A stretch of DNA of 64,000 bases, from NCBI GenBank assembly GCA_964499205.1, contig CAZCJX010000006.1:2533-66532 (forward strand), in the 5' to 3' direction. The stretch comes from an uncultured Actinomycetes bacterium. Its GTDB lineage: Bacteria > Chloroflexota > Dormibacteria > Aeolococcales > Aeolococcaceae. Under the pieces are notes generated by a model that was not told the DNA's origin, did no database searches, and was given only the letters and a program-made list of their open reading frames with translations. Position numbers and translations under genes: made by a program. The first letter of the stretch is position 1. Each line of letters opens with the position of its first letter. Below are positions 1-64,000 of the stretch, piece after piece.

Positions 1-828
1 GCTGGTGCTGGCCCACAGCGGGCGCTGCACCAGCGCGCCGGCCTCGCGCAGCGTGGCGAAGCGCTCGCCGAGGAAGACCTGCTCGAACTTCTCGTAGGCC
101 AGCACCGCGTTGGCGATGGCGGCGGTGCCGAGCAGGCTCTGCAGCTCCTCGTTGTCGGGGTCGTCCCGGAGCTTGGCCTCGAGCTTCTTGTCGACGGCGG
201 TGTCGACGCGCGACACGAAGAAGGACGCGACGCTGTTGACGTGCACCGACTCGCCGCGCTCGAGGCGCTGTTCGAGACCGCGGATGTAGGCCTCGGCCAC
301 CGCCTCGTAGGCGCTGAGCGCGAAGATCAGAGTGATGTTGACGTTGATGCCGGCGGCGATGAGCCGCTCGATGGCGGGGATGCCCTCGCGCGTCGCCGGT
401 ACCTTGATCATCAGGTTGGGACGCTCCACCCGGGTCCAGAAGTCCTTGGCCATGGCCACGGTGGCCTCGGTGTCATGGCCGACGCGGGGAAGCACCTCCA
501 GCGACACCAGGCCGTCGGCGCCGTCGGTCCTGTCGTAGACCCCGCGCAGGGTGTCGGTGGCGTGCTGGATGTCGCTGATGGCGATGTTCAGGAACAGCTC
601 GTCGGCCGAGGTCACGCCGGCGTCGACCAGCTGCCGCAGGTGCTCGTCGTAGTCGGTGCCCTGCGACACCGCCTTCTGGAAGATGGTGGGGTTGCTGGTC
701 AGGCCGGTGACGTTGTCCTCGTCGATGTAGCGCTGCAGCCGGTCGGTGACGACCAGCTCGCGAGAGATGAAGTCGAGCCAGACGCTCTGGCCGTGGTCGG
801 CCAGCTCCTGGAGCGGGTTCTTTGCCAT
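1..828 (-). CDS. tal: Transaldolase (5' part; runs off the window's left edge)
   Basis: Manual translation from ATG at 828: MAKNPLQELADHGQSVWLDFISRE...GLTSNPTIFQKA...NLMIKVPAT (Schiff-base Lys)...SVASFFVSRVD; adjacent to tkt. Not in the ORF track because it is truncated. Confidence 0.95.
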   Translation of the reverse strand, partial: MAKNPLQELADHGQSVWLDFISRELVVTDRLQRYIDEDNVTGLTSNPTIFQKAVSQGTDYDEHLRQLVDAGVTSADELFLNIAISDIQHATDTLRGVYDRTDGADGLVSLEVLPRVGHDTEATVAMAKDFWTRVERPNLMIKVPATREGIPAIERLIAAGINVNITLIFALSAYEAVAEAYIRGLEQRLERGESVHVNSVASFFVSRVDTAVDKKLEAKLRDDPDNEELQSLLGTAAIANAVLAYEKFEQVFLGERFATLREAGALVQRPLWASTS

Positions 829-839
829 GTGCGCTGCCT

Positions 840-2885
840 CTATTCGCTGCTGGCGTTGGCGGCCATCGCCGCGCCCACGCTGGCCACGCCGCTGCCCGCG
901 CGAGCCCGTTCCATGGCGGTGCGGGCCGCCTCGACGACGCGGTCGACGGTGAAGCCGAAGAACTCGAAGAGATCCTTGGCGGGGGCGGAGGCCCCGAATC
1001 GGTCGATGCCGACCGCAACTCCGGCGCCGCCGATGTAGCGCTCCCAGCCGAAGGTGATGCCGGCCTCGACGGAGACGCGGGCCAGGACATCCTTTGGGAG
1101 CACCGACTCGCGGTATTCGGCGTCCTGCTGGTCGAAGAGCTCGAAGCAGGGCATGCTGACCACCCGGGCCCGGACTCCCTGCTGCTGCAACGCTTCGCCG
1201 GCCCGCACGACGAGCTGCAGCTCGCTGCCGGTGCCGATGAGGATAACCTCGGGGGTGCCCTCGCAGTCGCGCAACACGTAGGCGCCTCTGAGCACGTCGG
1301 GACTGGTCGTCTCGCTGTAGATCGGCAGCTTCTGGCGGCTCAGCGCCATCAGCGTCGGGCCGTTGCGGTGCTCCAGGGCGATGCGCCAGGCGGCGGTGGC
1401 TTCGTTGGCGTCGCCGGGGCGGACGACGTAGAGGTGGGGGATGGCGCGCAGGGCCATGAGGTGCTCAATGGGCTGGTGGGTGGGGCCGTCCTCGCCGAGG
1501 CCGATCGAGTCGTGGGTGAACACGTAGGTCACCGGGATGTTCATCAGGCAGGCGAGGCGGATGGCCGGGCGCCCGTAGTCGCTGAAGGTGAGGAAGGTGC
1601 CGCCGTAGACGTGCAGGCCGCCGTAGATGGACATGCCGTTGAGCGCGCTGCACATGGCGTGCTCGCGCACGCCGAAGGCGATGTTGCGCTGCACCGTGTC
1701 GGGGCCGAAGTAGCCGTCCGAGGTGATGTAGGTCTCGTTGGAGGACTTGAGGTCCGCCGAGCCGCCGACCAGGTTGGTGATCACCGGAGCCAGGGCGTTG
1801 ATCACCTTGCCGGAGGCGACGCGTGTCGATTCCTCTTTGCCCGCTTCGAACCGCGGCAGGAGCTGCTGCCAGTCGTGCGGCAGCTCGCCGCGCTCGTCGG
1901 CGTCCCAGAGCTGCGCCCTGTCGGGATTGGCCTGCTTCCAGGCGTCGAGCGTCTGCTCCCACTGCCTGCGCAGCTCGGCGCCCCTGGCGCCGGCGGTGCG
2001 GTAGAACTCGAGTGCGTCCTCGGGGACGTAGAAGGCAGGCTCGGTGGGCCAGCCCATGCGCTCCTTGGTGAGCCGCACCTCGTCGGCGCCGAGCGGGCTG
2101 CCGTGCGCCTTGGCGGTGTCCTGCTTGTTGGGGCTGCCCCAGCCGATGTGGGTGCGGCAGGCGATCAGGCTGGGGCGCTTGTCCTGCTTGGCGTTGGTGA
2201 TCGCCCGGTCGATGGCGTCGACGTCCTCGCCGTCGACGCGCTGGGTATGCCAGCCGTAGGCGTCGAAGCGCTGCACCACGTCCTCGGTGAAGGTGTCCTC
2301 GGTGGGACCGTCGAGGCTGATGTGGTTGTCGTCGTACAGATAGATGAGCTCGCCGAGCCGGAGGTGGCCGGCCAGGCTGGCCGCCTCCGAGGCGACGCCT
2401 TCCATCATGTCGCCGTCGCTGCAGAGCACGTAGATGTCGTGGTCGATGATGGCCTGCTCGGGCGTGTTGTAGCGCGCGGCGCGGAAGCGCTTGGCGATCG
2501 CCATGCCCACCGCGTTGGCGAAGCCCTGTCCCAGCGGGCCGGTGGTCACCTCGACGCCCGGCGTGTCGCGGTACTCGGGATGTCCTGGAGTTTTGGAATG
2601 CAACTGGCGGAAACGCTGCAGCTCGCTCATCGGCAAGTCGTAGCCGGTGAGGTGGAGCATCAGGTAGAGGAGGGCGGAGCCGTGGCCGGCGCTGAGGACG
2701 AAGCGGTCGCGGTTGGGCCAATGCGGGTCGCGCGGGTCGTAGCGCATCTGGCGCGTCCACAGCGTGTAGGCGATCGCTGACGCCCCCATCGGGAGCCCCG
2801 GGTGGCCCGAGTTGGCCTTCTCGACCATGTCCATGGCCAGGGCCCGGATGGTGTCGATGCAGCGCTGCTGCAGGGTGTCAGTCAC
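840..2885 (-). CDS. tkt: Transketolase
   Basis: [39 protein letters not shown] (TPP-binding), [11 protein letters not shown] motifs. Start moved to GTG 2885 because GGAGGAG SD lies just upstream; the ORF-track start at 3203 is an over-extension. Confidence 0.97.
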
Positions 2886-2973
2886 GAGGCGAACTCCTCC
2901 GCTGCTCGGCGGCCACTCGGCGGCGCGGTGCCGCACCCCCCATGATGGCGAGAAGGGGGTGGGCAGTGCAGCG

Positions 2974-3693
2974 TCAGCCCGGCCCGAGCAGCCCGGCGAC
3001 GGCGCAGGCCGCGGCGGCCCTGATCGCCTCGTGGTGGCGGCGGTCCGCCTCGCGCTGGGTGCGGCGGAGGCTGGGGGCGACGTAGCCGAGCGCGGTGCGC
3101 CACCAGGGGCGGCCGGTGGCGCCGTCGGGGACGTCGCGGAGCAGGTCGCGGTCGTGCTCGGGGTCGTTGGTGGTGATGCCCAGGCAGACCAGGGTGACCC
3201 CACCCATGGCGGCGGCGGCGTCGCGCCAGACGTCGACGTTGGGGTCCCAGGCGGCGAAGCCGGCGGCTTTGAGGGTGTCGCGCGACGCCTGGCCGAGGAC
3301 CGGCTCGGCGACGGCGGCGACCCGGCCGGTGAGCGTTTTGCCGTCGGGGGCCGGTGCCGCCCCCGCGGCGAGGATCGCCATGTCGCGCTCGCCGTCGAGG
3401 ACCACCGTGCCGGGCTCTGCCATCCCCGTGCCGGGGCCGGCGCCGGCGAAGACCAGCCAGCGGGCGCGGGGCATCCAGAAGGAGGCCGCCTGCCGGCTCG
3501 CCTCGTCGCCCTTGCCGCCCACCACCACCGCCAGCGTGCCGCGGTCGGTGACGCAGGTCCAGGCGAGCTTGGCCCGGCCGGCGGGGACGCTGCGGGTCTT
3601 CAGGCCCCGCGCGTGGAGCACGGCGCGGACGGCCTCGGCGTCCTGGTGCAGCGCGCAGGCCACGAGGCCGCTCAGCCAGGGGTCGCTGCTCAC
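2974..3693 (-). CDS. Hypothetical protein, possibly nucleoside-phosphorylase-like fold
   Basis: GTG 3693 overlaps the upstream stop (GTGA). Pattern 'LVFAGAGPG...PGTVVL...[10 protein letters not shown]...AAWD' loosely resembles the PNP/UDP/MTAN superfamily; the fold is a weak inference. Confidence 0.5.
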
Positions 3694-3914
3694 TGCGGCT
3701 GCTTCGCGGCCCCCTGCCCGTGGCCCGCCCGCTCCTCGGCCTTGGTGACCCCGTTGGTCGCCCAGAGCTCCGCCGGGTGCTCGTCGACGATGACGGTGAC
3801 CGCGCCCGGCGGGACGCCGAGCGTGTCGACCACGGTGCGGTGGAGGTTGTCGATCAGGGTGCGGAGCAGCTCGGGGGGACGCCCGCCGACCAGGTCGATG
3901 CGCACCAGGGGCAC
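3690..3914 (-). CDS. 4-oxalocrotonate tautomerase family protein
   Basis: GTG start then PLVRIDLVGGR (Pro1, Arg11), ~74 aa, 'VTVIVDE...LWATNG'; GGAGG SD upstream. Confidence 0.85.
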   Translation of the reverse strand: MPLVRIDLVGGRPPELLRTLIDNLHRTVVDTLGVPPGAVTVIVDEHPAELWATNGVTKAEERAGHGQGAAKQPQ

Positions 3915-4056
3915 GGGTTGGGCCTCCGTGTGTGGGTGTTTGGCGCATTGTGCCGGGCCGGGTGGGGGCGGCGCGCTCCGCGTCGTGCCGGGGGGCGCGG
4001 GGGTTCGGTGTAGAATCCGGGCTGCCGTGCGGGGCTCTCTGGCCCCTGATGGCCGC

Positions 4057-4133
4057 GCGCCCATAGCTCAGCCCGGATAGAGCAGCGGACTACGGATCCG
4101 CGTGCGGGGGTTCAAATCCTCCTGGGCGCGCCA
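4057..4133 (+). tRNA. tRNA-Arg (anticodon ACG)
   Basis: Acceptor stem GCGCCCA/TGGGCGC with encoded CCA; D-arm AGCTCAG..GGATAGAGC; anticodon arm GCGGA-CTACGGA-TCCGC; T-loop GGTTCAAATCC; 77 nt. Confidence 0.97.
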
Positions 4134-4287
4134 TTCCTCTGAGCTCGAACTAGGGCTCTGACGCGTCTCCGGGACGCCGTGCGGGTGTGGTGTATACCTA
4201 CGCGTATAGCTACCGCGGTGGGACTTCGTCCATGCCCATGCAGGTGCGGGAGGCGCGCAGGTCACCGGACGAGCGCGAGCGCCCGAC

Positions 4288-5432
4288 TCAGCGAAAGACT
4301 TCGAGCACCGTCGGCGAGATGCGGTCGTTGAAGTCCGTGATGGTGTTGGCCCCTGCGACCACCTGGATGGTGTGCGTCCCTGGCGGAATGCCTCCCGGCA
4401 CGATGTCGCCACCGCAGAGCAGCATGTGGGTTTCGGCCGGGTTGGCGAAGATCTGGGCGCGCCCCACGGGGTTGCCGTCGATCAGCACGGTGGCGGTGAG
4501 CAGTTGGTTGGGCTGGTGGCTGTAGGCCGAGACCCAGAGGCAGATCAGCTGCGTCCCACCCTGCGAGGTGAACGGCGCCGACGCGATGACGCCGCCGCCC
4601 TGTCGGGTCGCGCACTCGTCGTTGCCCTTGAGCTGGGTGGCGATCGTCGGCGGTGGCAGCTCGAGCACGGTCAGCGCCCAGAGGTCGTTGCTGTCGATCG
4701 TGGTGCCGGTCATGGGTGTCAGGTGGAGCGCGTGGGTCTTGGCTGGGGCAGAGCGGACGCGGTCACCGCCGACCAGCCCATGTGGCTGCTGGCGGGATTG
4801 GCGAAAAGCTGGAAGGTGGCGTTGGGGTTGCCGTCGAGCTGGAGCAGTGCGCCGAGCATCTGGCCGCCGGTCTGCGAGTACCCCGTCGCCGACACCGAGA
4901 TGAGCAGCGGGCCGCCGCTGCAGGAGAAGTTCTGCTGCGTGTACAGGCTCGGACTCGATGCGAAGCCGAACGTCGCCAGGCGCACCAGCGGCGGCACGCC
5001 GATGTCGCTGATGTCGAGGATGGCCATGTTGACGATGTCGTTAGCGTCGGTGGTCACCACGCCGGGGGCGACGACGCCGAACCTCGACTCGCCGTCGGGC
5101 AGCGGCTGGACCTGGGCGCGACGTCGCAGCAGCGCCATGTGGGTCGCCGCCGGATTGACGAAGCCTGCCGTGGACAGCGCTGAGTCGCCCAGGTTGTTGA
5201 CCAGCAGCGCCGCCTTCAGCCCCTGGTTGCCCGACTTCGTCCACGCCGAGCACTGTCAGAACATCACGACCGGTCCCGCCTTCCCGAGGTTGACGATCGA
5301 GTCGGGCACGATCTTCTGTTCTCTGTCGGGTGGGTGGCAGGGATAGTTGGCGTAGACGCTGGCGACGAGTTGCGAACTGGCGACTGCTGCTGCCGCGTCG
5401 CCGGCTGTGCCGGCATCCGTGACCGTGCTCAC
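4288..5432 (-). pseudogene. Interrupted ~380-aa protein of three tandem ~125-aa beta-rich repeats (in-frame TGA at 5256-5258, 1-nt frameshift near 4779)
   Basis: Fragments join into three homologous units with F(V/A)NPAxxHM and T(T/I)DxND motifs; see finding. May be a real pseudogene or sequence error. Confidence 0.7.
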
Positions 5433-5455
5433 GTCCTGTCCGCCTTCGATGGCGA

Positions 5456-5881
5456 TCAGATGCGGTTGACGATCGCCTCGTAGTGCTGCCCGCGCGACGT
5501 CGCAGTGGCGGGAACGAGGAAGAGCTGCACGCTGCCGAGCTCCCGATGGTCGAGTGTCACCGTCTGCTGGCCCGGCGACAGGGCGGAGTCGCCGTTGAAG
5601 ACCAGCGCAAACGTCTGCGGGCCCGAGGTCGTCGAGGCACCGGCGGGCAGGAGGTTGCTGGCCGCGATCAATTCGAGCGACGTGGGGTGACCGCCGGCGG
5701 ACGTGGTCCGGAACCGCGACCCGACGAGACCGCTCCATTGGCTGAAGGTCCATGTGTTGGTCGCGGTCGACGAGGCCTGTGCCGCGACGGCATTGAGCAG
5801 GCGGACCGGCAGGGCGGCGAGGGCCACGGTCGCCGCTCCGGCCCTGAGCAGGGCACGCCGAGTGAAGGTGTGTTGGACCAT
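5456..5881 (-). CDS. DUF6916-like protein with twin-arginine (Tat) signal
   Basis: N-term TFTRRALLRAG + hydrophobic stretch + AVAA. C-term 'FALVF...TLDHRELGSVQLFLVP...YEAIVNR' matches 13762-14100. Confidence 0.75.
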   Translation of the reverse strand: MVQHTFTRRALLRAGAATVALAALPVRLLNAVAAQASSTATNTWTFSQWSGLVGSRFRTTSAGGHPTSLELIAASNLLPAGASTTSGPQTFALVFNGDSALSPGQQTVTLDHRELGSVQLFLVPATATSRGQHYEAIVNRI

Positions 5882-5979
5882 GGAGATTGCACCTGGGTGG
5901 GGTGGATTGGCCGGGGGCTCTCGCCGGAGAACCCCCGGACCACTGTCAAACCGAGTTCTTCAGTTGTTGTCCGCGCCGG

Positions 5980-8900
5980 CTAGAAGTTGGCGGCTCCGCA
6001 CTGCCCGCTGCGACCGCCGCTGACATGGTTCGGCTTGAGGTCGTCGATCGGTGCGGGATTGTTGCCGCTGCAGCTCAGGCTGCCCTTGATGGTGTTGGCC
6101 TCGATCTCGGCTGTCGCGTTCTCGGAGTCGAGCGGCGTGCCGAGACTGAGTACGTTGTTGTTGACGGTGACCGCTCCCTTGACGCTGTTGCCGCCGATCT
6201 CGAACCCGCCCGAGTTGCCGCTCAGCGTGATGCCGCCGCCCACGGTGTTGGTGCCGCAGGAGAAGGACGGGTCGTCGCCGGCGCCGCCGATGAGCACGAA
6301 GCCGGTGCTGTTGCCGACCAGGATGGAGCCCGACGCGGTGGAGTCACCGCAGACGGCCAGCATCCTGGCGCCGTTGGAGGTGATGCCGTTGCCGATGGTC
6401 GAGCCGACGATCGACACCGAGGCGCCCCCGCTGATGCTGACGCCGCCGCTGATCTTGGCGTTGTCGACACAGGCCGAGCCGCCGGTGATGGTGACGCCGC
6501 CCTTGATGGTGCCGGTGAAGTTGGTGGTGCAGCCCACGGTCACGTTGACGGTGCCGAAGCTGGGCTTGAAGGTGTTGGCCTGCCCGTTGTAGTCGGCGCG
6601 GATGGTGTGCGGACCCTGCTGCAGGCTGTTGGTGGTCCACTGCGCCTGAGCGCTGCCGTTGAGCGTCACCGTGGCCTGCTGCACGCCGTCGACGGAGAAG
6701 GTGACGGTGCCGGCCGGAGTGCCGGTCGCCGGTGACACCGGCGCCACGGTTGCGGTGAAGGTGACGTTCGACCCGTAGGTCGGCGTGGTGGTGCTGGCGG
6801 TCACCGTGGTGGTGGTCGGCGCGGCGCCGACGATTAGGGTGAAGTTCTGCGTCCCGTCGCTGCCCACGCCGTTGTGCGCGGTGAAGGTGATGGGATAGCT
6901 GCTCGACGTGCCGCTGCCGGGAGTGCCGCTCAGCGTGCCGGTGCCGTTGCCGTTGTCGGTGAAGCTGACGCCGCTGGGCAGGGTGCCGCTCTCACTCAGA
7001 CTGGGAGTTGGGAAGCCGCGGGTGGTGACAGTGAAGCTGTTGAAGGTGTTGACCTGGAAGGTCACCGTGTTGGCGCTGGTGATCGCGGCCGCCTCGTCGA
7101 CGGTGAGGGTGAAGCTCTGCGTGGCGTCGCTACCCACGCCGTTGTGGGCGGTGAAGCTGATGTGGTAGACGCCGCCGGTCCCGGTGTTGGGCGTGCCGCT
7201 CAGAGTGCCGGTGCCGTTTCCGTTGTCGACGAAGCTGAGGCCGCCGGGCAGCGAGCCGACCTCACTGATGCTCGGCGTCGGGAAGCCGGTGGTGGTGACG
7301 CTGAAGGTGTTGCTGCTGCCGGCGGTGAAGGTGGTGCTGTTGGCGCTGGTGATGGCGGCGGCCTGGTCGACGGTCAGGGTGAAGTTCTGCGTCCCGTCGG
7401 AGCCGATGCCGTTGTGCGCTGTGAAGCTGATGTGGTAGACGCCGCCGCTGCCCGCGCCGGGCGTGCCGGCCAGCGTCGCGGTGCCGTTCCCGTTGTCGGT
7501 GAACGTCACGCCGCCCGGCAGCGCTCCCGACTCCCCGATGCTCGGCGCCGGGAAGCCGCTGGTGGTGACGGTGAAGCTTCCGGCGGTGCCGACGGTGAAC
7601 GTGGTGCTGCTGGCGCTTGTGATCGACGCCGCCTCGTCGACGGTCAGCGTGAACGGCTGAGTCGCGTCGGTCGACTGCCCGTTGTGCGCCGTGATGGTGA
7701 AGCTGTAGGTGCCGCCGGTGCCGGCTGCGGGCGTGCCGCTCAGTGTCGCCGTGCCGTCGCCGTTGTCGGCGAAGGTCACGCCGCTGGGCAGGAGGGCTCC
7801 TCCGTCACTGAGGCTGGGGATCGGGAATCCGCGGGTGGTGACCTTGAAGGTGCCGGCCGCACCCACGGTGAAGGTGGTGTTGTTGGCGCTGGTGATGGCC
7901 ACCGCCTCGTCGACGGTGAGGGTGAAGGTCTGGGTGGCGTCAGTGCCGATGCCGTTGCTGGCGGTGAGGCGCAGCGTGTACGTTCCGCCGCTGCCCACTG
8001 CGGGCGTGCCGGCCAGCGTCGCGGTGCCGTTCCCGTTGTCGGTGAAGGTCACGCCGCCCGGCAGCGCTCCCGACTCGCCGATGCTCGGCGCCGGGAAGCC
8101 GTCGGTGCTGACATGGAAGGTGCCGGCCGTGCCCACGGTGAAGGTGGCGTGGTCGGCGCTGGTGAACGAGGGAGCCTCGTTAACAGTGAGGGTGAAGGGC
8201 TGCGTCGCGTCACTGCCCACCCCGTTGTGCGCGGCGATGGTGAAGCTGTACGTGCCGCCCGTGCCCGTCGCGGGCGTCCCGCTCAGGGTCGCCGTGCCGT
8301 CGCCGTTGTCGACGAAGGTCACACCGCTGGGCAGCACTGCTCCGCCGTCGCTCAGGCTCGGGGCCGGGAAGCCGCCGGTGGTCACGTTGAAGCTGCCCGC
8401 GGTGCCCACCGTGAAGGTGGTGCTGGCCGCGCTGGCGATGCTCGGTGCCTCGTCGACCGTCAGCGTGAAGCTCTGGGTCGCGTCGCTGCCGACGCCGTTG
8501 CTGGCCTTGAAGCTCAGCGAGTAGGTTCCGCCAGTCCCCGACGCGGGCGTGCCGCTCAGCGTCGCGGTGCCGTCGCCGTTGTCGGTGAAGGTGATGCCGC
8601 CCGGCAGCGTGCCGGTCTCGCTGATGCCGGGAGCCGGGAAGCCGGCCGTCTGCACGGTGAAGGTGCCCGCGCTGCCGACGGTGAAGGTGGCGTGGTCGGC
8701 GCTGGTCAACGACGGCGCCTCGTCGACGGTGAGGGTGAAGGGCTGCGTCGCGTCGCTACCCACGCCGTTGTGCGCGGTGATGGTGAAGCTGTAGGTGCCG
8801 CCGGTGCCTGCCGCCGGCGTGCCACTCAGGGTGGCGGTGCCGTCGCCGTTGTCGACGAAGGCCACCCCGCTGGGCAGCGTCGCGCTGCCGTCACTGATGC

Positions 8901-11900
8901 TCGGCGTGGGAGTGCCGGTGGTGGTCACCGTGAAGGTGCCCGCCGTCCCCACGGTGAAGGTGGTGTGGTCGGCGCTGGTGATCGCCGGCGCCTCGTTCAC
9001 CTGCAGGGTGAAGCCCTGGGTGGCGTCCGGAGGTGCGCTGTTGTGCGCGGTGATGGTGAAGCTGTATGTGCCGGCGCTGCCCGCCGCGGGCGTGCCCGCC
9101 AGGGTCGCGGTGCCGTCGCCGTTGTCGGTGAAGGTCACCCCGCCGGGAAGGGTGGCCCCGCCGTCACTGATGGTCATCGGCAGCGAGCCCGTCGTGGTGA
9201 CGGTGAACGTGCCGGCCTGTCCCACCACGAAGGTGGTGTGGTCGGCGCTGGTGATGTGCGGCGTGCCCAGCACGTGCAGGGTGAAGTTCTGCGACGCGTC
9301 GGGCGCCACGCCGTTGCTGGCGCCGATGCTGACCGGGTAGTCGCCTGCGGTGCTGTTGCCCGGCGTGCCGGCCAGCGTCGCCGTGCCGTCGTGGTTGTCG
9401 GTGAAGGTCACCCCGCTGGGCAGCGTGCCGGACTCGGTGATCGACATCGAGGCCCCGGCCGGGAACCCGGTGGTGGTGACCGTGAATGTCCCGGCGCTGC
9501 CAACCGTGAACGTGGTGGTGGCCGCACTCGTGATGGCCGGCGGCTGGTCGACGGTGAGGGTGAAGCTCTGCGTGCCGTCAGCGCCGATGCCGTTGTGGGC
9601 GGTGATGGTGAAGGTGTAGGTGCCGCCCGTGCCCGCAGCTGGGGTGCCGGCCAGCGTCGCGGTGCCGTCGCCGTTGTCGACGAAGGTCACCCCACTGGGC
9701 AGCGTGGCGCCGCCGTCGCTCAGCGTCGGCGTCGGGAAGCCGCGCGAGGTCACCGAGAAGGTGCCGGCCTGTCCGGTGGTGAAGGTCGTGTGGTTTGCGC
9801 TGATGACGCTGGCCGCCTCGTCGACGGTCAAGGTGAAGCTCTGCGTCGCGTTCGGGGTGACGCCGTTGCTGGCGGTGATGGTGAAGCTGTACGTGCCACC
9901 GGTGCCGGCCGCGGGGGTGCCGGCGAGCGTGGCCGTGCCGTTGCCGTTGTCGGTGAAGGTCACACCGCTGGGCAGCGTGGCGCCGCCGTCATTGAGGCTC
10001 GCATGCGGGAACCCCGTCGTTGTGACCGTGAATGTCCCGGCGCTGCCAACCGTGAACGTGGTGGTGGCCGCACTCGTGATGGCCGGCGGCTGGTCGATGG
10101 TCAGCGTGAAGCTCTGCACGGCATCAGTGCCGCTGCTGTTGTGCGCGGTGAACTGCAGCGCGTACTGGCCGCCCGTCCCGCTGCTGGGCGTGCCGCTGAG
10201 GACGTGCGTGCTGCTGTCGTAGGTCACCCCGCCGGGTAGCGAGCCGCTGGTCAGGGTGACGCTCGGCGCCGGGTAGCCACAGTCGGTGACGGTGAAGGTG
10301 CCGGCCTGGCCGGTGGTGAACGTCGTGTTGTTGGCGCTGGTGATCGAGGGCGCCTCGTTGACCGTCAGGGTGAAGTTCTGGGTGTCGGTGGCGTCCTGGT
10401 TGGTGGCGGTGAGATGGTTCGTCGCCGTGATGACGATGTTGTAGACGCCACCGTGGCACGCCGTCGGTGACCCGCTCAGCACGCCGGCGCTGGTCAGGGT
10501 GACGCCCGGCGGCAGCGCGCCGGTCTCACTGAAGGTCGGCGGCGGGTAGCCGGCGGCGGTGACGTGGAAGCAGTTGGAGAGGGTCCCCGAACAGCTCACC
10601 GAGGCGCCCACCAGGAAGGTGGCGCTGCTGCCGCTGGTGATGTGCGGCGGTTGGTCGACCTCGATGGTTGTCTGCGTCTGCTGGCCGTCGATGGTGGCGG
10701 TCGGATGGTCGAGACCGCCGGTGCTCCCTGCGGTGTACGTGGTGCTGGCGCTGCCGCTCGAGAGGGTGCCCGAGGTCGGCGACACCGTGCCCAGCGTGCC
10801 GTTGCCGAAGCTCACCGGGATGCCGTCGGGCAGGTGGTGCGCCGGCGCGATGGTGCCGCCGGTGTGGGTGTGGTCGAGGTCGGCGGTCACGGTGTCGGTT
10901 GTGTTGACCAGGATGGCCGCCGCCGACGGAGTCACCGTCAGCACCTGCCAGTTGGTCGGCGTGAAGTTCGTCGCAGTGCCCGGGCCGGTGTTGAAGCCCC
11001 ACCAATCGGTGTTGGCGTTGACGGTGGCCGACGCGTTGTTGATCGCGCCGTTGGTGGTGGCGGTGTTGTTGTAGATGCGGCTGTAGTCGAGGTTGAGGGT
11101 GCCTCCACCATCGTGGACGGCGCCCCCCGTGGGCGCGGTGTTGCCCGTCATCGTCGACCCGCTCATGTTCACCGTGTACGCGGCGCCGCCCATGTCGAGG
11201 GCACCGCCCGAGATGGTCGCCGTGTTGCCGGTGAACGTCGAGTTGGTGATGCTCGACGTGATGGAGTTCCCACTGGAGAGGGCCACCGCGCCGCCGACGT
11301 CTCCGCGGTTGCCGCTGAAGCTCGAGTTGCTGAGGGTGAGGACGGAACCCGTCTCTTCGAGGTCGATGGCTCCGCCCGGGCCGCCGCCTGCGGAGTTGTT
11401 GGTGAAGGTCGACCCGCTCACGGTCAGCGCGCCGAAGACCTGGCTGATTCCGCCACCGGGGACGTTGGTGGCCGTGCTGTACAGGACGTTGTCGTCGAAG
11501 ATGCAGTTGGTGATGGTCGTGTTGTCCACCGGCCCCGTTGCACCGGTGATCAGCCCGGCGCCGCCGAACTGGTTCGTCCTCCCGCCGGAGACGGTCACCC
11601 CGATGAGTGTCACGTTGCGGTTGCCCGCAACGCCGGGATCGACGTCGAAGACACGGAAGCACGTGGCGGGCGCCGACGATGTGCAGGTCGAGGGCTGCTG
11701 GGCATGGATGATCGTCGACGCCGCGCCCGCACCGCTGATGGTGACGGTGACGGGGATACTGGGGCCGATCTGCAGCTCACCCAGGCTCGACGTGAGGTTG
11801 TATGTCCCCGCCGGCACGTTGATGGTGTTCGTCCCGCCCGCGTTGTTGCTCGCCTCGATGGCGGCGCGCAGGCTGCACGGGGAGTTGCAGGTGGTGGCGT

Positions 11901-12102
11901 TGCTGGGTGACAGCGCCGAGTCCGTCGTGGTGGTGACGTTGAAGCTGGCCGCATTGGCCGGCAGGACATGGGAGAGCACGCCGAAGAGGCCGCCCCCGAC
12001 CAGCAGGCTGGAGACGCCGACGGTGGCCAGGTGGCGCGGCTGCAGCCACCGTCCGAGGCGCGTCGTGGCCGTCCGGCCCTGCGCTGTGGTTCCGTCCTTC
12101 AT
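5980..12102 (-). CDS. 2040-aa secreted adhesin-like protein: CSLREA-like N-terminus, GGA(I/L/V)/FxxN beta-helix, 14 putative-Ig (He_PIG-like) repeats, Big_3-like domain, C-terminal beta-helix-like tail
   Basis: Signal peptide ending ANA|A; CSLRAAIEASN; FTNNSAGGGPGGAI / FSGNRGDVGGAV / FTGNTATISGGAL; 14 counted ~92-aa units (ITSA..TTFTVG.AGTF...LP.GVTF.DNGDGTATL.GTP...FTLTV); TTTTVTASTTTPTYGSNVTFTATV. Confidence 0.9.
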   Translation of the reverse strand: MKDGTTAQGRTATTRLGRWLQPRHLATVGVSSLLVGGGLFGVLSHVLPANAASFNVTTTTDSALSPSNATTCNSPCSLRAAIEASNNAGGTNTINVPAGTYNLTSSLGELQIGPSIPVTVTISGAGAASTIIHAQQPSTCTSSAPATCFRVFDVDPGVAGNRNVTLIGVTVSGGRTNQFGGAGLITGATGPVDNTTITNCIFDDNVLYSTATNVPGGGISQVFGALTVSGSTFTNNSAGGGPGGAIDLEETGSVLTLSNSSFSGNRGDVGGAVALSSGNSITSSITNSTFTGNTATISGGALDMGGAAYTVNMSGSTMTGNTAPTGGAVHDGGGTLNLDYSRIYNNTATTNGAINNASATVNANTDWWGFNTGPGTATNFTPTNWQVLTVTPSAAAILVNTTDTVTADLDHTHTGGTIAPAHHLPDGIPVSFGNGTLGTVSPTSGTLSSGSASTTYTAGSTGGLDHPTATIDGQQTQTTIEVDQPPHITSGSSATFLVGASVSCSGTLSNCFHVTAAGYPPPTFSETGALPPGVTLTSAGVLSGSPTACHGGVYNIVITATNHLTATNQDATDTQNFTLTVNEAPSITSANNTTFTTGQAGTFTVTDCGYPAPSVTLTSGSLPGGVTYDSSTHVLSGTPSSGTGGQYALQFTAHNSSGTDAVQSFTLTIDQPPAITSAATTTFTVGSAGTFTVTTTGFPHASLNDGGATLPSGVTFTDNGNGTATLAGTPAAGTGGTYSFTITASNGVTPNATQSFTLTVDEAASVISANHTTFTTGQAGTFSVTSRGFPTPTLSDGGATLPSGVTFVDNGDGTATLAGTPAAGTGGTYTFTITAHNGIGADGTQSFTLTVDQPPAITSAATTTFTVGSAGTFTVTTTGFPAGASMSITESGTLPSGVTFTDNHDGTATLAGTPGNSTAGDYPVSIGASNGVAPDASQNFTLHVLGTPHITSADHTTFVVGQAGTFTVTTTGSLPMTISDGGATLPGGVTFTDNGDGTATLAGTPAAGSAGTYSFTITAHNSAPPDATQGFTLQVNEAPAITSADHTTFTVGTAGTFTVTTTGTPTPSISDGSATLPSGVAFVDNGDGTATLSGTPAAGTGGTYSFTITAHNGVGSDATQPFTLTVDEAPSLTSADHATFTVGSAGTFTVQTAGFPAPGISETGTLPGGITFTDNGDGTATLSGTPASGTGGTYSLSFKASNGVGSDATQSFTLTVDEAPSIASAASTTFTVGTAGSFNVTTGGFPAPSLSDGGAVLPSGVTFVDNGDGTATLSGTPATGTGGTYSFTIAAHNGVGSDATQPFTLTVNEAPSFTSADHATFTVGTAGTFHVSTDGFPAPSIGESGALPGGVTFTDNGNGTATLAGTPAVGSGGTYTLRLTASNGIGTDATQTFTLTVDEAVAITSANNTTFTVGAAGTFKVTTRGFPIPSLSDGGALLPSGVTFADNGDGTATLSGTPAAGTGGTYSFTITAHNGQSTDATQPFTLTVDEAASITSASSTTFTVGTAGSFTVTTSGFPAPSIGESGALPGGVTFTDNGNGTATLAGTPGAGSGGVYHISFTAHNGIGSDGTQNFTLTVDQAAAITSANSTTFTAGSSNTFSVTTTGFPTPSISEVGSLPGGLSFVDNGNGTGTLSGTPNTGTGGVYHISFTAHNGVGSDATQSFTLTVDEAAAITSANTVTFQVNTFNSFTVTTRGFPTPSLSESGTLPSGVSFTDNGNGTGTLSGTPGSGTSSSYPITFTAHNGVGSDGTQNFTLIVGAAPTTTTVTASTTTPTYGSNVTFTATVAPVSPATGTPAGTVTFSVDGVQQATVTLNGSAQAQWTTNSLQQGPHTIRADYNGQANTFKPSFGTVNVTVGCTTNFTGTIKGGVTITGGSACVDNAKISGGVSISGGASVSIVGSTIGNGITSNGARMLAVCGDSTASGSILVGNSTGFVLIGGAGDDPSFSCGTNTVGGGITLSGNSGGFEIGGNSVKGAVTVNNNVLSLGTPLDSENATAEIEANTIKGSLSCSGNNPAPIDDLKPNHVSGGRSGQCGAANF
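9476..9551. repeat. 76-nt exact direct repeat, copy 1 (copy 2 at 10022-10097)
   Basis: gtgaccgtgaatgtcccggcgctgccaaccgtgaacgtggtggtggccgcactcgtgatggccggcggctggtcga is identical at both places, including synonymous positions. Confidence 0.9.
10022..10097. repeat. 76-nt exact direct repeat, copy 2
   Basis: Identical to 9476-9551; start of Ig repeat 3 versus Ig repeat 5. Confidence 0.9.
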
Positions 12103-12174
12103 GGTGTCTGGCTCTCCTCTGTCCGCCGATGTGTCCTCGCCTGAGCATCACCCGGGCTCAGACCGTGTACCTGC

Positions 12175-12702
12175 CTACGGTCGTGCGGGGAAGACGCCCT
12201 GCAGCGCGATGATGAAGGTCAGCCCGAGGAAGGGCATCATGTTGTTGTGCGGTTGGTCGCCTCCCGCGATCGACAGCGAGAACGGGTGCATCGTCGTGTT
12301 GCTGGTGGTGTTGTAGAGAGGCTGCTGGATGCGCTGGAAGAGGGACTCCGCCCAGCTTCCGTTCGTCGGGGCGTTGGCCGTCCCGTTGGCGGCGTTCGGG
12401 TTCGCCGTATGGCCATGCCCCGGCATCTCGCTCTGCAGGAGGGTCACCGTTTGCTCGCCCCCCGTCTCCCCCAGGTCACGCAGGCTGAGGCCGGGACCCT
12501 GACCCTGCTGCATCGGCGCGGAGCCCTGCAGGTTGGGCAGGGCGAAGTTGCTCGTGCCGTTCCCGCCGTAGGTTGTGCCGAGGAGCGAGAACAGCGCGGT
12601 GTTCTGCGAGATCGACATGAGCTGCCCGTCGCACAGCGCCCAGCCCTTGGGAGCGAAGCCGGCGGTGAAGATGCGGATCTCGGCGAGAAAGGGATTGGAC
12701 AT
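12175..12702 (-). CDS. Phage tail-collar domain protein (microcystin-dependent protein-like), type A copy 1
   Basis: MSNPFLAEIRIF...APKGWALCDGQLMSISQNTALFSLLGTTYGGNG..NFALPNLQG...GGDQPHNNMMPFLGLTFIIALQGVFP; 175 aa. Confidence 0.9.
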   Translation of the reverse strand: MSNPFLAEIRIFTAGFAPKGWALCDGQLMSISQNTALFSLLGTTYGGNGTSNFALPNLQGSAPMQQGQGPGLSLRDLGETGGEQTVTLLQSEMPGHGHTANPNAANGTANAPTNGSWAESLFQRIQQPLYNTTSNTTMHPFSLSIAGGDQPHNNMMPFLGLTFIIALQGVFPARP

Positions 12703-12720
12703 CGCGTATCTCGGCTCCCT

Positions 12721-13218
12721 CTAGTTCTGGCTGGGGAAGATGCCCTGGAGGGCGATGATGAAGTTGAGCACCAGGTAGGGCGACATGTTCTCGTGCGGCT
12801 GGCTGCCGCCGGTCACTCCGATGTCGGCAGGGTTCATGGCAGTGTTGGACGCACTGTCGAACGCCGCCGCATCCTGGGTCGACCAGAAGTTGCCCGCGGG
12901 CGTGCCGACGGTGGCGGTCGCCGTGTTGGCGTTGGGCACGTGGGTGTGCGCGGGCAGCTCGCTGATGTTGAGCGTGTGCGTCGTCTCACCGCCCATCTCG
13001 CCGAGGACGATGCCGTTGCCGACGTGGAATGGCGTCCGGCCCTGCAGGTTGGGCAGCGCGAAGGTGGTCCGCCCGTCCCCGCCGTAGGTGGTGCCCAGGA
13101 TGCTGAACAGGGCCTGGTTCTGATTGATGGGCAGCAGAGTCCCGTTGCAGAATGCCCAGCCCTTGGGCGGAAAGTTCCAGCTGATGACCTTGATCTCACC
13201 CAGGAACGGTTCGCTCAT
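12721..13218 (-). CDS. Phage tail-collar domain protein, type B copy 1
   Basis: MSEPFLGEIK...GWAFCNG.LLPINQNQALFSILGTTYGGDGRTTFALPNLQGR...GGSQPHENMSPYLVLNFIIALQGIFP; 165 aa. Confidence 0.9.
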   Translation of the reverse strand: MSEPFLGEIKVISWNFPPKGWAFCNGTLLPINQNQALFSILGTTYGGDGRTTFALPNLQGRTPFHVGNGIVLGEMGGETTHTLNISELPAHTHVPNANTATATVGTPAGNFWSTQDAAAFDSASNTAMNPADIGVTGGSQPHENMSPYLVLNFIIALQGIFPSQN

Positions 13219-13258
13219 CGCGGGAAGTCTCCGATTCGGCAGAAGCGCATCTGCACAC

Positions 13259-13765
13259 TCATGACTGCGACGGGAAGACGCCGAACAGCGAGATGATGAA
13301 GTTGATCACCAGGAAGGGCACCATGTTGTCGTGCGGCTGGCTGCCGCCTGTCTGGCCGATGGCGGTTGCCGCCATGGTGGTGATTCCGTCCGGTGCCGCG
13401 GCGTATTCCGGGTACTTCGGGCTGGCGGCCCACAGGTTGTTCGCCGGGCTGCTCGCGCCCGCGGCGTTGGTCGAGGCCTGGGGCACGTGGCTGTGGGCGG
13501 GGATCTGCTGGGTGGTCAGCGTCACCGTCTCGGCTCCACCCGTCTGTGCCAGCGCGAAGCCCGGCCCGACGTGCATGGGGACCCGGCTTTGCAGGTCCGG
13601 CAGCGCGAAGGTGTTCTGCCCGTCGCCGCCGTAGGTGGTGCCGATGAGATTGAAGAGCGCCTCGTTTTCCGAGATAGCGAGGAGCTGTCCCTGGCAGAGC
13701 GCCCAGCCCTGCGGGGCGAAGTTGCCGGCGAACATGCGGATTTCGCCGATGAACGGTTGACTCAT
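13259..13765 (-). CDS. Phage tail-collar domain protein, type C copy 1
   Basis: MSQPFIGEIRMFAGNFAPQGWALCQG...TTYGGDGQNTFALPDLQSR...GGSQPHDNMVPFLVINFIISLFGVFP; 168 aa. Confidence 0.9.
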   Translation of the reverse strand: MSQPFIGEIRMFAGNFAPQGWALCQGQLLAISENEALFNLIGTTYGGDGQNTFALPDLQSRVPMHVGPGFALAQTGGAETVTLTTQQIPAHSHVPQASTNAAGASSPANNLWAASPKYPEYAAAPDGITTMAATAIGQTGGSQPHDNMVPFLVINFIISLFGVFPSQS

Positions 13766-14100
13766 CGATCCTCGCCTCCCTCACCCGCCGGTGGAATGAT
13801 TCGATTGAACGCGGCTTCCAGGTACAGGCCCTTGTCGTCACGCTTCACAGGCACCAGGAAGAGCGGCTGGGTGCCGAGGTCGGGATGGGCGACGTCGCGT
13901 ATCGCCTGGCTGACGGGCACGTCCGCGGCGACGCGGAACAGCAGCGAGAACTGCTCGCTCGGCGGCACCGCCGCATGCTCCGAGTACTCCACCAGCTCTG
14001 CGGGCACGCTCGCCCCGTCGCCGAAGTCGATGCTGAAGGTGGAGTGGAGCAGCTCGGCGAAGCGCTGCCTGGCCACGGGCTGCTGAATGTCGACGGTCAA
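13762..14100 (-). CDS. DUF6916-like protein (no signal peptide)
   Basis: TTG 14100 overlaps the GNAT stop and follows AAGGAA; 'EQFSLLFR...HPDLGTQPLFLVPV...YLEAAFNR'. Confidence 0.75.
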   Translation of the reverse strand: MTVDIQQPVARQRFAELLHSTFSIDFGDGASVPAELVEYSEHAAVPPSEQFSLLFRVAADVPVSQAIRDVAHPDLGTQPLFLVPVKRDDKGLYLEAAFNRIIPPAGEGGEDR

Positions 14101-14615
14101 TTCCTTCCTTCTCTCCTCGTCTTGGGGTTGGTGGCTGCGACGGGATCCGTCCATTCCATGCGGATGTAGACGCCCTGGGTCTCCAGGGGCCGGAAGCCGA
14201 GCCGGTCGTACAGACGTCGCGCCCCGGCGTTGAACATCTCGACGTGCAGGCGCAGGGGACGTGCCGTGTGCGCGGCCTCGTCCATGAGGGCGCGGACCAG
14301 CCCGGTGCCGATGCCGCGGTTGCGGTACGGCGGCAGCAGGGCGATGTCGAGCAGGTTGACCTCGGCGTCGCTGCGGTCGACGTACAGCCGGCCGACCGGC
14401 TCGCCGTCGAGTTCGATGACCTGGAGGTCCTCAGGCGGATAGGTGCTCGTGTAGTGGACGCGCTGGGCGTGGTACTGCTGGTCGAGGAACGCGGCCCTGG
14501 TGGCTTCGTCCCAGGGGACAAGGGCCAGTTCGTCCTCGCGCGTTGAGGCGTAGATGTCGCGCAGCAGCGCATCGTCCTCATCGGTCACGGCGCGCAGGCT
14601 GACGTCGCCACTCAA
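14097..14615 (-). CDS. GNAT family N-acetyltransferase
   Basis: DIALLPPYRNRGIG (acetyl-CoA motif A), 'N.GARRLYDRLGF'; N-term LRAVTDEDDALLRDIYASTR. Confidence 0.9.
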   Translation of the reverse strand: MSGDVSLRAVTDEDDALLRDIYASTREDELALVPWDEATRAAFLDQQYHAQRVHYTSTYPPEDLQVIELDGEPVGRLYVDRSDAEVNLLDIALLPPYRNRGIGTGLVRALMDEAAHTARPLRLHVEMFNAGARRLYDRLGFRPLETQGVYIRMEWTDPVAATNPKTRREGRN

Positions 14616-14782
14616 CTCAGTCCCGCCTGAGCCTTCACCGCCCGTGACGGGACGCGGCCCTCACGCAGGTCGTCGGTCGGATCCGAACCAATCCGTTGCG
14701 CCGCCATCTTCCGCCCTGAGCCATCCTGCCCCCCGACGGCTCGTTCCCCCCTTAGGGACCGCCAATCGCCGCCGGCTCCGGC

Positions 14783-14811
14783 ACTATAACCCCGGCCTGT
14801 GGCGTTGCCAA
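14783..14811 (-). promoter_or_regulatory. Sigma70-type promoter for the GNAT-DUF6916-collar-adhesin unit
   Basis: TTGGCA-N17-TATAGT on the minus strand, in the gap between 14615 and 14902. Confidence 0.6.
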
Positions 14812-14901
14812 CTGGGTTCGGGTTATTTCCTCACCGAATAATCCTGGGACGGTGAGGATGCGCCCGCTGCTATCACTCTTTTTGCATGCCTGCGCACTCC
14901 C

Positions 14902-15429
14902 TTACGCTGCAGTGGGGTTGGCACCCTGCAGCGCGATGATGAAGTTCACAGGTAGGTAGGGCATCATGTTGTCGTGGCCATTCGAGCCGCCGACGATCGA
15001 TGTCGCGACCTGGCTCATGGCGTTGGGGCCGGTGTCGCGGTACAGAGGCTGCTGGATGCGCTGGAACTCGGAGACCGCCCACACGGCGTTCAGGGGACCG
15101 TCCGTTGAACCGTTGGTGTTGCTGGCGTTGACCTGGTGCGTGTGGACCGGTGTCTGTGGCGCGGTCAGCCACACCTGCGCCTGGCCGCCCCCCACGCCCA
15201 GGGGACGGTTGCTCAGGTTCGGCCCCTGGCCCGCCTGCAGCGGTGTGGCCGCCCGCAGGTCGGGCAGCGCGAAGTTGGTCCTGCCGTCGCCGCCGTAGGT
15301 CGTGCCCAGTACGGCGAACAGCTTGGGGTTGCGGGCGATCGGCAGGAGCTGCCCCTCGCAGAATGCCCAGTCGAGAGGCGCGTACGAGCCCGCGAAGATG
15401 CGGATCTCACCGATGTACGGATCGGACAT
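14902..15429 (-). CDS. Phage tail-collar domain protein, type A copy 2
   Basis: Same collar motifs; 175 aa like 12175-12702 and shares FQRIQQPLY. Confidence 0.9.
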   Translation of the reverse strand: MSDPYIGEIRIFAGSYAPLDWAFCEGQLLPIARNPKLFAVLGTTYGGDGRTNFALPDLRAATPLQAGQGPNLSNRPLGVGGGQAQVWLTAPQTPVHTHQVNASNTNGSTDGPLNAVWAVSEFQRIQQPLYRDTGPNAMSQVATSIVGGSNGHDNMMPYLPVNFIIALQGANPTAA

Positions 15430-15452
15430 CTCTTCTCTCTGACCTCGCTGCC

Positions 15453-15950
15453 TCAGCCGGGTGGCGGGTAGATGCCCTGGAGGGCGATGATGAAGGTCAA
15501 CACCAGGTACGGCGCCATGTTCTCGTGTGACAGGCCGCCGCCGCTCGAGCTGATCGCGGCGCCCGCCATCGCCTGGTCGTTGCTGCTGGCGTAGGCCGCA
15601 CCGTCCTGGGTGGCCCAGAAGTTGCCGCTCGGCGACCCCTTGTCGGCGAGGCTCGCGTTGGCCATGGGCACGTGGTTGTGCGCCGGCATCTCGCCGGTGG
15701 TGAGCACGTGCGCCGCCTCTCCACCCGGCTGGCCGAGGTTGAGGCCGTTGCCCGGGTGGACGGGCACTCGTCCTCGCAGGTCGGGCAGGGCGAACCGTGT
15801 TGACCGGTCTCCGCCATAGGTGTAGCCGATGAGCTTGAAGAGGTTCGGGTTCTGCGAGTTGGGAATCATCTGGCCGTCACAGAAGGCCCAACCCCTGGGT
15901 GCGAAGTTAACGCCGAAAAGCCTGATCTCGGCGATGAACGGCTCGCTCAC
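15453..15950 (-). CDS. Phage tail-collar domain protein, type B copy 2
   Basis: 165 aa like 12721-13218; NFWATQDGAAY vs NFWSTQDAAAF; GTG start overlaps the upstream stop. Confidence 0.9.
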   Translation of the reverse strand: MSEPFIAEIRLFGVNFAPRGWAFCDGQMIPNSQNPNLFKLIGYTYGGDRSTRFALPDLRGRVPVHPGNGLNLGQPGGEAAHVLTTGEMPAHNHVPMANASLADKGSPSGNFWATQDGAAYASSNDQAMAGAAISSSGGGLSHENMAPYLVLTFIIALQGIYPPPG

Positions 15951-16480
15951 GACGCCTCCTCCTCATCCCTCGACGGCGGGCGGCCGTGCAGGGCGATGAT
16001 GAAGTTGATCGGCAGGTAGGGATGCATGTTGTCGTGCGCCTGGCCACCGCCGAACGCGGTGAGGGCCTGGGCCGACATCACCGTGCCGTCCGGCGCCGTC
16101 GCGTATTCCTGGTACTTGGAGCTGCCGGCCCAGAAGTTGCCGGTCGGCGTGTCCGTCCCCGCCTTGGTGGCCGCAGCAAGCGCGACGTGGGTGTGGCTGG
16201 GGAGCTGGGTGATGTCCAGGATGACCTGCTCCGCTCCCCCGGTCTGCGCCGGAGCGTAGGTTCCCGCACAGACGTGCAGCGGAACGCGCCCGCGCAGGTC
16301 GGGCACGGCGAATGTTTGGGACCCGTCGCCTCCATACATGTTGCCGATGACGCTGTAGAGCTCGGGGAACTCGCTGATCTGCAGCAGCCGGCCGTCGCAG
16401 ACGGCCCAGCCGGGGAGCGGTGGCGGGTCGACGCCGCCGAACATCCTGATCTCGCCGAGGTACGGATACGGGTCACTCAA
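15947..16480 (-). CDS. Phage tail-collar domain protein, type C copy 2
   Basis: TTG 16480 (LSDPYPYLGEIRMFGG); SSKYQEYATAPDG vs SPKYPEYAAAPDG in 13259-13765. Confidence 0.88.
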   Translation of the reverse strand: MSDPYPYLGEIRMFGGVDPPPLPGWAVCDGRLLQISEFPELYSVIGNMYGGDGSQTFAVPDLRGRVPLHVCAGTYAPAQTGGAEQVILDITQLPSHTHVALAAATKAGTDTPTGNFWAGSSKYQEYATAPDGTVMSAQALTAFGGGQAHDNMHPYLPINFIIALHGRPPSRDEEEAS

Positions 16481-16789
16481 CCGGAAAGCCCCCCTGTATC
16501 GTGAGCGTCGCGACGCCCGATCAGTCCGCCACCGTGCGCGCACTATAAGGTGCGAATCGTCCGCGTGCATACAATTCGGTCACGAATCTTGCGGGCGCCC
16601 GCTGCGCAAGTGTGGCAACTGCTTCCATGCCGGAGGGGATCGCACGCCCAGCGCCACCGGAATCGCCCCCGTCACGGTCCCCCTGGCGGCCCTGCTCGCG
16701 GCGTGTTCCGGGCCGGCTCCTGCTGCTGCTCGGCTGGCGCCGTACCCGCCGCGCGCCGGCGCCGATGCAGCCCTGATGCCTAGAGGCGA

Positions 16790-17017
16790 GGCGGGCGCCG
16801 CCTCGCAGTCGTCGTGGTCGTGGAAAGGCATGCTCCGGCGCGACGCGGTAGGCGACGCTCACCACCGCCGCGCCGAGGCGCTGCGTAGGTCGTGGAGGAG
16901 TTGGTCGCGCAGGTCGTGGCGACCGCCGATCCAGCCGACGGCGCGTTCCACTGCGTCGGGCTGCTCGCGGACGGGCGCGAACGGATTCTCGATCGTCGCC
17001 GGCTGCATCGCCGTCAT
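16790..17017 (-). pseudogene. Remnant of an alpha/beta-hydrolase (HSL-type esterase)
   Basis: ATG 17017 overlaps the GH3 stop. Pieces in three frames read GWIGG...DQLLHDL / RLGAAVVSVAYRVAPEHAFP / HDDCEAA, matching the canonical GGW.GG...VVSVDYRLAPEHPFP...DDC; the catalytic GxSxG half is absent. Confidence 0.65.
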
Positions 17018-19452
17018 CCAGACTGCTGCGGACGCGCGCCTTCGTATTCCAGCACGACGCGCCGCCGGATGTCGCGCGACGACGCGCCGAGCCGCAGCTC
17101 GTAGCGTCCCGGCGGAGCCACCCAATCGAGGACGCCGGGATCCCAGCAGGAGAAGGCACGCTCGTCGAGGTGGATGACGGCGTGCCCCGTCTCGCCCGGA
17201 TCGAGCGTGAGCCTGGCGAAGCCGCGCAGCTCCTGCTCGGGGCGCAGCACCGGACAGGGCCCGGCGGCGACGTAGAGCTGCACGACCTCGCTGCCGCGCC
17301 GCGACCCGGTGTTGGTGACCGGCACCCTGACGACCACGTCGGAGCGGCGCGCCTCGACACGCGGCTCGCCGTACTCGAATGTCGTGTAGCCGAGGCCGTG
17401 CCCGAAGCAGAACGCCGGCTCGGTGCCGTCGCTGTCGAATTGGCGATATCCGACCAGAACTCCCTCCCCGTACTCGACGGCGCCGTCAGCACCGGGGTAG
17501 GTGCGCCAGGCGGCGACGTCCTCCATGCAGCGCGGGAAGGTGACGGGGAGGCGGCCGCCGGGCTCAGCGGCGCCGGTCAGGATGTCGACAAGCGCCGCGG
17601 ACCCCTCTTCGCCGGGGTACCAGGCCATCAGCACCGCGGCAGCCCTGTCCGCCCACGGCATGGCCACCGGCGCTCCGGCGTTGATCACCACGACGGTGCG
17701 CGGGTTGGCCTCGGTGACTCGCCACACCAGCTCGTCCTGCTCGCCGGGCAGAGCCAGGCTGGGCCGGTCGCGGCCCTCCGTCTCGTAGTCCGGGTCGTTG
17801 CCGACGACGACCACGACGGCGTCGGAACGCCGTGCCAGGTCGACCGCGCGGTCGATCCCTCCAGGTGCGGCGAGCGGCCGGGCGCCGATGCTGAACCCGC
17901 TCAGTCCGGGCTGCTCGGACACATAGCGCACCTCGAGCTCGTGCTCGGCGCCGGGCTCGACGTCGATGGGCGCGAACGTCGTCGCGCTGCCGTGGCCGAA
18001 GAAGGTGTCACCTTGCTCCGGAGTCGTGTGGTCGAGCACCAGGCGTCCGTCGAGGTGCACGGTCGCCCTGCCGACTGTCGCCAGAGAGAGCTCCCACGCG
18101 CCGGGGTGTTCGGGCGTGAAACGGCAGCGGGCGCGCACCGAGAAGGGCTCACCGGGGCGGCCGCCCTGCGGCGCGCCGAAGGTGATGAAGAAGCCGCTCC
18201 AGCTCCGCTCCGCATGCACCGGCTCGCCGGCCCACTCGGGGTTGCCGAAGTACTCGAGGGCCATTCCGTCGGGCATGAGGTGCGAGTCGAGCGGTCGCGC
18301 GGCGAGCTCGACGCGGCAGCCTTCCTCGTAGCACACCTCGGCATCGCCAAGCCGCGTGCGCAGCGCGTCGAGAAGCGGGGTGTGCTGCAGCGGCGCCACC
18401 ATCGAGCTGCCGCCGCCTCCCTCCATCAGGTGCTTGGCGTTGGGCCCGATGAGGGCGATGCGCCGTAGCGACGGATCGAGCGGCAGCATGCCGTCGTTGC
18501 GCAGCAGGACGGTGCCCGTGACCGCGATCTCGCGCGCCAGGGCGCGCCGCTCCGGGTCGTCCTCCTCGCGCTCCGGCGATGCCGTGGGCTGGTCGAGGAG
18601 GCCGGTCCGCTCTGCGAGGCGGAGCACGCGGTGGCAGTGGTCGTCGAGGACGGCGCCCTCGACGTCACCGGCGCTGACCGCCGCTGCCAGCTTGGCTCCG
18701 AAGTGCCGCGCGGGTCCCGGCATCTCGACGTCGAGCCCGGCCTTGGCCGCATCGACGGTGCTGTGCGTGCCGCCCCAGTCGGAGATGACGACGCCGTCGA
18801 AGCCCCACTCCTCCTTGAGCACCGTGGTCAGCAGCCAGTCGTGCTCGCCGCAGTACGTGCCGTTGAGCCGGTTGTACGCCGACATCACCGCCCACACGCG
18901 GGCCTCGCGCACCGCCGCCTCGAACGCGGGCAGATGGATCTCGCGCAGGGTGCGCTCATCCACCTGGGCGCTGATGGTCATGCGCTCGCGCTCCTGGTCG
19001 TTGCAGGCGAAGTGCTTGACGCAGCACGCAACGCCGCCCTCCTGCACGCCGCGCACATAGGCCACGGTGAGCCGGGCGGTGAGCAGGGGGTCCTCGGAGA
19101 ACGACTCGAAGGTCCGGCCGCCGAGCGCGATGCGCGGTATGCACACTGTGGGCCCGAGCAGGACGTGCACGCCCTTGAGCTTGGCCTCCGCCGCCAGCGC
19201 GGCACCGTATCGGCCGGTCAGCTCGACGTCCCACGTCGAGCCCACGGCGATGCCGCACGGGAAGGACAGCGAGCGGTGGATGGCGAAGGACTCGCCGCGC
19301 ACGCCGCAAGGGCCGTCGGACATCTTGAGGCGGCCGATGCCGGCGCCGGGAAGCGCTGGCAGGTGCCAGGTGTCGTCGCCGGCGCTGAGCGTGGCTCGCT
19401 CATCGAGGGTGAGCCGCTTCAGCAGCTGTGCCGCGCGATCGGTTGCGGTCAG
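17014..19452 (-). CDS. GH3 beta-glucosidase-like glycosidase with PA14-like insertion and C-terminal Fn3-like domain
   Basis: SDGP.GVRG, GRTFESFSEDP, KHFACNDQE, VISDWGG (nucleophile Asp), ETEGRDR, FGHGLGYTTF. The N-terminus (LKRLTLDERATL...TWH) extends in frame to a CTG at 19452. Confidence 0.92.
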   Translation of the reverse strand: MTATDRAAQLLKRLTLDERATLSAGDDTWHLPALPGAGIGRLKMSDGPCGVRGESFAIHRSLSFPCGIAVGSTWDVELTGRYGAALAAEAKLKGVHVLLGPTVCIPRIALGGRTFESFSEDPLLTARLTVAYVRGVQEGGVACCVKHFACNDQERERMTISAQVDERTLREIHLPAFEAAVREARVWAVMSAYNRLNGTYCGEHDWLLTTVLKEEWGFDGVVISDWGGTHSTVDAAKAGLDVEMPGPARHFGAKLAAAVSAGDVEGAVLDDHCHRVLRLAERTGLLDQPTASPEREEDDPERRALAREIAVTGTVLLRNDGMLPLDPSLRRIALIGPNAKHLMEGGGGSSMVAPLQHTPLLDALRTRLGDAEVCYEEGCRVELAARPLDSHLMPDGMALEYFGNPEWAGEPVHAERSWSGFFITFGAPQGGRPGEPFSVRARCRFTPEHPGAWELSLATVGRATVHLDGRLVLDHTTPEQGDTFFGHGSATTFAPIDVEPGAEHELEVRYVSEQPGLSGFSIGARPLAAPGGIDRAVDLARRSDAVVVVVGNDPDYETEGRDRPSLALPGEQDELVWRVTEANPRTVVVINAGAPVAMPWADRAAAVLMAWYPGEEGSAALVDILTGAAEPGGRLPVTFPRCMEDVAAWRTYPGADGAVEYGEGVLVGYRQFDSDGTEPAFCFGHGLGYTTFEYGEPRVEARRSDVVVRVPVTNTGSRRGSEVVQLYVAAGPCPVLRPEQELRGFARLTLDPGETGHAVIHLDERAFSCWDPGVLDWVAPPGRYELRLGASSRDIRRRVVLEYEGARPQQSG

Positions 19453-19492
19453 GACTGTCTCCTTCTGTGGCGGCGGGTTCGGCGCGGGAAGG

Positions 19493-20407
19493 TCACTGCG
19501 ACGCGATCGCGCAGACGGCCTCAGCGATCAACCGCTGCAGGCGCAGGCCGTGCGCCGCGTCACACGGGTGGGGTGTGCCGGCGACGATCGCCGCGAAATC
19601 CCGGCGGACATTGCCGAGGGTGTCGGCAACGTCATCCCCGCCGGCGCGAAACGAGGCCAGGGAGATGACCCGGTCAGGTGTGTGGACGTCGACGTTCAGC
19701 CCGGTCGCCGGTCGGCTCGCCAGGCTGAGGGCGACGTCACTGACGGCGCCGTTGGCGTGCTCGAGGATCAGCGCAACCCACGACGCCGAGTCGCCCACCG
19801 CGCGCACCGAGCCAGGCACCACCGGTCCCACCGCCGCGTCGAGCATGTCGATGGTGTGCGGCCCGATGTCGAGCAGCGCGCCGTGCTCGTGCCGCCAAGG
19901 GGAGAGGTCGCGCGGCGTCGTCAGCAGCACGTCGGCGAGGAAGGACGCGCGAGCGGCGACGCCGCGGGTGGTGGCGGTCTCTGCGAGAAACGCCCGCGGG
20001 CCCCGTGCGAACCGGTTGGTCAGCAGCACCAGGCTGCCGACTCGAGCCGACCCCACCGCGTCGGCGATCCGCTCGGCGCCGCTGACGTCGAGGGCCAGCG
20101 GTTTGTCGAGGAGCAGGTGCCGGCCGGCCGCCGCAGCCCGTGGCGCCAGCACCGCCTGGACGTCCGGGGGCACCGCGAATGCGACCGCCTCGCTGGCGGC
20201 GATGAGGTCGTCGAGGGATGCGAAGGCCCGGGTGCCATGCGCCGCCGCGAGAGCCTCGGCGGCCTCATACCGGCGCCCCCACACCCCCACCAGCTCCGTC
20301 TCGGGCCCCCCGGTGAGAAGCGGGGCATGGGCGGAGCGTGCCCAGCTGCCGGTACCCACCAGCCCGACGCGCACCGGCGTCCGCCGCGACGCCGCGAGGC
20401 CCGTCAC
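19493..20407 (-). CDS. Gfo/Idh/MocA family oxidoreductase
   Basis: VGLVGTGSWA Rossmann motif, 'HLLLDKPLA', 'GALLDIGPHTID'. Confidence 0.88.
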   Translation of the reverse strand: MTGLAASRRTPVRVGLVGTGSWARSAHAPLLTGGPETELVGVWGRRYEAAEALAAAHGTRAFASLDDLIAASEAVAFAVPPDVQAVLAPRAAAAGRHLLLDKPLALDVSGAERIADAVGSARVGSLVLLTNRFARGPRAFLAETATTRGVAARASFLADVLLTTPRDLSPWRHEHGALLDIGPHTIDMLDAAVGPVVPGSVRAVGDSASWVALILEHANGAVSDVALSLASRPATGLNVDVHTPDRVISLASFRAGGDDVADTLGNVRRDFAAIVAGTPHPCDAAHGLRLQRLIAEAVCAIASQ

Positions 20408-21981
20408 GTGGACAGGGCGGCGGCCTCCCGCTCTCGCAAGAGACGGCGGAGGATCTTGCCCGACGCCGACTTGGGGATCTCCTCGACGAACTCGAGGTGC
20501 CTGATCTTCTTGTAGGGCGCCACGCGCTCGGCGACATACGCCTTGACGGCATCGGCATCGAGCTCGGCGTCACGGCGCACGACGAACGCCTTGGGCACCT
20601 CGCCGGCCTCCTCGTCGGCGACGCCGACGACAGCGGCGTCGCTGATGCCGGGATGCGAGACGAGCACCGCCTCCAGCTCCGCGGGCGCGACCTGCAACCC
20701 CTTGAATTTGATCAGCTCCTTCAGCCGGTCGACGATGCAGAACTCGCCGCGCTCGTCGACGCGGCCGATGTCACCGGTGTGGAAGAAGCCGTCGGAGTCG
20801 ATGCACGCTCGAGTCGCGTCGGGATTGTTGAGGTAGCCCTTCATGACCTGCGGGCCGCGGATCCACAGCTCACCCTCGGCGCCGACGCCGAGCTCCTCGC
20901 CGGTCTCGATGTCGACGATCTTGCACTCGGTGTTGGGCAGCGCAGGACCGATCGAGCCGGGCCGCGGCTCGCTCATCGTGTCGGGCACCGAGTGGGTGAC
21001 CGGGCTGGTCTCGGTCAGCCCGTAGCCCTGGATCATCATGCAGCCGACGCGCGCCGCGCACGCCTGCGCGGTCTCGCCGTCGAGTGGCGCCGCCCCAGAG
21101 AAGGCGAGACGGACGCTGGAGAGGTCGTAATCGGCGACCACCGGCTGCTTGGCGAGCGCCAGCGCAACCGGCGGGACGAGGTACAGGCGCTCGGGGCGAT
21201 GATCCTGGATCGCCTGCAGATACCGCGCCAGGTCGAAGCGCTCCATGGTGTACAAGGTGCCGCCCTGGTACAGGGTGTGGTTCATCAGCACCTGCATGCC
21301 GTAGATGTGGAAGAAGGGCAGGAAGGCGATGATGGCCTCGCCCTCGCGCACGTGGTGGCACGGGCCCATCTGGACGATATTGGCGACCAGGTTGCGGTGG
21401 GTGAGCATCACGCCCTTGGAGAGCCCCGTGGTGCCGCTGGAATAGGGCAGCACGACGACGTCCTCGGCCGGGTCGACGTCGACCCGCGGTGCGTCGCCGT
21501 CGACCATCAGCGAGGAGAGGTCGTCGTCGCCGGCATCACCGCCGATGACGACGACGCGCGCAATCCCCGCAAGCGCCGCCGCCTCCCTCGCCTTCTCCAC
21601 CAGCCCAGGAACGGTGACCAGCATCTGCGCGCGCGCATCGGCGAGCTGGGTTGCGATCTCGCGCGTCGTGTAGACCGGGTTGAGCGTTGTCGTCGCCGCA
21701 CCCGCAAGTGCCACGCCGTGGAAGACGATCGGGTACTCGGGGATGTTGGGCGCGAGAAGCGCGACCACGGCTCCCTTTCCGATGCCCGCAGCCGCAAGCC
21801 CGGCGGCGAGCCGCCGAGCCTGGCGCGCCAGCTCCGCGTAGGTGTAGCTCCGGCCCGTGCTCAGGTCGCTGATGGCCACCGTGTCGCCGAGCCGCTCGGC
21901 ATGACGGAAAACGAACGGCGTCAGGTGGGTCTGGGGGATGGCCAGGTCGGCAAAGGGACTCTTGTGGATCATCGTGCCCAC
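20404..21981 (-). CDS. AMP-binding acyl-CoA ligase, 4-coumarate:CoA ligase-like
   Basis: LPYSSGTTGLSKGV, QGYGLTE, GPQVMKGY, FHTGD, VDRLKELIKFKG, KSASGKILRR. Start may be ATG 21972. Confidence 0.9.
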   Translation of the reverse strand: MGTMIHKSPFADLAIPQTHLTPFVFRHAERLGDTVAISDLSTGRSYTYAELARQARRLAAGLAAAGIGKGAVVALLAPNIPEYPIVFHGVALAGAATTTLNPVYTTREIATQLADARAQMLVTVPGLVEKAREAAALAGIARVVVIGGDAGDDDLSSLMVDGDAPRVDVDPAEDVVVLPYSSGTTGLSKGVMLTHRNLVANIVQMGPCHHVREGEAIIAFLPFFHIYGMQVLMNHTLYQGGTLYTMERFDLARYLQAIQDHRPERLYLVPPVALALAKQPVVADYDLSSVRLAFSGAAPLDGETAQACAARVGCMMIQGYGLTETSPVTHSVPDTMSEPRPGSIGPALPNTECKIVDIETGEELGVGAEGELWIRGPQVMKGYLNNPDATRACIDSDGFFHTGDIGRVDERGEFCIVDRLKELIKFKGLQVAPAELEAVLVSHPGISDAAVVGVADEEAGEVPKAFVVRRDAELDADAVKAYVAERVAPYKKIRHLEFVEEIPKSASGKILRRLLREREAAALST

Positions 21982-21982
21982 G

Positions 21983-22822
21983 TCACCGCGCCGCCGGCGC
22001 GGACGCTCGACTGAACAGCAGCGGGTTGAGCGGCGATGCCGCGAGGTCGCCGGGCTGGAGCCCCGGCATCCAGTCCTGCAGGTCCTGGCGGCGAGGCTCG
22101 CTGTCCGCCGCTCCGACGCGCGTGCCGTCCGCGAAGTAGATCACCGTCATCACGCTTCGCATCAGGTCAGTGTGATTGCCCGGCGCCCGGTGCAGCATCC
22201 AGCCGTCGTGGAAGGTCGCATCGCCGGCGCGCAGGGAGCCGACCGGTTCCACCACGACATCGCCCCGCCGGGTGCGCTCATTGAAGTAGGCCTCCGAGTC
22301 ATCGGAGATCGCACCGCCACGCAGGTCGCGCATGCGGTGTGAGCCGACGGCGAACTCCATGCCGGCGGGAACATCGACCAGCGGCATCCACATGGTGATG
22401 GTGTGGTCGGTGTCGAGCGGCCAGTAGAAGCGGTCCTGGTGCCACGGTGTGAAGCCGCCGCCCGGCTCCTTGTACAAGGCCTGGTCGTGGTACAGGCGGA
22501 CGCCGTCGACGCCCATGAGGTCGGCCGCGATCTTGGCGAAGCGCCGAGCCAGGACGTAGCGGGCGATGTCCTGATCCTCACGCCAGAGGTTGCGAATCTG
22601 GAGGAAGGCGCGCCCGTAGGTGTCGCGCTCCTCCAGCGGTCGGTTCTCGGTGTTGAGGCGCTCCACGGCGGCGTCGAAGATCGGCCGGTAGGCGCTCACC
22701 TCGCCTGGGGAGCAGACGCTCCGCAGGTGGATGAACCCCTTCTCCCGGTACGCCGTCGCCTGCTCGTCGGAGATGGCGAAGTCGGAGGTCAGCTCCGGCA
22801 GGTCCACTTTGGCCCTCTGCAT
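21983..22822 (-). CDS. Phytanoyl-CoA dioxygenase (PhyH) family Fe(II)/2OG enzyme, copy 1
   Basis: TPWHQD (HxD) ... HDGWMLHRAPGN...R; ATG 22822 after GGGAGA. Confidence 0.88.
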   Translation of the reverse strand: MQRAKVDLPELTSDFAISDEQATAYREKGFIHLRSVCSPGEVSAYRPIFDAAVERLNTENRPLEERDTYGRAFLQIRNLWREDQDIARYVLARRFAKIAADLMGVDGVRLYHDQALYKEPGGGFTPWHQDRFYWPLDTDHTITMWMPLVDVPAGMEFAVGSHRMRDLRGGAISDDSEAYFNERTRRGDVVVEPVGSLRAGDATFHDGWMLHRAPGNHTDLMRSVMTVIYFADGTRVGAADSEPRRQDLQDWMPGLQPGDLAASPLNPLLFSRASAPAAR

Positions 22823-22871
22823 CTCATCTCCCTCGACCTGTGGCGGTTGCGGCCACAAGGATGGCCGCTCT

Positions 22872-22885
22872 TGACAACGTTGATA
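22872..22885. promoter_or_regulatory. Putative LacI-family operator 1 (TGACAACGTTGATA)
   Basis: 2 mismatches to TGACAACGTTGTCA; intergenic, upstream of the phyH-4CL-oxidoreductase-GH3 unit. Confidence 0.65.
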
Positions 22886-22932
22886 TAGCCGCTGCCTGCC
22901 TGCCGGCCGCTGAGGTCGACAGGCCAGCCTGG

Positions 22933-23994
22933 TCAGCCGGCCGCATGCGGCCCCCACGCCGGGTCCGGCGGCCGGCAGCGCACCACGTCGAGAGCACCGC
23001 GCAGCACGGCGTCGCCGGCTCCCCAGGGCATCAGGACCGTCATGCCGCGACGCAGCCGCAGCGTGCGACCCTCGGCGTCAGTGAGTTCGCCCTCGCCCTC
23101 GACGACCACCAGCACCGAGAAGCCTGCGTCGAGCGTCACACCCGCTCCGCCCACGATCCACTCGGCGCGGAAGAACTCATCCGCCTCCGCGGGCAGCAGG
23201 CGGCGGCCGCCCCGACCTGGATTGGGGCCACGGAGTCGCCGGAGCCGGTCGGCATCCCAGCCGGAGCGGTCGACGCACCGCAGGGCGACGTCGTAGCCCA
23301 GCTCGAGGTGGCCGTCACGGGCACCGTCGAGCGCATAGCCCTCCCACTCCAGGAGCACGCTCAAGTCGGCGGGCTCCTGCAGCTCGACGATCAGCAGGCC
23401 CTCGCCGATGGCATGCGGCAGGCCGGCGGGCACCAGGACGGCGTCACCGGGCTTGACCGGCAGTCGGTTCATCACCCCGAGCAGCGCGTCGGTGTCCTGC
23501 CGGCGGACCCAGGCGGCGAGCTGGTCGCCGTCGACGGCGCGTCGGAATCCGAGGTAGACCGACGGGTCCTCGCCGGCCGTCTCCACGATCACCCAGGCCT
23601 CGGTCTTGCCGTGGCGGCAGTCGAGGTGGCTGCGCGCGAAGGCGCGGTCCGGATGGCAGTGGACCGGCAGACGCTCGCCCGCGTCGATCAGCTTCACGAG
23701 CAGCTCGGTGTCCACACCGAAGCGGCGGACGTGCGCCGGGCCCAGCCACGCCTCGGGATCGGCGGCCACGGCATCGCGGAGAAGCACGCCACCGTCGAGC
23801 ACGGTCGGTCCCACCGACGGCATCCCGAAGCGGCTCACCGTCGCGGCCACCCAGTCCTCGGGCTGCCGCTCCCCGGCGTCGGCGATCCCGCGCAGCTGCG
23901 AGATGGCTCGGCCACCCCGATAGAAGTGTTCCACGAGGTTGGCGCCGAGCACGATCGGGGCGGACGGGGCCACACTGACAACGTTGTCGGCCAT
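22933..23994 (-). CDS. manA: Class I mannose-6-phosphate isomerase (cupin)
   Basis: LLVKLIDAGERLPVHCHPD, GKTEAW, VPAGLPHAIG, ELQE. Start set at ATG 23994 (GTG 23973 possible) because a promoter lies at 24003-24032. Confidence 0.8.
   Translation of the reverse strand: MADNVVSVAPSAPIVLGANLVEHFYRGGRAISQLRGIADAGERQPEDWVAATVSRFGMPSVGPTVLDGGVLLRDAVAADPEAWLGPAHVRRFGVDTELLVKLIDAGERLPVHCHPDRAFARSHLDCRHGKTEAWVIVETAGEDPSVYLGFRRAVDGDQLAAWVRRQDTDALLGVMNRLPVKPGDAVLVPAGLPHAIGEGLLIVELQEPADLSVLLEWEGYALDGARDGHLELGYDVALRCVDRSGWDADRLRRLRGPNPGRGGRRLLPAEADEFFRAEWIVGGAGVTLDAGFSVLVVVEGEGELTDAEGRTLRLRRGMTVLMPWGAGDAVLRGALDVVRCRPPDPAWGPHAAG
23976..23989. promoter_or_regulatory. Putative LacI-family operator 2 (TGACAACGTTGTCG)
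   Basis: 1 mismatch; between divergent manA and lacI, 14 nt downstream of the manA -10. Confidence 0.75.
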
Positions 23995-24002
23995 GGCCGA
24001 GG

Positions 24003-24032
24003 AGTGTGCCATGGCCAGCCGGGAGCCGTCAA
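24003..24032 (-). promoter_or_regulatory. Putative manA promoter
   Basis: TTGACG-N18-CACACT on the minus strand; places the TSS at about the ATG 23994 (leaderless candidate). Confidence 0.5.
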
Positions 24033-24127
24033 CACCAGCGCCGCCGGGCTCCGTCATGGCGAATCCCATTGGCGGGTGTGGCACAGTCACCGGAAGCTAT
24101 CGCGGGACCAGGGGATGAGGAGGCACA

Positions 24128-25141
24128 GTGACGAGCGGTGCACGGCAGGGAAGGGTGATGTCGGGTCGCCCGACGATGCGTCACGTCGCCGAGGCGGCGG
24201 GTGTGAGCATCAAGACGGTGTCCCGCGTCGTCAACGGCGAGAACGGCGTTGCCGTCGCCACGGCGGCGCGCGTCATGGAGATGATCAGGCAGCTCGACTT
24301 CCAGCCCAACGAGCTCGCCCGCAGCCTGCGCCCCGGCCGCGCCTCGGCGACGCTGGGACTGGTCATCGGCGACATCTCCAACCCCTTCTACGCAACCATG
24401 GCCCGCGCCATCGAGGCGGTGGCGCGCAGCCACCAGTACCTGCTGGTCACCGGGAGCAACGACGAGGACCCCGCCGTGGAGGAGGACCTCATCCTTGCCT
24501 TCTGCCGCCGGCGCATGGAGGGGCTGATCGTCGTGCCGACCGGTGACGACCTCGGGTACATTCGCCGCGAGGCATTGGCGGGGACGCATTTCGTGTTCGT
24601 CGACCGGCGCCCGGCGCGTCCGGACGGGGACAGCGTGGTGATCGACAACGTCCGCGGCGCGCAGCTCGCCGTGGAGCACCTCGTCGCCCAGGGACATCGC
24701 CGTATCGCAATGCTCGGAGACGAGCCGCGGCTGGGGACCATGGCGGAGCGGCTCGAAGGCTATCGCACGGCCATGCACGCCGCCGGTCTCGCGGTCACCG
24801 ACGACATCCTGCTCCTCAGGCACCACAGTGCCGCCAGCGCCGAGACGGCAGTTCGCGTCGCCCTCGGACTGCCCGACCCGCCCACCGCCTTCTTCGCCTT
24901 CAACAACCTGCTCATGCTCGGCGCCGTGCGCGCGGCGCGCGCCACCGGCCGTGACATCGGCATCGTGGCCTTCGACGACTTCGACTTCTCCGACATGCTT
25001 CCCATGCAGGTCGGCATCATCCGCAACGACGCCACGGAGATGGGGCGGCAGGCCGCTGAGCTGCTGTTCGCGCGGCTGCAGGGCGACACGCGGCCGCCGC
25101 AGCACGTCGTGCTGCCCGTCGAGCTGGTGATGCGCGGCTAG
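24128..25141 (+). CDS. LacI family transcriptional regulator
   Basis: HTH TMRHVAEAAGVSIKTVSRVVNG, hinge PNELARSL, sugar-binding domain (DISNPFY, IDNVRGA, AFDD). Start GTG 24128 (AGGAGG SD) or ATG 24158. Confidence 0.95.
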   Translation: MTSGARQGRVMSGRPTMRHVAEAAGVSIKTVSRVVNGENGVAVATAARVMEMIRQLDFQPNELARSLRPGRASATLGLVIGDISNPFYATMARAIEAVARSHQYLLVTGSNDEDPAVEEDLILAFCRRRMEGLIVVPTGDDLGYIRREALAGTHFVFVDRRPARPDGDSVVIDNVRGAQLAVEHLVAQGHRRIAMLGDEPRLGTMAERLEGYRTAMHAAGLAVTDDILLLRHHSAASAETAVRVALGLPDPPTAFFAFNNLLMLGAVRAARATGRDIGIVAFDDFDFSDMLPMQVGIIRNDATEMGRQAAELLFARLQGDTRPPQHVVLPVELVMRG

Positions 25142-28100
25142 GGCCGCACCAGGAGCGTGCGGATCTCCCACGCGCGCAGCGCGATGTCCACGGCGCCTTC
25201 CTGGTTGCTGAGCTGGTCACCCTCCTCCTCGAGGATGTTCGCGGCGTGGACGCGAGCCCCTGACGGGAGGCCGCACAGTAGGACCTGCGCACTGCGGCCC
25301 GTCGCCTCGTAGAGCCGGACCGCGATGCCCTCTCCGGCGTTGACGCGCTTGAGGCTGGAGATCAGCACACCCTCGTCGCCTTCCAGACGTGGGCGCCAGC
25401 CTGTGTGCGGTTCCGCGTGCGGCCCGCTGGCAACGCGTGCCAGCAACGGCTGGTTGAAGCCGGCCGCCATCTCGGGGATGCGTGCACTGCGCCAATCACC
25501 CGGATGCGGCACGAGGCTGTACTGGAACTCATGGTGGCCGGTGTCCGACTCCCTGTCCGGCGAGTACGCGTTGCGCAGCAACGTCAGTCGCAGCCGTGAG
25601 CCGAGGGCGTCGTAGCCGTACTTGGACTCGTTGAGGATGGCGACGCCGTACTCCGGCGTCCCCACGTCGGCCCATCGCTGCGCGTTCTGCTCGCGTCCGT
25701 CGGCCGGCCGGCGGGCGGCACCGAACGGCGTCTCGTACCACGCCTGCGCGCCGTCGATGGTGGCGTTGAAGCTCACCTTGAGGTTGGGGATGCCGATCTC
25801 CGGGCCGCACGGCTCGTTCCAGTCCACGGTCGTCTGGAAGTCGATCCGGGCAAGCTCAGAGTAGAAGTGAATGCGCTGATGCAGCGTCGAGGAGCCGAAC
25901 GGGACCTGCACGGCGAAGACCGCACACACCGGGCCCGTCGCCAGCAGCCTCGCGCTTGCGTTGCCGCGCAATGTCTCCTCGCGCTTGACGCGCCCGATGG
26001 CCCAGGCGGCCATCCCGTGGGGTTCCTCATGAATCAGTTGAAAGACGTTCAGCGCGAGGTCCGAGCGCACCTCGTCGTCGGGATCGCCCCAGCGCCAGGT
26101 CGCGGGACCGACGAGCTGTCGGCCGACGCGCTTGTCGACGAGCGACAGGATGACGCCGCTGTCCGGGCGCATACGCGCCTCGAAATGCGGCGTGTCGATG
26201 ACCAGGTAGGCGTCCCCGGGCACGTTGTACCAGAGCGCTCTCTCAGTGCGAACCGACACCACAGAGCTCGCAGCGTCGTCGCCCTCGACGATCTGATACG
26301 CGGTGGTGCCGAAGGCGGGCACCGTGGCGACGAACAGCAGCCGTTGGTCCACCACCTGGGCGGGCGACGTGGTGCCGTCGGCGCTGCGCACGGCCGGCGA
26401 GTCGGGAAGCGGTCCGTGCAGCTCCGCGACGGGCACGCAGACCAGGTCGGTGCGGTCGAACCCGAGCGGATTGGTGACGGCGATGCGCCCCGCCTCGATG
26501 CCCGCGTGGAGGACGTCGAGGGCCTCGGCGGTGACTCTCTCGGCGGTGGTGCGCACCTCGTCGAAGTCGCGCCCGCAGTCCTGGTATGTCCCCCGGATCG
26601 CAGTGCCGCAGATGATGTCGTGGAACTGGTTGAGCAGGATCTTCCGCCAGCTCTCGCGCAACTGCGCGACGCGGTCGAGGCCGGCCAGCGCGGACAGGGC
26701 CTCCGCCGTACCGAGAAGGCTCTCGCCATGGCGGTTCCACCGCTTGATGTCGGCGTGCGTCGTGTAGCAGCCCTCCCAGAGGAGGTCGGTCTCGCCGTGG
26801 TGCACCGGCAGCTCAACGCCAGAGGCGAGCACCGCGTCCGCGTAGGCGGCGATGGTGCTGCATTCCGCGGCCGGCATCACCGGTGTGTTCTGCAGGCGAC
26901 GAAGCGCGTCGAGCCCGTAGCGCGTCGGGCCGCCGCCGTGGTCGACGGCACCATGCCACCACATCACGTGATCGTGGCCGCGTTCGACGCCGAGCTTGAT
27001 GGCGGCGTCGGCCAGCTCGGTGGCGGTGAGAAAGCCGCCGTACACCGGGTTGGTGACGGCGAGCACGCGCGCACCCTCCTGGCTCTCGAACCAGTAGGCG
27101 GGCCAGGTGGAACGCTCTCGGTTGCCCGGGTTGGCGCGGTGGTGGTAGTAGAGCTTCGCGCCTGCCTGCGCCGCAAGCTGCGGCACCTGACCCGCGTGAC
27201 CGAAGGTGTCGGGGGCCATGAACAGGGAGGGCTCGACGCCGAGGACCTCGCGCGTGTAGGCGACACCCTCCTGCAGCTGCCGGGCGTGCGACTCGCCGGA
27301 GGGGATGTTGCTGTCGGTCTCCACCCACTGCATGGTCCCCACCTCCCAGCGACCCTCGCGGATGTAGGCGAGCACCTTCTGGAAGAGCTCCGGCTCGTGC
27401 TGGCGGATGATCTCGTAGGTCACAGGCTGGCTGTGCACGAAGCGCAGCTCGGGATAGTCCTCCATCATCGACAGCACGCTGCGGACGTCGCGGCGGACGA
27501 CCTCGACGGTGTCGGGCCAGGTCCACTGCCAGTTGATGTCGATGTGGCTGTGTCCGATGACGTGGACGTGCAGGGACTTGGCGCGCGCGTCGAAGCGGCC
27601 GAGCTCCCGTGCCACCGCATCGAGGGCGGGCTGCAGCACGTCGTCGGATGCGGTGAGGTCGTCGGGAACGAGGGCGGCCGCGGCAGCCAGCGCGTCCCGA
27701 TCGGCGTCGTCCCGCGCCAGGGCTGTGGCCAGGCGCAGCTGCGCCAGCGCGAGGTCGAGCATCTCGAAGCGACGCTGCAGGCCGGGGGTTCCGAATGTCA
27801 GCAGGTTCCAGCCCGGTTCCAGCTGCGCGTCGGGCGCGCGGATCACCAGGCGCAGCGTGCCGTTCGAGCCGTTGGCGATGTGGGGGAGGACGTCGATGAG
27901 CGCGGCGCCACTGGCGGCGACCGGAGTGCTGTCGTCGAGGATCACCAGCTCGCCGACCGACAGCGTCATCGGGTACAGCGACTCGATGGTCATCTGCAGG
28001 GCGTCGCCGCCGAGCGTGACGCCCTCGATGGCCTCGGGCAGGTCCAGTTCGAGCTCCAGCTCGAGACGCCGCCCCGGCTCCAGGACCAGGCCGTCGAACG

Positions 28101-28278
28101 CCGCCATCGGCCGGAAGCGGTCGGTGCGGATCATCGGGACGAAGTCGGGACCCGGCCCGGCCACGCGATTCCAGCCCCGCGGCAGCCACCCGAGCCGCAC
28201 CTTCTCCGCGGCGGCGGCGAGGTGCTCCATCGCCTCGGCGGGCGTTCGCCGCGCCGCGGCCGTTTGGCTCACGGTCAT
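25138..28278 (-). CDS. GH38 alpha-mannosidase with N-terminal extension
   Basis: HVIGHSHIDINWQWTW (Zn-binding HxD), E.D.NIPSGES.ARQ, PDTFGH (nucleophile Asp), GAVDHGGGP, NQFHDIICG, NESKYGYD. Confidence 0.93.
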   Translation of the reverse strand: MTVSQTAAARRTPAEAMEHLAAAAEKVRLGWLPRGWNRVAGPGPDFVPMIRTDRFRPMAAFDGLVLEPGRRLELELELDLPEAIEGVTLGGDALQMTIESLYPMTLSVGELVILDDSTPVAASGAALIDVLPHIANGSNGTLRLVIRAPDAQLEPGWNLLTFGTPGLQRRFEMLDLALAQLRLATALARDDADRDALAAAAALVPDDLTASDDVLQPALDAVARELGRFDARAKSLHVHVIGHSHIDINWQWTWPDTVEVVRRDVRSVLSMMEDYPELRFVHSQPVTYEIIRQHEPELFQKVLAYIREGRWEVGTMQWVETDSNIPSGESHARQLQEGVAYTREVLGVEPSLFMAPDTFGHAGQVPQLAAQAGAKLYYHHRANPGNRERSTWPAYWFESQEGARVLAVTNPVYGGFLTATELADAAIKLGVERGHDHVMWWHGAVDHGGGPTRYGLDALRRLQNTPVMPAAECSTIAAYADAVLASGVELPVHHGETDLLWEGCYTTHADIKRWNRHGESLLGTAEALSALAGLDRVAQLRESWRKILLNQFHDIICGTAIRGTYQDCGRDFDEVRTTAERVTAEALDVLHAGIEAGRIAVTNPLGFDRTDLVCVPVAELHGPLPDSPAVRSADGTTSPAQVVDQRLLFVATVPAFGTTAYQIVEGDDAASSVVSVRTERALWYNVPGDAYLVIDTPHFEARMRPDSGVILSLVDKRVGRQLVGPATWRWGDPDDEVRSDLALNVFQLIHEEPHGMAAWAIGRVKREETLRGNASARLLATGPVCAVFAVQVPFGSSTLHQRIHFYSELARIDFQTTVDWNEPCGPEIGIPNLKVSFNATIDGAQAWYETPFGAARRPADGREQNAQRWADVGTPEYGVAILNESKYGYDALGSRLRLTLLRNAYSPDRESDTGHHEFQYSLVPHPGDWRSARIPEMAAGFNQPLLARVASGPHAEPHTGWRPRLEGDEGVLISSLKRVNAGEGIAVRLYEATGRSAQVLLCGLPSGARVHAANILEEEGDQLSNQEGAVDIALRAWEIRTLLVRP

Positions 28279-29708
28279 CAGGACCCGACCGGCAGCGGGC
28301 CGAAGCAGGGGAGGGGCAGCCCATGATCGTCCGTCCCGGCCAGCTGCGGCATGAAGCGTGGGCCGTGGACGAGGCGGTCGCTGGGGTCGACCGGACCGTC
28401 GAAGGTCAGCTCGATGGCGTCCGCGGTCACCCTCGCCTGGGCCGGCACGCGGACATGGTTGGCGGCGTCGCGCAGCTCGAAGGCCCGCGTGATCTCAGGG
28501 TTGGGGGTGAGCCGGCCGTTGACCCCGGTGAGGAGCACTCGAACCGTGCCGCTGGCGGCGTCTGAGCCGTCGATCCGCGCCACGTCCGGTGTGGTTCCCT
28601 GGCCGCGCAGCGCCAGTGCGGCGCGCGCCAGGCGCCGGCCCAGCTCCCACTGACCATCTGCCGAGACGTGCCCGAAGTCGTACTTGGGCAGGTCGGCGGC
28701 GACGGCGATGCGGATCCTCGGGTCGCGCGCCGGCAGCGTGCGGATCTGCTCGCGTACCGTCTCCCAGCAGTAGACGGTCTCAGGCTTCTCGATCTGCTGC
28801 CAGCGTTCGTCGGAGGTGTCGACGCTGGAGATCTGGACGACGAGGGCGGGCAGGTCGGGAACGCCGAGCTCGCGACGCACGTCGTTGAGGAATGCGAGGA
28901 AGCGCTCTGCGTAGGTCTCGGCGGCGCCGGCAGCGCTGTCCGCCTCGCCCTGGTACCAGGCCAGGCCGGACGTCGCCCCGGTGTGCCGGCCGCGCCAGAT
29001 GAGGTTCCAGAACAGGCTTCCCGAGGGGTCGTCGGGTCCGGCATTGGCGTCGCCCCACGCCTTGGTCCAGAGCTCGAGCGAGGTCGAACCCAGCGCGGTG
29101 GGCACCAGGCCCACGGGTCTGCCGGTCAGCTCGATGAGCGCGGAGGCAAAGCCGAGCCCCGGGCCGACGCCTCCGCCCGCCTGCTCCGGGGTTCCCTTGA
29201 TCCGCTCGAACTCCGCGTCGATCCACTCCCGCGACTCCGGGTACATCACCGGGTGGATGCGCAGCTGAACCGAGTTGCGGTCCTCCCAGATGCGGTGCAG
29301 AGGGTCGCGCGCCTCCTTCCAGGTGCGGTCCACGCTGAACATGCGGGCCAGCGGAACGCTCTTCGCGTCGGGCGTGGCCAGCTCCGCGCCCTGCATGTTG
29401 GACTGGCCACCGAGCAGCCAGACCTCGCCGACCAGCAGATCCTCGACGACCAGGCGGTCGGAGCCGATCTCGACAGAGACGGTGTACGGTCCGCCGGCTT
29501 CGAGGTCCACCTCGATGGCATTGCCGACGGCACGGTGCGCCACCGTGTGGCTGTCACTGGCCCCGCCGGCAACCATGACGCGAGCGGCGCCCAGGTCGCC
29601 GCCGCCCTCGACGGTGAAGCGCACCGTGCCGCTCCCGGATGCGTGCGCCTGGACGACGGTGGACGCCTGTGGACCGCTGATGCGGCGGCGGGTCGGTACC
29701 TCAGCCAC
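28278..29708 (-). CDS. SGNH sialate O-acetylesterase / carbohydrate esterase family
   Basis: VGEVWLLGGQSNMQG, PVGLVPTALGSTS, WYQGEAD, D..H (KYDFGH). Confidence 0.85.
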   Translation of the reverse strand: MAEVPTRRRISGPQASTVVQAHASGSGTVRFTVEGGGDLGAARVMVAGGASDSHTVAHRAVGNAIEVDLEAGGPYTVSVEIGSDRLVVEDLLVGEVWLLGGQSNMQGAELATPDAKSVPLARMFSVDRTWKEARDPLHRIWEDRNSVQLRIHPVMYPESREWIDAEFERIKGTPEQAGGGVGPGLGFASALIELTGRPVGLVPTALGSTSLELWTKAWGDANAGPDDPSGSLFWNLIWRGRHTGATSGLAWYQGEADSAAGAAETYAERFLAFLNDVRRELGVPDLPALVVQISSVDTSDERWQQIEKPETVYCWETVREQIRTLPARDPRIRIAVAADLPKYDFGHVSADGQWELGRRLARAALALRGQGTTPDVARIDGSDAASGTVRVLLTGVNGRLTPNPEITRAFELRDAANHVRVPAQARVTADAIELTFDGPVDPSDRLVHGPRFMPQLAGTDDHGLPLPCFGPLPVGS

Positions 29709-30732
29709 GGGAGATCACCTCCGCGAGCGCCCGCCACGTCGCCGACTCGGTGCCGTCCGGCTTGACGAGCCACAGACCTGGGCAGCCATGTGGCTGGCGC
29801 TCGCACTCGTTGTCGTAGACCTGCCAGAAGATCGCGTAGGGGCAACCCCAGTCCAGGGCTTCGACCGCCATCCGCGCGCTGATGGCGGCGCCGGCCTCGT
29901 CGCCGATCGACTCCAGCCAGCCCAGCCGGCGCTCGGGATACCCGAACTCGCCGAGGAAGATGTTGTTGCGGCCGAACGCTTCCGAGGGTGCGCAGTGGGC
30001 GGCGATGAACTCGAGACGGTCGATGAGGTCGTCCGGTCCCGGCCAGTCCCAGACGGAGTACGAGTACAGGTCGCAGCGCAGGTGCGGCAGCACTTCGGTG
30101 GTCAGCTCGGCATTCCCATCCATCGCACTCTTGACCAGGTTCACCTCGGCCGCATTCCAGACGCGGACGTCACTGTCGGGCGTCGCGGCTCGCCCCTCCT
30201 CGACTCCACGCTGGCGCGCCATCATCCAGCGTGAGAAGCGATCCATGGCATCGCGCGGAGCGAATCGCTCACGATCGGTGTGGCCGCGCACCGCCCAGTC
30301 ACCCTCCCAGTTCTGCAGCACGAAGGTCTTGCCGGTCCCGTTCAGCGTCTGCCGGAGGTGCATGGTGAGGTCGCGAAACTCGGTGACCTCAGCCTGCTCG
30401 TCCTCGTCGCTGAAGCCGCGCTGCCAGTACCCGTTGTCGTCGGGCACGGCGCGGAACGCCTCCAGGACGTAGGTGGTGAAGGGCATCGAGAACACCTCCT
30501 GGAAGCGCGGCTCCTTGGCCTGCTCGGTGAGCGAGGTGATGTGCGGCCAGAGCGCGTCGAACCGGTAGCTGCGCTCGGGATGGCCGTCGAACCAGAGCTT
30601 GATCACCGACGAGCCCAGGCGCCGAATGTCCCTGGCACCTGACAGCAGGAAGCTGCCCGTTCCGGGGTGGTAGCAGCCGGAGGCGTGCGTCACTCCGAGC
30701 CGTTCGCTGATGGGCGGCGTGCTCAATGACAT
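29701..30732 (-). CDS. Uncharacterised protein, candidate clan GH-A-like glycoside hydrolase
   Basis: ATG 30732 overlaps the upstream gene's end; 'VLQNWEGDW', 'LYSYSVWD', 'IFLGEFGYPE', 'FWQVYDNE' resemble acid/base and nucleophile strands of a TIM barrel. Confidence 0.55.
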   Translation of the reverse strand: MSLSTPPISERLGVTHASGCYHPGTGSFLLSGARDIRRLGSSVIKLWFDGHPERSYRFDALWPHITSLTEQAKEPRFQEVFSMPFTTYVLEAFRAVPDDNGYWQRGFSDEDEQAEVTEFRDLTMHLRQTLNGTGKTFVLQNWEGDWAVRGHTDRERFAPRDAMDRFSRWMMARQRGVEEGRAATPDSDVRVWNAAEVNLVKSAMDGNAELTTEVLPHLRCDLYSYSVWDWPGPDDLIDRLEFIAAHCAPSEAFGRNNIFLGEFGYPERRLGWLESIGDEAGAAISARMAVEALDWGCPYAIFWQVYDNECERQPHGCPGLWLVKPDGTESATWRALAEVISRG

Positions 30733-32420
30733 GTGCCCTGATAGAGCATCGAGTCCGTCGCGGGCCAGTTGCCCAGCGAGTAGCGCCTGCCGCCGTTGGC
30801 GTAGCAGAAGGAGCCGGGGTAGGGATTCTCCACGCTTGTCTGCTTGGGATCGAACCAAAAAAGGGTGGCGTCCTGGTTGAACGCGTGGTCCGGGGCGAAC
30901 GAGACTCCGGCCTGGAAGTATGGGGGCGCGCCGGAGGCGGGGTCGGGGAACTGGGTGGTCACGAGGCCCTTCTTGAATGTGTCGGGATTGAGGTTGGGTC
31001 CTGCCATCTGGATGCCGGAGGCCAGCATCAGCAGGTTTGAGTAGAAGACCTGGGTTGCCTCTGCCGTGGTGACGCCGTCGTTGCAGCCGCTGGGGTCGAC
31101 CTCCTTGCAGCCCCAGTACCACGGGGTCTGCGACAGCGGCAGCTCCTTGTTCATGAAGCTGATTCCGAAGGTGTGCGACGCTTCGCTCGCCGGCCAGAGG
31201 ACCTCGGCGTGCACCTCGTCGTCCATGTAGAGGAACGAGGACACGTACCACTCCGGCTCGTACCCCTGCGACTCCGCTTGATGCTGGAGGTACCCCATGG
31301 TCCCGCTCTCGCACAGGCAGAGGACGTTGTTGATGTTGTCCGTCTTCAGCTTGGCGATCGTGGTGGGATAGGTGCTCTGCGACTCCTCGGGCACCTCGAC
31401 GACGTCCTGGCTGGAGATCGGTGCCCCGCATGCGGACAGCTGGTCGAGAAGCGTCGAGTAGGCGGGGCCGATGTGGTCGAAGGTGGTGTAGGCGAGGGCG
31501 AACTTGCGCTTGGCTCCGGCGAGCAGCGGGTCACCGGCGAAGCGCGCCGGCTTGCCGACCAGCGCCCGGCAGGCGTATTCGGCCATGTTGCGCTCGACGA
31601 TGTCGAGCCCGGGCGTGATGCTCCAGACGTAGGGATCCATCTGGCTGTAGTAGTCGCCCTCACCGGCTGCGGTCGTCCCGTGGACGGTGCTGATGATGCC
31701 GGCGTTGCGCAGCGCGGTGTAGTAGGAGAGCTCGGGGCCACCCGCGTCGCAGATCGCGGTCGAGGCGAAGACGCCCAGGGAGATCACGTACGCGGCATGC
31801 TGCTGGTCCGTCTGGGGCAGGTCCTGGGCGCAGCTGGTGGGCTGCGGCGACTGGGCGGCGAGGATGAGCTTGATGTGGCGGCCGTAGAACTCGAAACGGT
31901 TGTTGAAGAAACTCTCCAGGTCGTGCTCCCAGGTGTAGTTGTTGTTGTCGCTCCAGTTGGTGTGCCAGACGAAGATCTTGATGGAGTTGGCGTCAACTCC
32001 CTTCGAGGTCGCACCGTGGTTGTCGCCCTGCCAGTAGGGGATGCAGGGGGGCGACTGTGGGTCCTCGATCTGCCGCGGCGGGTCACCCACGCAGTGGTGC
32101 ACCGACTTGGTGTCGATGACCGCGGGCGCCGACGGGGTCGGCGGTGCAGGCGTGGGACTCGACGTCGGCCCGCCTGCGCGCGCCCCGCCGCCCGCCTTGC
32201 CCGAGCCGCCCTGATTCCCCACCAGCCCCGCCTGTTCCTTCGGGGGCTGCTTGATCTGCTGCGCCGCCGGGGCGAACTCGGCGACGGTGGGAGGGGGAGG
32301 TTGGCTGGCGTGCAGCGCGAGCGGGAGGATGACGGCGACGATCGCCAGCACCATGCCGAGGTTGGCCATGGCGCCGAGGCGGCTGGGACGGCGGCCGGCC
32401 GGGTTGGTCACTGCGCTCAT
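30723..32420 (-). CDS. Membrane-anchored type-1 periplasmic-binding-fold (LIV-type) substrate-binding-like protein
   Basis: N-terminal TM, Pro-rich linker, 'NHGATSKGVDANSIKI', 'FNNRFEFYGRHIKL', 'QAESQGYEPEW', 'ASGIQMAGPNLNPDTF'. Confidence 0.65.
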   Translation of the reverse strand: MSAVTNPAGRRPSRLGAMANLGMVLAIVAVILPLALHASQPPPPTVAEFAPAAQQIKQPPKEQAGLVGNQGGSGKAGGGARAGGPTSSPTPAPPTPSAPAVIDTKSVHHCVGDPPRQIEDPQSPPCIPYWQGDNHGATSKGVDANSIKIFVWHTNWSDNNNYTWEHDLESFFNNRFEFYGRHIKLILAAQSPQPTSCAQDLPQTDQQHAAYVISLGVFASTAICDAGGPELSYYTALRNAGIISTVHGTTAAGEGDYYSQMDPYVWSITPGLDIVERNMAEYACRALVGKPARFAGDPLLAGAKRKFALAYTTFDHIGPAYSTLLDQLSACGAPISSQDVVEVPEESQSTYPTTIAKLKTDNINNVLCLCESGTMGYLQHQAESQGYEPEWYVSSFLYMDDEVHAEVLWPASEASHTFGISFMNKELPLSQTPWYWGCKEVDPSGCNDGVTTAEATQVFYSNLLMLASGIQMAGPNLNPDTFKKGLVTTQFPDPASGAPPYFQAGVSFAPDHAFNQDATLFWFDPKQTSVENPYPGSFCYANGGRRYSLGNWPATDSMLYQGTCH

Positions 32421-32501
32421 CGGTCGCTCAACCCCGAAGCCTCATGCGATGGTGTCACCTCCGTCCTCCTGCAGCCTCCTGGCGAACGGGGGCCGTCCGC
32501 G

Positions 32502-32531
32502 ATTCTTCGCCGCGGGCGACATCGTTGTCAA
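32502..32531 (-). promoter_or_regulatory. Promoter for the SBP operon with operator 3 (32517-32530, CGACATCGTTGTCA) over the -35
   Basis: Minus strand TTGACA-ACGATGTC-N10-AAGAAT. Confidence 0.7.
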
Positions 32532-32551
32532 GAGCCGTCGCGGAGCGGCGT

Positions 32552-32588
32552 TGACAACGTTGACATGGGGTGGCCGGCCGCCGATAAT
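32552..32588 (+). promoter_or_regulatory. Promoter for the beta-helix gene with operator 4 (32552-32565, TGACAACGTTGACA) over the -35
   Basis: TTGACA (32560-32565)-N17-GATAAT (32583-32588). Confidence 0.8.
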
Positions 32589-32642
32589 GGCGCCGCTCGG
32601 TTCGTGCCGACGCCGCAAGGAAGCGTTCAGGAGGTGTCCAGC

Positions 32643-34865
32643 ATGGGCCGCGGAGCATCGCACCGGTCGCTGAGGTGGGGGCACCGGGCTCTCATCGGGG
32701 GGCTGGCGTTTGCGGGGGCGCTCGTCGGACAGGCCGGCGGCCACACCGCCAGCGCTCAGGGCACCACCTACTACGTCGATGCCCTCGCGGGCTCCGACTC
32801 GAACAGCGGGACGAGCAGCGCCCAGCCGTGGCAGACCCTGGCCAAGGTCGACGCCACGACCTTCCAGCCCGGCGACCAGGTGCTCTTCCACGCCGGCCAG
32901 ACCTGGAACGGGCAGCTGGCCCCGCAGGGTTCAGGTGCGCCGGGCGCGCCCATCACCCTCTCCAGCTACGGCACCGGCGCCCGGCCCTACATCAACGGGA
33001 ACTCGGTGCCCTCCGGCACCGGCGCCATCTACCTCAACAACCAGTCGTGGTGGACGATCAACGGCTTCGAGGTGACCAGCAACAACGGCCAGGACAACTT
33101 CGGCGCCACCACCGCAGGCAGCTGGCGCTCGGGGATCTGGGTCGACAACAGCGGCCTGGGGCTCGTCTCGGGGATCACCATCACCAACAACGACGTGCAC
33201 GACGTCAACGGCTGCTTCGCCTGCACCCAGGGTGACGGCCATGCCAATGGCGGCATCGCACTGCTCGCCTACCAGAACGTTGGCGGCGACAGCTTCAACG
33301 ACGTGCTCATCTCCGGCAACACCGTCAGCAACGTCGGCCGCGAGGGCATCAGCGTCATGGACGACTCGACCGCCAGCGCCGATCCCTTCCATCAGGCCGA
33401 CCTGCAGTCGTCGATGAGCACCAACGTCGCCATCCTCAACAACACGGTGACCTACACCGACGCCGACGGGATCACCGACATCGGCACCGAGGGCGCGCTC
33501 ATCCAGGGCAACGTCGTCGGCCATCCCTCGCAGAAGTCCATCGTGGGCAACTCCGAGGCGTCGAGCGGCGGCATCTGGAACACCCACACCATCGACACCA
33601 CCGAGCAGTTCAACGAGGTCTACGGCACGCTCACCCAAACCGTCGACGGGACCGGCTTCGACAACGACCTCTCCGCGCGCGACACCAAGATCCAGTACAA
33701 CTACAGCCACGACAACCAGGGCGGTTTCCTGCTCATGGAGGGAACCGGGCTCAACCAGCCGCCGCCGTCGAACGGCCTCATCGTCCGGTACAACCTCAGC
33801 GTCAACGACGCCTACTCGGGACAGCTGGGCGTCTTCGACTTCGCCTACGGCGGGACCAACAACACGCTGTTCGAGAACAACACCGTGTACATCCCGGCGG
33901 GCTCCCCGGCGAACCCGATGTACTGCCTGGGCTGCAACAGCACCGAGACCTTCGGCACGACCACCTTCCGCAACAACATCGTCGAGGACCTCGGCACCGG
34001 CAGCTGGACCTATCCGGGCGCGCTCAACGGGGCCAGCTTCGACCACAACGTCTTCTACGGGAACAGCACGCCCACGCTGCCACCCGATGCCTACGCGATC
34101 ACCTCGGATCCTCTGCTGGTCGCTCCGCCCGCGTCGGCGCCGTCCGGCCTGTGCAACGTGAGCGGTTACGAGGTGGCGGCCGGTTCTCCCGCCATCGGAA
34201 CCGGCGCGGTGGACCCCGCCAACGGTGGCGTCGACTACTTCGGCAGGCCGCTCTCACCGACGGTAGCGCCGACGCGCGGCTTCTATGAGGCGACCAGCTT
34301 CAGCAACGTCCCCGCGCTCACCGACACGGCCGCCAGCTTCATCGTCAGCGGGCGCCACACCCCCAACCTGGTCATCGACAGCTCACAGGCGGCGAGCGGA
34401 GGCGGGTACAGGTTCGCCGCCGGTGACGCGCTGCCCGCGACGGTCGCCTGGATCGATCCGGGGATGACCACCTTCAGCGCAACGGTGTACCAGGTGCCGG
34501 CGGATCCCACCCAGGTCACCTTCTGGGCATCTGCCGACGGCATCACCTACACCCAGGTGCCGACGCTGGTGACCCCCGGCAGCGGGCCGACGGCGGAGCA
34601 GGTGTCCCCCCAGGGCAGCCTGCCGTCTGGAACGCTCTTCCTGCTCGCACAGATCGCCACGCCGGGGGTGAGTCCCGACGCCGGCAGCGCCAACTCCGCC
34701 GGCGTCACGACGTCCGGCGTGCCGCCGCAGGAGTACGCCCCTATCGCCACCACGGAGATCGGCACCGTCGTCCTGTCCGGGCATTCGTCCACCTGCCCGC
34801 CGGCGGCTGCGCCGAGCGCTGCGAGGATCCTCGGCTACGCACGGAAGGCACGCGGAGCCGCGTAG
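32643..34865 (+). CDS. Secreted right-handed parallel beta-helix protein (pectate-lyase-like fold)
   Basis: ATG 32643 after AGGAGG; signal peptide ending ASA|Q; TTYYVDALAGSDSNSGTS..PWQTLAKV; repeated 'I..N.V.NV', 'D..GFD.D', 'IVRYNLSVND'. Confidence 0.85.
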   Translation: MGRGASHRSLRWGHRALIGGLAFAGALVGQAGGHTASAQGTTYYVDALAGSDSNSGTSSAQPWQTLAKVDATTFQPGDQVLFHAGQTWNGQLAPQGSGAPGAPITLSSYGTGARPYINGNSVPSGTGAIYLNNQSWWTINGFEVTSNNGQDNFGATTAGSWRSGIWVDNSGLGLVSGITITNNDVHDVNGCFACTQGDGHANGGIALLAYQNVGGDSFNDVLISGNTVSNVGREGISVMDDSTASADPFHQADLQSSMSTNVAILNNTVTYTDADGITDIGTEGALIQGNVVGHPSQKSIVGNSEASSGGIWNTHTIDTTEQFNEVYGTLTQTVDGTGFDNDLSARDTKIQYNYSHDNQGGFLLMEGTGLNQPPPSNGLIVRYNLSVNDAYSGQLGVFDFAYGGTNNTLFENNTVYIPAGSPANPMYCLGCNSTETFGTTTFRNNIVEDLGTGSWTYPGALNGASFDHNVFYGNSTPTLPPDAYAITSDPLLVAPPASAPSGLCNVSGYEVAAGSPAIGTGAVDPANGGVDYFGRPLSPTVAPTRGFYEATSFSNVPALTDTAASFIVSGRHTPNLVIDSSQAASGGGYRFAAGDALPATVAWIDPGMTTFSATVYQVPADPTQVTFWASADGITYTQVPTLVTPGSGPTAEQVSPQGSLPSGTLFLLAQIATPGVSPDAGSANSAGVTTSGVPPQEYAPIATTEIGTVVLSGHSSTCPPAAAPSAARILGYARKARGAA

Positions 34866-34884
34866 GTTTCGGCGTTGACGGGCG

Positions 34885-34938
34885 TTGACATTGGGGGTCC
34901 CCGCGCCTACACTCAGGACGGCGTAGACAACGTTGTCA
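34885..34938 (+). promoter_or_regulatory. Promoter of the 35-52.8 kb operon with operator 5 (34925-34938, AGACAACGTTGTCA)
   Basis: TTGACA (34885-34890)-N17-TACACT (34908-34913); palindrome just downstream of the predicted TSS. Confidence 0.85.
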
Positions 34939-35002
34939 TAAGGTTGGGAGTCGCGCTTTGCGCCAGCAGATTCACGGGAGTCGCGCGCATGCGACACGGG
35001 CG

Positions 35003-35584
35003 ATGTGCGGACTGCTCGTGATCGGCGCCGGCATGTCGGTCTCCGGTTGCTCGGATCTGACTCCCCTCTCGATCCGCTTCGTCACCAACGCGCCGCCCGC
35101 GCCGGCGCGTGTGACCAGCGGTGACTACGTGCTCTCCGGTGGAGTCAACGCACACCTCGCCGACCAGGCCGGCTTCTGCGGCAACGTCTCCTCGTCGGGC
35201 GGCCAGCAGCTGTTCCTCGCCGTTCTGCTGGCGGATGACGGCGTGACCCAGTCGTTCGTCCGCCTGTCGGTGCGGCCAGCGCAGGCCTCCACCGGGACAC
35301 CCGCCCACACCGGGACATTCGACCTGTCCCGCGCCGGCCTCGTCGTGCAGCTGGGAGTGAACCCGGCGACGCTCTCCCAGGGCCTCGATCCCAAGGCGCG
35401 GACGTTCCGGGCCAGCTCCCTCCGCGTCACCGTCTCGCCGGACTCCGCGGGCAGCGTCACCGCGGTTCTGCAGGAGGTCAAGGTGGGCGCGTCCTCCACG
35501 GGCTCGACCACCCTGCAGCCGGTGAGCGGGGCGCCGACGGTCAACCTCAAGGGACGGTTCCAGTGCGTCGCGCCGGCGTCCTGA
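35003..35584 (+). CDS. Hypothetical lipoprotein
   Basis: Lipobox VSGC. True start may be ATG 34989 with a 1-nt deletion (see findings). Confidence 0.6.
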   Translation: MCGLLVIGAGMSVSGCSDLTPLSIRFVTNAPPAPARVTSGDYVLSGGVNAHLADQAGFCGNVSSSGGQQLFLAVLLADDGVTQSFVRLSVRPAQASTGTPAHTGTFDLSRAGLVVQLGVNPATLSQGLDPKARTFRASSLRVTVSPDSAGSVTAVLQEVKVGASSTGSTTLQPVSGAPTVNLKGRFQCVAPAS

Positions 35585-35934
35585 TCGGCGTGACCACCGC
35601 GCTCCTGACCCTTGCCGCCTGCGGCGAACCGGCGGAGACCAACGCGCCCATCCACCTGTCGGGCGCGCTCAACGGCGTCTACCACCCCGGCCCCCCGGCC
35701 AGCTGTGGCACCGGCACGACGACGGTGCTGGGCCAGTACGGCCCCAACAGCACACGCGACGTGGGCACCATGACCGTCTCGGACGACGGTTCGGTGTCGT
35801 TCGACGTGTGGAAGGGCCCCTCGTTCTTCGGGCGCGGCGTGGCATTCCGGCCCGGCCACGGTTGGGATATCGACGCCCAGCTGCACGGTCCGGCCAGTGA
35901 GACGGTGACGGCGACAGGGCACCTGCCGTGCTGA
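35563..35934 (+). CDS. Hypothetical lipoprotein
   Basis: MRRAGVLIGVTTALLTLAAC: canonical lipobox LAAC. Confidence 0.75.
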   Translation: MRRAGVLIGVTTALLTLAACGEPAETNAPIHLSGALNGVYHPGPPASCGTGTTTVLGQYGPNSTRDVGTMTVSDDGSVSFDVWKGPSFFGRGVAFRPGHGWDIDAQLHGPASETVTATGHLPC

Positions 35935-38210
35935 CGCATCCCCGCGTTCAACAGCTCGGTGCGCTGATCCTGCCGCGCCTCGAGCTGGTCGTCCTCGTCG
36001 CCGTCGCCCTCGGTGCCTTCGCACTCCCGGGCCGCGCGGTGGGGGGAAGGACCGTTCCCGTTGGGATTCTGGTCATCGCGCTCTCACAGGCGGGCAGCCT
36101 GGCGTTGCTCGCCGCCGGCCTGGTGCTCGTCTACCGCTCGAACCGCATCATCAACTTCGCGCAGGGCGCGCTCGGTGCCGCCTCCGGCTACCTCTTCTAC
36201 AACGTCGTCGTGCATCGTGAGCTGCTTCACCTGCTCGGCAACATCGGCCTGCCGGTGGGCGACAACGTGTTCACCGCTGGCTACCCGTGGCAGGTGCTCA
36301 ACTTCGTGGTCGCCGGGCTGGCCGCGCTGCTCATCGCTCTGCTGGTGGGGCTGCTCGCCTACTTCGTCGTCATCCGCTGGTTCCAGAAAGCGCCGCCACT
36401 GACGGTCACCGTGGCCACCATCGGCATGTCGTACCTGGTCACCACGCTGCTCCAGCTTCCCCAGCTCCAGGCCATCTGGCCGGCCGACAACGCGACCAGC
36501 TTCCAGATGCCGTTCGACGTCATCCTGACCGTGGGCCCGGTGACGCTGCACATGCTCGACGTCGCCGCCATCGTGATCGGACCGCTGGTTCTCGCCGGAC
36601 TTGGCCTCTACCTGCGCCGTTCGCGGATCGGCATCGCGCTGCGAGCCTCGTCGGCCAATGCGGACAGGGCGAAGACTCTGGGCATGCCGGTGGCGACGGT
36701 CACCTCGGTCGCCTGGATCCTCGCTGCCCTGCTGTCGGGCGTCGCCAGCATCCTCCTCGCCGCCTCCAGCAACAACAGCGGAACCGGCGTGGGGGGCCAG
36801 TCCGGGGCCAGCAACGGTTTTCCCGCCGACCTGCTGGTCACAGTGCTCGCCGTCGCGGTGGTGGCCCGGATGCGCAGCCTGCCGCTGGTGATGGTCGGTG
36901 CGGTCTGCCTGGCGGTCACCGAGCAGTCGCTGGTCTGGAATCTCAACTCGAGCGCTCTGTTCCAGGTGTTCCTGCTGGGGCTGATCGTCGTCTTTCTGCT
37001 GGTGCGTCGCGAGCAGCGCGGGCGGGTGGACGTCGCCGAGGAGACCTTCGCCGCGGCGCGTGAGGCTCGTCCCACCCCGCCGGTGCTGCGCGTGTTTCCC
37101 ACCGTTCGCAACCTGCGCTGGCTGCTCTGGGCGGTCGCCGCCATCACCCTGGTGCTCTTCCCGTGGGTGGCTCCGCCCGCCACCATCGAGGGTGCGACGG
37201 TGGCGATCGTCTACGCGATGATCGGCCTGTCACTCTTGGTGTTGACCGGGTGGGCCGGCCAGATCAGCCTCGGCCAGTTCGCCTTCGCGGGCATCGGCGC
37301 GTACATGGCCGCGCTGCTCGGCGGCACGGCCGGGATGCCGATGTTTCTCGCCGTCATCGTCGGCGCTGTCGCCGGCGCCCTGCTGGCGACGGTGATCGGG
37401 CTGCCGGCCCTGCGCCTGCCGGGGCTGAACCTCGCGGTGGTGACGCTGGCCGTGGCCATCGCCACGACGGCCGTGCTGCTCAACCCGAACTACCTCGGCC
37501 ACTTCCTGCCGACCAAGCTGAATCGCCCCGGGCTGCTGGGGCTCGACGGCGAAGACCCGCACGTGTACTTCTACCTGATCCTCGTCCTGCTGGCCGCCGT
37601 CGCGCTGTCGGTCATGGGCCTGCGGCGCAGCCGCCTGGCCCGCGCGCTGATCGCGTCGCGCGACAACCCCTACGCGGCGCAGTCGTTCGGAGTCAGCCTG
37701 TTCGCGGCGCGCCTCAAAGCGTTCGCCATCTCCGGTTTCATCGCCGCGCTGGCCGGCGGACTCTTCGCATACGAGCAGCACGGCGTCCACACCGAGAGCT
37801 TCACCGCCGACTCCAATCTGCTCCAGTTCCTCACCGCCGTCACCGGCGGCCTCGGCTCGGTGATCGGGCCGATGCTGGGAGCCGCAGTGGGATTCGTGCT
37901 GCCGCTGCTCAATCTGCCCGTCATTTCCACCGCGGGCATCCCGGTGCTGGCGCTGGTGCTGCTGCTGTTCTACCCGAGCGGCCTGAGCGGCATCGCCTTC
38001 GGGCTGCGCGACGTCGTGTTGCGGCGGGTGGCGACGCGTCACCGCATCGACGTGCCCAGCCTGCTGCGCGGCAGCGTCGCCGATCGCCGCCATGCACGCG
38101 CACCGCTGGCACCGCGCAAGCAGGACGCGACCCTGGCGGAGGAGGCGCCCTACCGGATCACCGCACAGTGGACCTACGCCGGCAGCGGCGCGGGTGACGG
38201 CGAGCCATGA
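35928..38210 (+). CDS. Branched-chain-type ABC permease, fused LivH+LivM
   Basis: 'GLVLVYRSNRIINFAQG', 'GIALRASSANADRAKTLG', 'LTGWAGQISLGQFAFAGIG', 'ARALIASRDNPYAAQSFG', 'GGLGSVIGPMLG'. Confidence 0.9.
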   Translation: MLTHPRVQQLGALILPRLELVVLVAVALGAFALPGRAVGGRTVPVGILVIALSQAGSLALLAAGLVLVYRSNRIINFAQGALGAASGYLFYNVVVHRELLHLLGNIGLPVGDNVFTAGYPWQVLNFVVAGLAALLIALLVGLLAYFVVIRWFQKAPPLTVTVATIGMSYLVTTLLQLPQLQAIWPADNATSFQMPFDVILTVGPVTLHMLDVAAIVIGPLVLAGLGLYLRRSRIGIALRASSANADRAKTLGMPVATVTSVAWILAALLSGVASILLAASSNNSGTGVGGQSGASNGFPADLLVTVLAVAVVARMRSLPLVMVGAVCLAVTEQSLVWNLNSSALFQVFLLGLIVVFLLVRREQRGRVDVAEETFAAAREARPTPPVLRVFPTVRNLRWLLWAVAAITLVLFPWVAPPATIEGATVAIVYAMIGLSLLVLTGWAGQISLGQFAFAGIGAYMAALLGGTAGMPMFLAVIVGAVAGALLATVIGLPALRLPGLNLAVVTLAVAIATTAVLLNPNYLGHFLPTKLNRPGLLGLDGEDPHVYFYLILVLLAAVALSVMGLRRSRLARALIASRDNPYAAQSFGVSLFAARLKAFAISGFIAALAGGLFAYEQHGVHTESFTADSNLLQFLTAVTGGLGSVIGPMLGAAVGFVLPLLNLPVISTAGIPVLALVLLLFYPSGLSGIAFGLRDVVLRRVATRHRIDVPSLLRGSVADRRHARAPLAPRKQDATLAEEAPYRITAQWTYAGSGAGDGEP

Positions 38211-41200
38211 TCGAAACGCCGCGCGTCGCCACCAGCGAGCGGCCGATGGCGCCCTCCCCGCGCGAGGTGAGCGAGGGCCATGCGCCGATCGAGTCGCAGA
38301 GACCGCGCGCCGTGCGGACCGAGGAGCGGTCGCCGGCGGTGCCGTTGAGCCGGCGCGGTGGCGACGCTGTGCGCGAGCTCGATCCTCGGAGGGTGACCGA
38401 AGGATTCAGCCCCTTTCCCATGCTCGTTTTCGGCCTCATGGGGTTCGTCGTCGCAGTGCAGGGCCAGGCGCTCGCCGTGGTGCTGCCCCAGGCGCAGGCG
38501 ATCGGCGTCAGCGCCGCCGCGCTGGGTGTCCTGGTGAGCTTCATCAACGGCGCCTTCAACATCGGCGGCGTCGGCCTCGGCTACCTGGCTGACCGCTTCC
38601 GCATCCGCGTCGTCTTTCTGCGCGCCGGCCTTGCCGTCAGGACGGTCGGTGCACTGATGATCGGCTTCGCCGCCGGCCCGGCGGCGTTCGTCACCGCCAA
38701 CCTCATCGGTGTCGCCGGCAACCTCGCCGCCCAGCCGCAGGTGAGCATCCTGCGAGACGTGTATCCCGTGGCGCAGACGCTGCGGGCGGGATTCTTCAAC
38801 GCCAAGCTGCAGCAGCTGGCCATCGTGATCGGACCCACGCTGGCGGGGGTGGTGACGGTGTGGGTGGGATGGCAGTGGATGCTCGTCCTCGTCGGCCTGC
38901 TCAGCATTCCGGTGGTCTGGATGAGCTTCCATCTCCGCGAGCCGCGGCAGGGCGGCGTCGACGCGCCGGAGAGCGCGGACACGGAGGGCCAGCCGCCGAT
39001 CAGCTTCGGCCACGCCCTGGCCATGCTGTGGTCGATCAGGACGATGCGGCTCATCCTCCTGGCCTATCCCTTCCTGGCCATCGCCGCCATCGTCGTCCCG
39101 TTCTCCGGGATCTACTTCGCGGCGCAGTGGCAGCTGGGGCCTGTCACCCGTGGCCTGGCGATCTCCTCGGCGGGCGCGGTGTCCGTCGTCGGACTGATCG
39201 TCTTCACGCCCCTGATCCGCTCCTTCAGCGAGTACAAGCAGGGAAGGCTCCTGAGCATGTCGGCGCTGCTGCTCGTCTGGCAGGCGCTGTGTGCGATCGG
39301 CATGGTGGTGGCGCCGAGCCTGCCCCTGGCCCTCGCCGCGTTCTGGGGCGTGGCCCTGGTGTACGCGATCGTCGCCCAGACCGTGGCGAGCCTGGTGCAG
39401 GCGATCGTCCCCGCTCGCATCCGCACGCTGGGCGTGGAATCGCTGAGCTTCATGGCCATCGTGGTCCCGCTGTATCTCCTGGTGGCTCCCACCGTGATGA
39501 CCGCGCTCTTCGGCGCCATCGGCATCACCGTCACGCCCGGAGTTAAAAGCGTCGCAGGCTATGTGCCTGCGATGCTGATCGGCGCCTTCTTCGTCGCCCG
39601 TGCCGCTCGCATGGTCGAGCCCGACATTCGCAGCGCGATCTCGGTCACCATCGCCGAGGCGGTGGTCGGCGAAGCCCGCGCGCAAGGCCGCAACACGCTT
39701 CTCGTGTGCCGCGGCCTCGAGGTCGAGGTGGGAGGCGCGCAGATTCTGTTCGGTGTCGACCTCGACGTCGAGGACGGCGAGGTGGTGGCCCTGCTCGGCA
39801 CCAACGGAGCCGGCAAGTCGACGCTGCTGCGCGCCATCTCGGGTGTGCACCACGCCTCGTCGGGCGGCATCTTCTACGACGGGGAGGACATCACCCACGC
39901 TCCGCCGCACGCCAACGCGCGCCGCGGGATCGTGATGCTGCCCGGCGGCCACGCTGTGTTCCCGGAGATGACGGTGGCCGACAACCTTCGTGCCGCCGCC
40001 TGGATCGACCGCAGCGACGCCCGGGAGGTCCAGCAGCGCGTCGACGATGTGCTCTCCCGCTTCCCGCAGCTGCGCGAGCGGCTGTCGGTCATGGCCGGCT
40101 CGATGTCGGGTGGCGAGCAGCAGATGCTCGCCGTGTCCCAGGCGTTGCTGATGCGACCGCGGCTGCTGATGATCGACGAGCTGTCGCTGGGACTCGCGCC
40201 GCGCGTGGTGGAGCAGCTGCTCGGCATCGTCCGGGAGATCAACGCGGACGGCACCACCGTGATCCTCGTCGAGCAGTCGGTGAACGTCGCCCTGGAGATC
40301 GCGTCGCGCGTGGTGTTCATGGACCACGGCGAGGTGCGCTACGACGGACCGGCGGACCGCATCCACGAGCACCGCGAGATCTTCCGCGCCGTGTTCCTCA
40401 CCGGCGGTGCTGAGGTCAGTCGCGGGCCGCGGGCGCGGACCGACCTCTCAGCCGGCGACGAGACGGCCCTGAGCGTCCGGGACCTGCGCGCCACCTTCGG
40501 CGGTGTGACCGCGCTCGACGGCGTGTCGCTCGACGTCCGCGCGGGGGAGATCGTCGGCTTGGTCGGCCCCAACGGCGCGGGCAAGACGACGCTGTTCGAC
40601 GCCATCTCCGGTTTCGTGGCGGTGCGCTCCGGCACCGTGTCGCTGCTCGACCACGACGTCACGGCGAGCCGCCCCGAGGTGCGCGCGCAGCTCGGCCTCG
40701 GGCGCTCATTCCAGAACGTGCGCCTCTTCCCCGCCTTGACGGTGCGGGAGAACCTCACCGTCGCGCTCGACCGGGCGGGCGGGTCGCGGAGCAGCCTCGC
40801 CGCCGCGTTCTGGCTGCCCACCCATGGCAGCAGCGAACGGCGCGCGCAGCGCCGCGTCGAGAGCCTGATCGAGACGCTGGGCTTGCAGCGCTACGCCGAG
40901 AGCTTCATCGGCGAGCTGTCGACGGGGACGCGACGGATCGTCGACTTCGGCTGCATCATCGCCAGCGGACCGCGGGTGCTGCTGCTCGACGAGCCGTCGA
41001 GTGGGCTCGCGCAGGCGGAGGTGGAGGAGCTCGGTCCGCTGGTGTCGCGCATCGCGCGCGACCTGAGATGTGCCGTGCTCATCACCGAGCACGACCTCGG
41101 TCTGGTGGCGTCGATCGCCGCGCGACTCGTGGTGATGGAGCTGGGACATGTCTTTGCCGAGGGCGAGCCCTCCGCTGTCCTCGGCGATCCGGCCGTCCAG

Positions 41201-41329
41201 GCCTTGCTGGCAGGCGGAACCAGCACCGGCCTGCACCGGTCGGGCGGGCGTCGAGCCCTCGAGCCTCTGCTGGGTTCGAACGGCAAGGGTCGAGTGGAGA
41301 CAGCGACGCTGAGAGAAGTCGATCGATGA
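38207..41329 (+). CDS. MFS-like domain fused to two ABC ATPase domains (LivF-type then LivG-type)
   Basis: Multi-TM MFS-like N-half (GYLADRFR loop motif); NBD1 GTNGAGKS/MSGGEQQ/LMIDE/VEQ; NBD2 GPNGAGKT/LSTG/LLLDE/TEHD. Confidence 0.85.
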   Translation: MIETPRVATSERPMAPSPREVSEGHAPIESQRPRAVRTEERSPAVPLSRRGGDAVRELDPRRVTEGFSPFPMLVFGLMGFVVAVQGQALAVVLPQAQAIGVSAAALGVLVSFINGAFNIGGVGLGYLADRFRIRVVFLRAGLAVRTVGALMIGFAAGPAAFVTANLIGVAGNLAAQPQVSILRDVYPVAQTLRAGFFNAKLQQLAIVIGPTLAGVVTVWVGWQWMLVLVGLLSIPVVWMSFHLREPRQGGVDAPESADTEGQPPISFGHALAMLWSIRTMRLILLAYPFLAIAAIVVPFSGIYFAAQWQLGPVTRGLAISSAGAVSVVGLIVFTPLIRSFSEYKQGRLLSMSALLLVWQALCAIGMVVAPSLPLALAAFWGVALVYAIVAQTVASLVQAIVPARIRTLGVESLSFMAIVVPLYLLVAPTVMTALFGAIGITVTPGVKSVAGYVPAMLIGAFFVARAARMVEPDIRSAISVTIAEAVVGEARAQGRNTLLVCRGLEVEVGGAQILFGVDLDVEDGEVVALLGTNGAGKSTLLRAISGVHHASSGGIFYDGEDITHAPPHANARRGIVMLPGGHAVFPEMTVADNLRAAAWIDRSDAREVQQRVDDVLSRFPQLRERLSVMAGSMSGGEQQMLAVSQALLMRPRLLMIDELSLGLAPRVVEQLLGIVREINADGTTVILVEQSVNVALEIASRVVFMDHGEVRYDGPADRIHEHREIFRAVFLTGGAEVSRGPRARTDLSAGDETALSVRDLRATFGGVTALDGVSLDVRAGEIVGLVGPNGAGKTTLFDAISGFVAVRSGTVSLLDHDVTASRPEVRAQLGLGRSFQNVRLFPALTVRENLTVALDRAGGSRSSLAAAFWLPTHGSSERRAQRRVESLIETLGLQRYAESFIGELSTGTRRIVDFGCIIASGPRVLLLDEPSSGLAQAEVEELGPLVSRIARDLRCAVLITEHDLGLVASIAARLVVMELGHVFAEGEPSAVLGDPAVQALLAGGTSTGLHRSGGRRALEPLLGSNGKGRVETATLREVDR

Positions 41330-42360
41330 GCAGGAGTGACGAGATGGATGCGGTGATGACGACCAGGGAGACCACCGGTTCCCAGCCGGCCACGGCCAAG
41401 GCCCGGCCGCCGATGAACCGCGCCGTCTTCCAGGAGACGTTTCAGCTGATCGCCGACAACATCGGCCGGGTCATCAAGGGCAAGGACAGCGTGGTCCGCA
41501 TGGTGCTCGTCGCCGTGCTCGCCGAGGGGCACGTGCTCCTCGAGGACCTGCCCGGCACCGGCAAGACCATGCTGGCGCGGTCCCTGGCGGCGACGCTGAA
41601 CCTGCGCGACAACCGCATCCAGTGCACCCCCGACCTGCTGCCGTCCGACGTCACCGGCGCGCCGGTGCTCGACATGAACACCCACCAGTTCGTCTTCCGC
41701 AACGGGCCGGTCTTCTCCAACGTCCTCCTCGTCGACGAGATCAACCGAGCCACGCCGAAGACGCAGTCGGCGCTGCTCGAGGCGATGCAGGAGAAGAACG
41801 TGACGGTGGACGGCGTCACCTACCCCCTGCCGAAACCGTTCCTGATGATCGCCACCCAGAACCCCATCGAGCTGGCTGGCACCTTCCCCCTTCCTGAAGC
41901 GCAGCTCGACCGCTTCATGTTCAAGCTGTCGGTGGGCTACCCGGATCGCCTCCACGAGGTGGAGGTGATGGACACCAACGTCAAACGGGCCGCCATCCTC
42001 GACCTCACCCCCGCCGTCGACGCCGACACGCTCGACTCGATGATCGCGTGGGCCAAGGACGTCGAGGTGTCGGAGGCGGTGAAGCTGTACATCGTCGACC
42101 TCGTCCAGGCGACGCGCAGCGACCCCTCGCTCCAGATGGGTGCGAGCAGCCGCGCCAGCATCGGCATCAACCGTGCGGCGCGCGTGCTCGCCGCCTCCAA
42201 CGGCCGCGAGGACGTCTACGTCGACGACGTCAAGCAGGTGGCCATCCCCACCCTGGCGCACCGCGTGCTGCTGACGCCGGACGCGGTGCTGCGCGACGAG
42301 ACCGTCGAGTCGGTGATCGAGCGGATCATCGGGCGGATCAAGCCGCCCATGGGCGGGTAG
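41326..42360 (+). CDS. moxR: MoxR family AAA+ ATPase
   Basis: GHVLLEDLPGTGKT, RIQCTPDLLPSDVTG, VDEINRATPKTQSALLEAM, ATQNPIE..GTFPLPEAQLDRF. Confidence 0.95.
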   Translation: MSRSDEMDAVMTTRETTGSQPATAKARPPMNRAVFQETFQLIADNIGRVIKGKDSVVRMVLVAVLAEGHVLLEDLPGTGKTMLARSLAATLNLRDNRIQCTPDLLPSDVTGAPVLDMNTHQFVFRNGPVFSNVLLVDEINRATPKTQSALLEAMQEKNVTVDGVTYPLPKPFLMIATQNPIELAGTFPLPEAQLDRFMFKLSVGYPDRLHEVEVMDTNVKRAAILDLTPAVDADTLDSMIAWAKDVEVSEAVKLYIVDLVQATRSDPSLQMGASSRASIGINRAARVLAASNGREDVYVDDVKQVAIPTLAHRVLLTPDAVLRDETVESVIERIIGRIKPPMGG

Positions 42361-42372
42361 AGACAGCTCCCC

Positions 42373-43668
42373 ATGAGCGTGGGTGCCGCGTCGCCGACTC
42401 CGTCTGCCACCGCGCCGCGGGCGCGTGGCGGCAAGGTGACCAACCCCAGAGCTCTTCACGTTCGCATCGAGGAGCTCACGGGAGTGCGCACGGGAGGATT
42501 CATTCTCCTGGCGTTCTTCTTCGTGGGCTGGGGGCTGGGCTACGTCTTCGGCGGCCGCGGGCTGTACCTCCTCGCCTATGGCGCGGTGATCATGTTCGTC
42601 GTCGCGGTGGCGCTCTCGCGACGCAGACGGCCGCTCAGCGCCGAGCGCACCAAGTTGCCGCGACGGGTGCGCGAGGGCCAGACCGTCGCCGTCGAGATCA
42701 CCCTCACCGCCAAGCAGCGGCTCTCCATGTTCGGGATCGTCGAGGACCTGCACGAGCAGCTCGGCGAAGCCGTGCGGCTGTCGATCGACAAGGTGAGCCC
42801 CAACGAGCCGTGGACCTACCGCTACACGATCCGGCCGCGGCTGCGCGGCGTCTTCTCGGTGGGTCCGCTGGTCGCGGTCTGGTCCGATCCACTGGGCCTG
42901 GCGCGCTCCAAGCAGGAGCTGCTGCCGCGCACCCAGATCCTCGTCCACCCGACGGTGAGCGAGGTGCTCGACCGTCCGCTGACGCGCCAGCTGGAGGACC
43001 CGCCGATCCGGCCGCCCAAGACCAAGCCGTGGCCCGCCGGGTTCGAGTTCTACGGCATGCGCGACTACGTCGCCGGCGACGACCTGCGCCGTGTCGTCTG
43101 GAAGGCGGTCGCGCGCACCGGCCGCATGCTGGTGCGCGAGTCCGAGCAGGGCGTCACCGACCAGGTGAACATCCTCCTCGACACCGACCCGGACTGGCAT
43201 CAGCGCGGCGAACCCAGCCCCACCTTCGAGACGGCCGTCAAGGCCGCGGCCGCGGTGGCGGACGCGCACTTCAAGAACGGCTTCTCGGTGAGCCTGTTCA
43301 GCAGCGAGAAGGTGCTCGCCGACACGCTGCGAGGTCCCAACGCCCGCCTGCTCCTTCTCGACGAGCTCGCCCGCGTCGGCCGTGGCAAGAAGCCGCTCGC
43401 CAAGGGTGTCGAGCTGCTGGTCGGGCGGGCGGGACGCACCGCCCACAACGTGATCATCACGCCGTACTTCGACGGCCAGGCGGCGGCGAGGACCGCGCTG
43501 CTCACCGCGCGCGGCGCCTCCGTCCGCGTGGTGCTGATCCGCTGGGAGGAGAGCGACCAGGGAAGCGTGCACCGAGCCACCGAGGTGGGCGCGGAGGTCA
43601 CCACCGTGGTCGCCGGCGGTGCGCTCACCGCTGCCTTCGCCCACGCTGTCGGAGCCGGTCGGCGATGA
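42373..43668 (+). CDS. DUF58 domain-containing membrane protein
   Basis: Two N-terminal TMs; RLRGVF.VGP, 'EFYGMRDYVAGDDLRRVVWKAVARTGRMLVRE'. Confidence 0.9.
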   Translation: MSVGAASPTPSATAPRARGGKVTNPRALHVRIEELTGVRTGGFILLAFFFVGWGLGYVFGGRGLYLLAYGAVIMFVVAVALSRRRRPLSAERTKLPRRVREGQTVAVEITLTAKQRLSMFGIVEDLHEQLGEAVRLSIDKVSPNEPWTYRYTIRPRLRGVFSVGPLVAVWSDPLGLARSKQELLPRTQILVHPTVSEVLDRPLTRQLEDPPIRPPKTKPWPAGFEFYGMRDYVAGDDLRRVVWKAVARTGRMLVRESEQGVTDQVNILLDTDPDWHQRGEPSPTFETAVKAAAAVADAHFKNGFSVSLFSSEKVLADTLRGPNARLLLLDELARVGRGKKPLAKGVELLVGRAGRTAHNVIITPYFDGQAAARTALLTARGASVRVVLIRWEESDQGSVHRATEVGAEVTTVVAGGALTAAFAHAVGAGRR

Positions 43669-46487
43669 CAACGGTCGCCGAGCCCGAAGTTCTTCAGGGC
43701 GTTCCAGCCGATCCACCCTCGCCGCAGCGGGCGCCTGGTCCGGAGCCGGTCGATGGCGCCGAGCAGCGTCCCCAGGTGCTGTCCCTCGCCGGCGCCGCGT
43801 TCTGCTCGTCGGTCGCCGCCATGCTGCTGGTGGGTGGGCTGTTCCAGGGCGTGCTGCCCCGGCTGATCGCCGTCGTCGTGCCCGCCGTCGGCGTGGGGTT
43901 GGTGGCCTACGGCATCAGGAGTCGGCGACTGTGGCCGCAGCTCGCCGCCATCCCGGTCGGTGCGGTCCTCGGCGCTGTGCTGGTCGTGCCCGAGACCAAC
44001 GGCCAGGGAAGCTCCAACATCGTCGACGCCGTCCTCTCCGCGATTCGCGGCGGCGGCCTTCTCCAGCCGCCGGTGTCGTTCGACCCCGGCTGGAGGTTCA
44101 TCGTCACCCTCATCGCCTGCGGGCTGGGCGCCGGCACGCTTGCCGGCGCAGCCGCGTTCGCCAAGCCGCGCCTCGCCGTGGTCATCCCCGTCCCACTGGC
44201 GATGCTCGCCGAGTTCGTCCAGCCGAAGTCCACCGAGGTGATCGGCACCGCGGTTGCCGCGGTGCTCATCGTCGGCGCGCTGGGTTTCTCCTATGGCGCG
44301 GAGCTGCAGGCGGAAGGCGCGGTGCGCACGGGCTCCTTCGAGCTCCGCCGCATGGCGCGCACCGGGAGCCTGGCGGTCGGCCTGCTGGTCGCCATCCTCG
44401 CGCTGGGCCAGACGTCGTTCCTCTTCCCGCAGCCCAACCGGAACGACGTCACGCCACCGCAGAAGCCGCATGCGGCGCCACCGCAGGCGGATCGTGCGCT
44501 GTTCACCTACCAGGTGCAGAACGGCAACAAGATCCCCTTCCGCATCGGCACCATCGACATCTACGACCCCAAGCAGAATGCCTGGCTGCTGCCGCCCTAC
44601 GACACCAATCGGCTGCACGACATCAGCAACGGCCAGGTGCCCGGCGGTCCCCCCGCAAAGGGCAGCACGTACACCGTCACGGTGACGATCGCCGACGCCC
44701 AGGGCCATGTGCTTCCCGCCGTCTACGGCACCGCCAGGATCAGCGGGCTGTCCGCGCCGATCAAGATCGATCCGCGCACCGGCATCCTCCAGCTGTCCGA
44801 CCGCCCGGTCGGCAGGGGGATGACCTACCAGCTCAAGGTGGCCGCGCCCCCCACCGGGCAGGCCCTGGCCACGGCGGGCAAGCCGGAGGCGGCCTACGCG
44901 CAGTTCCTGCAGGTGCCGACGCCGCCCCTGGCGGTGCAAGACCTGTTGAGCAAGGCGCCCGCCGACCCCTTCGACCGGATGCAGTACCTGCGCAACGCGC
45001 TGCTCACCAAGGTGGTCGCCAGCGGCGCGGGCACGCCGGTCGACCTGCCCGTCTCACGCGTACCCCAGATGCTCAAGGGCGCGCAGGCGTCACCCTACGA
45101 GATCACCGCGGCGGAAGCCCTGCTGGCTCGATGGGCGGGCGTGCCCTCGCGGATCGGCTACGGCTACTACGACGGGCCCGCACTGAAGAACGGCGCCCAC
45201 GAGATGCGGCCGAAGAACGGGGCCACCTGGCTGGAGGCGTACTTCAAGGGATACGGCTGGGTGCCGGTGGTGGGCGTGCCCCAGCAGGCGAAGAGCAGCG
45301 CCGACAACAACGACAAGAATCGCAACGACCTGATCAGGCCCGCGTCCGAGCTCAGCGTGGTGATCTACGTTGCCACCCGGGACACGTCGCCGCTGCTCTA
45401 CTTCCAGATCGTCGGCTATTACCTCGGCCTCGTGCTGCCGTGGGTGGTACTCGCGGTGCTGCTGCTGATCGCCCATCCGGCGCTGGTCAAGGTGGTGCGC
45501 TTCGTGGCGCGACGCCGATGGGCCGCGAAACGAGGACCAGCGGCGCGCATCCTCGTCGCCTACACGGAGTTCCGCGACCTTGCCAACGACCTCACCTACG
45601 GCGACCCCACCGCGACGCCGCTGGAATACCTGAACTATGTCCAGGACGACGTCGAGCACGCCGATCTCGCCTGGCTGGTGACCCGCGCGATGTGGGGTGA
45701 CATGCGCAGGGACCTCACCGAGGAGGACGCCGCGCACGCTGAGGCGCTGAGCCGATCGCTGATCAGGCGGCTGGCGCGCGCGCAGAACGTCGTCAACCTG
45801 GTCTCGGCGGCGATCGCCCGGACATCACTGCGGCAACCCTTCTCCGATGCGCCACCGCGCATGTGGCCACGCCGTCGCAGCACTGCTCGCCCGGGGATTC
45901 GCGCGCGGCTGCGCAGCCTCCGCCGCAAGACCTGGCGTGCGCGCGTCGCTGGACTCCTGGGCTTGTTCCTGCTCGCCGGGTGTGGCGGTGACAGCCAGTT
46001 TCGCGGACCACACACGCTGCGCAGCGGCCTGACGCCGGCCTCGATCGGCGACCTCAGCCTGGTCCGCAACGCCAGGCTGGAGCGGCAGTACCTCACCGCG
46101 GCGTCGTCGAAGGTGGTGACCCAGGGAGAGGTCTGGCTGGTGCACGAGGGCGATGTCATCCAGGGATCGGTGCAGATCTCGCTGCTCGCCCCCGACGTGC
46201 GTGCCGACGATCCCTCGGTGCGCGCCGGGCTGGACGACGGCATCGGCGGTGTCGCGTTCACGCCCGTGCTCATCACCAGCGACCAGCTGGTGTGGGTCAA
46301 GCAGGAGGTGAACCAGCGCGTCTACCTGTGGTTCCCGCCGCGCAGCAACGCCATCGAGCTGGTGATCCTGCGTCTCCAGTTCAAGAACAGCCTGAGCCTG
46401 GTCAAAGGCCTGGTCGACTACCAGCACGGACGCAAGCCGCAGGGGGCGTCGCCGTCGCCCTCGGCGAGCACAGGAGCGAGCGGATGA
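43665..46487 (+). CDS. Multi-TM transglutaminase-like (TgpA-type) protein lacking the catalytic triad, with lipoprotein-like C-terminal module
   Basis: 'LLARWAGVPSRIGYGY', 'TWLEAYFKGYGWVP' match the TGase core; ATGA-coupled to DUF58. Confidence 0.8.
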   Translation: MTTVAEPEVLQGVPADPPSPQRAPGPEPVDGAEQRPQVLSLAGAAFCSSVAAMLLVGGLFQGVLPRLIAVVVPAVGVGLVAYGIRSRRLWPQLAAIPVGAVLGAVLVVPETNGQGSSNIVDAVLSAIRGGGLLQPPVSFDPGWRFIVTLIACGLGAGTLAGAAAFAKPRLAVVIPVPLAMLAEFVQPKSTEVIGTAVAAVLIVGALGFSYGAELQAEGAVRTGSFELRRMARTGSLAVGLLVAILALGQTSFLFPQPNRNDVTPPQKPHAAPPQADRALFTYQVQNGNKIPFRIGTIDIYDPKQNAWLLPPYDTNRLHDISNGQVPGGPPAKGSTYTVTVTIADAQGHVLPAVYGTARISGLSAPIKIDPRTGILQLSDRPVGRGMTYQLKVAAPPTGQALATAGKPEAAYAQFLQVPTPPLAVQDLLSKAPADPFDRMQYLRNALLTKVVASGAGTPVDLPVSRVPQMLKGAQASPYEITAAEALLARWAGVPSRIGYGYYDGPALKNGAHEMRPKNGATWLEAYFKGYGWVPVVGVPQQAKSSADNNDKNRNDLIRPASELSVVIYVATRDTSPLLYFQIVGYYLGLVLPWVVLAVLLLIAHPALVKVVRFVARRRWAAKRGPAARILVAYTEFRDLANDLTYGDPTATPLEYLNYVQDDVEHADLAWLVTRAMWGDMRRDLTEEDAAHAEALSRSLIRRLARAQNVVNLVSAAIARTSLRQPFSDAPPRMWPRRRSTARPGIRARLRSLRRKTWRARVAGLLGLFLLAGCGGDSQFRGPHTLRSGLTPASIGDLSLVRNARLERQYLTAASSKVVTQGEVWLVHEGDVIQGSVQISLLAPDVRADDPSVRAGLDDGIGGVAFTPVLITSDQLVWVKQEVNQRVYLWFPPRSNAIELVILRLQFKNSLSLVKGLVDYQHGRKPQGASPSPSASTGASG

Positions 46488-47554
46488 GAGAGATGAGCGC
46501 GATTCGCCGGGTGGCCGTCGCCGGCGCGCTGGTCAGCCTGTGCGGCTGCGGCCTCAAGCCTCCGCAGCAGTTCGGTGCCCACCCCTACCCGCAGGACGTG
46601 CAGCTGGGTGCGCAGACGTCGCCGACGTCGGTCCCGGCACCGCTGGCCAAGGGCGCCAACATCGAGCCCGGCACGCCGGGCTTCCTGGTGCCGCCGATCC
46701 CCTCGGCGCCGAGCACCTTCACGCCCTTCGCCTTCGCACCGCCCACGCCGCACCCCTGCCCGACGGCCGACCCGCTGGCGCCGCTCAGCGACCAGGCGGC
46801 CGCCGACGTGCAGGCGGCGCCGAAGCCTGGCGTCTACCACTACCGTCAGTCCGGCAGCTATGCGCTGAAGGGCAAGCCCGCGGTGGCCTACCCGCCGAGC
46901 GTCGACATCACCATCGGCCAGTCCTACGTCGGACGCATCGTCGCCCAGGGCCAGCACGACCCCACCGACACGTCGATCTACTGGGACCAGACGGAGAAGT
47001 CGATCGCCCCCAACGGGTGGGTGGACGCCACTATCACGTACACGTTCCGCCTGTCGCACACCAAGGGAACTCCGCCGCTCTCCCAGGACAGCGGTGAGAT
47101 CGACATCTACGCGGTCACCGTGCAGACCGCGAATGGCACCGACACCTTCCAGCCACAGGGTCCCGACCCCGCACCGATCGTGCTGCTGCCGGCAACCGGT
47201 CAGCCGTCGTGGAACGACCAGTCGGTCGACGGTCTGCACCAGGAGACGTTCGACGACGCTGCCGGCTACCACGGCGAGAAGGACCACGTCGATGCCTGCG
47301 GCAAGCTCATCGACGCCTACCGGATCGACCTCGGTCCGCTGGAGCCGGCCACCGGCACCGGGACACCGACCAAGACGCAATCCAGCTTCCACTACGAGAC
47401 CAACAGCACTCTCGACTACAACATCGACGGGTGGTACGACATCGCCACCCAGGACGGTGGACTCGTGGTCGCCGAGCACATCACGGAGACGGCGATCGAC
47501 GGGAGCTGGACCAATGACCGCACCCTGACCATCAACTCGGTGCAGCCCGGCTGA
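46484..47554 (+). CDS. Hypothetical lipoprotein
   Basis: ATGA overlap; IRRVAVAGALVSLCGC lipobox; Pro-rich linker, then a beta-rich domain. Confidence 0.75.
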   Translation: MREMSAIRRVAVAGALVSLCGCGLKPPQQFGAHPYPQDVQLGAQTSPTSVPAPLAKGANIEPGTPGFLVPPIPSAPSTFTPFAFAPPTPHPCPTADPLAPLSDQAAADVQAAPKPGVYHYRQSGSYALKGKPAVAYPPSVDITIGQSYVGRIVAQGQHDPTDTSIYWDQTEKSIAPNGWVDATITYTFRLSHTKGTPPLSQDSGEIDIYAVTVQTANGTDTFQPQGPDPAPIVLLPATGQPSWNDQSVDGLHQETFDDAAGYHGEKDHVDACGKLIDAYRIDLGPLEPATGTGTPTKTQSSFHYETNSTLDYNIDGWYDIATQDGGLVVAEHITETAIDGSWTNDRTLTINSVQPG

Positions 47555-48807
47555 TGCGCTGGCTGAGTCGCATGGCGATGGTCCTGCTGGGCAGCACGCT
47601 GCTCTCGGGTTGCGGCGCTGCCTTCGAACTGCCGCAGGGACCGGACGCGAACAAGCACCTGGTGGCGAGGATCCTCGTCGACCTGCCGCCGGAGCTCCGT
47701 CCCGCGGCGCAGCTGGCCATCGACGACATCAACCGGCTCCATCCCAGCGAGTTCGAGCAGACCACCGTCGTGGCCGTCTACGCCGACGACACCTTCGAGG
47801 GACAGATCGACACGGGCACGGCCAAGACACACCTGCACGACCGCCTCGACGACGGCACCATCCTCGGCATGGTCGGCCCGTACAACCTGCAGCTGGCGCG
47901 CGCGCTGCTGCCGATCGCCAACCAAGCGGATCTTCCCGTGTTCAGCCCCACGCTCACCGACGAGTGCCTCACCCAGCAGGAGAGCTTCTGCACTCGCGGC
48001 GAGCCCAACTCGCTGCGTCCGCACAACGCCAGGGCCGGGCAGCCGGGTGACCTCACCTTCTTCCGCGTGCCACCGGTGCAGGGCAGGCAGGCCAAGGCGG
48101 CAGCGGACTATGCCTCGGGGGCGCTGGCGAAGAGCAACGCCTTCCTGGTCGTCGACAACACTCCGGTGGCAACGCGGATGGCCGACGACTTCACCGCGCA
48201 ATGGCAGCTCCAGGGTGACACGATCGCCGGCAGAGCCTCCGTCGACACCGCCGCCAGCCCGGACCTCAACCTCCTGGCGGGGCAGATCCAGGCGGCCAAG
48301 CCTGACGTCGTCTACCTGGCCACCACGGATGAGCCCGCCGTCGCCCACCTCGGCGGGTTGCTCAGCGGCCACGGGTCGCTGCCGCTGATCGTGCCGGACG
48401 CGCTGCACACCACGCAGATGGCCGAGGCCGCGCAGAGCTGGACCGGAGCGCAGCTGCTGGTCACGTCTCTGAGCGGCGATCCGTCGCTGGTCTCCGCCGA
48501 ATTCGAGCACGAGTGGGCGGGGCTGCATCGCGGCGATGCCCCGCCCTACGCGCTGGAGACGTGGCTGGCGACGAACGCACTCATCCAAGCCATCCGGACC
48601 GGCAGCCAGGTCCTCGTGGAGCAGCAGGTGACGGCCATTCCAAGCCGGGACGTGGTCGACGCCGCGGTGCCCACCATCCAGGTGCCAACCGACGACCTCA
48701 ACGGTCTGCATTTCGACAGCCATGGCGACAACGGGAGTCAAATCGTGACGATCTTCACTGCCAGCAAGGGACGCTGGACGTCCCCCGCCGAACAGCAGGC
48801 GGCGTGA
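47554..48807 (+). CDS. Branched-chain-type ABC substrate-binding lipoprotein
   Basis: LLSGC lipobox; 'AAQLAIDDIN', 'LGMVGPYN', 'TFFRV', 'KPDVVYLA'. Confidence 0.85.
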   Translation: MRWLSRMAMVLLGSTLLSGCGAAFELPQGPDANKHLVARILVDLPPELRPAAQLAIDDINRLHPSEFEQTTVVAVYADDTFEGQIDTGTAKTHLHDRLDDGTILGMVGPYNLQLARALLPIANQADLPVFSPTLTDECLTQQESFCTRGEPNSLRPHNARAGQPGDLTFFRVPPVQGRQAKAAADYASGALAKSNAFLVVDNTPVATRMADDFTAQWQLQGDTIAGRASVDTAASPDLNLLAGQIQAAKPDVVYLATTDEPAVAHLGGLLSGHGSLPLIVPDALHTTQMAEAAQSWTGAQLLVTSLSGDPSLVSAEFEHEWAGLHRGDAPPYALETWLATNALIQAIRTGSQVLVEQQVTAIPSRDVVDAAVPTIQVPTDDLNGLHFDSHGDNGSQIVTIFTASKGRWTSPAEQQAA

Positions 48808-51344
48808 CCGTGGCAGCACCGAGCGAGCGCAGGCTGAGCCTCGACGGGAACGACTGGCAGGTGCTGGGTCTGGTTCCCGGCTTCCGGAGATGGCACCGCA
48901 TCGGCGCGGCGGAGGAGATCCAGGCACCGTCGATCACCGGCTGGATCCCCGCCACCGTTCCCGGTCACGTGGTCGCGGACGTGGTGGCAGCCGGCATGGC
49001 CCCCGACCCGTACACCGCCCTCAACAGCCTTGCCGCGGAATGGATCGCGCAGCGGGAGTGGGTCTACCGCCGCAGCTTCACCGTGCCCGCCGGCTTCCGC
49101 CGCGAGCGCGTCGTTCTCCACTTCGAGGGCGTCGACGACGCCTGCAAGGTCTTCCTCAACGGGTGCGAGCTCGGCAGTCACGAAGGGATGAACCGCGCCT
49201 TCGAGTTCGACGTGTCCGAGCACCTTCGCGACGGCGAGAACGTCGTCTCGGTCGCGCTGGAACAGGCGCCGTTCGAGCCGGACATCCAGGCGCAGCTCGG
49301 CAACACGCGCGACGTGCGCACGTGGAAGGTGCGGTTCACCTACTGGTGGGACTTCTCCACGCGCCTGGTGAGCACCGGCATCTGGGACAGCGTCTGGCTG
49401 GAGGCGCGTTCGGAGGCGTCGCTGCGCGATCTGTGGACCCGGACCGAGCGCACCGGCGACGGCTGGCAGCTCGAGGTGCTGGGCAACGTCGACGGCAACG
49501 GCGGCGACCTCGAGCTGGCCGTGGAGCTGAAGGACGGCGACCGTGTTGTTGCGCAGAGCCAGACGCGGGTCAGCACCGGCCCGGTGCGCCTTGCGATGCC
49601 TGCGCCGGGCGTCGATGTTTGGAACGTCAACGGATGCGGCGAGCAGCGCCTCTACCGCGCCGCGGTCGAGCTGCGCCGCCGCTCCGGCGAGGTGCTGCAC
49701 ACCGCCGCACTCCCGGTGGGCTTCCGAACCATCGAGTTCGAGCGCACGCCGGGGGCCGGCGAGGACGCGCTGCCGTACCGGGTGGTGGTGAACGGCCGTC
49801 GGATCTTCATCCGCGGATGGAACTGGGTTCCCGTCGACCAGCTGTACGGTGTCCTCCGTCCCGAGCGCTACCGCAACCTCATCGACCACGCCAAGGCCGC
49901 GGGCTGCAACCTGCTGCGGGTGTGGGGTGGTGGCCACCTCGAACGAGAGCTCTTCTACGACCTGTGCGATGAGGCGGGAATCCTGGTCTGGCAGGAGTTC
50001 ATCCAGTCGTCGTCGGGCGAGGACTCGCAGCCTGCGACCGACGCCGAATACCTCGAGTACATCGCGGCGCAGGCGGAGGCCATGGTGACGCGCCGGCGCA
50101 TGCACCCCTCGCTGGCGATCTGGTGCGGCGGCAACGAGCTCGCCGTCCATCCCGAGCGGACGCCGCTGTCGACGTCGCATCCGGCGGTGGGGGTGCTGCG
50201 CGACGTCGTGGCGCGGTTGGACCCGGATCGGCTCTTCCTGCCCACCTCGCCGTCGGGCCCGCGCTTCGATCTGATGAAGGAGGGCGGCGTCCCCGGCCAC
50301 GACGTGCATGGCCCCTGGCACTTCACCGGCGACGGCGAGTACCACCGTTTCCACGACCGCAGCGAGCCGATGCTCTACTCCGAGTTTGGCGCGGTGGGCA
50401 CCTCCGACCTCGACGCGCTGGAGCGGTACATGCCGGGCGCGCATTGGCCGCCGGACTGGACCAACCGGACGTGGGTTCACCACACGGGCTACTGGTGGAT
50501 CGACATTCGCGACGTGGAGCCGCTCTTCGGTCCGCTCCGCGAGCCGATCGAGTACGTCCGCGCCGGACAGTGGGTGCAGGCACACGCCCTGGCCTACGCC
50601 ATCGAGGCGCAGCGGCGCCGCGAGGACCATTGCGCCGGTGTCATCCCCTGGCAGCTCAACGAACCCTGGCCGAACGGTGCGCAGACGAACGCCGTGCAGT
50701 ACGGCGGCCGTGCCAAGCCGGCGTACTGGGCGGTGGCCCGGGCGTACGCGCCGCTGCTCATCTCCGCAGCGTTCCGGGGCATCAGGTGGGAGCCCGGTGA
50801 GGAGTTCACCGCGGCCGTGTGGGGCTCGGGTGCAGTGCCGGCGGGATGCACCGCACGCTGGACCATCACCGATGTCGGTGACGGAAGCGTGCGTCACGAG
50901 CAGGCGGTCACCATCGAGGGCGGCACCGGCCTGGCACAGCGGGTCGGAGCGTGCACGTGGACCATCCCGCAGGAGCCGACCCTGTGGGCCCTCGACCTTC
51001 ACATCGAGGACGGTGATGGCGGAGTCGTCGCCTCCAACCAGTACCTCTTCTCGAGCTTCGCCGAACCGCCGCTGGCGCCACTGCTGCGGTGCAGGCCGGG
51101 GCGCCTGTCGGCGGTCAGGGACGCCAGCGGAGACCTGCACGTCTCCGCGGAGGGCGCGCCGATCATCGGCGTGCGCGTGTACGCGACCGACGGCAGGCCC
51201 GGCCCCGGGGTCGGCGCCGGCTGGATCGCCGCGCTGTTCCCGGGGCGGCCGGTATCCGTGGGACAGCGACCCGGCAGGGAGATCTGCGTATCGGCGTGGA
51301 ATGCACCGGACATCGCCCTCGCACCGAGACCAGAAGGAGACTGA
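48804..51344 (+). CDS. GH2 beta-mannosidase-like glycosidase
   Basis: 'WIPATVPG', 'FEGVD', 'RGWNWVPVD', 'LRVWGGG', 'YDLCDEAGILVWQEF', 'WCGGNE' (acid/base), 'SEFG' (nucleophile), 'WQLNEPWP'. Confidence 0.9.
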   Translation: MTVAAPSERRLSLDGNDWQVLGLVPGFRRWHRIGAAEEIQAPSITGWIPATVPGHVVADVVAAGMAPDPYTALNSLAAEWIAQREWVYRRSFTVPAGFRRERVVLHFEGVDDACKVFLNGCELGSHEGMNRAFEFDVSEHLRDGENVVSVALEQAPFEPDIQAQLGNTRDVRTWKVRFTYWWDFSTRLVSTGIWDSVWLEARSEASLRDLWTRTERTGDGWQLEVLGNVDGNGGDLELAVELKDGDRVVAQSQTRVSTGPVRLAMPAPGVDVWNVNGCGEQRLYRAAVELRRRSGEVLHTAALPVGFRTIEFERTPGAGEDALPYRVVVNGRRIFIRGWNWVPVDQLYGVLRPERYRNLIDHAKAAGCNLLRVWGGGHLERELFYDLCDEAGILVWQEFIQSSSGEDSQPATDAEYLEYIAAQAEAMVTRRRMHPSLAIWCGGNELAVHPERTPLSTSHPAVGVLRDVVARLDPDRLFLPTSPSGPRFDLMKEGGVPGHDVHGPWHFTGDGEYHRFHDRSEPMLYSEFGAVGTSDLDALERYMPGAHWPPDWTNRTWVHHTGYWWIDIRDVEPLFGPLREPIEYVRAGQWVQAHALAYAIEAQRRREDHCAGVIPWQLNEPWPNGAQTNAVQYGGRAKPAYWAVARAYAPLLISAAFRGIRWEPGEEFTAAVWGSGAVPAGCTARWTITDVGDGSVRHEQAVTIEGGTGLAQRVGACTWTIPQEPTLWALDLHIEDGDGGVVASNQYLFSSFAEPPLAPLLRCRPGRLSAVRDASGDLHVSAEGAPIIGVRVYATDGRPGPGVGAGWIAALFPGRPVSVGQRPGREICVSAWNAPDIALAPRPEGD

Positions 51345-51345
51345 G

Positions 51346-52149
51346 TTGAAGCCGATGCCCACCGACAGCTTGGTGGTGGAGCTGGACCCGGACCAGATCG
51401 CCTTCTTCAAAGAGAACGGGTACTTGCAGATCGAGCGCATCACCACCGATGCGGAGATCGAATGGTTGCGCGACGTGTACGACGAGCTCTTCGTCCGCAA
51501 GGAGGGCCAGTACTGGGACCTCGCCGGCAAGATGGGGCACAAGGGGGAGAGCGACCTGCCACAGATCGTCGGCCCGGAGGAGACCTATCCGCAGCTGCTG
51601 GAGACGGTGTACGTGCGCAACACACGCCGTGTGGCCCGGCAGCTGCTCGGGGTGGGCGACGACGTAGAGCTCGACGTCTTCGGTCATATGATCCTCAAGC
51701 CACCGCGTCACGGCGCAGAGACGCCGTGGCACCAGGACGAGGCGTACTGGCCGGCGGGCTACCGCTACGAGGGCCTGTCGGTGTGGATGCCGCTCGACGA
51801 CGCGACCGTCGAGAACGGGTGCATGCAGTTCGTCCCCGGCACGCACAACCACCGGGTTGTGCAGCATCGCCACATCAATGACGATCCCACCGTGCACGGC
51901 CTCGTCACCGACCAGGTGCAGCCCGAGGGCGCCGTCGCATGCCCCATCCCAGCCGGAGCGGCGACGGTCCACCACTGCCGCATGCTGCACTACGCAGGTC
52001 CCAACCGAACGGGCAGCCCGCGCCGCGTCTACATCCAGAGCTTCACCGCGCCGGTCGAGAAGCTCGAGGGCGTCGAGGAGCGGCCGTGGCTGGTGGAGCA
52101 CGAGGTTGCCGTCGCGGAGCAGAGGTCGCGTGAAACGGGAGGGGGTTGA
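51346..52149 (+). CDS. PhyH family Fe(II)/2OG dioxygenase, copy 2
   Basis: TTG 51346 after AAGGAG; 'TPWHQDEAYW', 'WMPLDDAT.ENGCMQFVPG', 'HHCRMLHYAGPN...RR'. Confidence 0.88.
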   Translation: MKPMPTDSLVVELDPDQIAFFKENGYLQIERITTDAEIEWLRDVYDELFVRKEGQYWDLAGKMGHKGESDLPQIVGPEETYPQLLETVYVRNTRRVARQLLGVGDDVELDVFGHMILKPPRHGAETPWHQDEAYWPAGYRYEGLSVWMPLDDATVENGCMQFVPGTHNHRVVQHRHINDDPTVHGLVTDQVQPEGAVACPIPAGAATVHHCRMLHYAGPNRTGSPRRVYIQSFTAPVEKLEGVEERPWLVEHEVAVAEQRSRETGGG

Positions 52150-52183
52150 GACGCCCCCCGGGCGGACCGATGACGGTCACGCC

Positions 52184-52792
52184 GTGCGGCGAAGGAGCAG
52201 CGTCGCCCTATGCGTCACCGCCGTCGTGCTCGCGGTGTTGCTGTCCGCGTGCGGCGAAGGAACCGGCGGCGGAGGAGGGGCGGCCTTTCCTCCGCCCAGC
52301 CAGGTCCTCCTGACACGGCTCCCCGCCGGACTGCCGCAAACGCTGGCGGTCAGTCATGACCTGGCCCAGAGCGACCTCGACAGCGCGACCCCGGCCGATC
52401 CCGCCACGGTGGACGGCTTCCTCTCGCACTCCTCGTTCAACAGCGCGTCGGTTCGCATCTGGACCCAGGGCAGCAACTACGTGACGTTGCTGGCCGTCGC
52501 CTTCGACCACACCGGCGACGCCACGCGGATGGTGCAGACCGTGGTCGACAACCTGCAGGCGTCGGTCAATACCTACGTCACGCCGCACCAGGGCCTGCCC
52601 GGGTCCTACACGTTCGTCATCAGCGGCAACACCAGGGCGGCCGCCAAGAACGTGATCTGCGAGGGAGTGTGGCTGCCCGACGGCCACTACGCCATCGAGA
52701 CGCTCACCTGCAGCGATCTCGGCGCTTGGGCAACGCTCGCCGAGGAGCTCGCCAAGCAGGAGAGCGACCGGGTCAAGGCGGTCGCCGCCTGA
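52184..52792 (+). CDS. Hypothetical lipoprotein
   Basis: RRRSSVALCVTAVVLAVLLSAC lipobox; start uncertain (GTG 52130 possible). Confidence 0.65.
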   Translation: MRRRSSVALCVTAVVLAVLLSACGEGTGGGGGAAFPPPSQVLLTRLPAGLPQTLAVSHDLAQSDLDSATPADPATVDGFLSHSSFNSASVRIWTQGSNYVTLLAVAFDHTGDATRMVQTVVDNLQASVNTYVTPHQGLPGSYTFVISGNTRAAAKNVICEGVWLPDGHYAIETLTCSDLGAWATLAEELAKQESDRVKAVAA

Positions 52793-52795
52793 TCG

Positions 52796-54286
52796 TCAGT
52801 CGCGAGGCCGGGTGGCGGCGATGCGGTGGACGAGAGGGCGGGTTGCGTCGTACAGCTCGTGGAACATCGCGTACTGCTCGTCGTACAGCGGCTTGATCCG
52901 CGGGTCGGGCGACACCACGTGGTGGATGCGCGGCCAGGCGAAGGGATCGGCGGCGGTGCCGGCCGCACACGCAGCGAGCATCGCGTCTCCGTAGCTGGCT
53001 CCGACGGTTACCTCGGGGACGTCCTGCTCCACACCGGTCACATCCGACATCACCTGGAGCCACGTGTCCGTGGTCGTGCCGCCGCCGACCGCGACGACGC
53101 GCTCGATGGGCGTGCCGGCGCGTGCGTATGCCTCGAACATGTGCCGCGCCGCGAAGCCGGTTGCTTCCAGCGCGCTGAGGAACAGATGGCCACGCGTGTG
53201 CGCCAGGGTCAGCCCGCAGAAGATCCCGCGCGCGTCCGGGTCGTGGTCGGGCCGGCGCTCGCCGGCGAAGTAGGGCAGCGTCAGCAGCCCGTCGCTTCCC
53301 CGGGTGAGGGCTGCCGCCTCCGCGAAGAGCGTCTCGAACGAGGTCGAGGTGAGGTCGCGCACCCATGCGGTGAGCCCACCCCCGGAGGCGAGACCCGACG
53401 CCAGGCCCCAGGTGCCGGGCAGGACACCGCTGGTGGCCCAGAGGCCGGGAGCCCGTACTGGGCGCTCGGTCACCTGCACGATGAACAGAGCGGTGCCGTA
53501 CATGAGCATGGTGGCCCCGGGGTCGCGCACGCCGACGCTGAGTGCCTCCGCCCACGCGTCGATGGTGCCGGCGATGACCGGCGTTCCCGCGGGAATCGCG
53601 CACTGCGCCGCCGCCTCCGTCGAGACGCGACCGACGACGTCGCCGGGCCACACCAGCTCCGGCATCTCGATGCGCGGGGCGAGGAGCGCCGTCCACGGTT
53701 CGTGCCAGCGCTGGCGCTCGATGTCGTAGAGCGGATCGCACTGGCTCGCCGAGTGATGGTCGAGGATGTACGCACCGGTGAGCCGGTGAACGAGGAACGA
53801 GCTGGCCATGAAGAAGCGGCGGGTGCGATGCCAGACCTCGGGCTCGTTCTCGCGGAGCCACACCATCTTGGGGCCGACGGCCTGACTCGACAGCTCCGAC
53901 CCGCCGACCGCGACGATGCTCCTCTCGCCGAGCTCGGCGGTCAGCTCGTCGACCTGCCGCGCGGCTCGCGTGTCGACTCCGTACAGGATGGCGGGACGCA
54001 GCGGCTGACCCGATGCGTCGGTGGGCAGGAGGCACGGCCCGATGCCGCTGACACCGACTCCTGCCAGGTCGCCTCTCCAGCCGTGCAGCAATTCGCCCGT
54101 CACCTCGGCGAACTCAGCCCACCAGAGACACTCGGCGTCCTGCTCGAACCAGCCGTGCAGCGGGTTGGAGGTGCGATGGGGGCGCTGCGCACGCGCGACG
54201 ATGGCACCGTCTTCGCTGACCAGCACACCCTTGGTGCTCGACGTGCCCACGTCGACGCCGATGAAGCAGCGCGTCTGTCCGCTCAT
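52796..54286 (-). CDS. FGGY-family carbohydrate kinase (xylulokinase-like)
   Basis: IGVDVGTSSTKG, 'PAILYGVDTR', 'GTIDAWAE', 'LPYFAGERRP', 'AVGGG'. Confidence 0.92.
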   Translation of the reverse strand: MSGQTRCFIGVDVGTSSTKGVLVSEDGAIVARAQRPHRTSNPLHGWFEQDAECLWWAEFAEVTGELLHGWRGDLAGVGVSGIGPCLLPTDASGQPLRPAILYGVDTRAARQVDELTAELGERSIVAVGGSELSSQAVGPKMVWLRENEPEVWHRTRRFFMASSFLVHRLTGAYILDHHSASQCDPLYDIERQRWHEPWTALLAPRIEMPELVWPGDVVGRVSTEAAAQCAIPAGTPVIAGTIDAWAEALSVGVRDPGATMLMYGTALFIVQVTERPVRAPGLWATSGVLPGTWGLASGLASGGGLTAWVRDLTSTSFETLFAEAAALTRGSDGLLTLPYFAGERRPDHDPDARGIFCGLTLAHTRGHLFLSALEATGFAARHMFEAYARAGTPIERVVAVGGGTTTDTWLQVMSDVTGVEQDVPEVTVGASYGDAMLAACAAGTAADPFAWPRIHHVVSPDPRIKPLYDEQYAMFHELYDATRPLVHRIAATRPRD

Positions 54287-54422
54287 CTGCCGGTGCTCGA
54301 TCCTGGAAGCGGGCGGTCCTCGGCGTCGACACGCGGCTGGTCGACCGAGAGAGCAGCAGGCTGGGCCACGAGTCCTTCCTTGGCTGATCCATGGGCCTGC
54401 CGTGGGCCCACGCCGGGCGGCC

Positions 54423-54452
54423 ATTCTGGCGGAGCCCTGACATCGTTGTCAA
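54423..54452 (-). promoter_or_regulatory. Promoter of the FGGY kinase with operator 6 (54438-54451, TGACATCGTTGTCA) over the -35
   Basis: Minus strand TTGACA-ACGATGTC-N10-CAGAAT, same layout as 32502-32531. Confidence 0.75.
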
Positions 54453-54603
54453 GATAGCCGGCCGGAACCAGGCCACTCGAACTGGCCGTCCCGCCCACGA
54501 GGCAGGTGACGCGGTGGGCCCTTTCCTTAATCTATGTCTAAGATATATAGTAAAGGCCCGAACCGACCGACCCAACGAGCCCCACAGGAGCGGCGACGAA
54601 TCC

Positions 54604-55833
54604 ATGACCGGCACCGCGCAGAACCCCACGGCGCAGAACGGCGCCCCCGCCAACCGCTATCGCCTAGTGGATGCCGACAGCCACGTCAACGAGCCACCCG
54701 ACCTGTGGACCTCGCGCGTGCCCAGCCGGTTCCGCGATCGCGTGCCGCACATGGAGCACTTCGAGCAGGGTGACGCGTGGGTGGCGGAGGGCGGTCGCGA
54801 TCCCATCAACTTCGGCATGAACGCCGCGGCGGCGATGGAGCGCAGCAAGCGGTCGCCGTGGGTGCGCTGGGAGGACGTGCCGCCGGGCGGTTACATGCCT
54901 GCCGAGCGGCTGAAGGAGCTCGACGTCGACATGGTCGACGCGGCCGTCTTCTATCCCACGCCTCGGCTGTCGCACCTGATCATCGCCAACCCCGACGCCG
55001 AGCTGCACACGGCGATGGTGCGCGCCTACAACGACTGGCTGATCGAGTACTGCTCGTACGATCCCAGCCGTCTCGGCGCCATCTTCCTGATCCCCAACCG
55101 CGGTGTCGAGGCGGCGGTCGCCGAGATCGAGCGCGTCGGCTCCATGCCGGGCGTGGTGGGGGCACTCGCGGGCGCGTACCCGCACGGCGACCTCGCCATC
55201 GGCGAGGAGGACGACCCGGTGTGGCATGCGGTCGCGGAGCGCAAGCTGCCGCTGCACATCCATGTCGGCCTGGTGAACGAATATCCCAAGGACATCTACG
55301 CGCCGGGACGCATCACCCAGGGGCACGCGCAGGGCGATCTGCGCTTTCTGCAGGCTCCGCTGATCATGGTGCAGTTCCTCAACTCCGGCGTGTTCACCCG
55401 CGTGCCCGATCTGCAGGTGGTGCTCGCCGAGGTCGACGCGGGATGGGTTCCCTACGTCAAGGAGCAGCTCGACAACCGCTTCCGGCGCCGCGCCAGCGGC
55501 CCGCAGGCGCGCCTCACCAAGCTGCCCAGCGAGAACATCGACGAGCACTTCTACTACACCTACATCACCGACCACTACGCGGTGCACAACCGCCACGCGG
55601 TCGGGCTCGAGCGGATGATGTGGTCCAGCGACTTCCCGCACTCGGGCTCCGACTGGCCCAGCTCGTGGCGCTCGATCGACGCCGACTTCGCCGACATCCC
55701 CGCCGCCGAGCGTGACCTCATCCTCGCCGGCAACGCCCTGCGGATCTACCGCTTCGCCGAGGCCAGCCAGCGGGCGGCACAGAACGGCGCGACAGCGCAG
55801 CCGGCTGGAACGCAGGCCGGCGCCACCGCGTAA
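54604..55833 (+). CDS. Amidohydrolase_2 family metal-dependent hydrolase/decarboxylase
   Basis: VDADSHVNEPPDLW, 'YNDWL..YC', 'PLHIH', 'LAEVDAGWVP', 'MMWSSDFPH'. Confidence 0.88.
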   Translation: MTGTAQNPTAQNGAPANRYRLVDADSHVNEPPDLWTSRVPSRFRDRVPHMEHFEQGDAWVAEGGRDPINFGMNAAAAMERSKRSPWVRWEDVPPGGYMPAERLKELDVDMVDAAVFYPTPRLSHLIIANPDAELHTAMVRAYNDWLIEYCSYDPSRLGAIFLIPNRGVEAAVAEIERVGSMPGVVGALAGAYPHGDLAIGEEDDPVWHAVAERKLPLHIHVGLVNEYPKDIYAPGRITQGHAQGDLRFLQAPLIMVQFLNSGVFTRVPDLQVVLAEVDAGWVPYVKEQLDNRFRRRASGPQARLTKLPSENIDEHFYYTYITDHYAVHNRHAVGLERMMWSSDFPHSGSDWPSSWRSIDADFADIPAAERDLILAGNALRIYRFAEASQRAAQNGATAQPAGTQAGATA

Positions 55834-55841
55834 TAAAACCA

Positions 55842-55861
55842 GGCAGGCCGGCCGGCCTACC
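55842..55861 (-). terminator. Possible intrinsic terminator between convergent amidohydrolase and pfkB genes
   Basis: GC hairpin GGTAGGCC-GGCC-GGCCTGCC followed by TGGTTTTATTA on the minus strand. Confidence 0.35.
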
Positions 55862-56819
55862 TCGAAGCGCCTGCGCCGGCGCGAGCTGGTGCGCTCGCGG
55901 CGAAGTGCTCCACGGCGGCGAGGTCGTAGTCGCCGTGGTCCGTGCCCAACCCCTGCGCGACCAGCGCCGCGGTGGCGCACCCAAGGACCGCGGCGTGGCG
56001 AGGCGTGCGGCCGAGGGCGAGGCCGCGCAGGTAGCCGGCACTGAAGGCGTCGCCGCAGCCGGAGGTGTCGACGACCTCCACGGCGAACGCCGGGACGTGC
56101 TCCACCGCATCCGCGCTGACCAGCGCCGCGCCGTCCGCGCCGCACGTCGCCGCGACCGCGCCCACGCCATGGGCGAGCAGCCTGCGGCATCCCTCGACGA
56201 CGTCGTCGCTCGCCGTGAAGCCGAGGACCTGCTCGTCGTTGGGCAGGAGATGGTCGACATGCGGCAGCACCGGGGCGACGAGGTCGAGGATGCCCGGGAA
56301 ATCACCGGGCGCGAGCATGTCGACCGAGGTGGTCACGCCCCGTTCGCGCGCAGCGCGCAGCACGCTCACCACGAACTCCGGGTCGAGCAGCTCGGGTGCG
56401 CCGACGTGGAGGTGGGTCGCGCCATCCAGAGCGGACAACGGGAAATCATCACGAGTGAGCGTCGCGTTGGCGCCGATGACGTGCAGTGCAGGGCGGGAGC
56501 CGTCGGCGCGGATGGGCAGGACGCTGGCGGAGGTCTGCACGCCGTCGCGGCGCTGCATCAGCGAGGTGTCCACGCCATAGCGCTGCAGCAAGGTGAGCAG
56601 CATGTCGCCGAGCGGGTCGTTGCCGATGGCGCCAACGCTGCGCACCTGCGCGCCGAGCTTGGCGAGGATCACCGCGGTGCCGCCGGCTGTTCCCGCCGGG
56701 GCAACGCGAATCTGGTCGAGCAGTGCGCCGCCCTGTCCCTCGGGGATGGCGTCGACGGGACGGGCGAGCACGTCGAGGAGGTGCGCTCCCAGGGTGACGG
56801 CGCGCATCTGGTCGGTCAT
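55857..56819 (-). CDS. PfkB/ribokinase family sugar kinase
   Basis: 'AGTAGGTAVILAKLG', 'GAIGND.LG', 'LPNDEQ', 'VDTSGCGDAFSAG'. Confidence 0.92.
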   Translation of the reverse strand: MTDQMRAVTLGAHLLDVLARPVDAIPEGQGGALLDQIRVAPAGTAGGTAVILAKLGAQVRSVGAIGNDPLGDMLLTLLQRYGVDTSLMQRRDGVQTSASVLPIRADGSRPALHVIGANATLTRDDFPLSALDGATHLHVGAPELLDPEFVVSVLRAARERGVTTSVDMLAPGDFPGILDLVAPVLPHVDHLLPNDEQVLGFTASDDVVEGCRRLLAHGVGAVAATCGADGAALVSADAVEHVPAFAVEVVDTSGCGDAFSAGYLRGLALGRTPRHAAVLGCATAALVAQGLGTDHGDYDLAAVEHFAASAPARAGAGASR

Positions 56820-57484
56820 CGCTCTCCTTCCGTGTCGTCGACCGCGCGCACCGCGCCGTAGCGACGCTCGATGGCGGCGAGGATCACCGCCTGCTGCTGC
56901 TCCTCGCTGAGAATGCGCGGCGTGCCGGTGAGCTGCGCGCGCCAGTACACGCCGCAGGCCCATTCGAGCAGCAGCGTCGCCTCGACGGCGGACTCCAGGT
57001 CGTTCCCGTACGCCACCGCGCCGTGGTTGCCCATCAGCGCGGCGCGGCGTCCGTCGAGGGCGTCGAGCACCGCACGAGCCAGCTCCGGTGTGCCGAAGGT
57101 GTGGTACGGCGCGACGCGGATGGCGCCGCCGAGGGTCAGCATCTGGTAGTGGATGCAGGGCACCTCGTCGACGCTGCACGCCAGCGTGGTCGACATCGGC
57201 GCGTGGGTGTGCACCACCGCCCCCGCGTCGTAGCGACCATAGATGCCGAGATGCAGGTCGACTTCCGACGTCGGCTGCAACCCACCGTGCACCACACGCG
57301 CGCCAACGTCGATCACCGTGACCTGGTCGGGCTCTAGGGTTGCGAGAGTGGCGCCCGTTGGGGTGACGGCGAACAGCCCGTCGCCGCAGCGGACGCTGAG
57401 GTTTCCCGCGGTGCCCGCGACCAGTCCCTCGGCGGCGAGGCGGCGGCTGGCGGCGGCGAGGGCGGCGCGCTCAGCGTCGAACAT
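56816..57484 (-). CDS. Class II aldolase/adducin family (fuculose-1-phosphate-aldolase-like)
   Basis: 'GTAGNLSVR', 'PTSEVDLHLGIY', 'VVHTH' (Zn ligands), 'LMGNHGAV'. Confidence 0.9.
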   Translation of the reverse strand: MFDAERAALAAASRRLAAEGLVAGTAGNLSVRCGDGLFAVTPTGATLATLEPDQVTVIDVGARVVHGGLQPTSEVDLHLGIYGRYDAGAVVHTHAPMSTTLACSVDEVPCIHYQMLTLGGAIRVAPYHTFGTPELARAVLDALDGRRAALMGNHGAVAYGNDLESAVEATLLLEWACGVYWRAQLTGTPRILSEEQQQAVILAAIERRYGAVRAVDDTEGER

Positions 57485-58766
57485 GCTCGCGCCCACACCG
57501 TCGGAGCCGCGCAATCGCCACCAGCAAGACGACAGCCAGAACCAGCCCTGCCGCGGACGCACCAGGCGCCACCGCGGTGTTGGGAAGACGCGCCGCTGGC
57601 GCGGCACCCGCGGCCGCTTGCGCCTGCGACAGTGGCACCACCGACGCGGACCGCTTCGCACCCGCAGCCGGCGGGATGTATTCCGCAAGCCCCGCTTCGC
57701 CGACGTCGACGTCGAGCACCGCCCAGTGCTGCGGGTTGCCGCTGACGTAGCTCTGGTTGGCCACCACGATGTCGCTGCCGAGGAAACGCACGCTCGACGG
57801 GTCGTCGAACGGCACCGCCGAGCCGTTGTCGCCGCTGGCCGGCAGCGAGGGATACCGCATCGTCTCGGTGCCGTCGGGCGCCAGCTCGACGATCTGGTTG
57901 GCCGTCGGACCGACCAGCGCCACGTAGATGTTTCCCGACGCCGCCACCGCGATGCCGTCGGGCGCGTCGGCCGGGCGGCTCTCCCACAGTTGGTGCAGCG
58001 GACCGGGCGCTCCGTCAGCACCGATGGCGATGGAATACAGCTTCCCCGTCGTCGGGTTGCCACCACCCGCGCCAGCCGCTCCCGCCGAGCTGCCCTGGGC
58101 AACCAGCATGGTGTGATGGTCGGCGCTCAGCGCCAGCCCCGCGGTGCCGAACTGCTCGCCGTCGAGACGCGGGTCGGCGAGCCACACCTGCGCCGCACCG
58201 CCGCCCGGTGGCACGCGCCAGATCAGCGCCTGTTGGTAGTCGGTGACGTACAGGCTGCCGTCCTCGCCCCACACGGCGTAGTCGGGTTCGGGCGGCAGAT
58301 CCTGCACGGTGGGGGAGCACCCGCTGCTCTGTCCCGATGCGCATGGAGCGAGGTCGGCGAAGGTTGCGTACTGCGTGAACGAACCGGTGTGCGTGTCGAG
58401 CAGCAGCGCGCTCGGCGGTCCCAGCTCCAGCAGCACCAGGCGGCCGCGCGCATCGCTGGTGGCCACCTGCACGCCGTGAGGACCCGACAGGTTCTCGCCG
58501 GGGACGGTCCACGAGCCGATCGCCGTGCCGTCCTTCGACCACGCGAACACGCGCGAGGGCGCGCTGCTTCCCGTCGGGTTGTCGTAGGTGCCCTCGAACA
58601 TGTCGCCGTGCGGGCTGACGTAGGCCATCGCGGGATAGCCCGGCGCCGGCACCATGGCGAAGACCCGTGTGGTCCAAGCCGCCTGCGCCCGCGACGGCTG
58701 CGGGGCAAGCAGTGGGAACGCGGCCGCCAGCAGCCAGGCACAGCACACCAGTGCTCTCGATCGCAC
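57471..58766 (-). CDS. Secreted SMP-30/gluconolactonase-like beta-propeller with LPNTA sorting-like tail
   Basis: Signal peptide ending AQA|A; 'PDYAVWGEDGSLYVTD', 'PDGIAVAASGNIYVAL', 'DDPSSVRF'; C-term LPNTA + hydrophobic + RLRR. Confidence 0.75.
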   Translation of the reverse strand: MRSRALVCCAWLLAAAFPLLAPQPSRAQAAWTTRVFAMVPAPGYPAMAYVSPHGDMFEGTYDNPTGSSAPSRVFAWSKDGTAIGSWTVPGENLSGPHGVQVATSDARGRLVLLELGPPSALLLDTHTGSFTQYATFADLAPCASGQSSGCSPTVQDLPPEPDYAVWGEDGSLYVTDYQQALIWRVPPGGGAAQVWLADPRLDGEQFGTAGLALSADHHTMLVAQGSSAGAAGAGGGNPTTGKLYSIAIGADGAPGPLHQLWESRPADAPDGIAVAASGNIYVALVGPTANQIVELAPDGTETMRYPSLPASGDNGSAVPFDDPSSVRFLGSDIVVANQSYVSGNPQHWAVLDVDVGEAGLAEYIPPAAGAKRSASVVPLSQAQAAAGAAPAARLPNTAVAPGASAAGLVLAVVLLVAIARLRRCGREHVRR

Positions 58767-58849
58767 GGAGATCCCTTCACGTGGCGCTGCCGAATTATCT
58801 GGTAGGAATCCTGACCAGATGGCGCGGCCGATACCGTACCATCGTGGTC

Positions 58850-59515
58850 GTGGCCGCGACAACATCGCCCGCTCGCACCCGGCGCCGAACCGCCGAGGGC
58901 CGCGTCTACCGCGGCCAGTCGGCCACCGAGCGCCGCGAGGAGCGCCGCCAGCGCCTCATCGAGGCGGGGCTCGACCTCTTCGCCACCCAGGGCTACCTGG
59001 CCACCTCGATCGAGGAGATCTGCGCCGCCGCGGCGATATCCACGCGCAACTTCTACGAGCTGGTCGACGGCCGCGAAGGCCTGCTGGTGCTGCTCCACGA
59101 CATCGCCATGCGCCGCGCCGAGGAGGCGGTGCTCGACGCACTCCGCACAGCGCCGGAGGACGATGCCGCGGCGCGCGTGGGCGCCGCCTTGGCGGCGTTC
59201 GTCGCCGCCATGACCGACGACCCGCGCTGGGCGCGCATCGCCTACGTCGAGGTGGTGGGCATCAGTCCCGTGGTGGAGCGGCGCCGCCACACCTGGATGG
59301 CCACCTTCGCCCGGCTCATCGCCGCGCAGGCCGACGCCATGGCCGATCGCGGCCTGGCGCCGCGACGCGACCACGAGCTGACCGCGGTGGCGCTGGTCGG
59401 CGCCGTCGACCGGCTCATCGTGCACTGGCAGGCCTCGCCGCGACGCCGCGCATCGTCGCGCAGGGTGGTCGAGGAGCTGACCCGCCTGGTCCTCGCCGCG
59501 CTCAGCGCACCGTAG
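58850..59515 (+). CDS. TetR/AcrR family transcriptional regulator
   Basis: 'RRQRLIEAGLDLFATQGYLATSIEEICAAAAISTRNFYE' HTH; start uncertain. Confidence 0.9.
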   Translation: MAATTSPARTRRRTAEGRVYRGQSATERREERRQRLIEAGLDLFATQGYLATSIEEICAAAAISTRNFYELVDGREGLLVLLHDIAMRRAEEAVLDALRTAPEDDAAARVGAALAAFVAAMTDDPRWARIAYVEVVGISPVVERRRHTWMATFARLIAAQADAMADRGLAPRRDHELTAVALVGAVDRLIVHWQASPRRRASSRRVVEELTRLVLAALSAP

Positions 59516-59569
59516 CCCTGCAACGCCCGCTCCGCCATAGGCGTCTCCACAGTGGCGGTCCCTGCGTGA

Positions 59570-61441
<1,872 letters not shown>

Positions 61442-61507
61442 GGCACACGGCGTGGGCTGTCGGCGGCAGAGGGCGCCGGAGGAGTCCACCCGGTGCAGAG
61501 TCGGGGG

Positions 61508-62494
61508 ATGACCGCGGGACGCGCGCGAGCGGCGGCCGCCGTCGCCGCCCTGATGGCCGTGCTCACCGGCTGCTCCGACTCGTCGCCCTCCGAGGCGCAG
61601 CTGCGTGCCAAGGACGCGCAGGTGCCGGCGCTCGACCACGTCGTCGTGGTGGTGCTGGAGAACACCTCGTCCCCCACGGCGCTCGCCGACCCGGCGTTCG
61701 CGCAGCTGGTCAGCGACGGAGTGCTGCTCACCAACTACGACGCGGTGGCGCACAACAGCCTGCCCAACTACCTGGCACTCACCTCCGGCGTGACGCCCAC
61801 GACGCAGACCGAGGCCGACTGTCCCTACTTCAACTGTCAGGTCAGCGCACCCAACCTGGCCCAGCAGCTCGACGGCGCGCACCTGCGCTGGGCCGCCTAC
61901 ATCGGGGGAACGGACGCGCCGTGCCGAACGCCCATTCCCGGCCACCGCGACACCTTCACCAAGGGCTACGTGCTGCACCACGATCCTTTCCCCTACTACC
62001 CCTCGGTCGGCGCCACTTCGGGCGGGGGCAGCCCGTACTGTCATCAGCACCTGCTGCCGTTGGCACGGCTCAACGCCGAGGCCGCCAGCGGCACCCTGCC
62101 GCGCTTCGCCTTCGTCGCCCCCGACTCCTGCAGCGACGGCCACGACCGTCCCTGCAGGGACGGCCGCCGCGGCGGCATCTCCGTGGCGGGTGAGTGGGCG
62201 CGCCACGAGTGGAGCGTGCTGCACAGCTCGGCGTCCTGGACGTCGCGTTCGCTGTTCGTCGTCACCTTCGACGAGGGCGCGGGCGACGACCACTCCGGCT
62301 GCTGCGGCGACCCGGGAGGGGGCGTGGTGGCCACCGTGCTGCTCTCCGCGGCGGCCACGGCGGGCAAGGGCGTCAGCGGGGCGTACGACCACTACTCGCT
62401 GCTGCGCACCGTGGAGGACGCGCTCGGGCTGCCCGATCACCTCGGCCAGGCGGCACAGGTGCAGCCGATCACCGGGGTCTGGAAGACGGGCTGA
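61508..62494 (+). CDS. Phosphoesterase / acid phosphatase family lipoprotein (alkaline-phosphatase superfamily)
   Basis: LTGC lipobox; 'HVVVVVLEN', 'HNSLPNYLALTSG', 'VVTFDEG', 'YDHYSLLRTVEDALGL'. Confidence 0.85.
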   Translation: MTAGRARAAAAVAALMAVLTGCSDSSPSEAQLRAKDAQVPALDHVVVVVLENTSSPTALADPAFAQLVSDGVLLTNYDAVAHNSLPNYLALTSGVTPTTQTEADCPYFNCQVSAPNLAQQLDGAHLRWAAYIGGTDAPCRTPIPGHRDTFTKGYVLHHDPFPYYPSVGATSGGGSPYCHQHLLPLARLNAEAASGTLPRFAFVAPDSCSDGHDRPCRDGRRGGISVAGEWARHEWSVLHSSASWTSRSLFVVTFDEGAGDDHSGCCGDPGGGVVATVLLSAAATAGKGVSGAYDHYSLLRTVEDALGLPDHLGQAAQVQPITGVWKTG

Positions 62495-62613
62495 CCTCGC
62501 GGCCTCCGACGCGCGCGACATTGCCGACAGCGGTACATGGGCTTAAAGTCCCCAATCGGCAGTCACGTTTCATGCCTCTGGCGTGATCACGAGAAACTGA
62601 GGGAAAGGAACCC

Positions 62614-64000
62614 ATGACCAGCCGTCTCTGGCATCGGAGGCGGCTCGCGGCCGCCCTGGCCGCGTCCGCGCTCACCGCGGGCGGCGCCGCCTTCACCGGT
62701 CCCGCGGCCGTGCTCGCCGGTGGCACCCCGGCGTACAACACCGTCAGCGTCGGTCCCTACGGGGGCGAGCCGTCGATCGTCTCCGACCCCTCGGGCCAGC
62801 TCTACGACACCACCCCGAGCGGCGGCACGCTGACCTACACCTCGACCAATCGCGGTCGCACCTGGTCGCCGGTGACCACCGCCGATCCCAACAGCGGCGA
62901 CGACTGCCTGGCCACCGACCAGTCCGGCGCTGTGTATCTCTGCAATCTGGCAGGAAGTCAGGGCGTGGCCCCGCTGCAGGCCGACGTGTGGAAGTCGCTC
63001 GACCATGGCATGACGTGGTCGCACGGCGCCGGCGCGATCCCGCAGTGCGGCACCAGCTGCTCGCCGTTCGGTGTCGACCGCGACTGGGTTGCCGCGTCGA
63101 TCCTGCCGCCCGCCACCTCGACGTCGCAGGCCGAGGTGGTGCTGATGTACCACGACTTCTACGGGCCCAGCCAGATCTGGGTCAACATCTCGCACGACGG
63201 CGGTGCCAGCTTCGGTCCACCGCAGGAGGTGCTCGCCAGTCCGGCTGTGACGCCGGGCGCGGTGAGCGGCACCCTGGTGGCGCAGGGATACACGTTCTGC
63301 AACACCGTGCCCGCCGGCGTCGGCATCGTCGGCCCCGGCCTGCCGCACGCCGGGCGCATCTACGTCGCCTGGATCGCCGCCGACCTGGCCCAGAACGCCA
63401 CCGGTTGCAACATCAGCATGCTGCAGTCGTTCCACACGCTGTGGGTGTCGTACTCCGACGACAAAGGCGCCACTTGGACGCCGCAGCAGGCGTTCGACGC
63501 CGGCGTCGGGCACGACGCCTCGACGCCTTTCGTCGGCTTCACCCTCGACAACAAGGGCAATCCCTACTTCGGTTTCGCCAACAACCTCAACGCCAATCCG
63601 GCGACCTGCTCCACCGAGTCGACCGCGGGCACGGTGCAGCACGACTACTCGTGCGAGTACGACATGTACGTGGTCTGGTCGCAGGATGGCGGTGCCACCT
63701 GGGACGGCGGTGGCGGGCTCATCCCCGGCAGCGCGCGCACGCCGTACCGCGTCAACCCGCCGGCGGAGACGGGGACCCATTTCTATCCCGCCATCGCCGC
63801 CGGCGATCCGGGCAAGGTCGACGTCGCCTACCTGCGCACCACTGAGATCGTCCCCACCGACGCCTTCGGCAAGACCGATCCCGGCGGCTGCGCCGGCCCG
63901 GGCCCTGCCAACGGCAACCCGACGACGTACCCGCCGACCTGCAGCTGGAACCTCTACGCGGCGCAGTCGCTGAATCTCACCGCCGGCCCGTCGCGGGCGA
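62614..64000 (+). CDS. Secreted BNR/Asp-box repeat (sialidase-like propeller) protein, 3' end beyond window
   Basis: Manual translation from ATG 62614 (AAGGAA SD): signal peptide, then Asp-boxes STNRGRTW, SLDHGMTW, SHDGGASF, SDDKGATW, SQDGGATW. Confidence 0.75.
   Translation, partial: MTSRLWHRRRLAAALAASALTAGGAAFTGPAAVLAGGTPAYNTVSVGPYGGEPSIVSDPSGQLYDTTPSGGTLTYTSTNRGRTWSPVTTADPNSGDDCLATDQSGAVYLCNLAGSQGVAPLQADVWKSLDHGMTWSHGAGAIPQCGTSCSPFGVDRDWVAASILPPATSTSQAEVVLMYHDFYGPSQIWVNISHDGGASFGPPQEVLASPAVTPGAVSGTLVAQGYTFCNTVPAGVGIVGPGLPHAGRIYVAWIAADLAQNATGCNISMLQSFHTLWVSYSDDKGATWTPQQAFDAGVGHDASTPFVGFTLDNKGNPYFGFANNLNANPATCSTESTAGTVQHDYSCEYDMYVVWSQDGGATWDGGGGLIPGSARTPYRVNPPAETGTHFYPAIAAGDPGKVDVAYLRTTEIVPTDAFGKTDPGGCAGPGPANGNPTTYPPTCSWNLYAAQSLNLTAGPSRA

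What the first reader, a model, noticed from the sequence alone, without database searches (positions are those of the whole stretch)
45060..45280. Transglutaminase-like domain has lost Cys, His and Asp
Seen: GAQASPYEITAAEALLARWAGVPSRIGYGY...NGATWLEAYFKGYGWVPVVGV. Established: active TgpA-type domains read G.C..(F/Y)A.A...L.R..G(I/V)P.R...GY...HAW.E.Y....GW..(F/L)DPT. All three triad positions appear substituted while the scaffold residues remain. Inference: a pseudo-enzyme retained for binding or scaffolding.
Basis: partly seen in the sequence, partly recalled or inferred. Interest (0 to 1): 0.65.

Follow-up and report, generated by a model that had tools for sequence, protein, structure and literature searches.

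The report
Dead transglutaminase in transporter-linked MoxR operon
A membrane protein of the TgpA transglutaminase family has lost all three catalytic residues, as has every relative examined, yet its dead active-site region is its best-conserved part and the gene always sits with a MoxR ATPase, a DUF58 protein and an unusual ABC importer, so it most likely works as a binding or scaffold subunit, not an enzyme.

Summary
Window 45078-45278 encodes the transglutaminase-like core of a 940-aa TgpA-type membrane protein (43665-46487, +). Pfam Transglut_core scores 35.6 bits against a cut-off of 23. The structure model matches the P. aeruginosa TgpA periplasmic domain (Foldseek E 7.5e-10).

The catalytic positions read Cys to Ser476/Pro477, His to Ala520 and Asp to Val536. 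None of about 320 relatives has Cys or His at these sites, down to 30% identity. 98 of 101 relatives have no cysteine anywhere in the outer domain. As a control, the canonical TgpA paralogue of the same genome and 120 of 120 of its relatives keep Cys, His and Glu.

The dead core is the most conserved segment of the protein, so it is a selected pseudoenzyme and not decay.

The gene lies in a translationally coupled operon: lipoproteins, a fused LivHM permease, an MFS-LivF-LivG fusion, MoxR, DUF58, the pseudo-TgpA, a lipoprotein and a binding protein. The six-gene core from the permease to the downstream lipoprotein recurs, often in several copies per genome, in Actinomycetota and Dormibacterota. 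Its parts co-evolve.

Best reading: a non-catalytic binding or scaffold subunit that links partners outside the cell to the cytoplasmic MoxR-DUF58 pair of an ABC importer. I found no description of this subfamily in the literature searched.

The parts
34958..35584 (+). Small lipoprotein gene (208 aa, lipobox VSGC), probable first gene of the operon
   Evidence: ORF and lipobox. Not conserved in 80 related loci by tblastn.
35563..35934 (+). Small lipoprotein gene (123 aa, lipobox LAAC); its end overlaps the permease start
   Evidence: Not conserved in related loci.
35928..38210 (+). Fused LivH/LivM-type ABC permease (760 aa)
   Evidence: Pfam BPD_transp_2 at E 3e-47, two stretches. Found next to the pseudo-TgpA in 66 of 80 loci.
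38207..41329 (+). MFS-like membrane domain fused to two Liv-type ABC ATPase domains (1040 aa)
   Evidence: Pfam MFS_1 (residues 77-407) and ABC_tran twice. Present in 67 of 80 loci.
41344..42360 (+). MoxR AAA+ ATPase (338 aa) with intact Walker A (LPGTGKT) and Walker B (LLVDE)
   Evidence: Pfam AAA_3 at 205.8 bits and AAA_lid_2. Start codon with GGAG upstream. Sequence.
42373..43668 (+). DUF58 protein (431 aa): two N-terminal TM helices, then a cytoplasmic DUF58 domain
   Evidence: Pfam DUF58 at E 1.3e-11. TM scan gives residues 40-84.
43665..46487 (+). Pseudo-TgpA: TgpA-type membrane protein with a catalytically dead transglutaminase core (940 aa)
43776..44408 (+). N-terminal TM bundle (residues 38-248, about 7 helices) with the conserved outer loop GGLLQPPVSFDPGWRF
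   Evidence: Helices in the AF2 model. TgpA_N scores 25.3 bits, below the cut-off of 30. Invariant columns.
44502..44849 (+). Extracytoplasmic beta-sandwich (residues 280-395)
   Evidence: AF2 strands 280-393. Part of the 272-column match to the TgpA periplasmic domain 6g49.
44850..45299 (+). Transglutaminase-like core (residues 396-545) without the catalytic triad
   Evidence: PF01841 over residues 431-535. Residues 471-545 are the most conserved segment, mean 0.74.
45090..45095 (+). Ser476-Pro477 at the nucleophile Cys position, the N-terminus of helix 477-490
   Evidence: Pro in 120 of 121 sequences and in 80 of 80 loci. The preceding residue is S, T or N.
45222..45224 (+). Ala520 at the catalytic His position
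   Evidence: Aligns with the His of 'DAHAWVE' in TgpA 6g49 and of 'DAHVWVE' in the paralogue. The column is A, S or G and never H.
45270..45272 (+). Val536 at the catalytic Asp/Glu position
   Evidence: The column is V, I, L or T and never D or E.
45390..45839 (+). TM8 (residues 576-600) and a cytoplasmic helical domain (601-725) at the place where TgpA proteins carry DUF4129
   Evidence: AF2 helices. An Arg-rich stretch follows the TM. 37 of 125 columns are at least 90% conserved. No PF13559 match at E up to 1.
45891..45983 (+). TM9, which looks like an internal signal peptide: Arg-rich start, hydrophobic core, lipobox LLAGC
46050..46430 (+). Extracytoplasmic C-terminal alpha/beta domain (residues 796-922), a fused former lipoprotein
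   Evidence: AF2 model with pLDDT 87.5. Only weak fold matches. It is a separate lipoprotein gene in L068 and L071.
46484..47554 (+). Lipoprotein of unknown fold (356 aa); its start overlaps the pseudo-TgpA stop
   Evidence: No Pfam match. Homologue at the same place in 25 of 80 loci.
47554..48807 (+). LivK-type substrate-binding lipoprotein (417 aa); start overlaps the previous stop (TGATG)
   Evidence: Pfam Peripla_BP_6 at E 7.7e-14. Overlap. Not conserved at this place in other loci.

Best explanation
The gene encodes a TgpA-family polytopic membrane protein whose outer transglutaminase-fold domain is a pseudoenzyme. It keeps the fold and a strictly conserved surface around the former active site, but it cannot perform thiol catalysis.

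I propose that it is the membrane-spanning adaptor of a MoxR-DUF58 module that belongs to the co-encoded Liv-type ABC importer. Outside the cell, the dead cleft would bind a partner without turning it over. Two further outer parts, the beta-sandwich and the fused ex-lipoprotein C-domain, would contribute. The partner could be a peptide-like ligand or one of the operon's lipoproteins or binding proteins. Inside the cell, the conserved helical domain would contact DUF58 and MoxR, which use ATP to assemble, remodel or gate the transporter complex.

Shown: loss of the triad, its conservation, the fold, the operon and its co-inheritance. Inferred: topology, binding, and coupling to MoxR and to transport.
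For: - Triad absent in the query and in all relatives, while the canonical paralogue family keeps Cys, His and Glu in 120 of 120.
- No Cys in the outer domain of 98 of 101 members. The core, residues 471-545, is the most conserved segment: mean 0.74, with 30 of 75 columns at least 90% conserved.
- Fold retained. The AF2 model has pLDDT 87.7. The helix starts at 477 and strands 519-527 and 531-535 carry the former His and Asp sites. Best PDB match is the TgpA periplasmic domain 6g49, E 7.5e-10.
- The same genome also has an intact MoxR-DUF58-TgpA operon on contig C5 and a second pseudo cassette on C62. The dead form is therefore a specialised paralogue.
- Gene order permease, MFS-ABC, MoxR, DUF58, pseudo-TgpA is conserved in 66-73 of 80 loci across two phyla. 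A second arrangement has the transporter downstream.
- Translational coupling.
- Co-evolution. Outer-domain distances correlate with the permease (r 0.74) and the MFS-ABC protein (0.68) as strongly as with MoxR (0.73) and DUF58 (0.74). Nearest-neighbour agreement is 19-21 of 36.
- Inactive transglutaminase-like domains elsewhere are taken to be peptide-binding modules (PMC3495828).
Against: - No direct evidence of binding or of any physical contact with the transporter, MoxR or DUF58.
- Co-inheritance of linked genes can produce the distance correlations without any functional coupling.
- I could not inspect model coordinates, so a pocket analysis was not done.
- Ser or Thr sits next to the Cys site in about 80-90% of members, so a very unusual hydrolytic chemistry is not formally excluded.
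- The cytoplasmic domain does not match DUF4129.
- The binding protein and the two upstream lipoproteins are not conserved between cassettes, so there is no fixed outer partner apart from the downstream lipoprotein and the C-domain.
Confidence: 0.58

Rival explanations
1. The MoxR-DUF58-pseudo-TgpA trio is a self-contained envelope module, for example for quality control or anchoring of lipoproteins or cell-wall material. It is only genetically linked to the ABC importer. The dead domain still binds something, but that is unrelated to transport.
For: MoxR-DUF58-TgpA trios occur without transporters: PA2875-2873 in P. aeruginosa (PMC3507681) and the canonical operon on C5 of this genome. Other Liv-type systems of this genome lack the trio. 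The binding proteins differ between cassettes.
Against: Linkage to the permease and MFS-ABC genes holds in essentially all loci with enough flanking DNA, in two different gene orders and across two phyla. The genes are translationally coupled. Whole cassettes are duplicated as units.
Confidence: 0.2
2. The domain is still an enzyme that uses a non-canonical nucleophile, Ser/Thr476 with a Glu such as E479 or E524 as base. Serine variants have been proposed for some transglutaminase-like domains.
For: Ser or Thr occupies position 476 in 111 of 121 homologues. E479 and E524 are nearly invariant. Serine-bearing transglutaminase-like domains have been suggested to be active (PMC3495828).
Against: Position 476 is Asn in 10 of 121 homologues and in 17 of 80 named-genome loci. 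No His or other general base is conserved at the His or Asp columns. S/T/N-Pro-x-Glu at a helix start is the classical helix capping box (my own knowledge). That explains the conservation structurally, and the model starts the helix at 477.
Confidence: 0.06
3. The triad loss is neutral decay of a gene that is on its way out, a relic domain without function.
For: The family is patchy: 3 of 151 genomes sampled across the phylum have it.
Against: 155 cluster representatives reach E 1e-30 or better. Reading frames are intact. The former active-site region is the most conserved part. Invariant residues are shared across Actinomycetota and Dormibacterota.
Confidence: 0.02

Closest known systems
TgpA (PA2873) of Pseudomonas aeruginosa and its PA2875 (MoxR)-PA2874 (DUF58)-tgpA operon (PMC3507681; structures 6g49 and 6g4h)
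   Same: N-terminal TM bundle, an outer domain made of a beta-sandwich plus a transglutaminase core (Foldseek E 7.5e-10, target TM-score 0.65), a following TM helix and a cytoplasmic tail. It is co-transcribed after MoxR and DUF58.
   Different: TgpA keeps Cys, His and Asp and shows transglutaminase activity. Here all three are replaced. This protein also has an extra TM helix and a fused lipoprotein-type C-domain, and has no DUF4129 match. Its operon is embedded in a Liv-type ABC importer with an MFS-fused ATPase.
MoxR-vWA-YebA/transglutaminase-like operon model of Zhang and Aravind 2012 (PMC3495828)
   Same: The same three-gene association: MoxR AAA+, a vWA/DUF58-type partner and a membrane transglutaminase-like protein.
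   Different: That model has the transglutaminase-like domain cleave substrates unfolded by MoxR. This subfamily cannot do thiol proteolysis, so at least here the trio must work without cleavage by that domain.
PFNA cluster of Bifidobacterium (pkb2-fn3-aaa_atp-duf58-tgm; PMC8430577)
   Same: An actinobacterial operon with a MoxR-DUF58-transglutaminase-like core and additional surface proteins.
   Different: Pfam scans found no Ser/Thr kinase or FN3 protein among the operon genes (the two small upstream lipoproteins were not scanned). The partners are ABC importer subunits and lipoproteins. The PFNA tgm product is presumed to be a cysteine protease.
Eukaryotic inactive transglutaminase-fold proteins (Rad4/XPC, Cyk3, erythrocyte band 4.2, CC2D2A; PMC3495828, PMC10318531)
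   Same: The papain-like transglutaminase fold is kept after loss of catalytic residues and reused for binding or scaffolding.
   Different: Unrelated lineages, cytoplasmic or nuclear settings, no MoxR-DUF58 partners and no membrane topology.

Membership tests
Transglutaminase-like superfamily (Pfam PF01841 Transglut_core) | Sequence match to the family model above the curated cut-off | tested here: met
   35.6 bits against a cut-off of 23, E 1.2e-8, residues 431-535.
Transglutaminase-like superfamily (Pfam PF01841 Transglut_core) | Catalytic Cys (helix N-terminus), His and Asp/Glu (successive strands) | tested here: not met
   The positions read S476/P477, A520 and V536. All relatives lack the triad. 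So it is a homologue of the fold, not an active member.
TgpA-type membrane transglutaminases | N-terminal TgpA_N (DUF3488) membrane domain | tested here: inconclusive
   PF11992 scores 25.3 bits, below the cut-off of 30, but covers profile positions 3-329 of 333. The precomputed annotation lists PF11992 for this protein and most relatives.
TgpA-type membrane transglutaminases | Outer domain with the fold of the TgpA periplasmic domain | tested here: met
   Foldseek against 6g49: E 7.5e-10, 272 columns, target TM-score 0.65.
TgpA-type membrane transglutaminases | C-terminal DUF4129 domain (PF13559) | tested here: not met
   No hit at E up to 1 for residues 576-745. Many relatives of the canonical paralogue carry PF13559.
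TgpA-type membrane transglutaminases | Operon with a MoxR AAA+ ATPase and a DUF58 protein | tested here: met
   AAA_3 at 205.8 bits and DUF58 at 44.6 bits lie directly upstream, and the genes overlap. The pair is conserved in 68-73 of 80 loci.
TgpA-type membrane transglutaminases | Transglutaminase activity in vitro | not testable with these tools
   Needs the assay used for TgpA in PMC3507681. Predicted to be negative.
Bifidobacterial PFNA cluster | Ser/Thr kinase (pkb2) and FN3 protein next to the MoxR-DUF58-transglutaminase genes | tested here: not met
   Pfam on the scanned neighbours gives BPD_transp_2, MFS_1 plus ABC_tran and Peripla_BP_6, and no Pkinase or fn3. The two small upstream lipoproteins were not scanned.
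Liv/HAAT-type ABC importer (the neighbouring genes) | BPD_transp_2 permease, two ABC ATPase domains and a Peripla_BP_6 binding protein | tested here: met
   Atypical in that the permeases are fused, the ATPases are fused, and an MFS-like domain is added.

The most novel reading that the evidence does not exclude
These cassettes could encode a so far undescribed class of ABC importer that needs a membrane-spanning accessory machine. In this reading the dead transglutaminase domain acts as the outer docking or receptor site for substrate-loaded lipoproteins or for the ligand itself. Together with its fused ex-lipoprotein domain it might replace a dedicated binding protein in cassettes that lack one. 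The MoxR AAA+ motor, acting through DUF58 and the cytoplasmic helical domain, would power assembly or gating of the MFS-fused transporter. That would give the widespread and unexplained MoxR-DUF58-TgpA trio a first concrete non-proteolytic job.
Probability: 0.25. Interest if true: 0.75.

Novelty: new variant of a known kind. Interest (0 to 1): 0.55.

Why it matters
The MoxR-DUF58-TgpA trio is one of the most widespread three-gene modules of unknown function in prokaryotes. TgpA is essential in P. aeruginosa. The only published mechanistic model treats the transglutaminase-like protein as the protease of an ATP-dependent degradation system.

This large, well-conserved subfamily keeps the whole trio but has no catalytic triad. 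It co-exists with an intact paralogue in the same genome. That shows the trio can work without catalysis by the transglutaminase domain. The fixed association with an ABC importer and lipoproteins names concrete candidate partners.

At least one cultured carrier exists (Jiangella asiatica 5K138, L037), so the question can be tested at the bench.

Tried and rejected
- The frame 43619-45700 first listed over the coordinates is the wrong frame: its translation is Arg-rich nonsense. The real frame is that of 42048-46487, with the start at 43665.
- A sequence search of the core against PDB chains with the single protein found nothing relevant. Only the family profile reached TgpA.
- NCBIfam has no model for the protein, for DUF58 or for the lipoprotein.
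- DUF4129 was expected from the TgpA architecture but is not detectable, so I dropped that label.
- The C-terminal domain gave only weak fold matches (best E 9e-3, TM-scores under 0.46: Dip2269, TiME, the PknH ectodomain, DcrB, Mog1, roadblock). I do not assign it to a family.
- No riboswitch or other Rfam element precedes the operon. No sigma-70-like promoter was found, and terminator-like sites do not exceed chance.
- The binding protein and the two upstream lipoproteins have no tblastn counterparts in the 80 loci, so they are not part of the conserved core.
- I considered Ser/Thr476 as an alternative nucleophile and rejected it: Asn occupies the column in 8-21% of sequences, there is no base, and the motif fits a helix capping box.
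- A pocket analysis was not possible, because the tools do not expose model coordinates.
- One genome survey call failed and was repeated.
Full report
**What is at the coordinates.**
The real gene starts at ATG 43665, which overlaps the stop of the upstream gene (ATGA), and ends at 46487. It encodes 940 aa. GAQASPYEI begins at 45078 and VPVVGV ends at 45278.

Pfam finds Transglut_core (PF01841) at residues 431-535 with 35.6 bits against a cut-off of 23, E 1.2e-8. TgpA_N matches below threshold (25.3 against 30 bits) but over nearly its full length. NCBIfam has no model for the protein.

**The triad.**
The same genome is a 3.7-Mb metagenome-assembled genome in 368 contigs, 83% complete. It holds three Transglut_core proteins.

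- The one on contig C5 is canonical: [27 protein letters not shown] ... DAHVWVEAYFPTYGWVAFEPT.
- Aligned to it, the query reads ASPYEITAAEALLARWAGVPSRIGYGY ... NGATWLEAYFKGYGWVPVVGV.
- His corresponds to Ala520 and Asp/Glu to Val536.
- The Cys corresponds to Pro477 if the R..G.P.R motif sets the register. It corresponds to Ser476 if the preceding Leu-Leu does, because the query helix is one residue longer.
- A profile of the family aligned to the solved TgpA chain 6g49 also puts the family's 'GatwLE' on TgpA's 'AHAWVE', so Ala sits on the His.

So all three positions are substituted while the scaffold is kept (R489, G492, P494, R496, GY 498-499, W522, E524, Y526, GW 531-532).

**Conservation of the loss, with a control.**
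- Among the 120 best homologues (48-58% identity in the region) the columns read T/S/N at 476, Pro in 120 of 121 at 477, A/S/G at 520 and V/I/L at 536. No C, H or D/E appears.
- In 80 loci from named genomes the picture is the same: Pro in 80 of 80, no His, no acidic residue.
- An exhaustive HMMER scan of 1.84 billion cluster representatives gives 155 representatives at E 1e-30 or better, 283 at 1e-10 and 815 at 0.001. Among the roughly 120 listed representatives that cover the core, down to 30% identity, none has Cys or His at these sites.
- A distant subgroup (P0229, P0238, P0240, P0206) has an Asp one residue after the canonical column ('L-T/L/I-D-R-P').
- As a control, the canonical paralogue and 119 relatives keep Cys, His and Glu in 120 of 120.

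**No substitute catalyst.**
The query has three cysteines (47, 152, 773), none in the outer domain. 98 of 101 aligned members have no Cys between residues 250 and 575. No His is conserved there.

Position 476 is Ser or Thr in most sequences, but Asn in 8% to 21%. The pattern S/T/N-Pro-x-Glu at a helix start is the classical N-terminal capping box (my own knowledge, an inference). The model starts the helix at 477. I therefore read this motif as structural.

**Selection.**
Column conservation by segment is as follows.

| Segment | Mean conservation | Columns at least 90% conserved |
|---|---|---|
| Core, residues 471-545 | 0.74 | 30 of 75 |
| Cytoplasmic helical domain | 0.67 | 37 of 125 |
| TM bundle | 0.58 | 23 of 211 |
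| C-terminal domain | 0.50 | 5 of 127 |
| Beta-sandwich | 0.49 | 15 of 116 |

The dead active-site region is thus the best-conserved part of the protein. That argues for a retained, non-catalytic function and against decay.

**Structure and topology.**
AlphaFold2 with 101 sequences gives pLDDT 87.7 and pTM 0.74. The model contains:

- helices 38-248, a membrane bundle;
- strands 280-393, a beta-sandwich;
- a core with helix 477-490 and strands 495-501, 519-527 and 531-535;
- a long helix 576-623;
- a helical domain up to 723;
- helix 743-770;
- an alpha/beta domain 797-920.

The former Cys site is at the helix N-terminus. The former His and Asp sites are on or just after successive strands, as in papain-like folds.

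Foldseek places the TgpA periplasmic domain first (6g49, E 7.5e-10, 272 columns, target TM-score 0.65). Two transglutaminase-like putative proteases follow.

Arg-rich stretches follow TM2, TM6, TM8 and precede TM9. By the positive-inside rule (an inference), the N-terminus is inside, the transglutaminase-like domain is outside, the helical domain 601-725 is inside and the C-terminal domain is outside. The helical domain sits where TgpA proteins carry DUF4129 but does not match PF13559.

**The C-terminal extension.**
TM9 looks like a signal peptide: an Arg-rich start, a hydrophobic core and the lipobox LLAGC.

- In L068 and L071 the same domain is a separate lipoprotein gene behind the downstream lipoprotein gene. 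The extension is therefore a fused former lipoprotein.
- 63 of 101 fused members keep an LxxC motif. Others have AxA-like ends or plain anchors.
- Its fold gives only weak matches: Dip2269, TiME, the PknH ectodomain, DcrB and Mog1, with E 9e-3 or worse.

**Context.**
The gene is the seventh of nine co-directional, overlapping or nearly abutting genes:

1. a lipoprotein (34958-35584);
2. a lipoprotein (35563-35934);
3. a fused LivHM permease (35928-38210);
4. an MFS-like domain fused to LivF- and LivG-type ATPases (38207-41329);
5. MoxR (41344-42360, Walker motifs intact);
6. DUF58 with two TM helices (42373-43668);
7. the pseudo-TgpA (43665-46487);
8. a lipoprotein of unknown fold (46484-47554);
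9. a LivK-type binding lipoprotein (47554-48807).

In two metagenomic contigs with called genes the order permease, MFS-ABC, MoxR, DUF58, pseudo-TgpA, unknown protein recurs.

Across the 80 named-genome loci:
- DUF58 is found in 73, MoxR in 68, MFS-ABC in 67 and the permease in 66. That is essentially every locus with enough flanking DNA.
- The downstream lipoprotein is found in 25.
- A subgroup has the transporter genes downstream instead.

Carriers are Actinomycetota and Dormibacterota, plus one MAG labelled Chloroflexota. The Actinomycetota include Acidimicrobiia, Frankiales, Mycobacteriales MAGs, Nitriliruptoria and the cultured Jiangella asiatica 5K138. Several cassettes often occur in one genome.

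The family is patchy. It is present in 3 of 151 genomes sampled across the window's phylum, all in one class.

The window's genome has a second cassette on C62, and possibly a third split over C94 and C85. It also has an intact MoxR-DUF58-TgpA operon on C5.

Pairwise distances of the outer domain correlate with those of the permease (r 0.74) and the MFS-ABC protein (0.68) as well as with MoxR (0.73) and DUF58 (0.74). Nearest neighbours agree in 19-21 of 36 cases, against about 1 expected by chance. Cassettes are therefore inherited and duplicated as units.

**How it most likely works.**
Shown: a TgpA-fold outer domain without a catalytic triad, under strong constraint. Also shown: obligate linkage to MoxR, DUF58 and a Liv-type importer with an MFS-fused ATPase, and a fused ex-lipoprotein domain.

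Inferred:
- The dead cleft binds a peptide-like ligand or partner protein without turnover.
- The cytoplasmic helical domain meets DUF58-MoxR.
- ATP hydrolysis by MoxR assembles, remodels or gates the transporter complex.

I put 0.58 on this adaptor reading as a whole. I put about 0.9 on the narrower claim that the domain is a non-catalytic pseudoenzyme.

**Compared with what is known.**
- TgpA of P. aeruginosa has the same architecture and the same MoxR-DUF58 operon, but an intact triad and measurable transglutaminase activity (PMC3507681; 6g49).
- Zhang and Aravind proposed that MoxR-vWA-transglutaminase-like operons are membrane-proximal degradation systems in which the transglutaminase-like domain cleaves. 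They noted that inactive domains elsewhere bind peptides (PMC3495828). This subfamily does not fit the cleavage part of that model.
- The bifidobacterial PFNA cluster shares the MoxR-DUF58-tgm core but has kinase and FN3 partners (PMC8430577).
- The survey of papain-like enzymes lists eukaryotic inactive transglutaminase-fold proteins but no bacterial TgpA-type pseudoenzyme (PMC10318531).
- Full-text searches for TgpA, MoxR, DUF58, DUF4129 and pseudoenzyme together returned only the TgpA paper.

**Earlier notes of this scan (AI notes, treated as leads).**
- One follow-up on another genome described the same importer plus MoxR plus pseudo-transglutaminase cassette (e1-720808). I reached the same picture independently.
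- One first-reader note describes the same family with Pro at the Cys site (e1-4949571).
- Several other notes report Cys-less TgpA-like proteins in other MoxR-DUF58 contexts. If correct, triad loss is common in this protein class, which lowers the surprise value of the bare observation.

**Verdict.**
It is a new variant of a known kind: a catalytically dead, domain-extended TgpA subfamily hard-wired to an ABC importer. I could not find it described in the literature.

**Limits.**
There was no access to model coordinates, no complex prediction, no expression data, and the genome is a fragmented MAG.

Noticed in passing
window 45891-45983 (residues 743-773); L068:12164-12694; L071:12110-12679: The last TM helix of the pseudo-TgpA looks like an internal lipoprotein signal peptide: Arg-rich start, hydrophobic core, LLAGC. 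The domain behind it is a free-standing lipoprotein gene in some relatives, so the fused protein might be cut into two after membrane insertion. 63 of 101 fused members keep an LxxC motif.
   Followed up: partly
window 38207-41329: A single 1040-aa protein joins an MFS-like 10-12-TM domain to a LivF-like and a LivG-like ABC ATPase domain. This fusion accompanies the pseudo-TgpA in most related loci. Other Liv-type systems of the same genome lack the MFS part.
   Followed up: partly
window 34958-35584 and 35563-35934: Two small lipoprotein genes (208 and 123 aa) are translationally coupled to the permease gene. They have no detectable counterparts in 80 related loci.
   Followed up: partly
window 46484-47554: A 356-aa lipoprotein without any Pfam match. 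It is conserved directly downstream of the pseudo-TgpA (27% identity, E 4e-11 to the Frankiales copy) and found in 25 of 80 loci.
   Followed up: partly
genome contig C5, about 5600-10300 (outside the window): A canonical MoxR-DUF58-TgpA operon with intact Cys, His and Glu in the same genome. Its closest relatives (about 70% identity) are from Dormibacterota MAGs, so the window's genome is probably a member of Dormibacteria.
   Followed up: partly
genome contigs C94 (5266-9836) and C85 (1177-1725): A permease plus weak-MFS plus ATPase string at a contig end, and a MoxR fragment on another contig. This may be a third cassette broken by the assembly.
   Followed up: no
P0229, P0238, P0240, P0206 (relatives at 30-34% identity): A distant branch of the family has 'L-(T/L/I)-D-R-P', with an Asp one residue after the canonical Asp column but still no Cys or His. 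It may be an intermediate state of triad loss.
   Followed up: no
window 44052-44099 (residues 130-145): The nearly invariant motif GGLLQPPVSFDPGWRF lies in the outer loop between TM3 and TM4 of the membrane bundle. Its role is unknown.
   Followed up: no
window 48890-49972 and 50308-52149: Downstream of the operon lie a 360-aa ORF without a Pfam match and a protein with a PhyH (phytanoyl-CoA dioxygenase) domain at its C-terminal end (residues 367-574 of 613). I did not examine a link to the operon.
   Followed up: no
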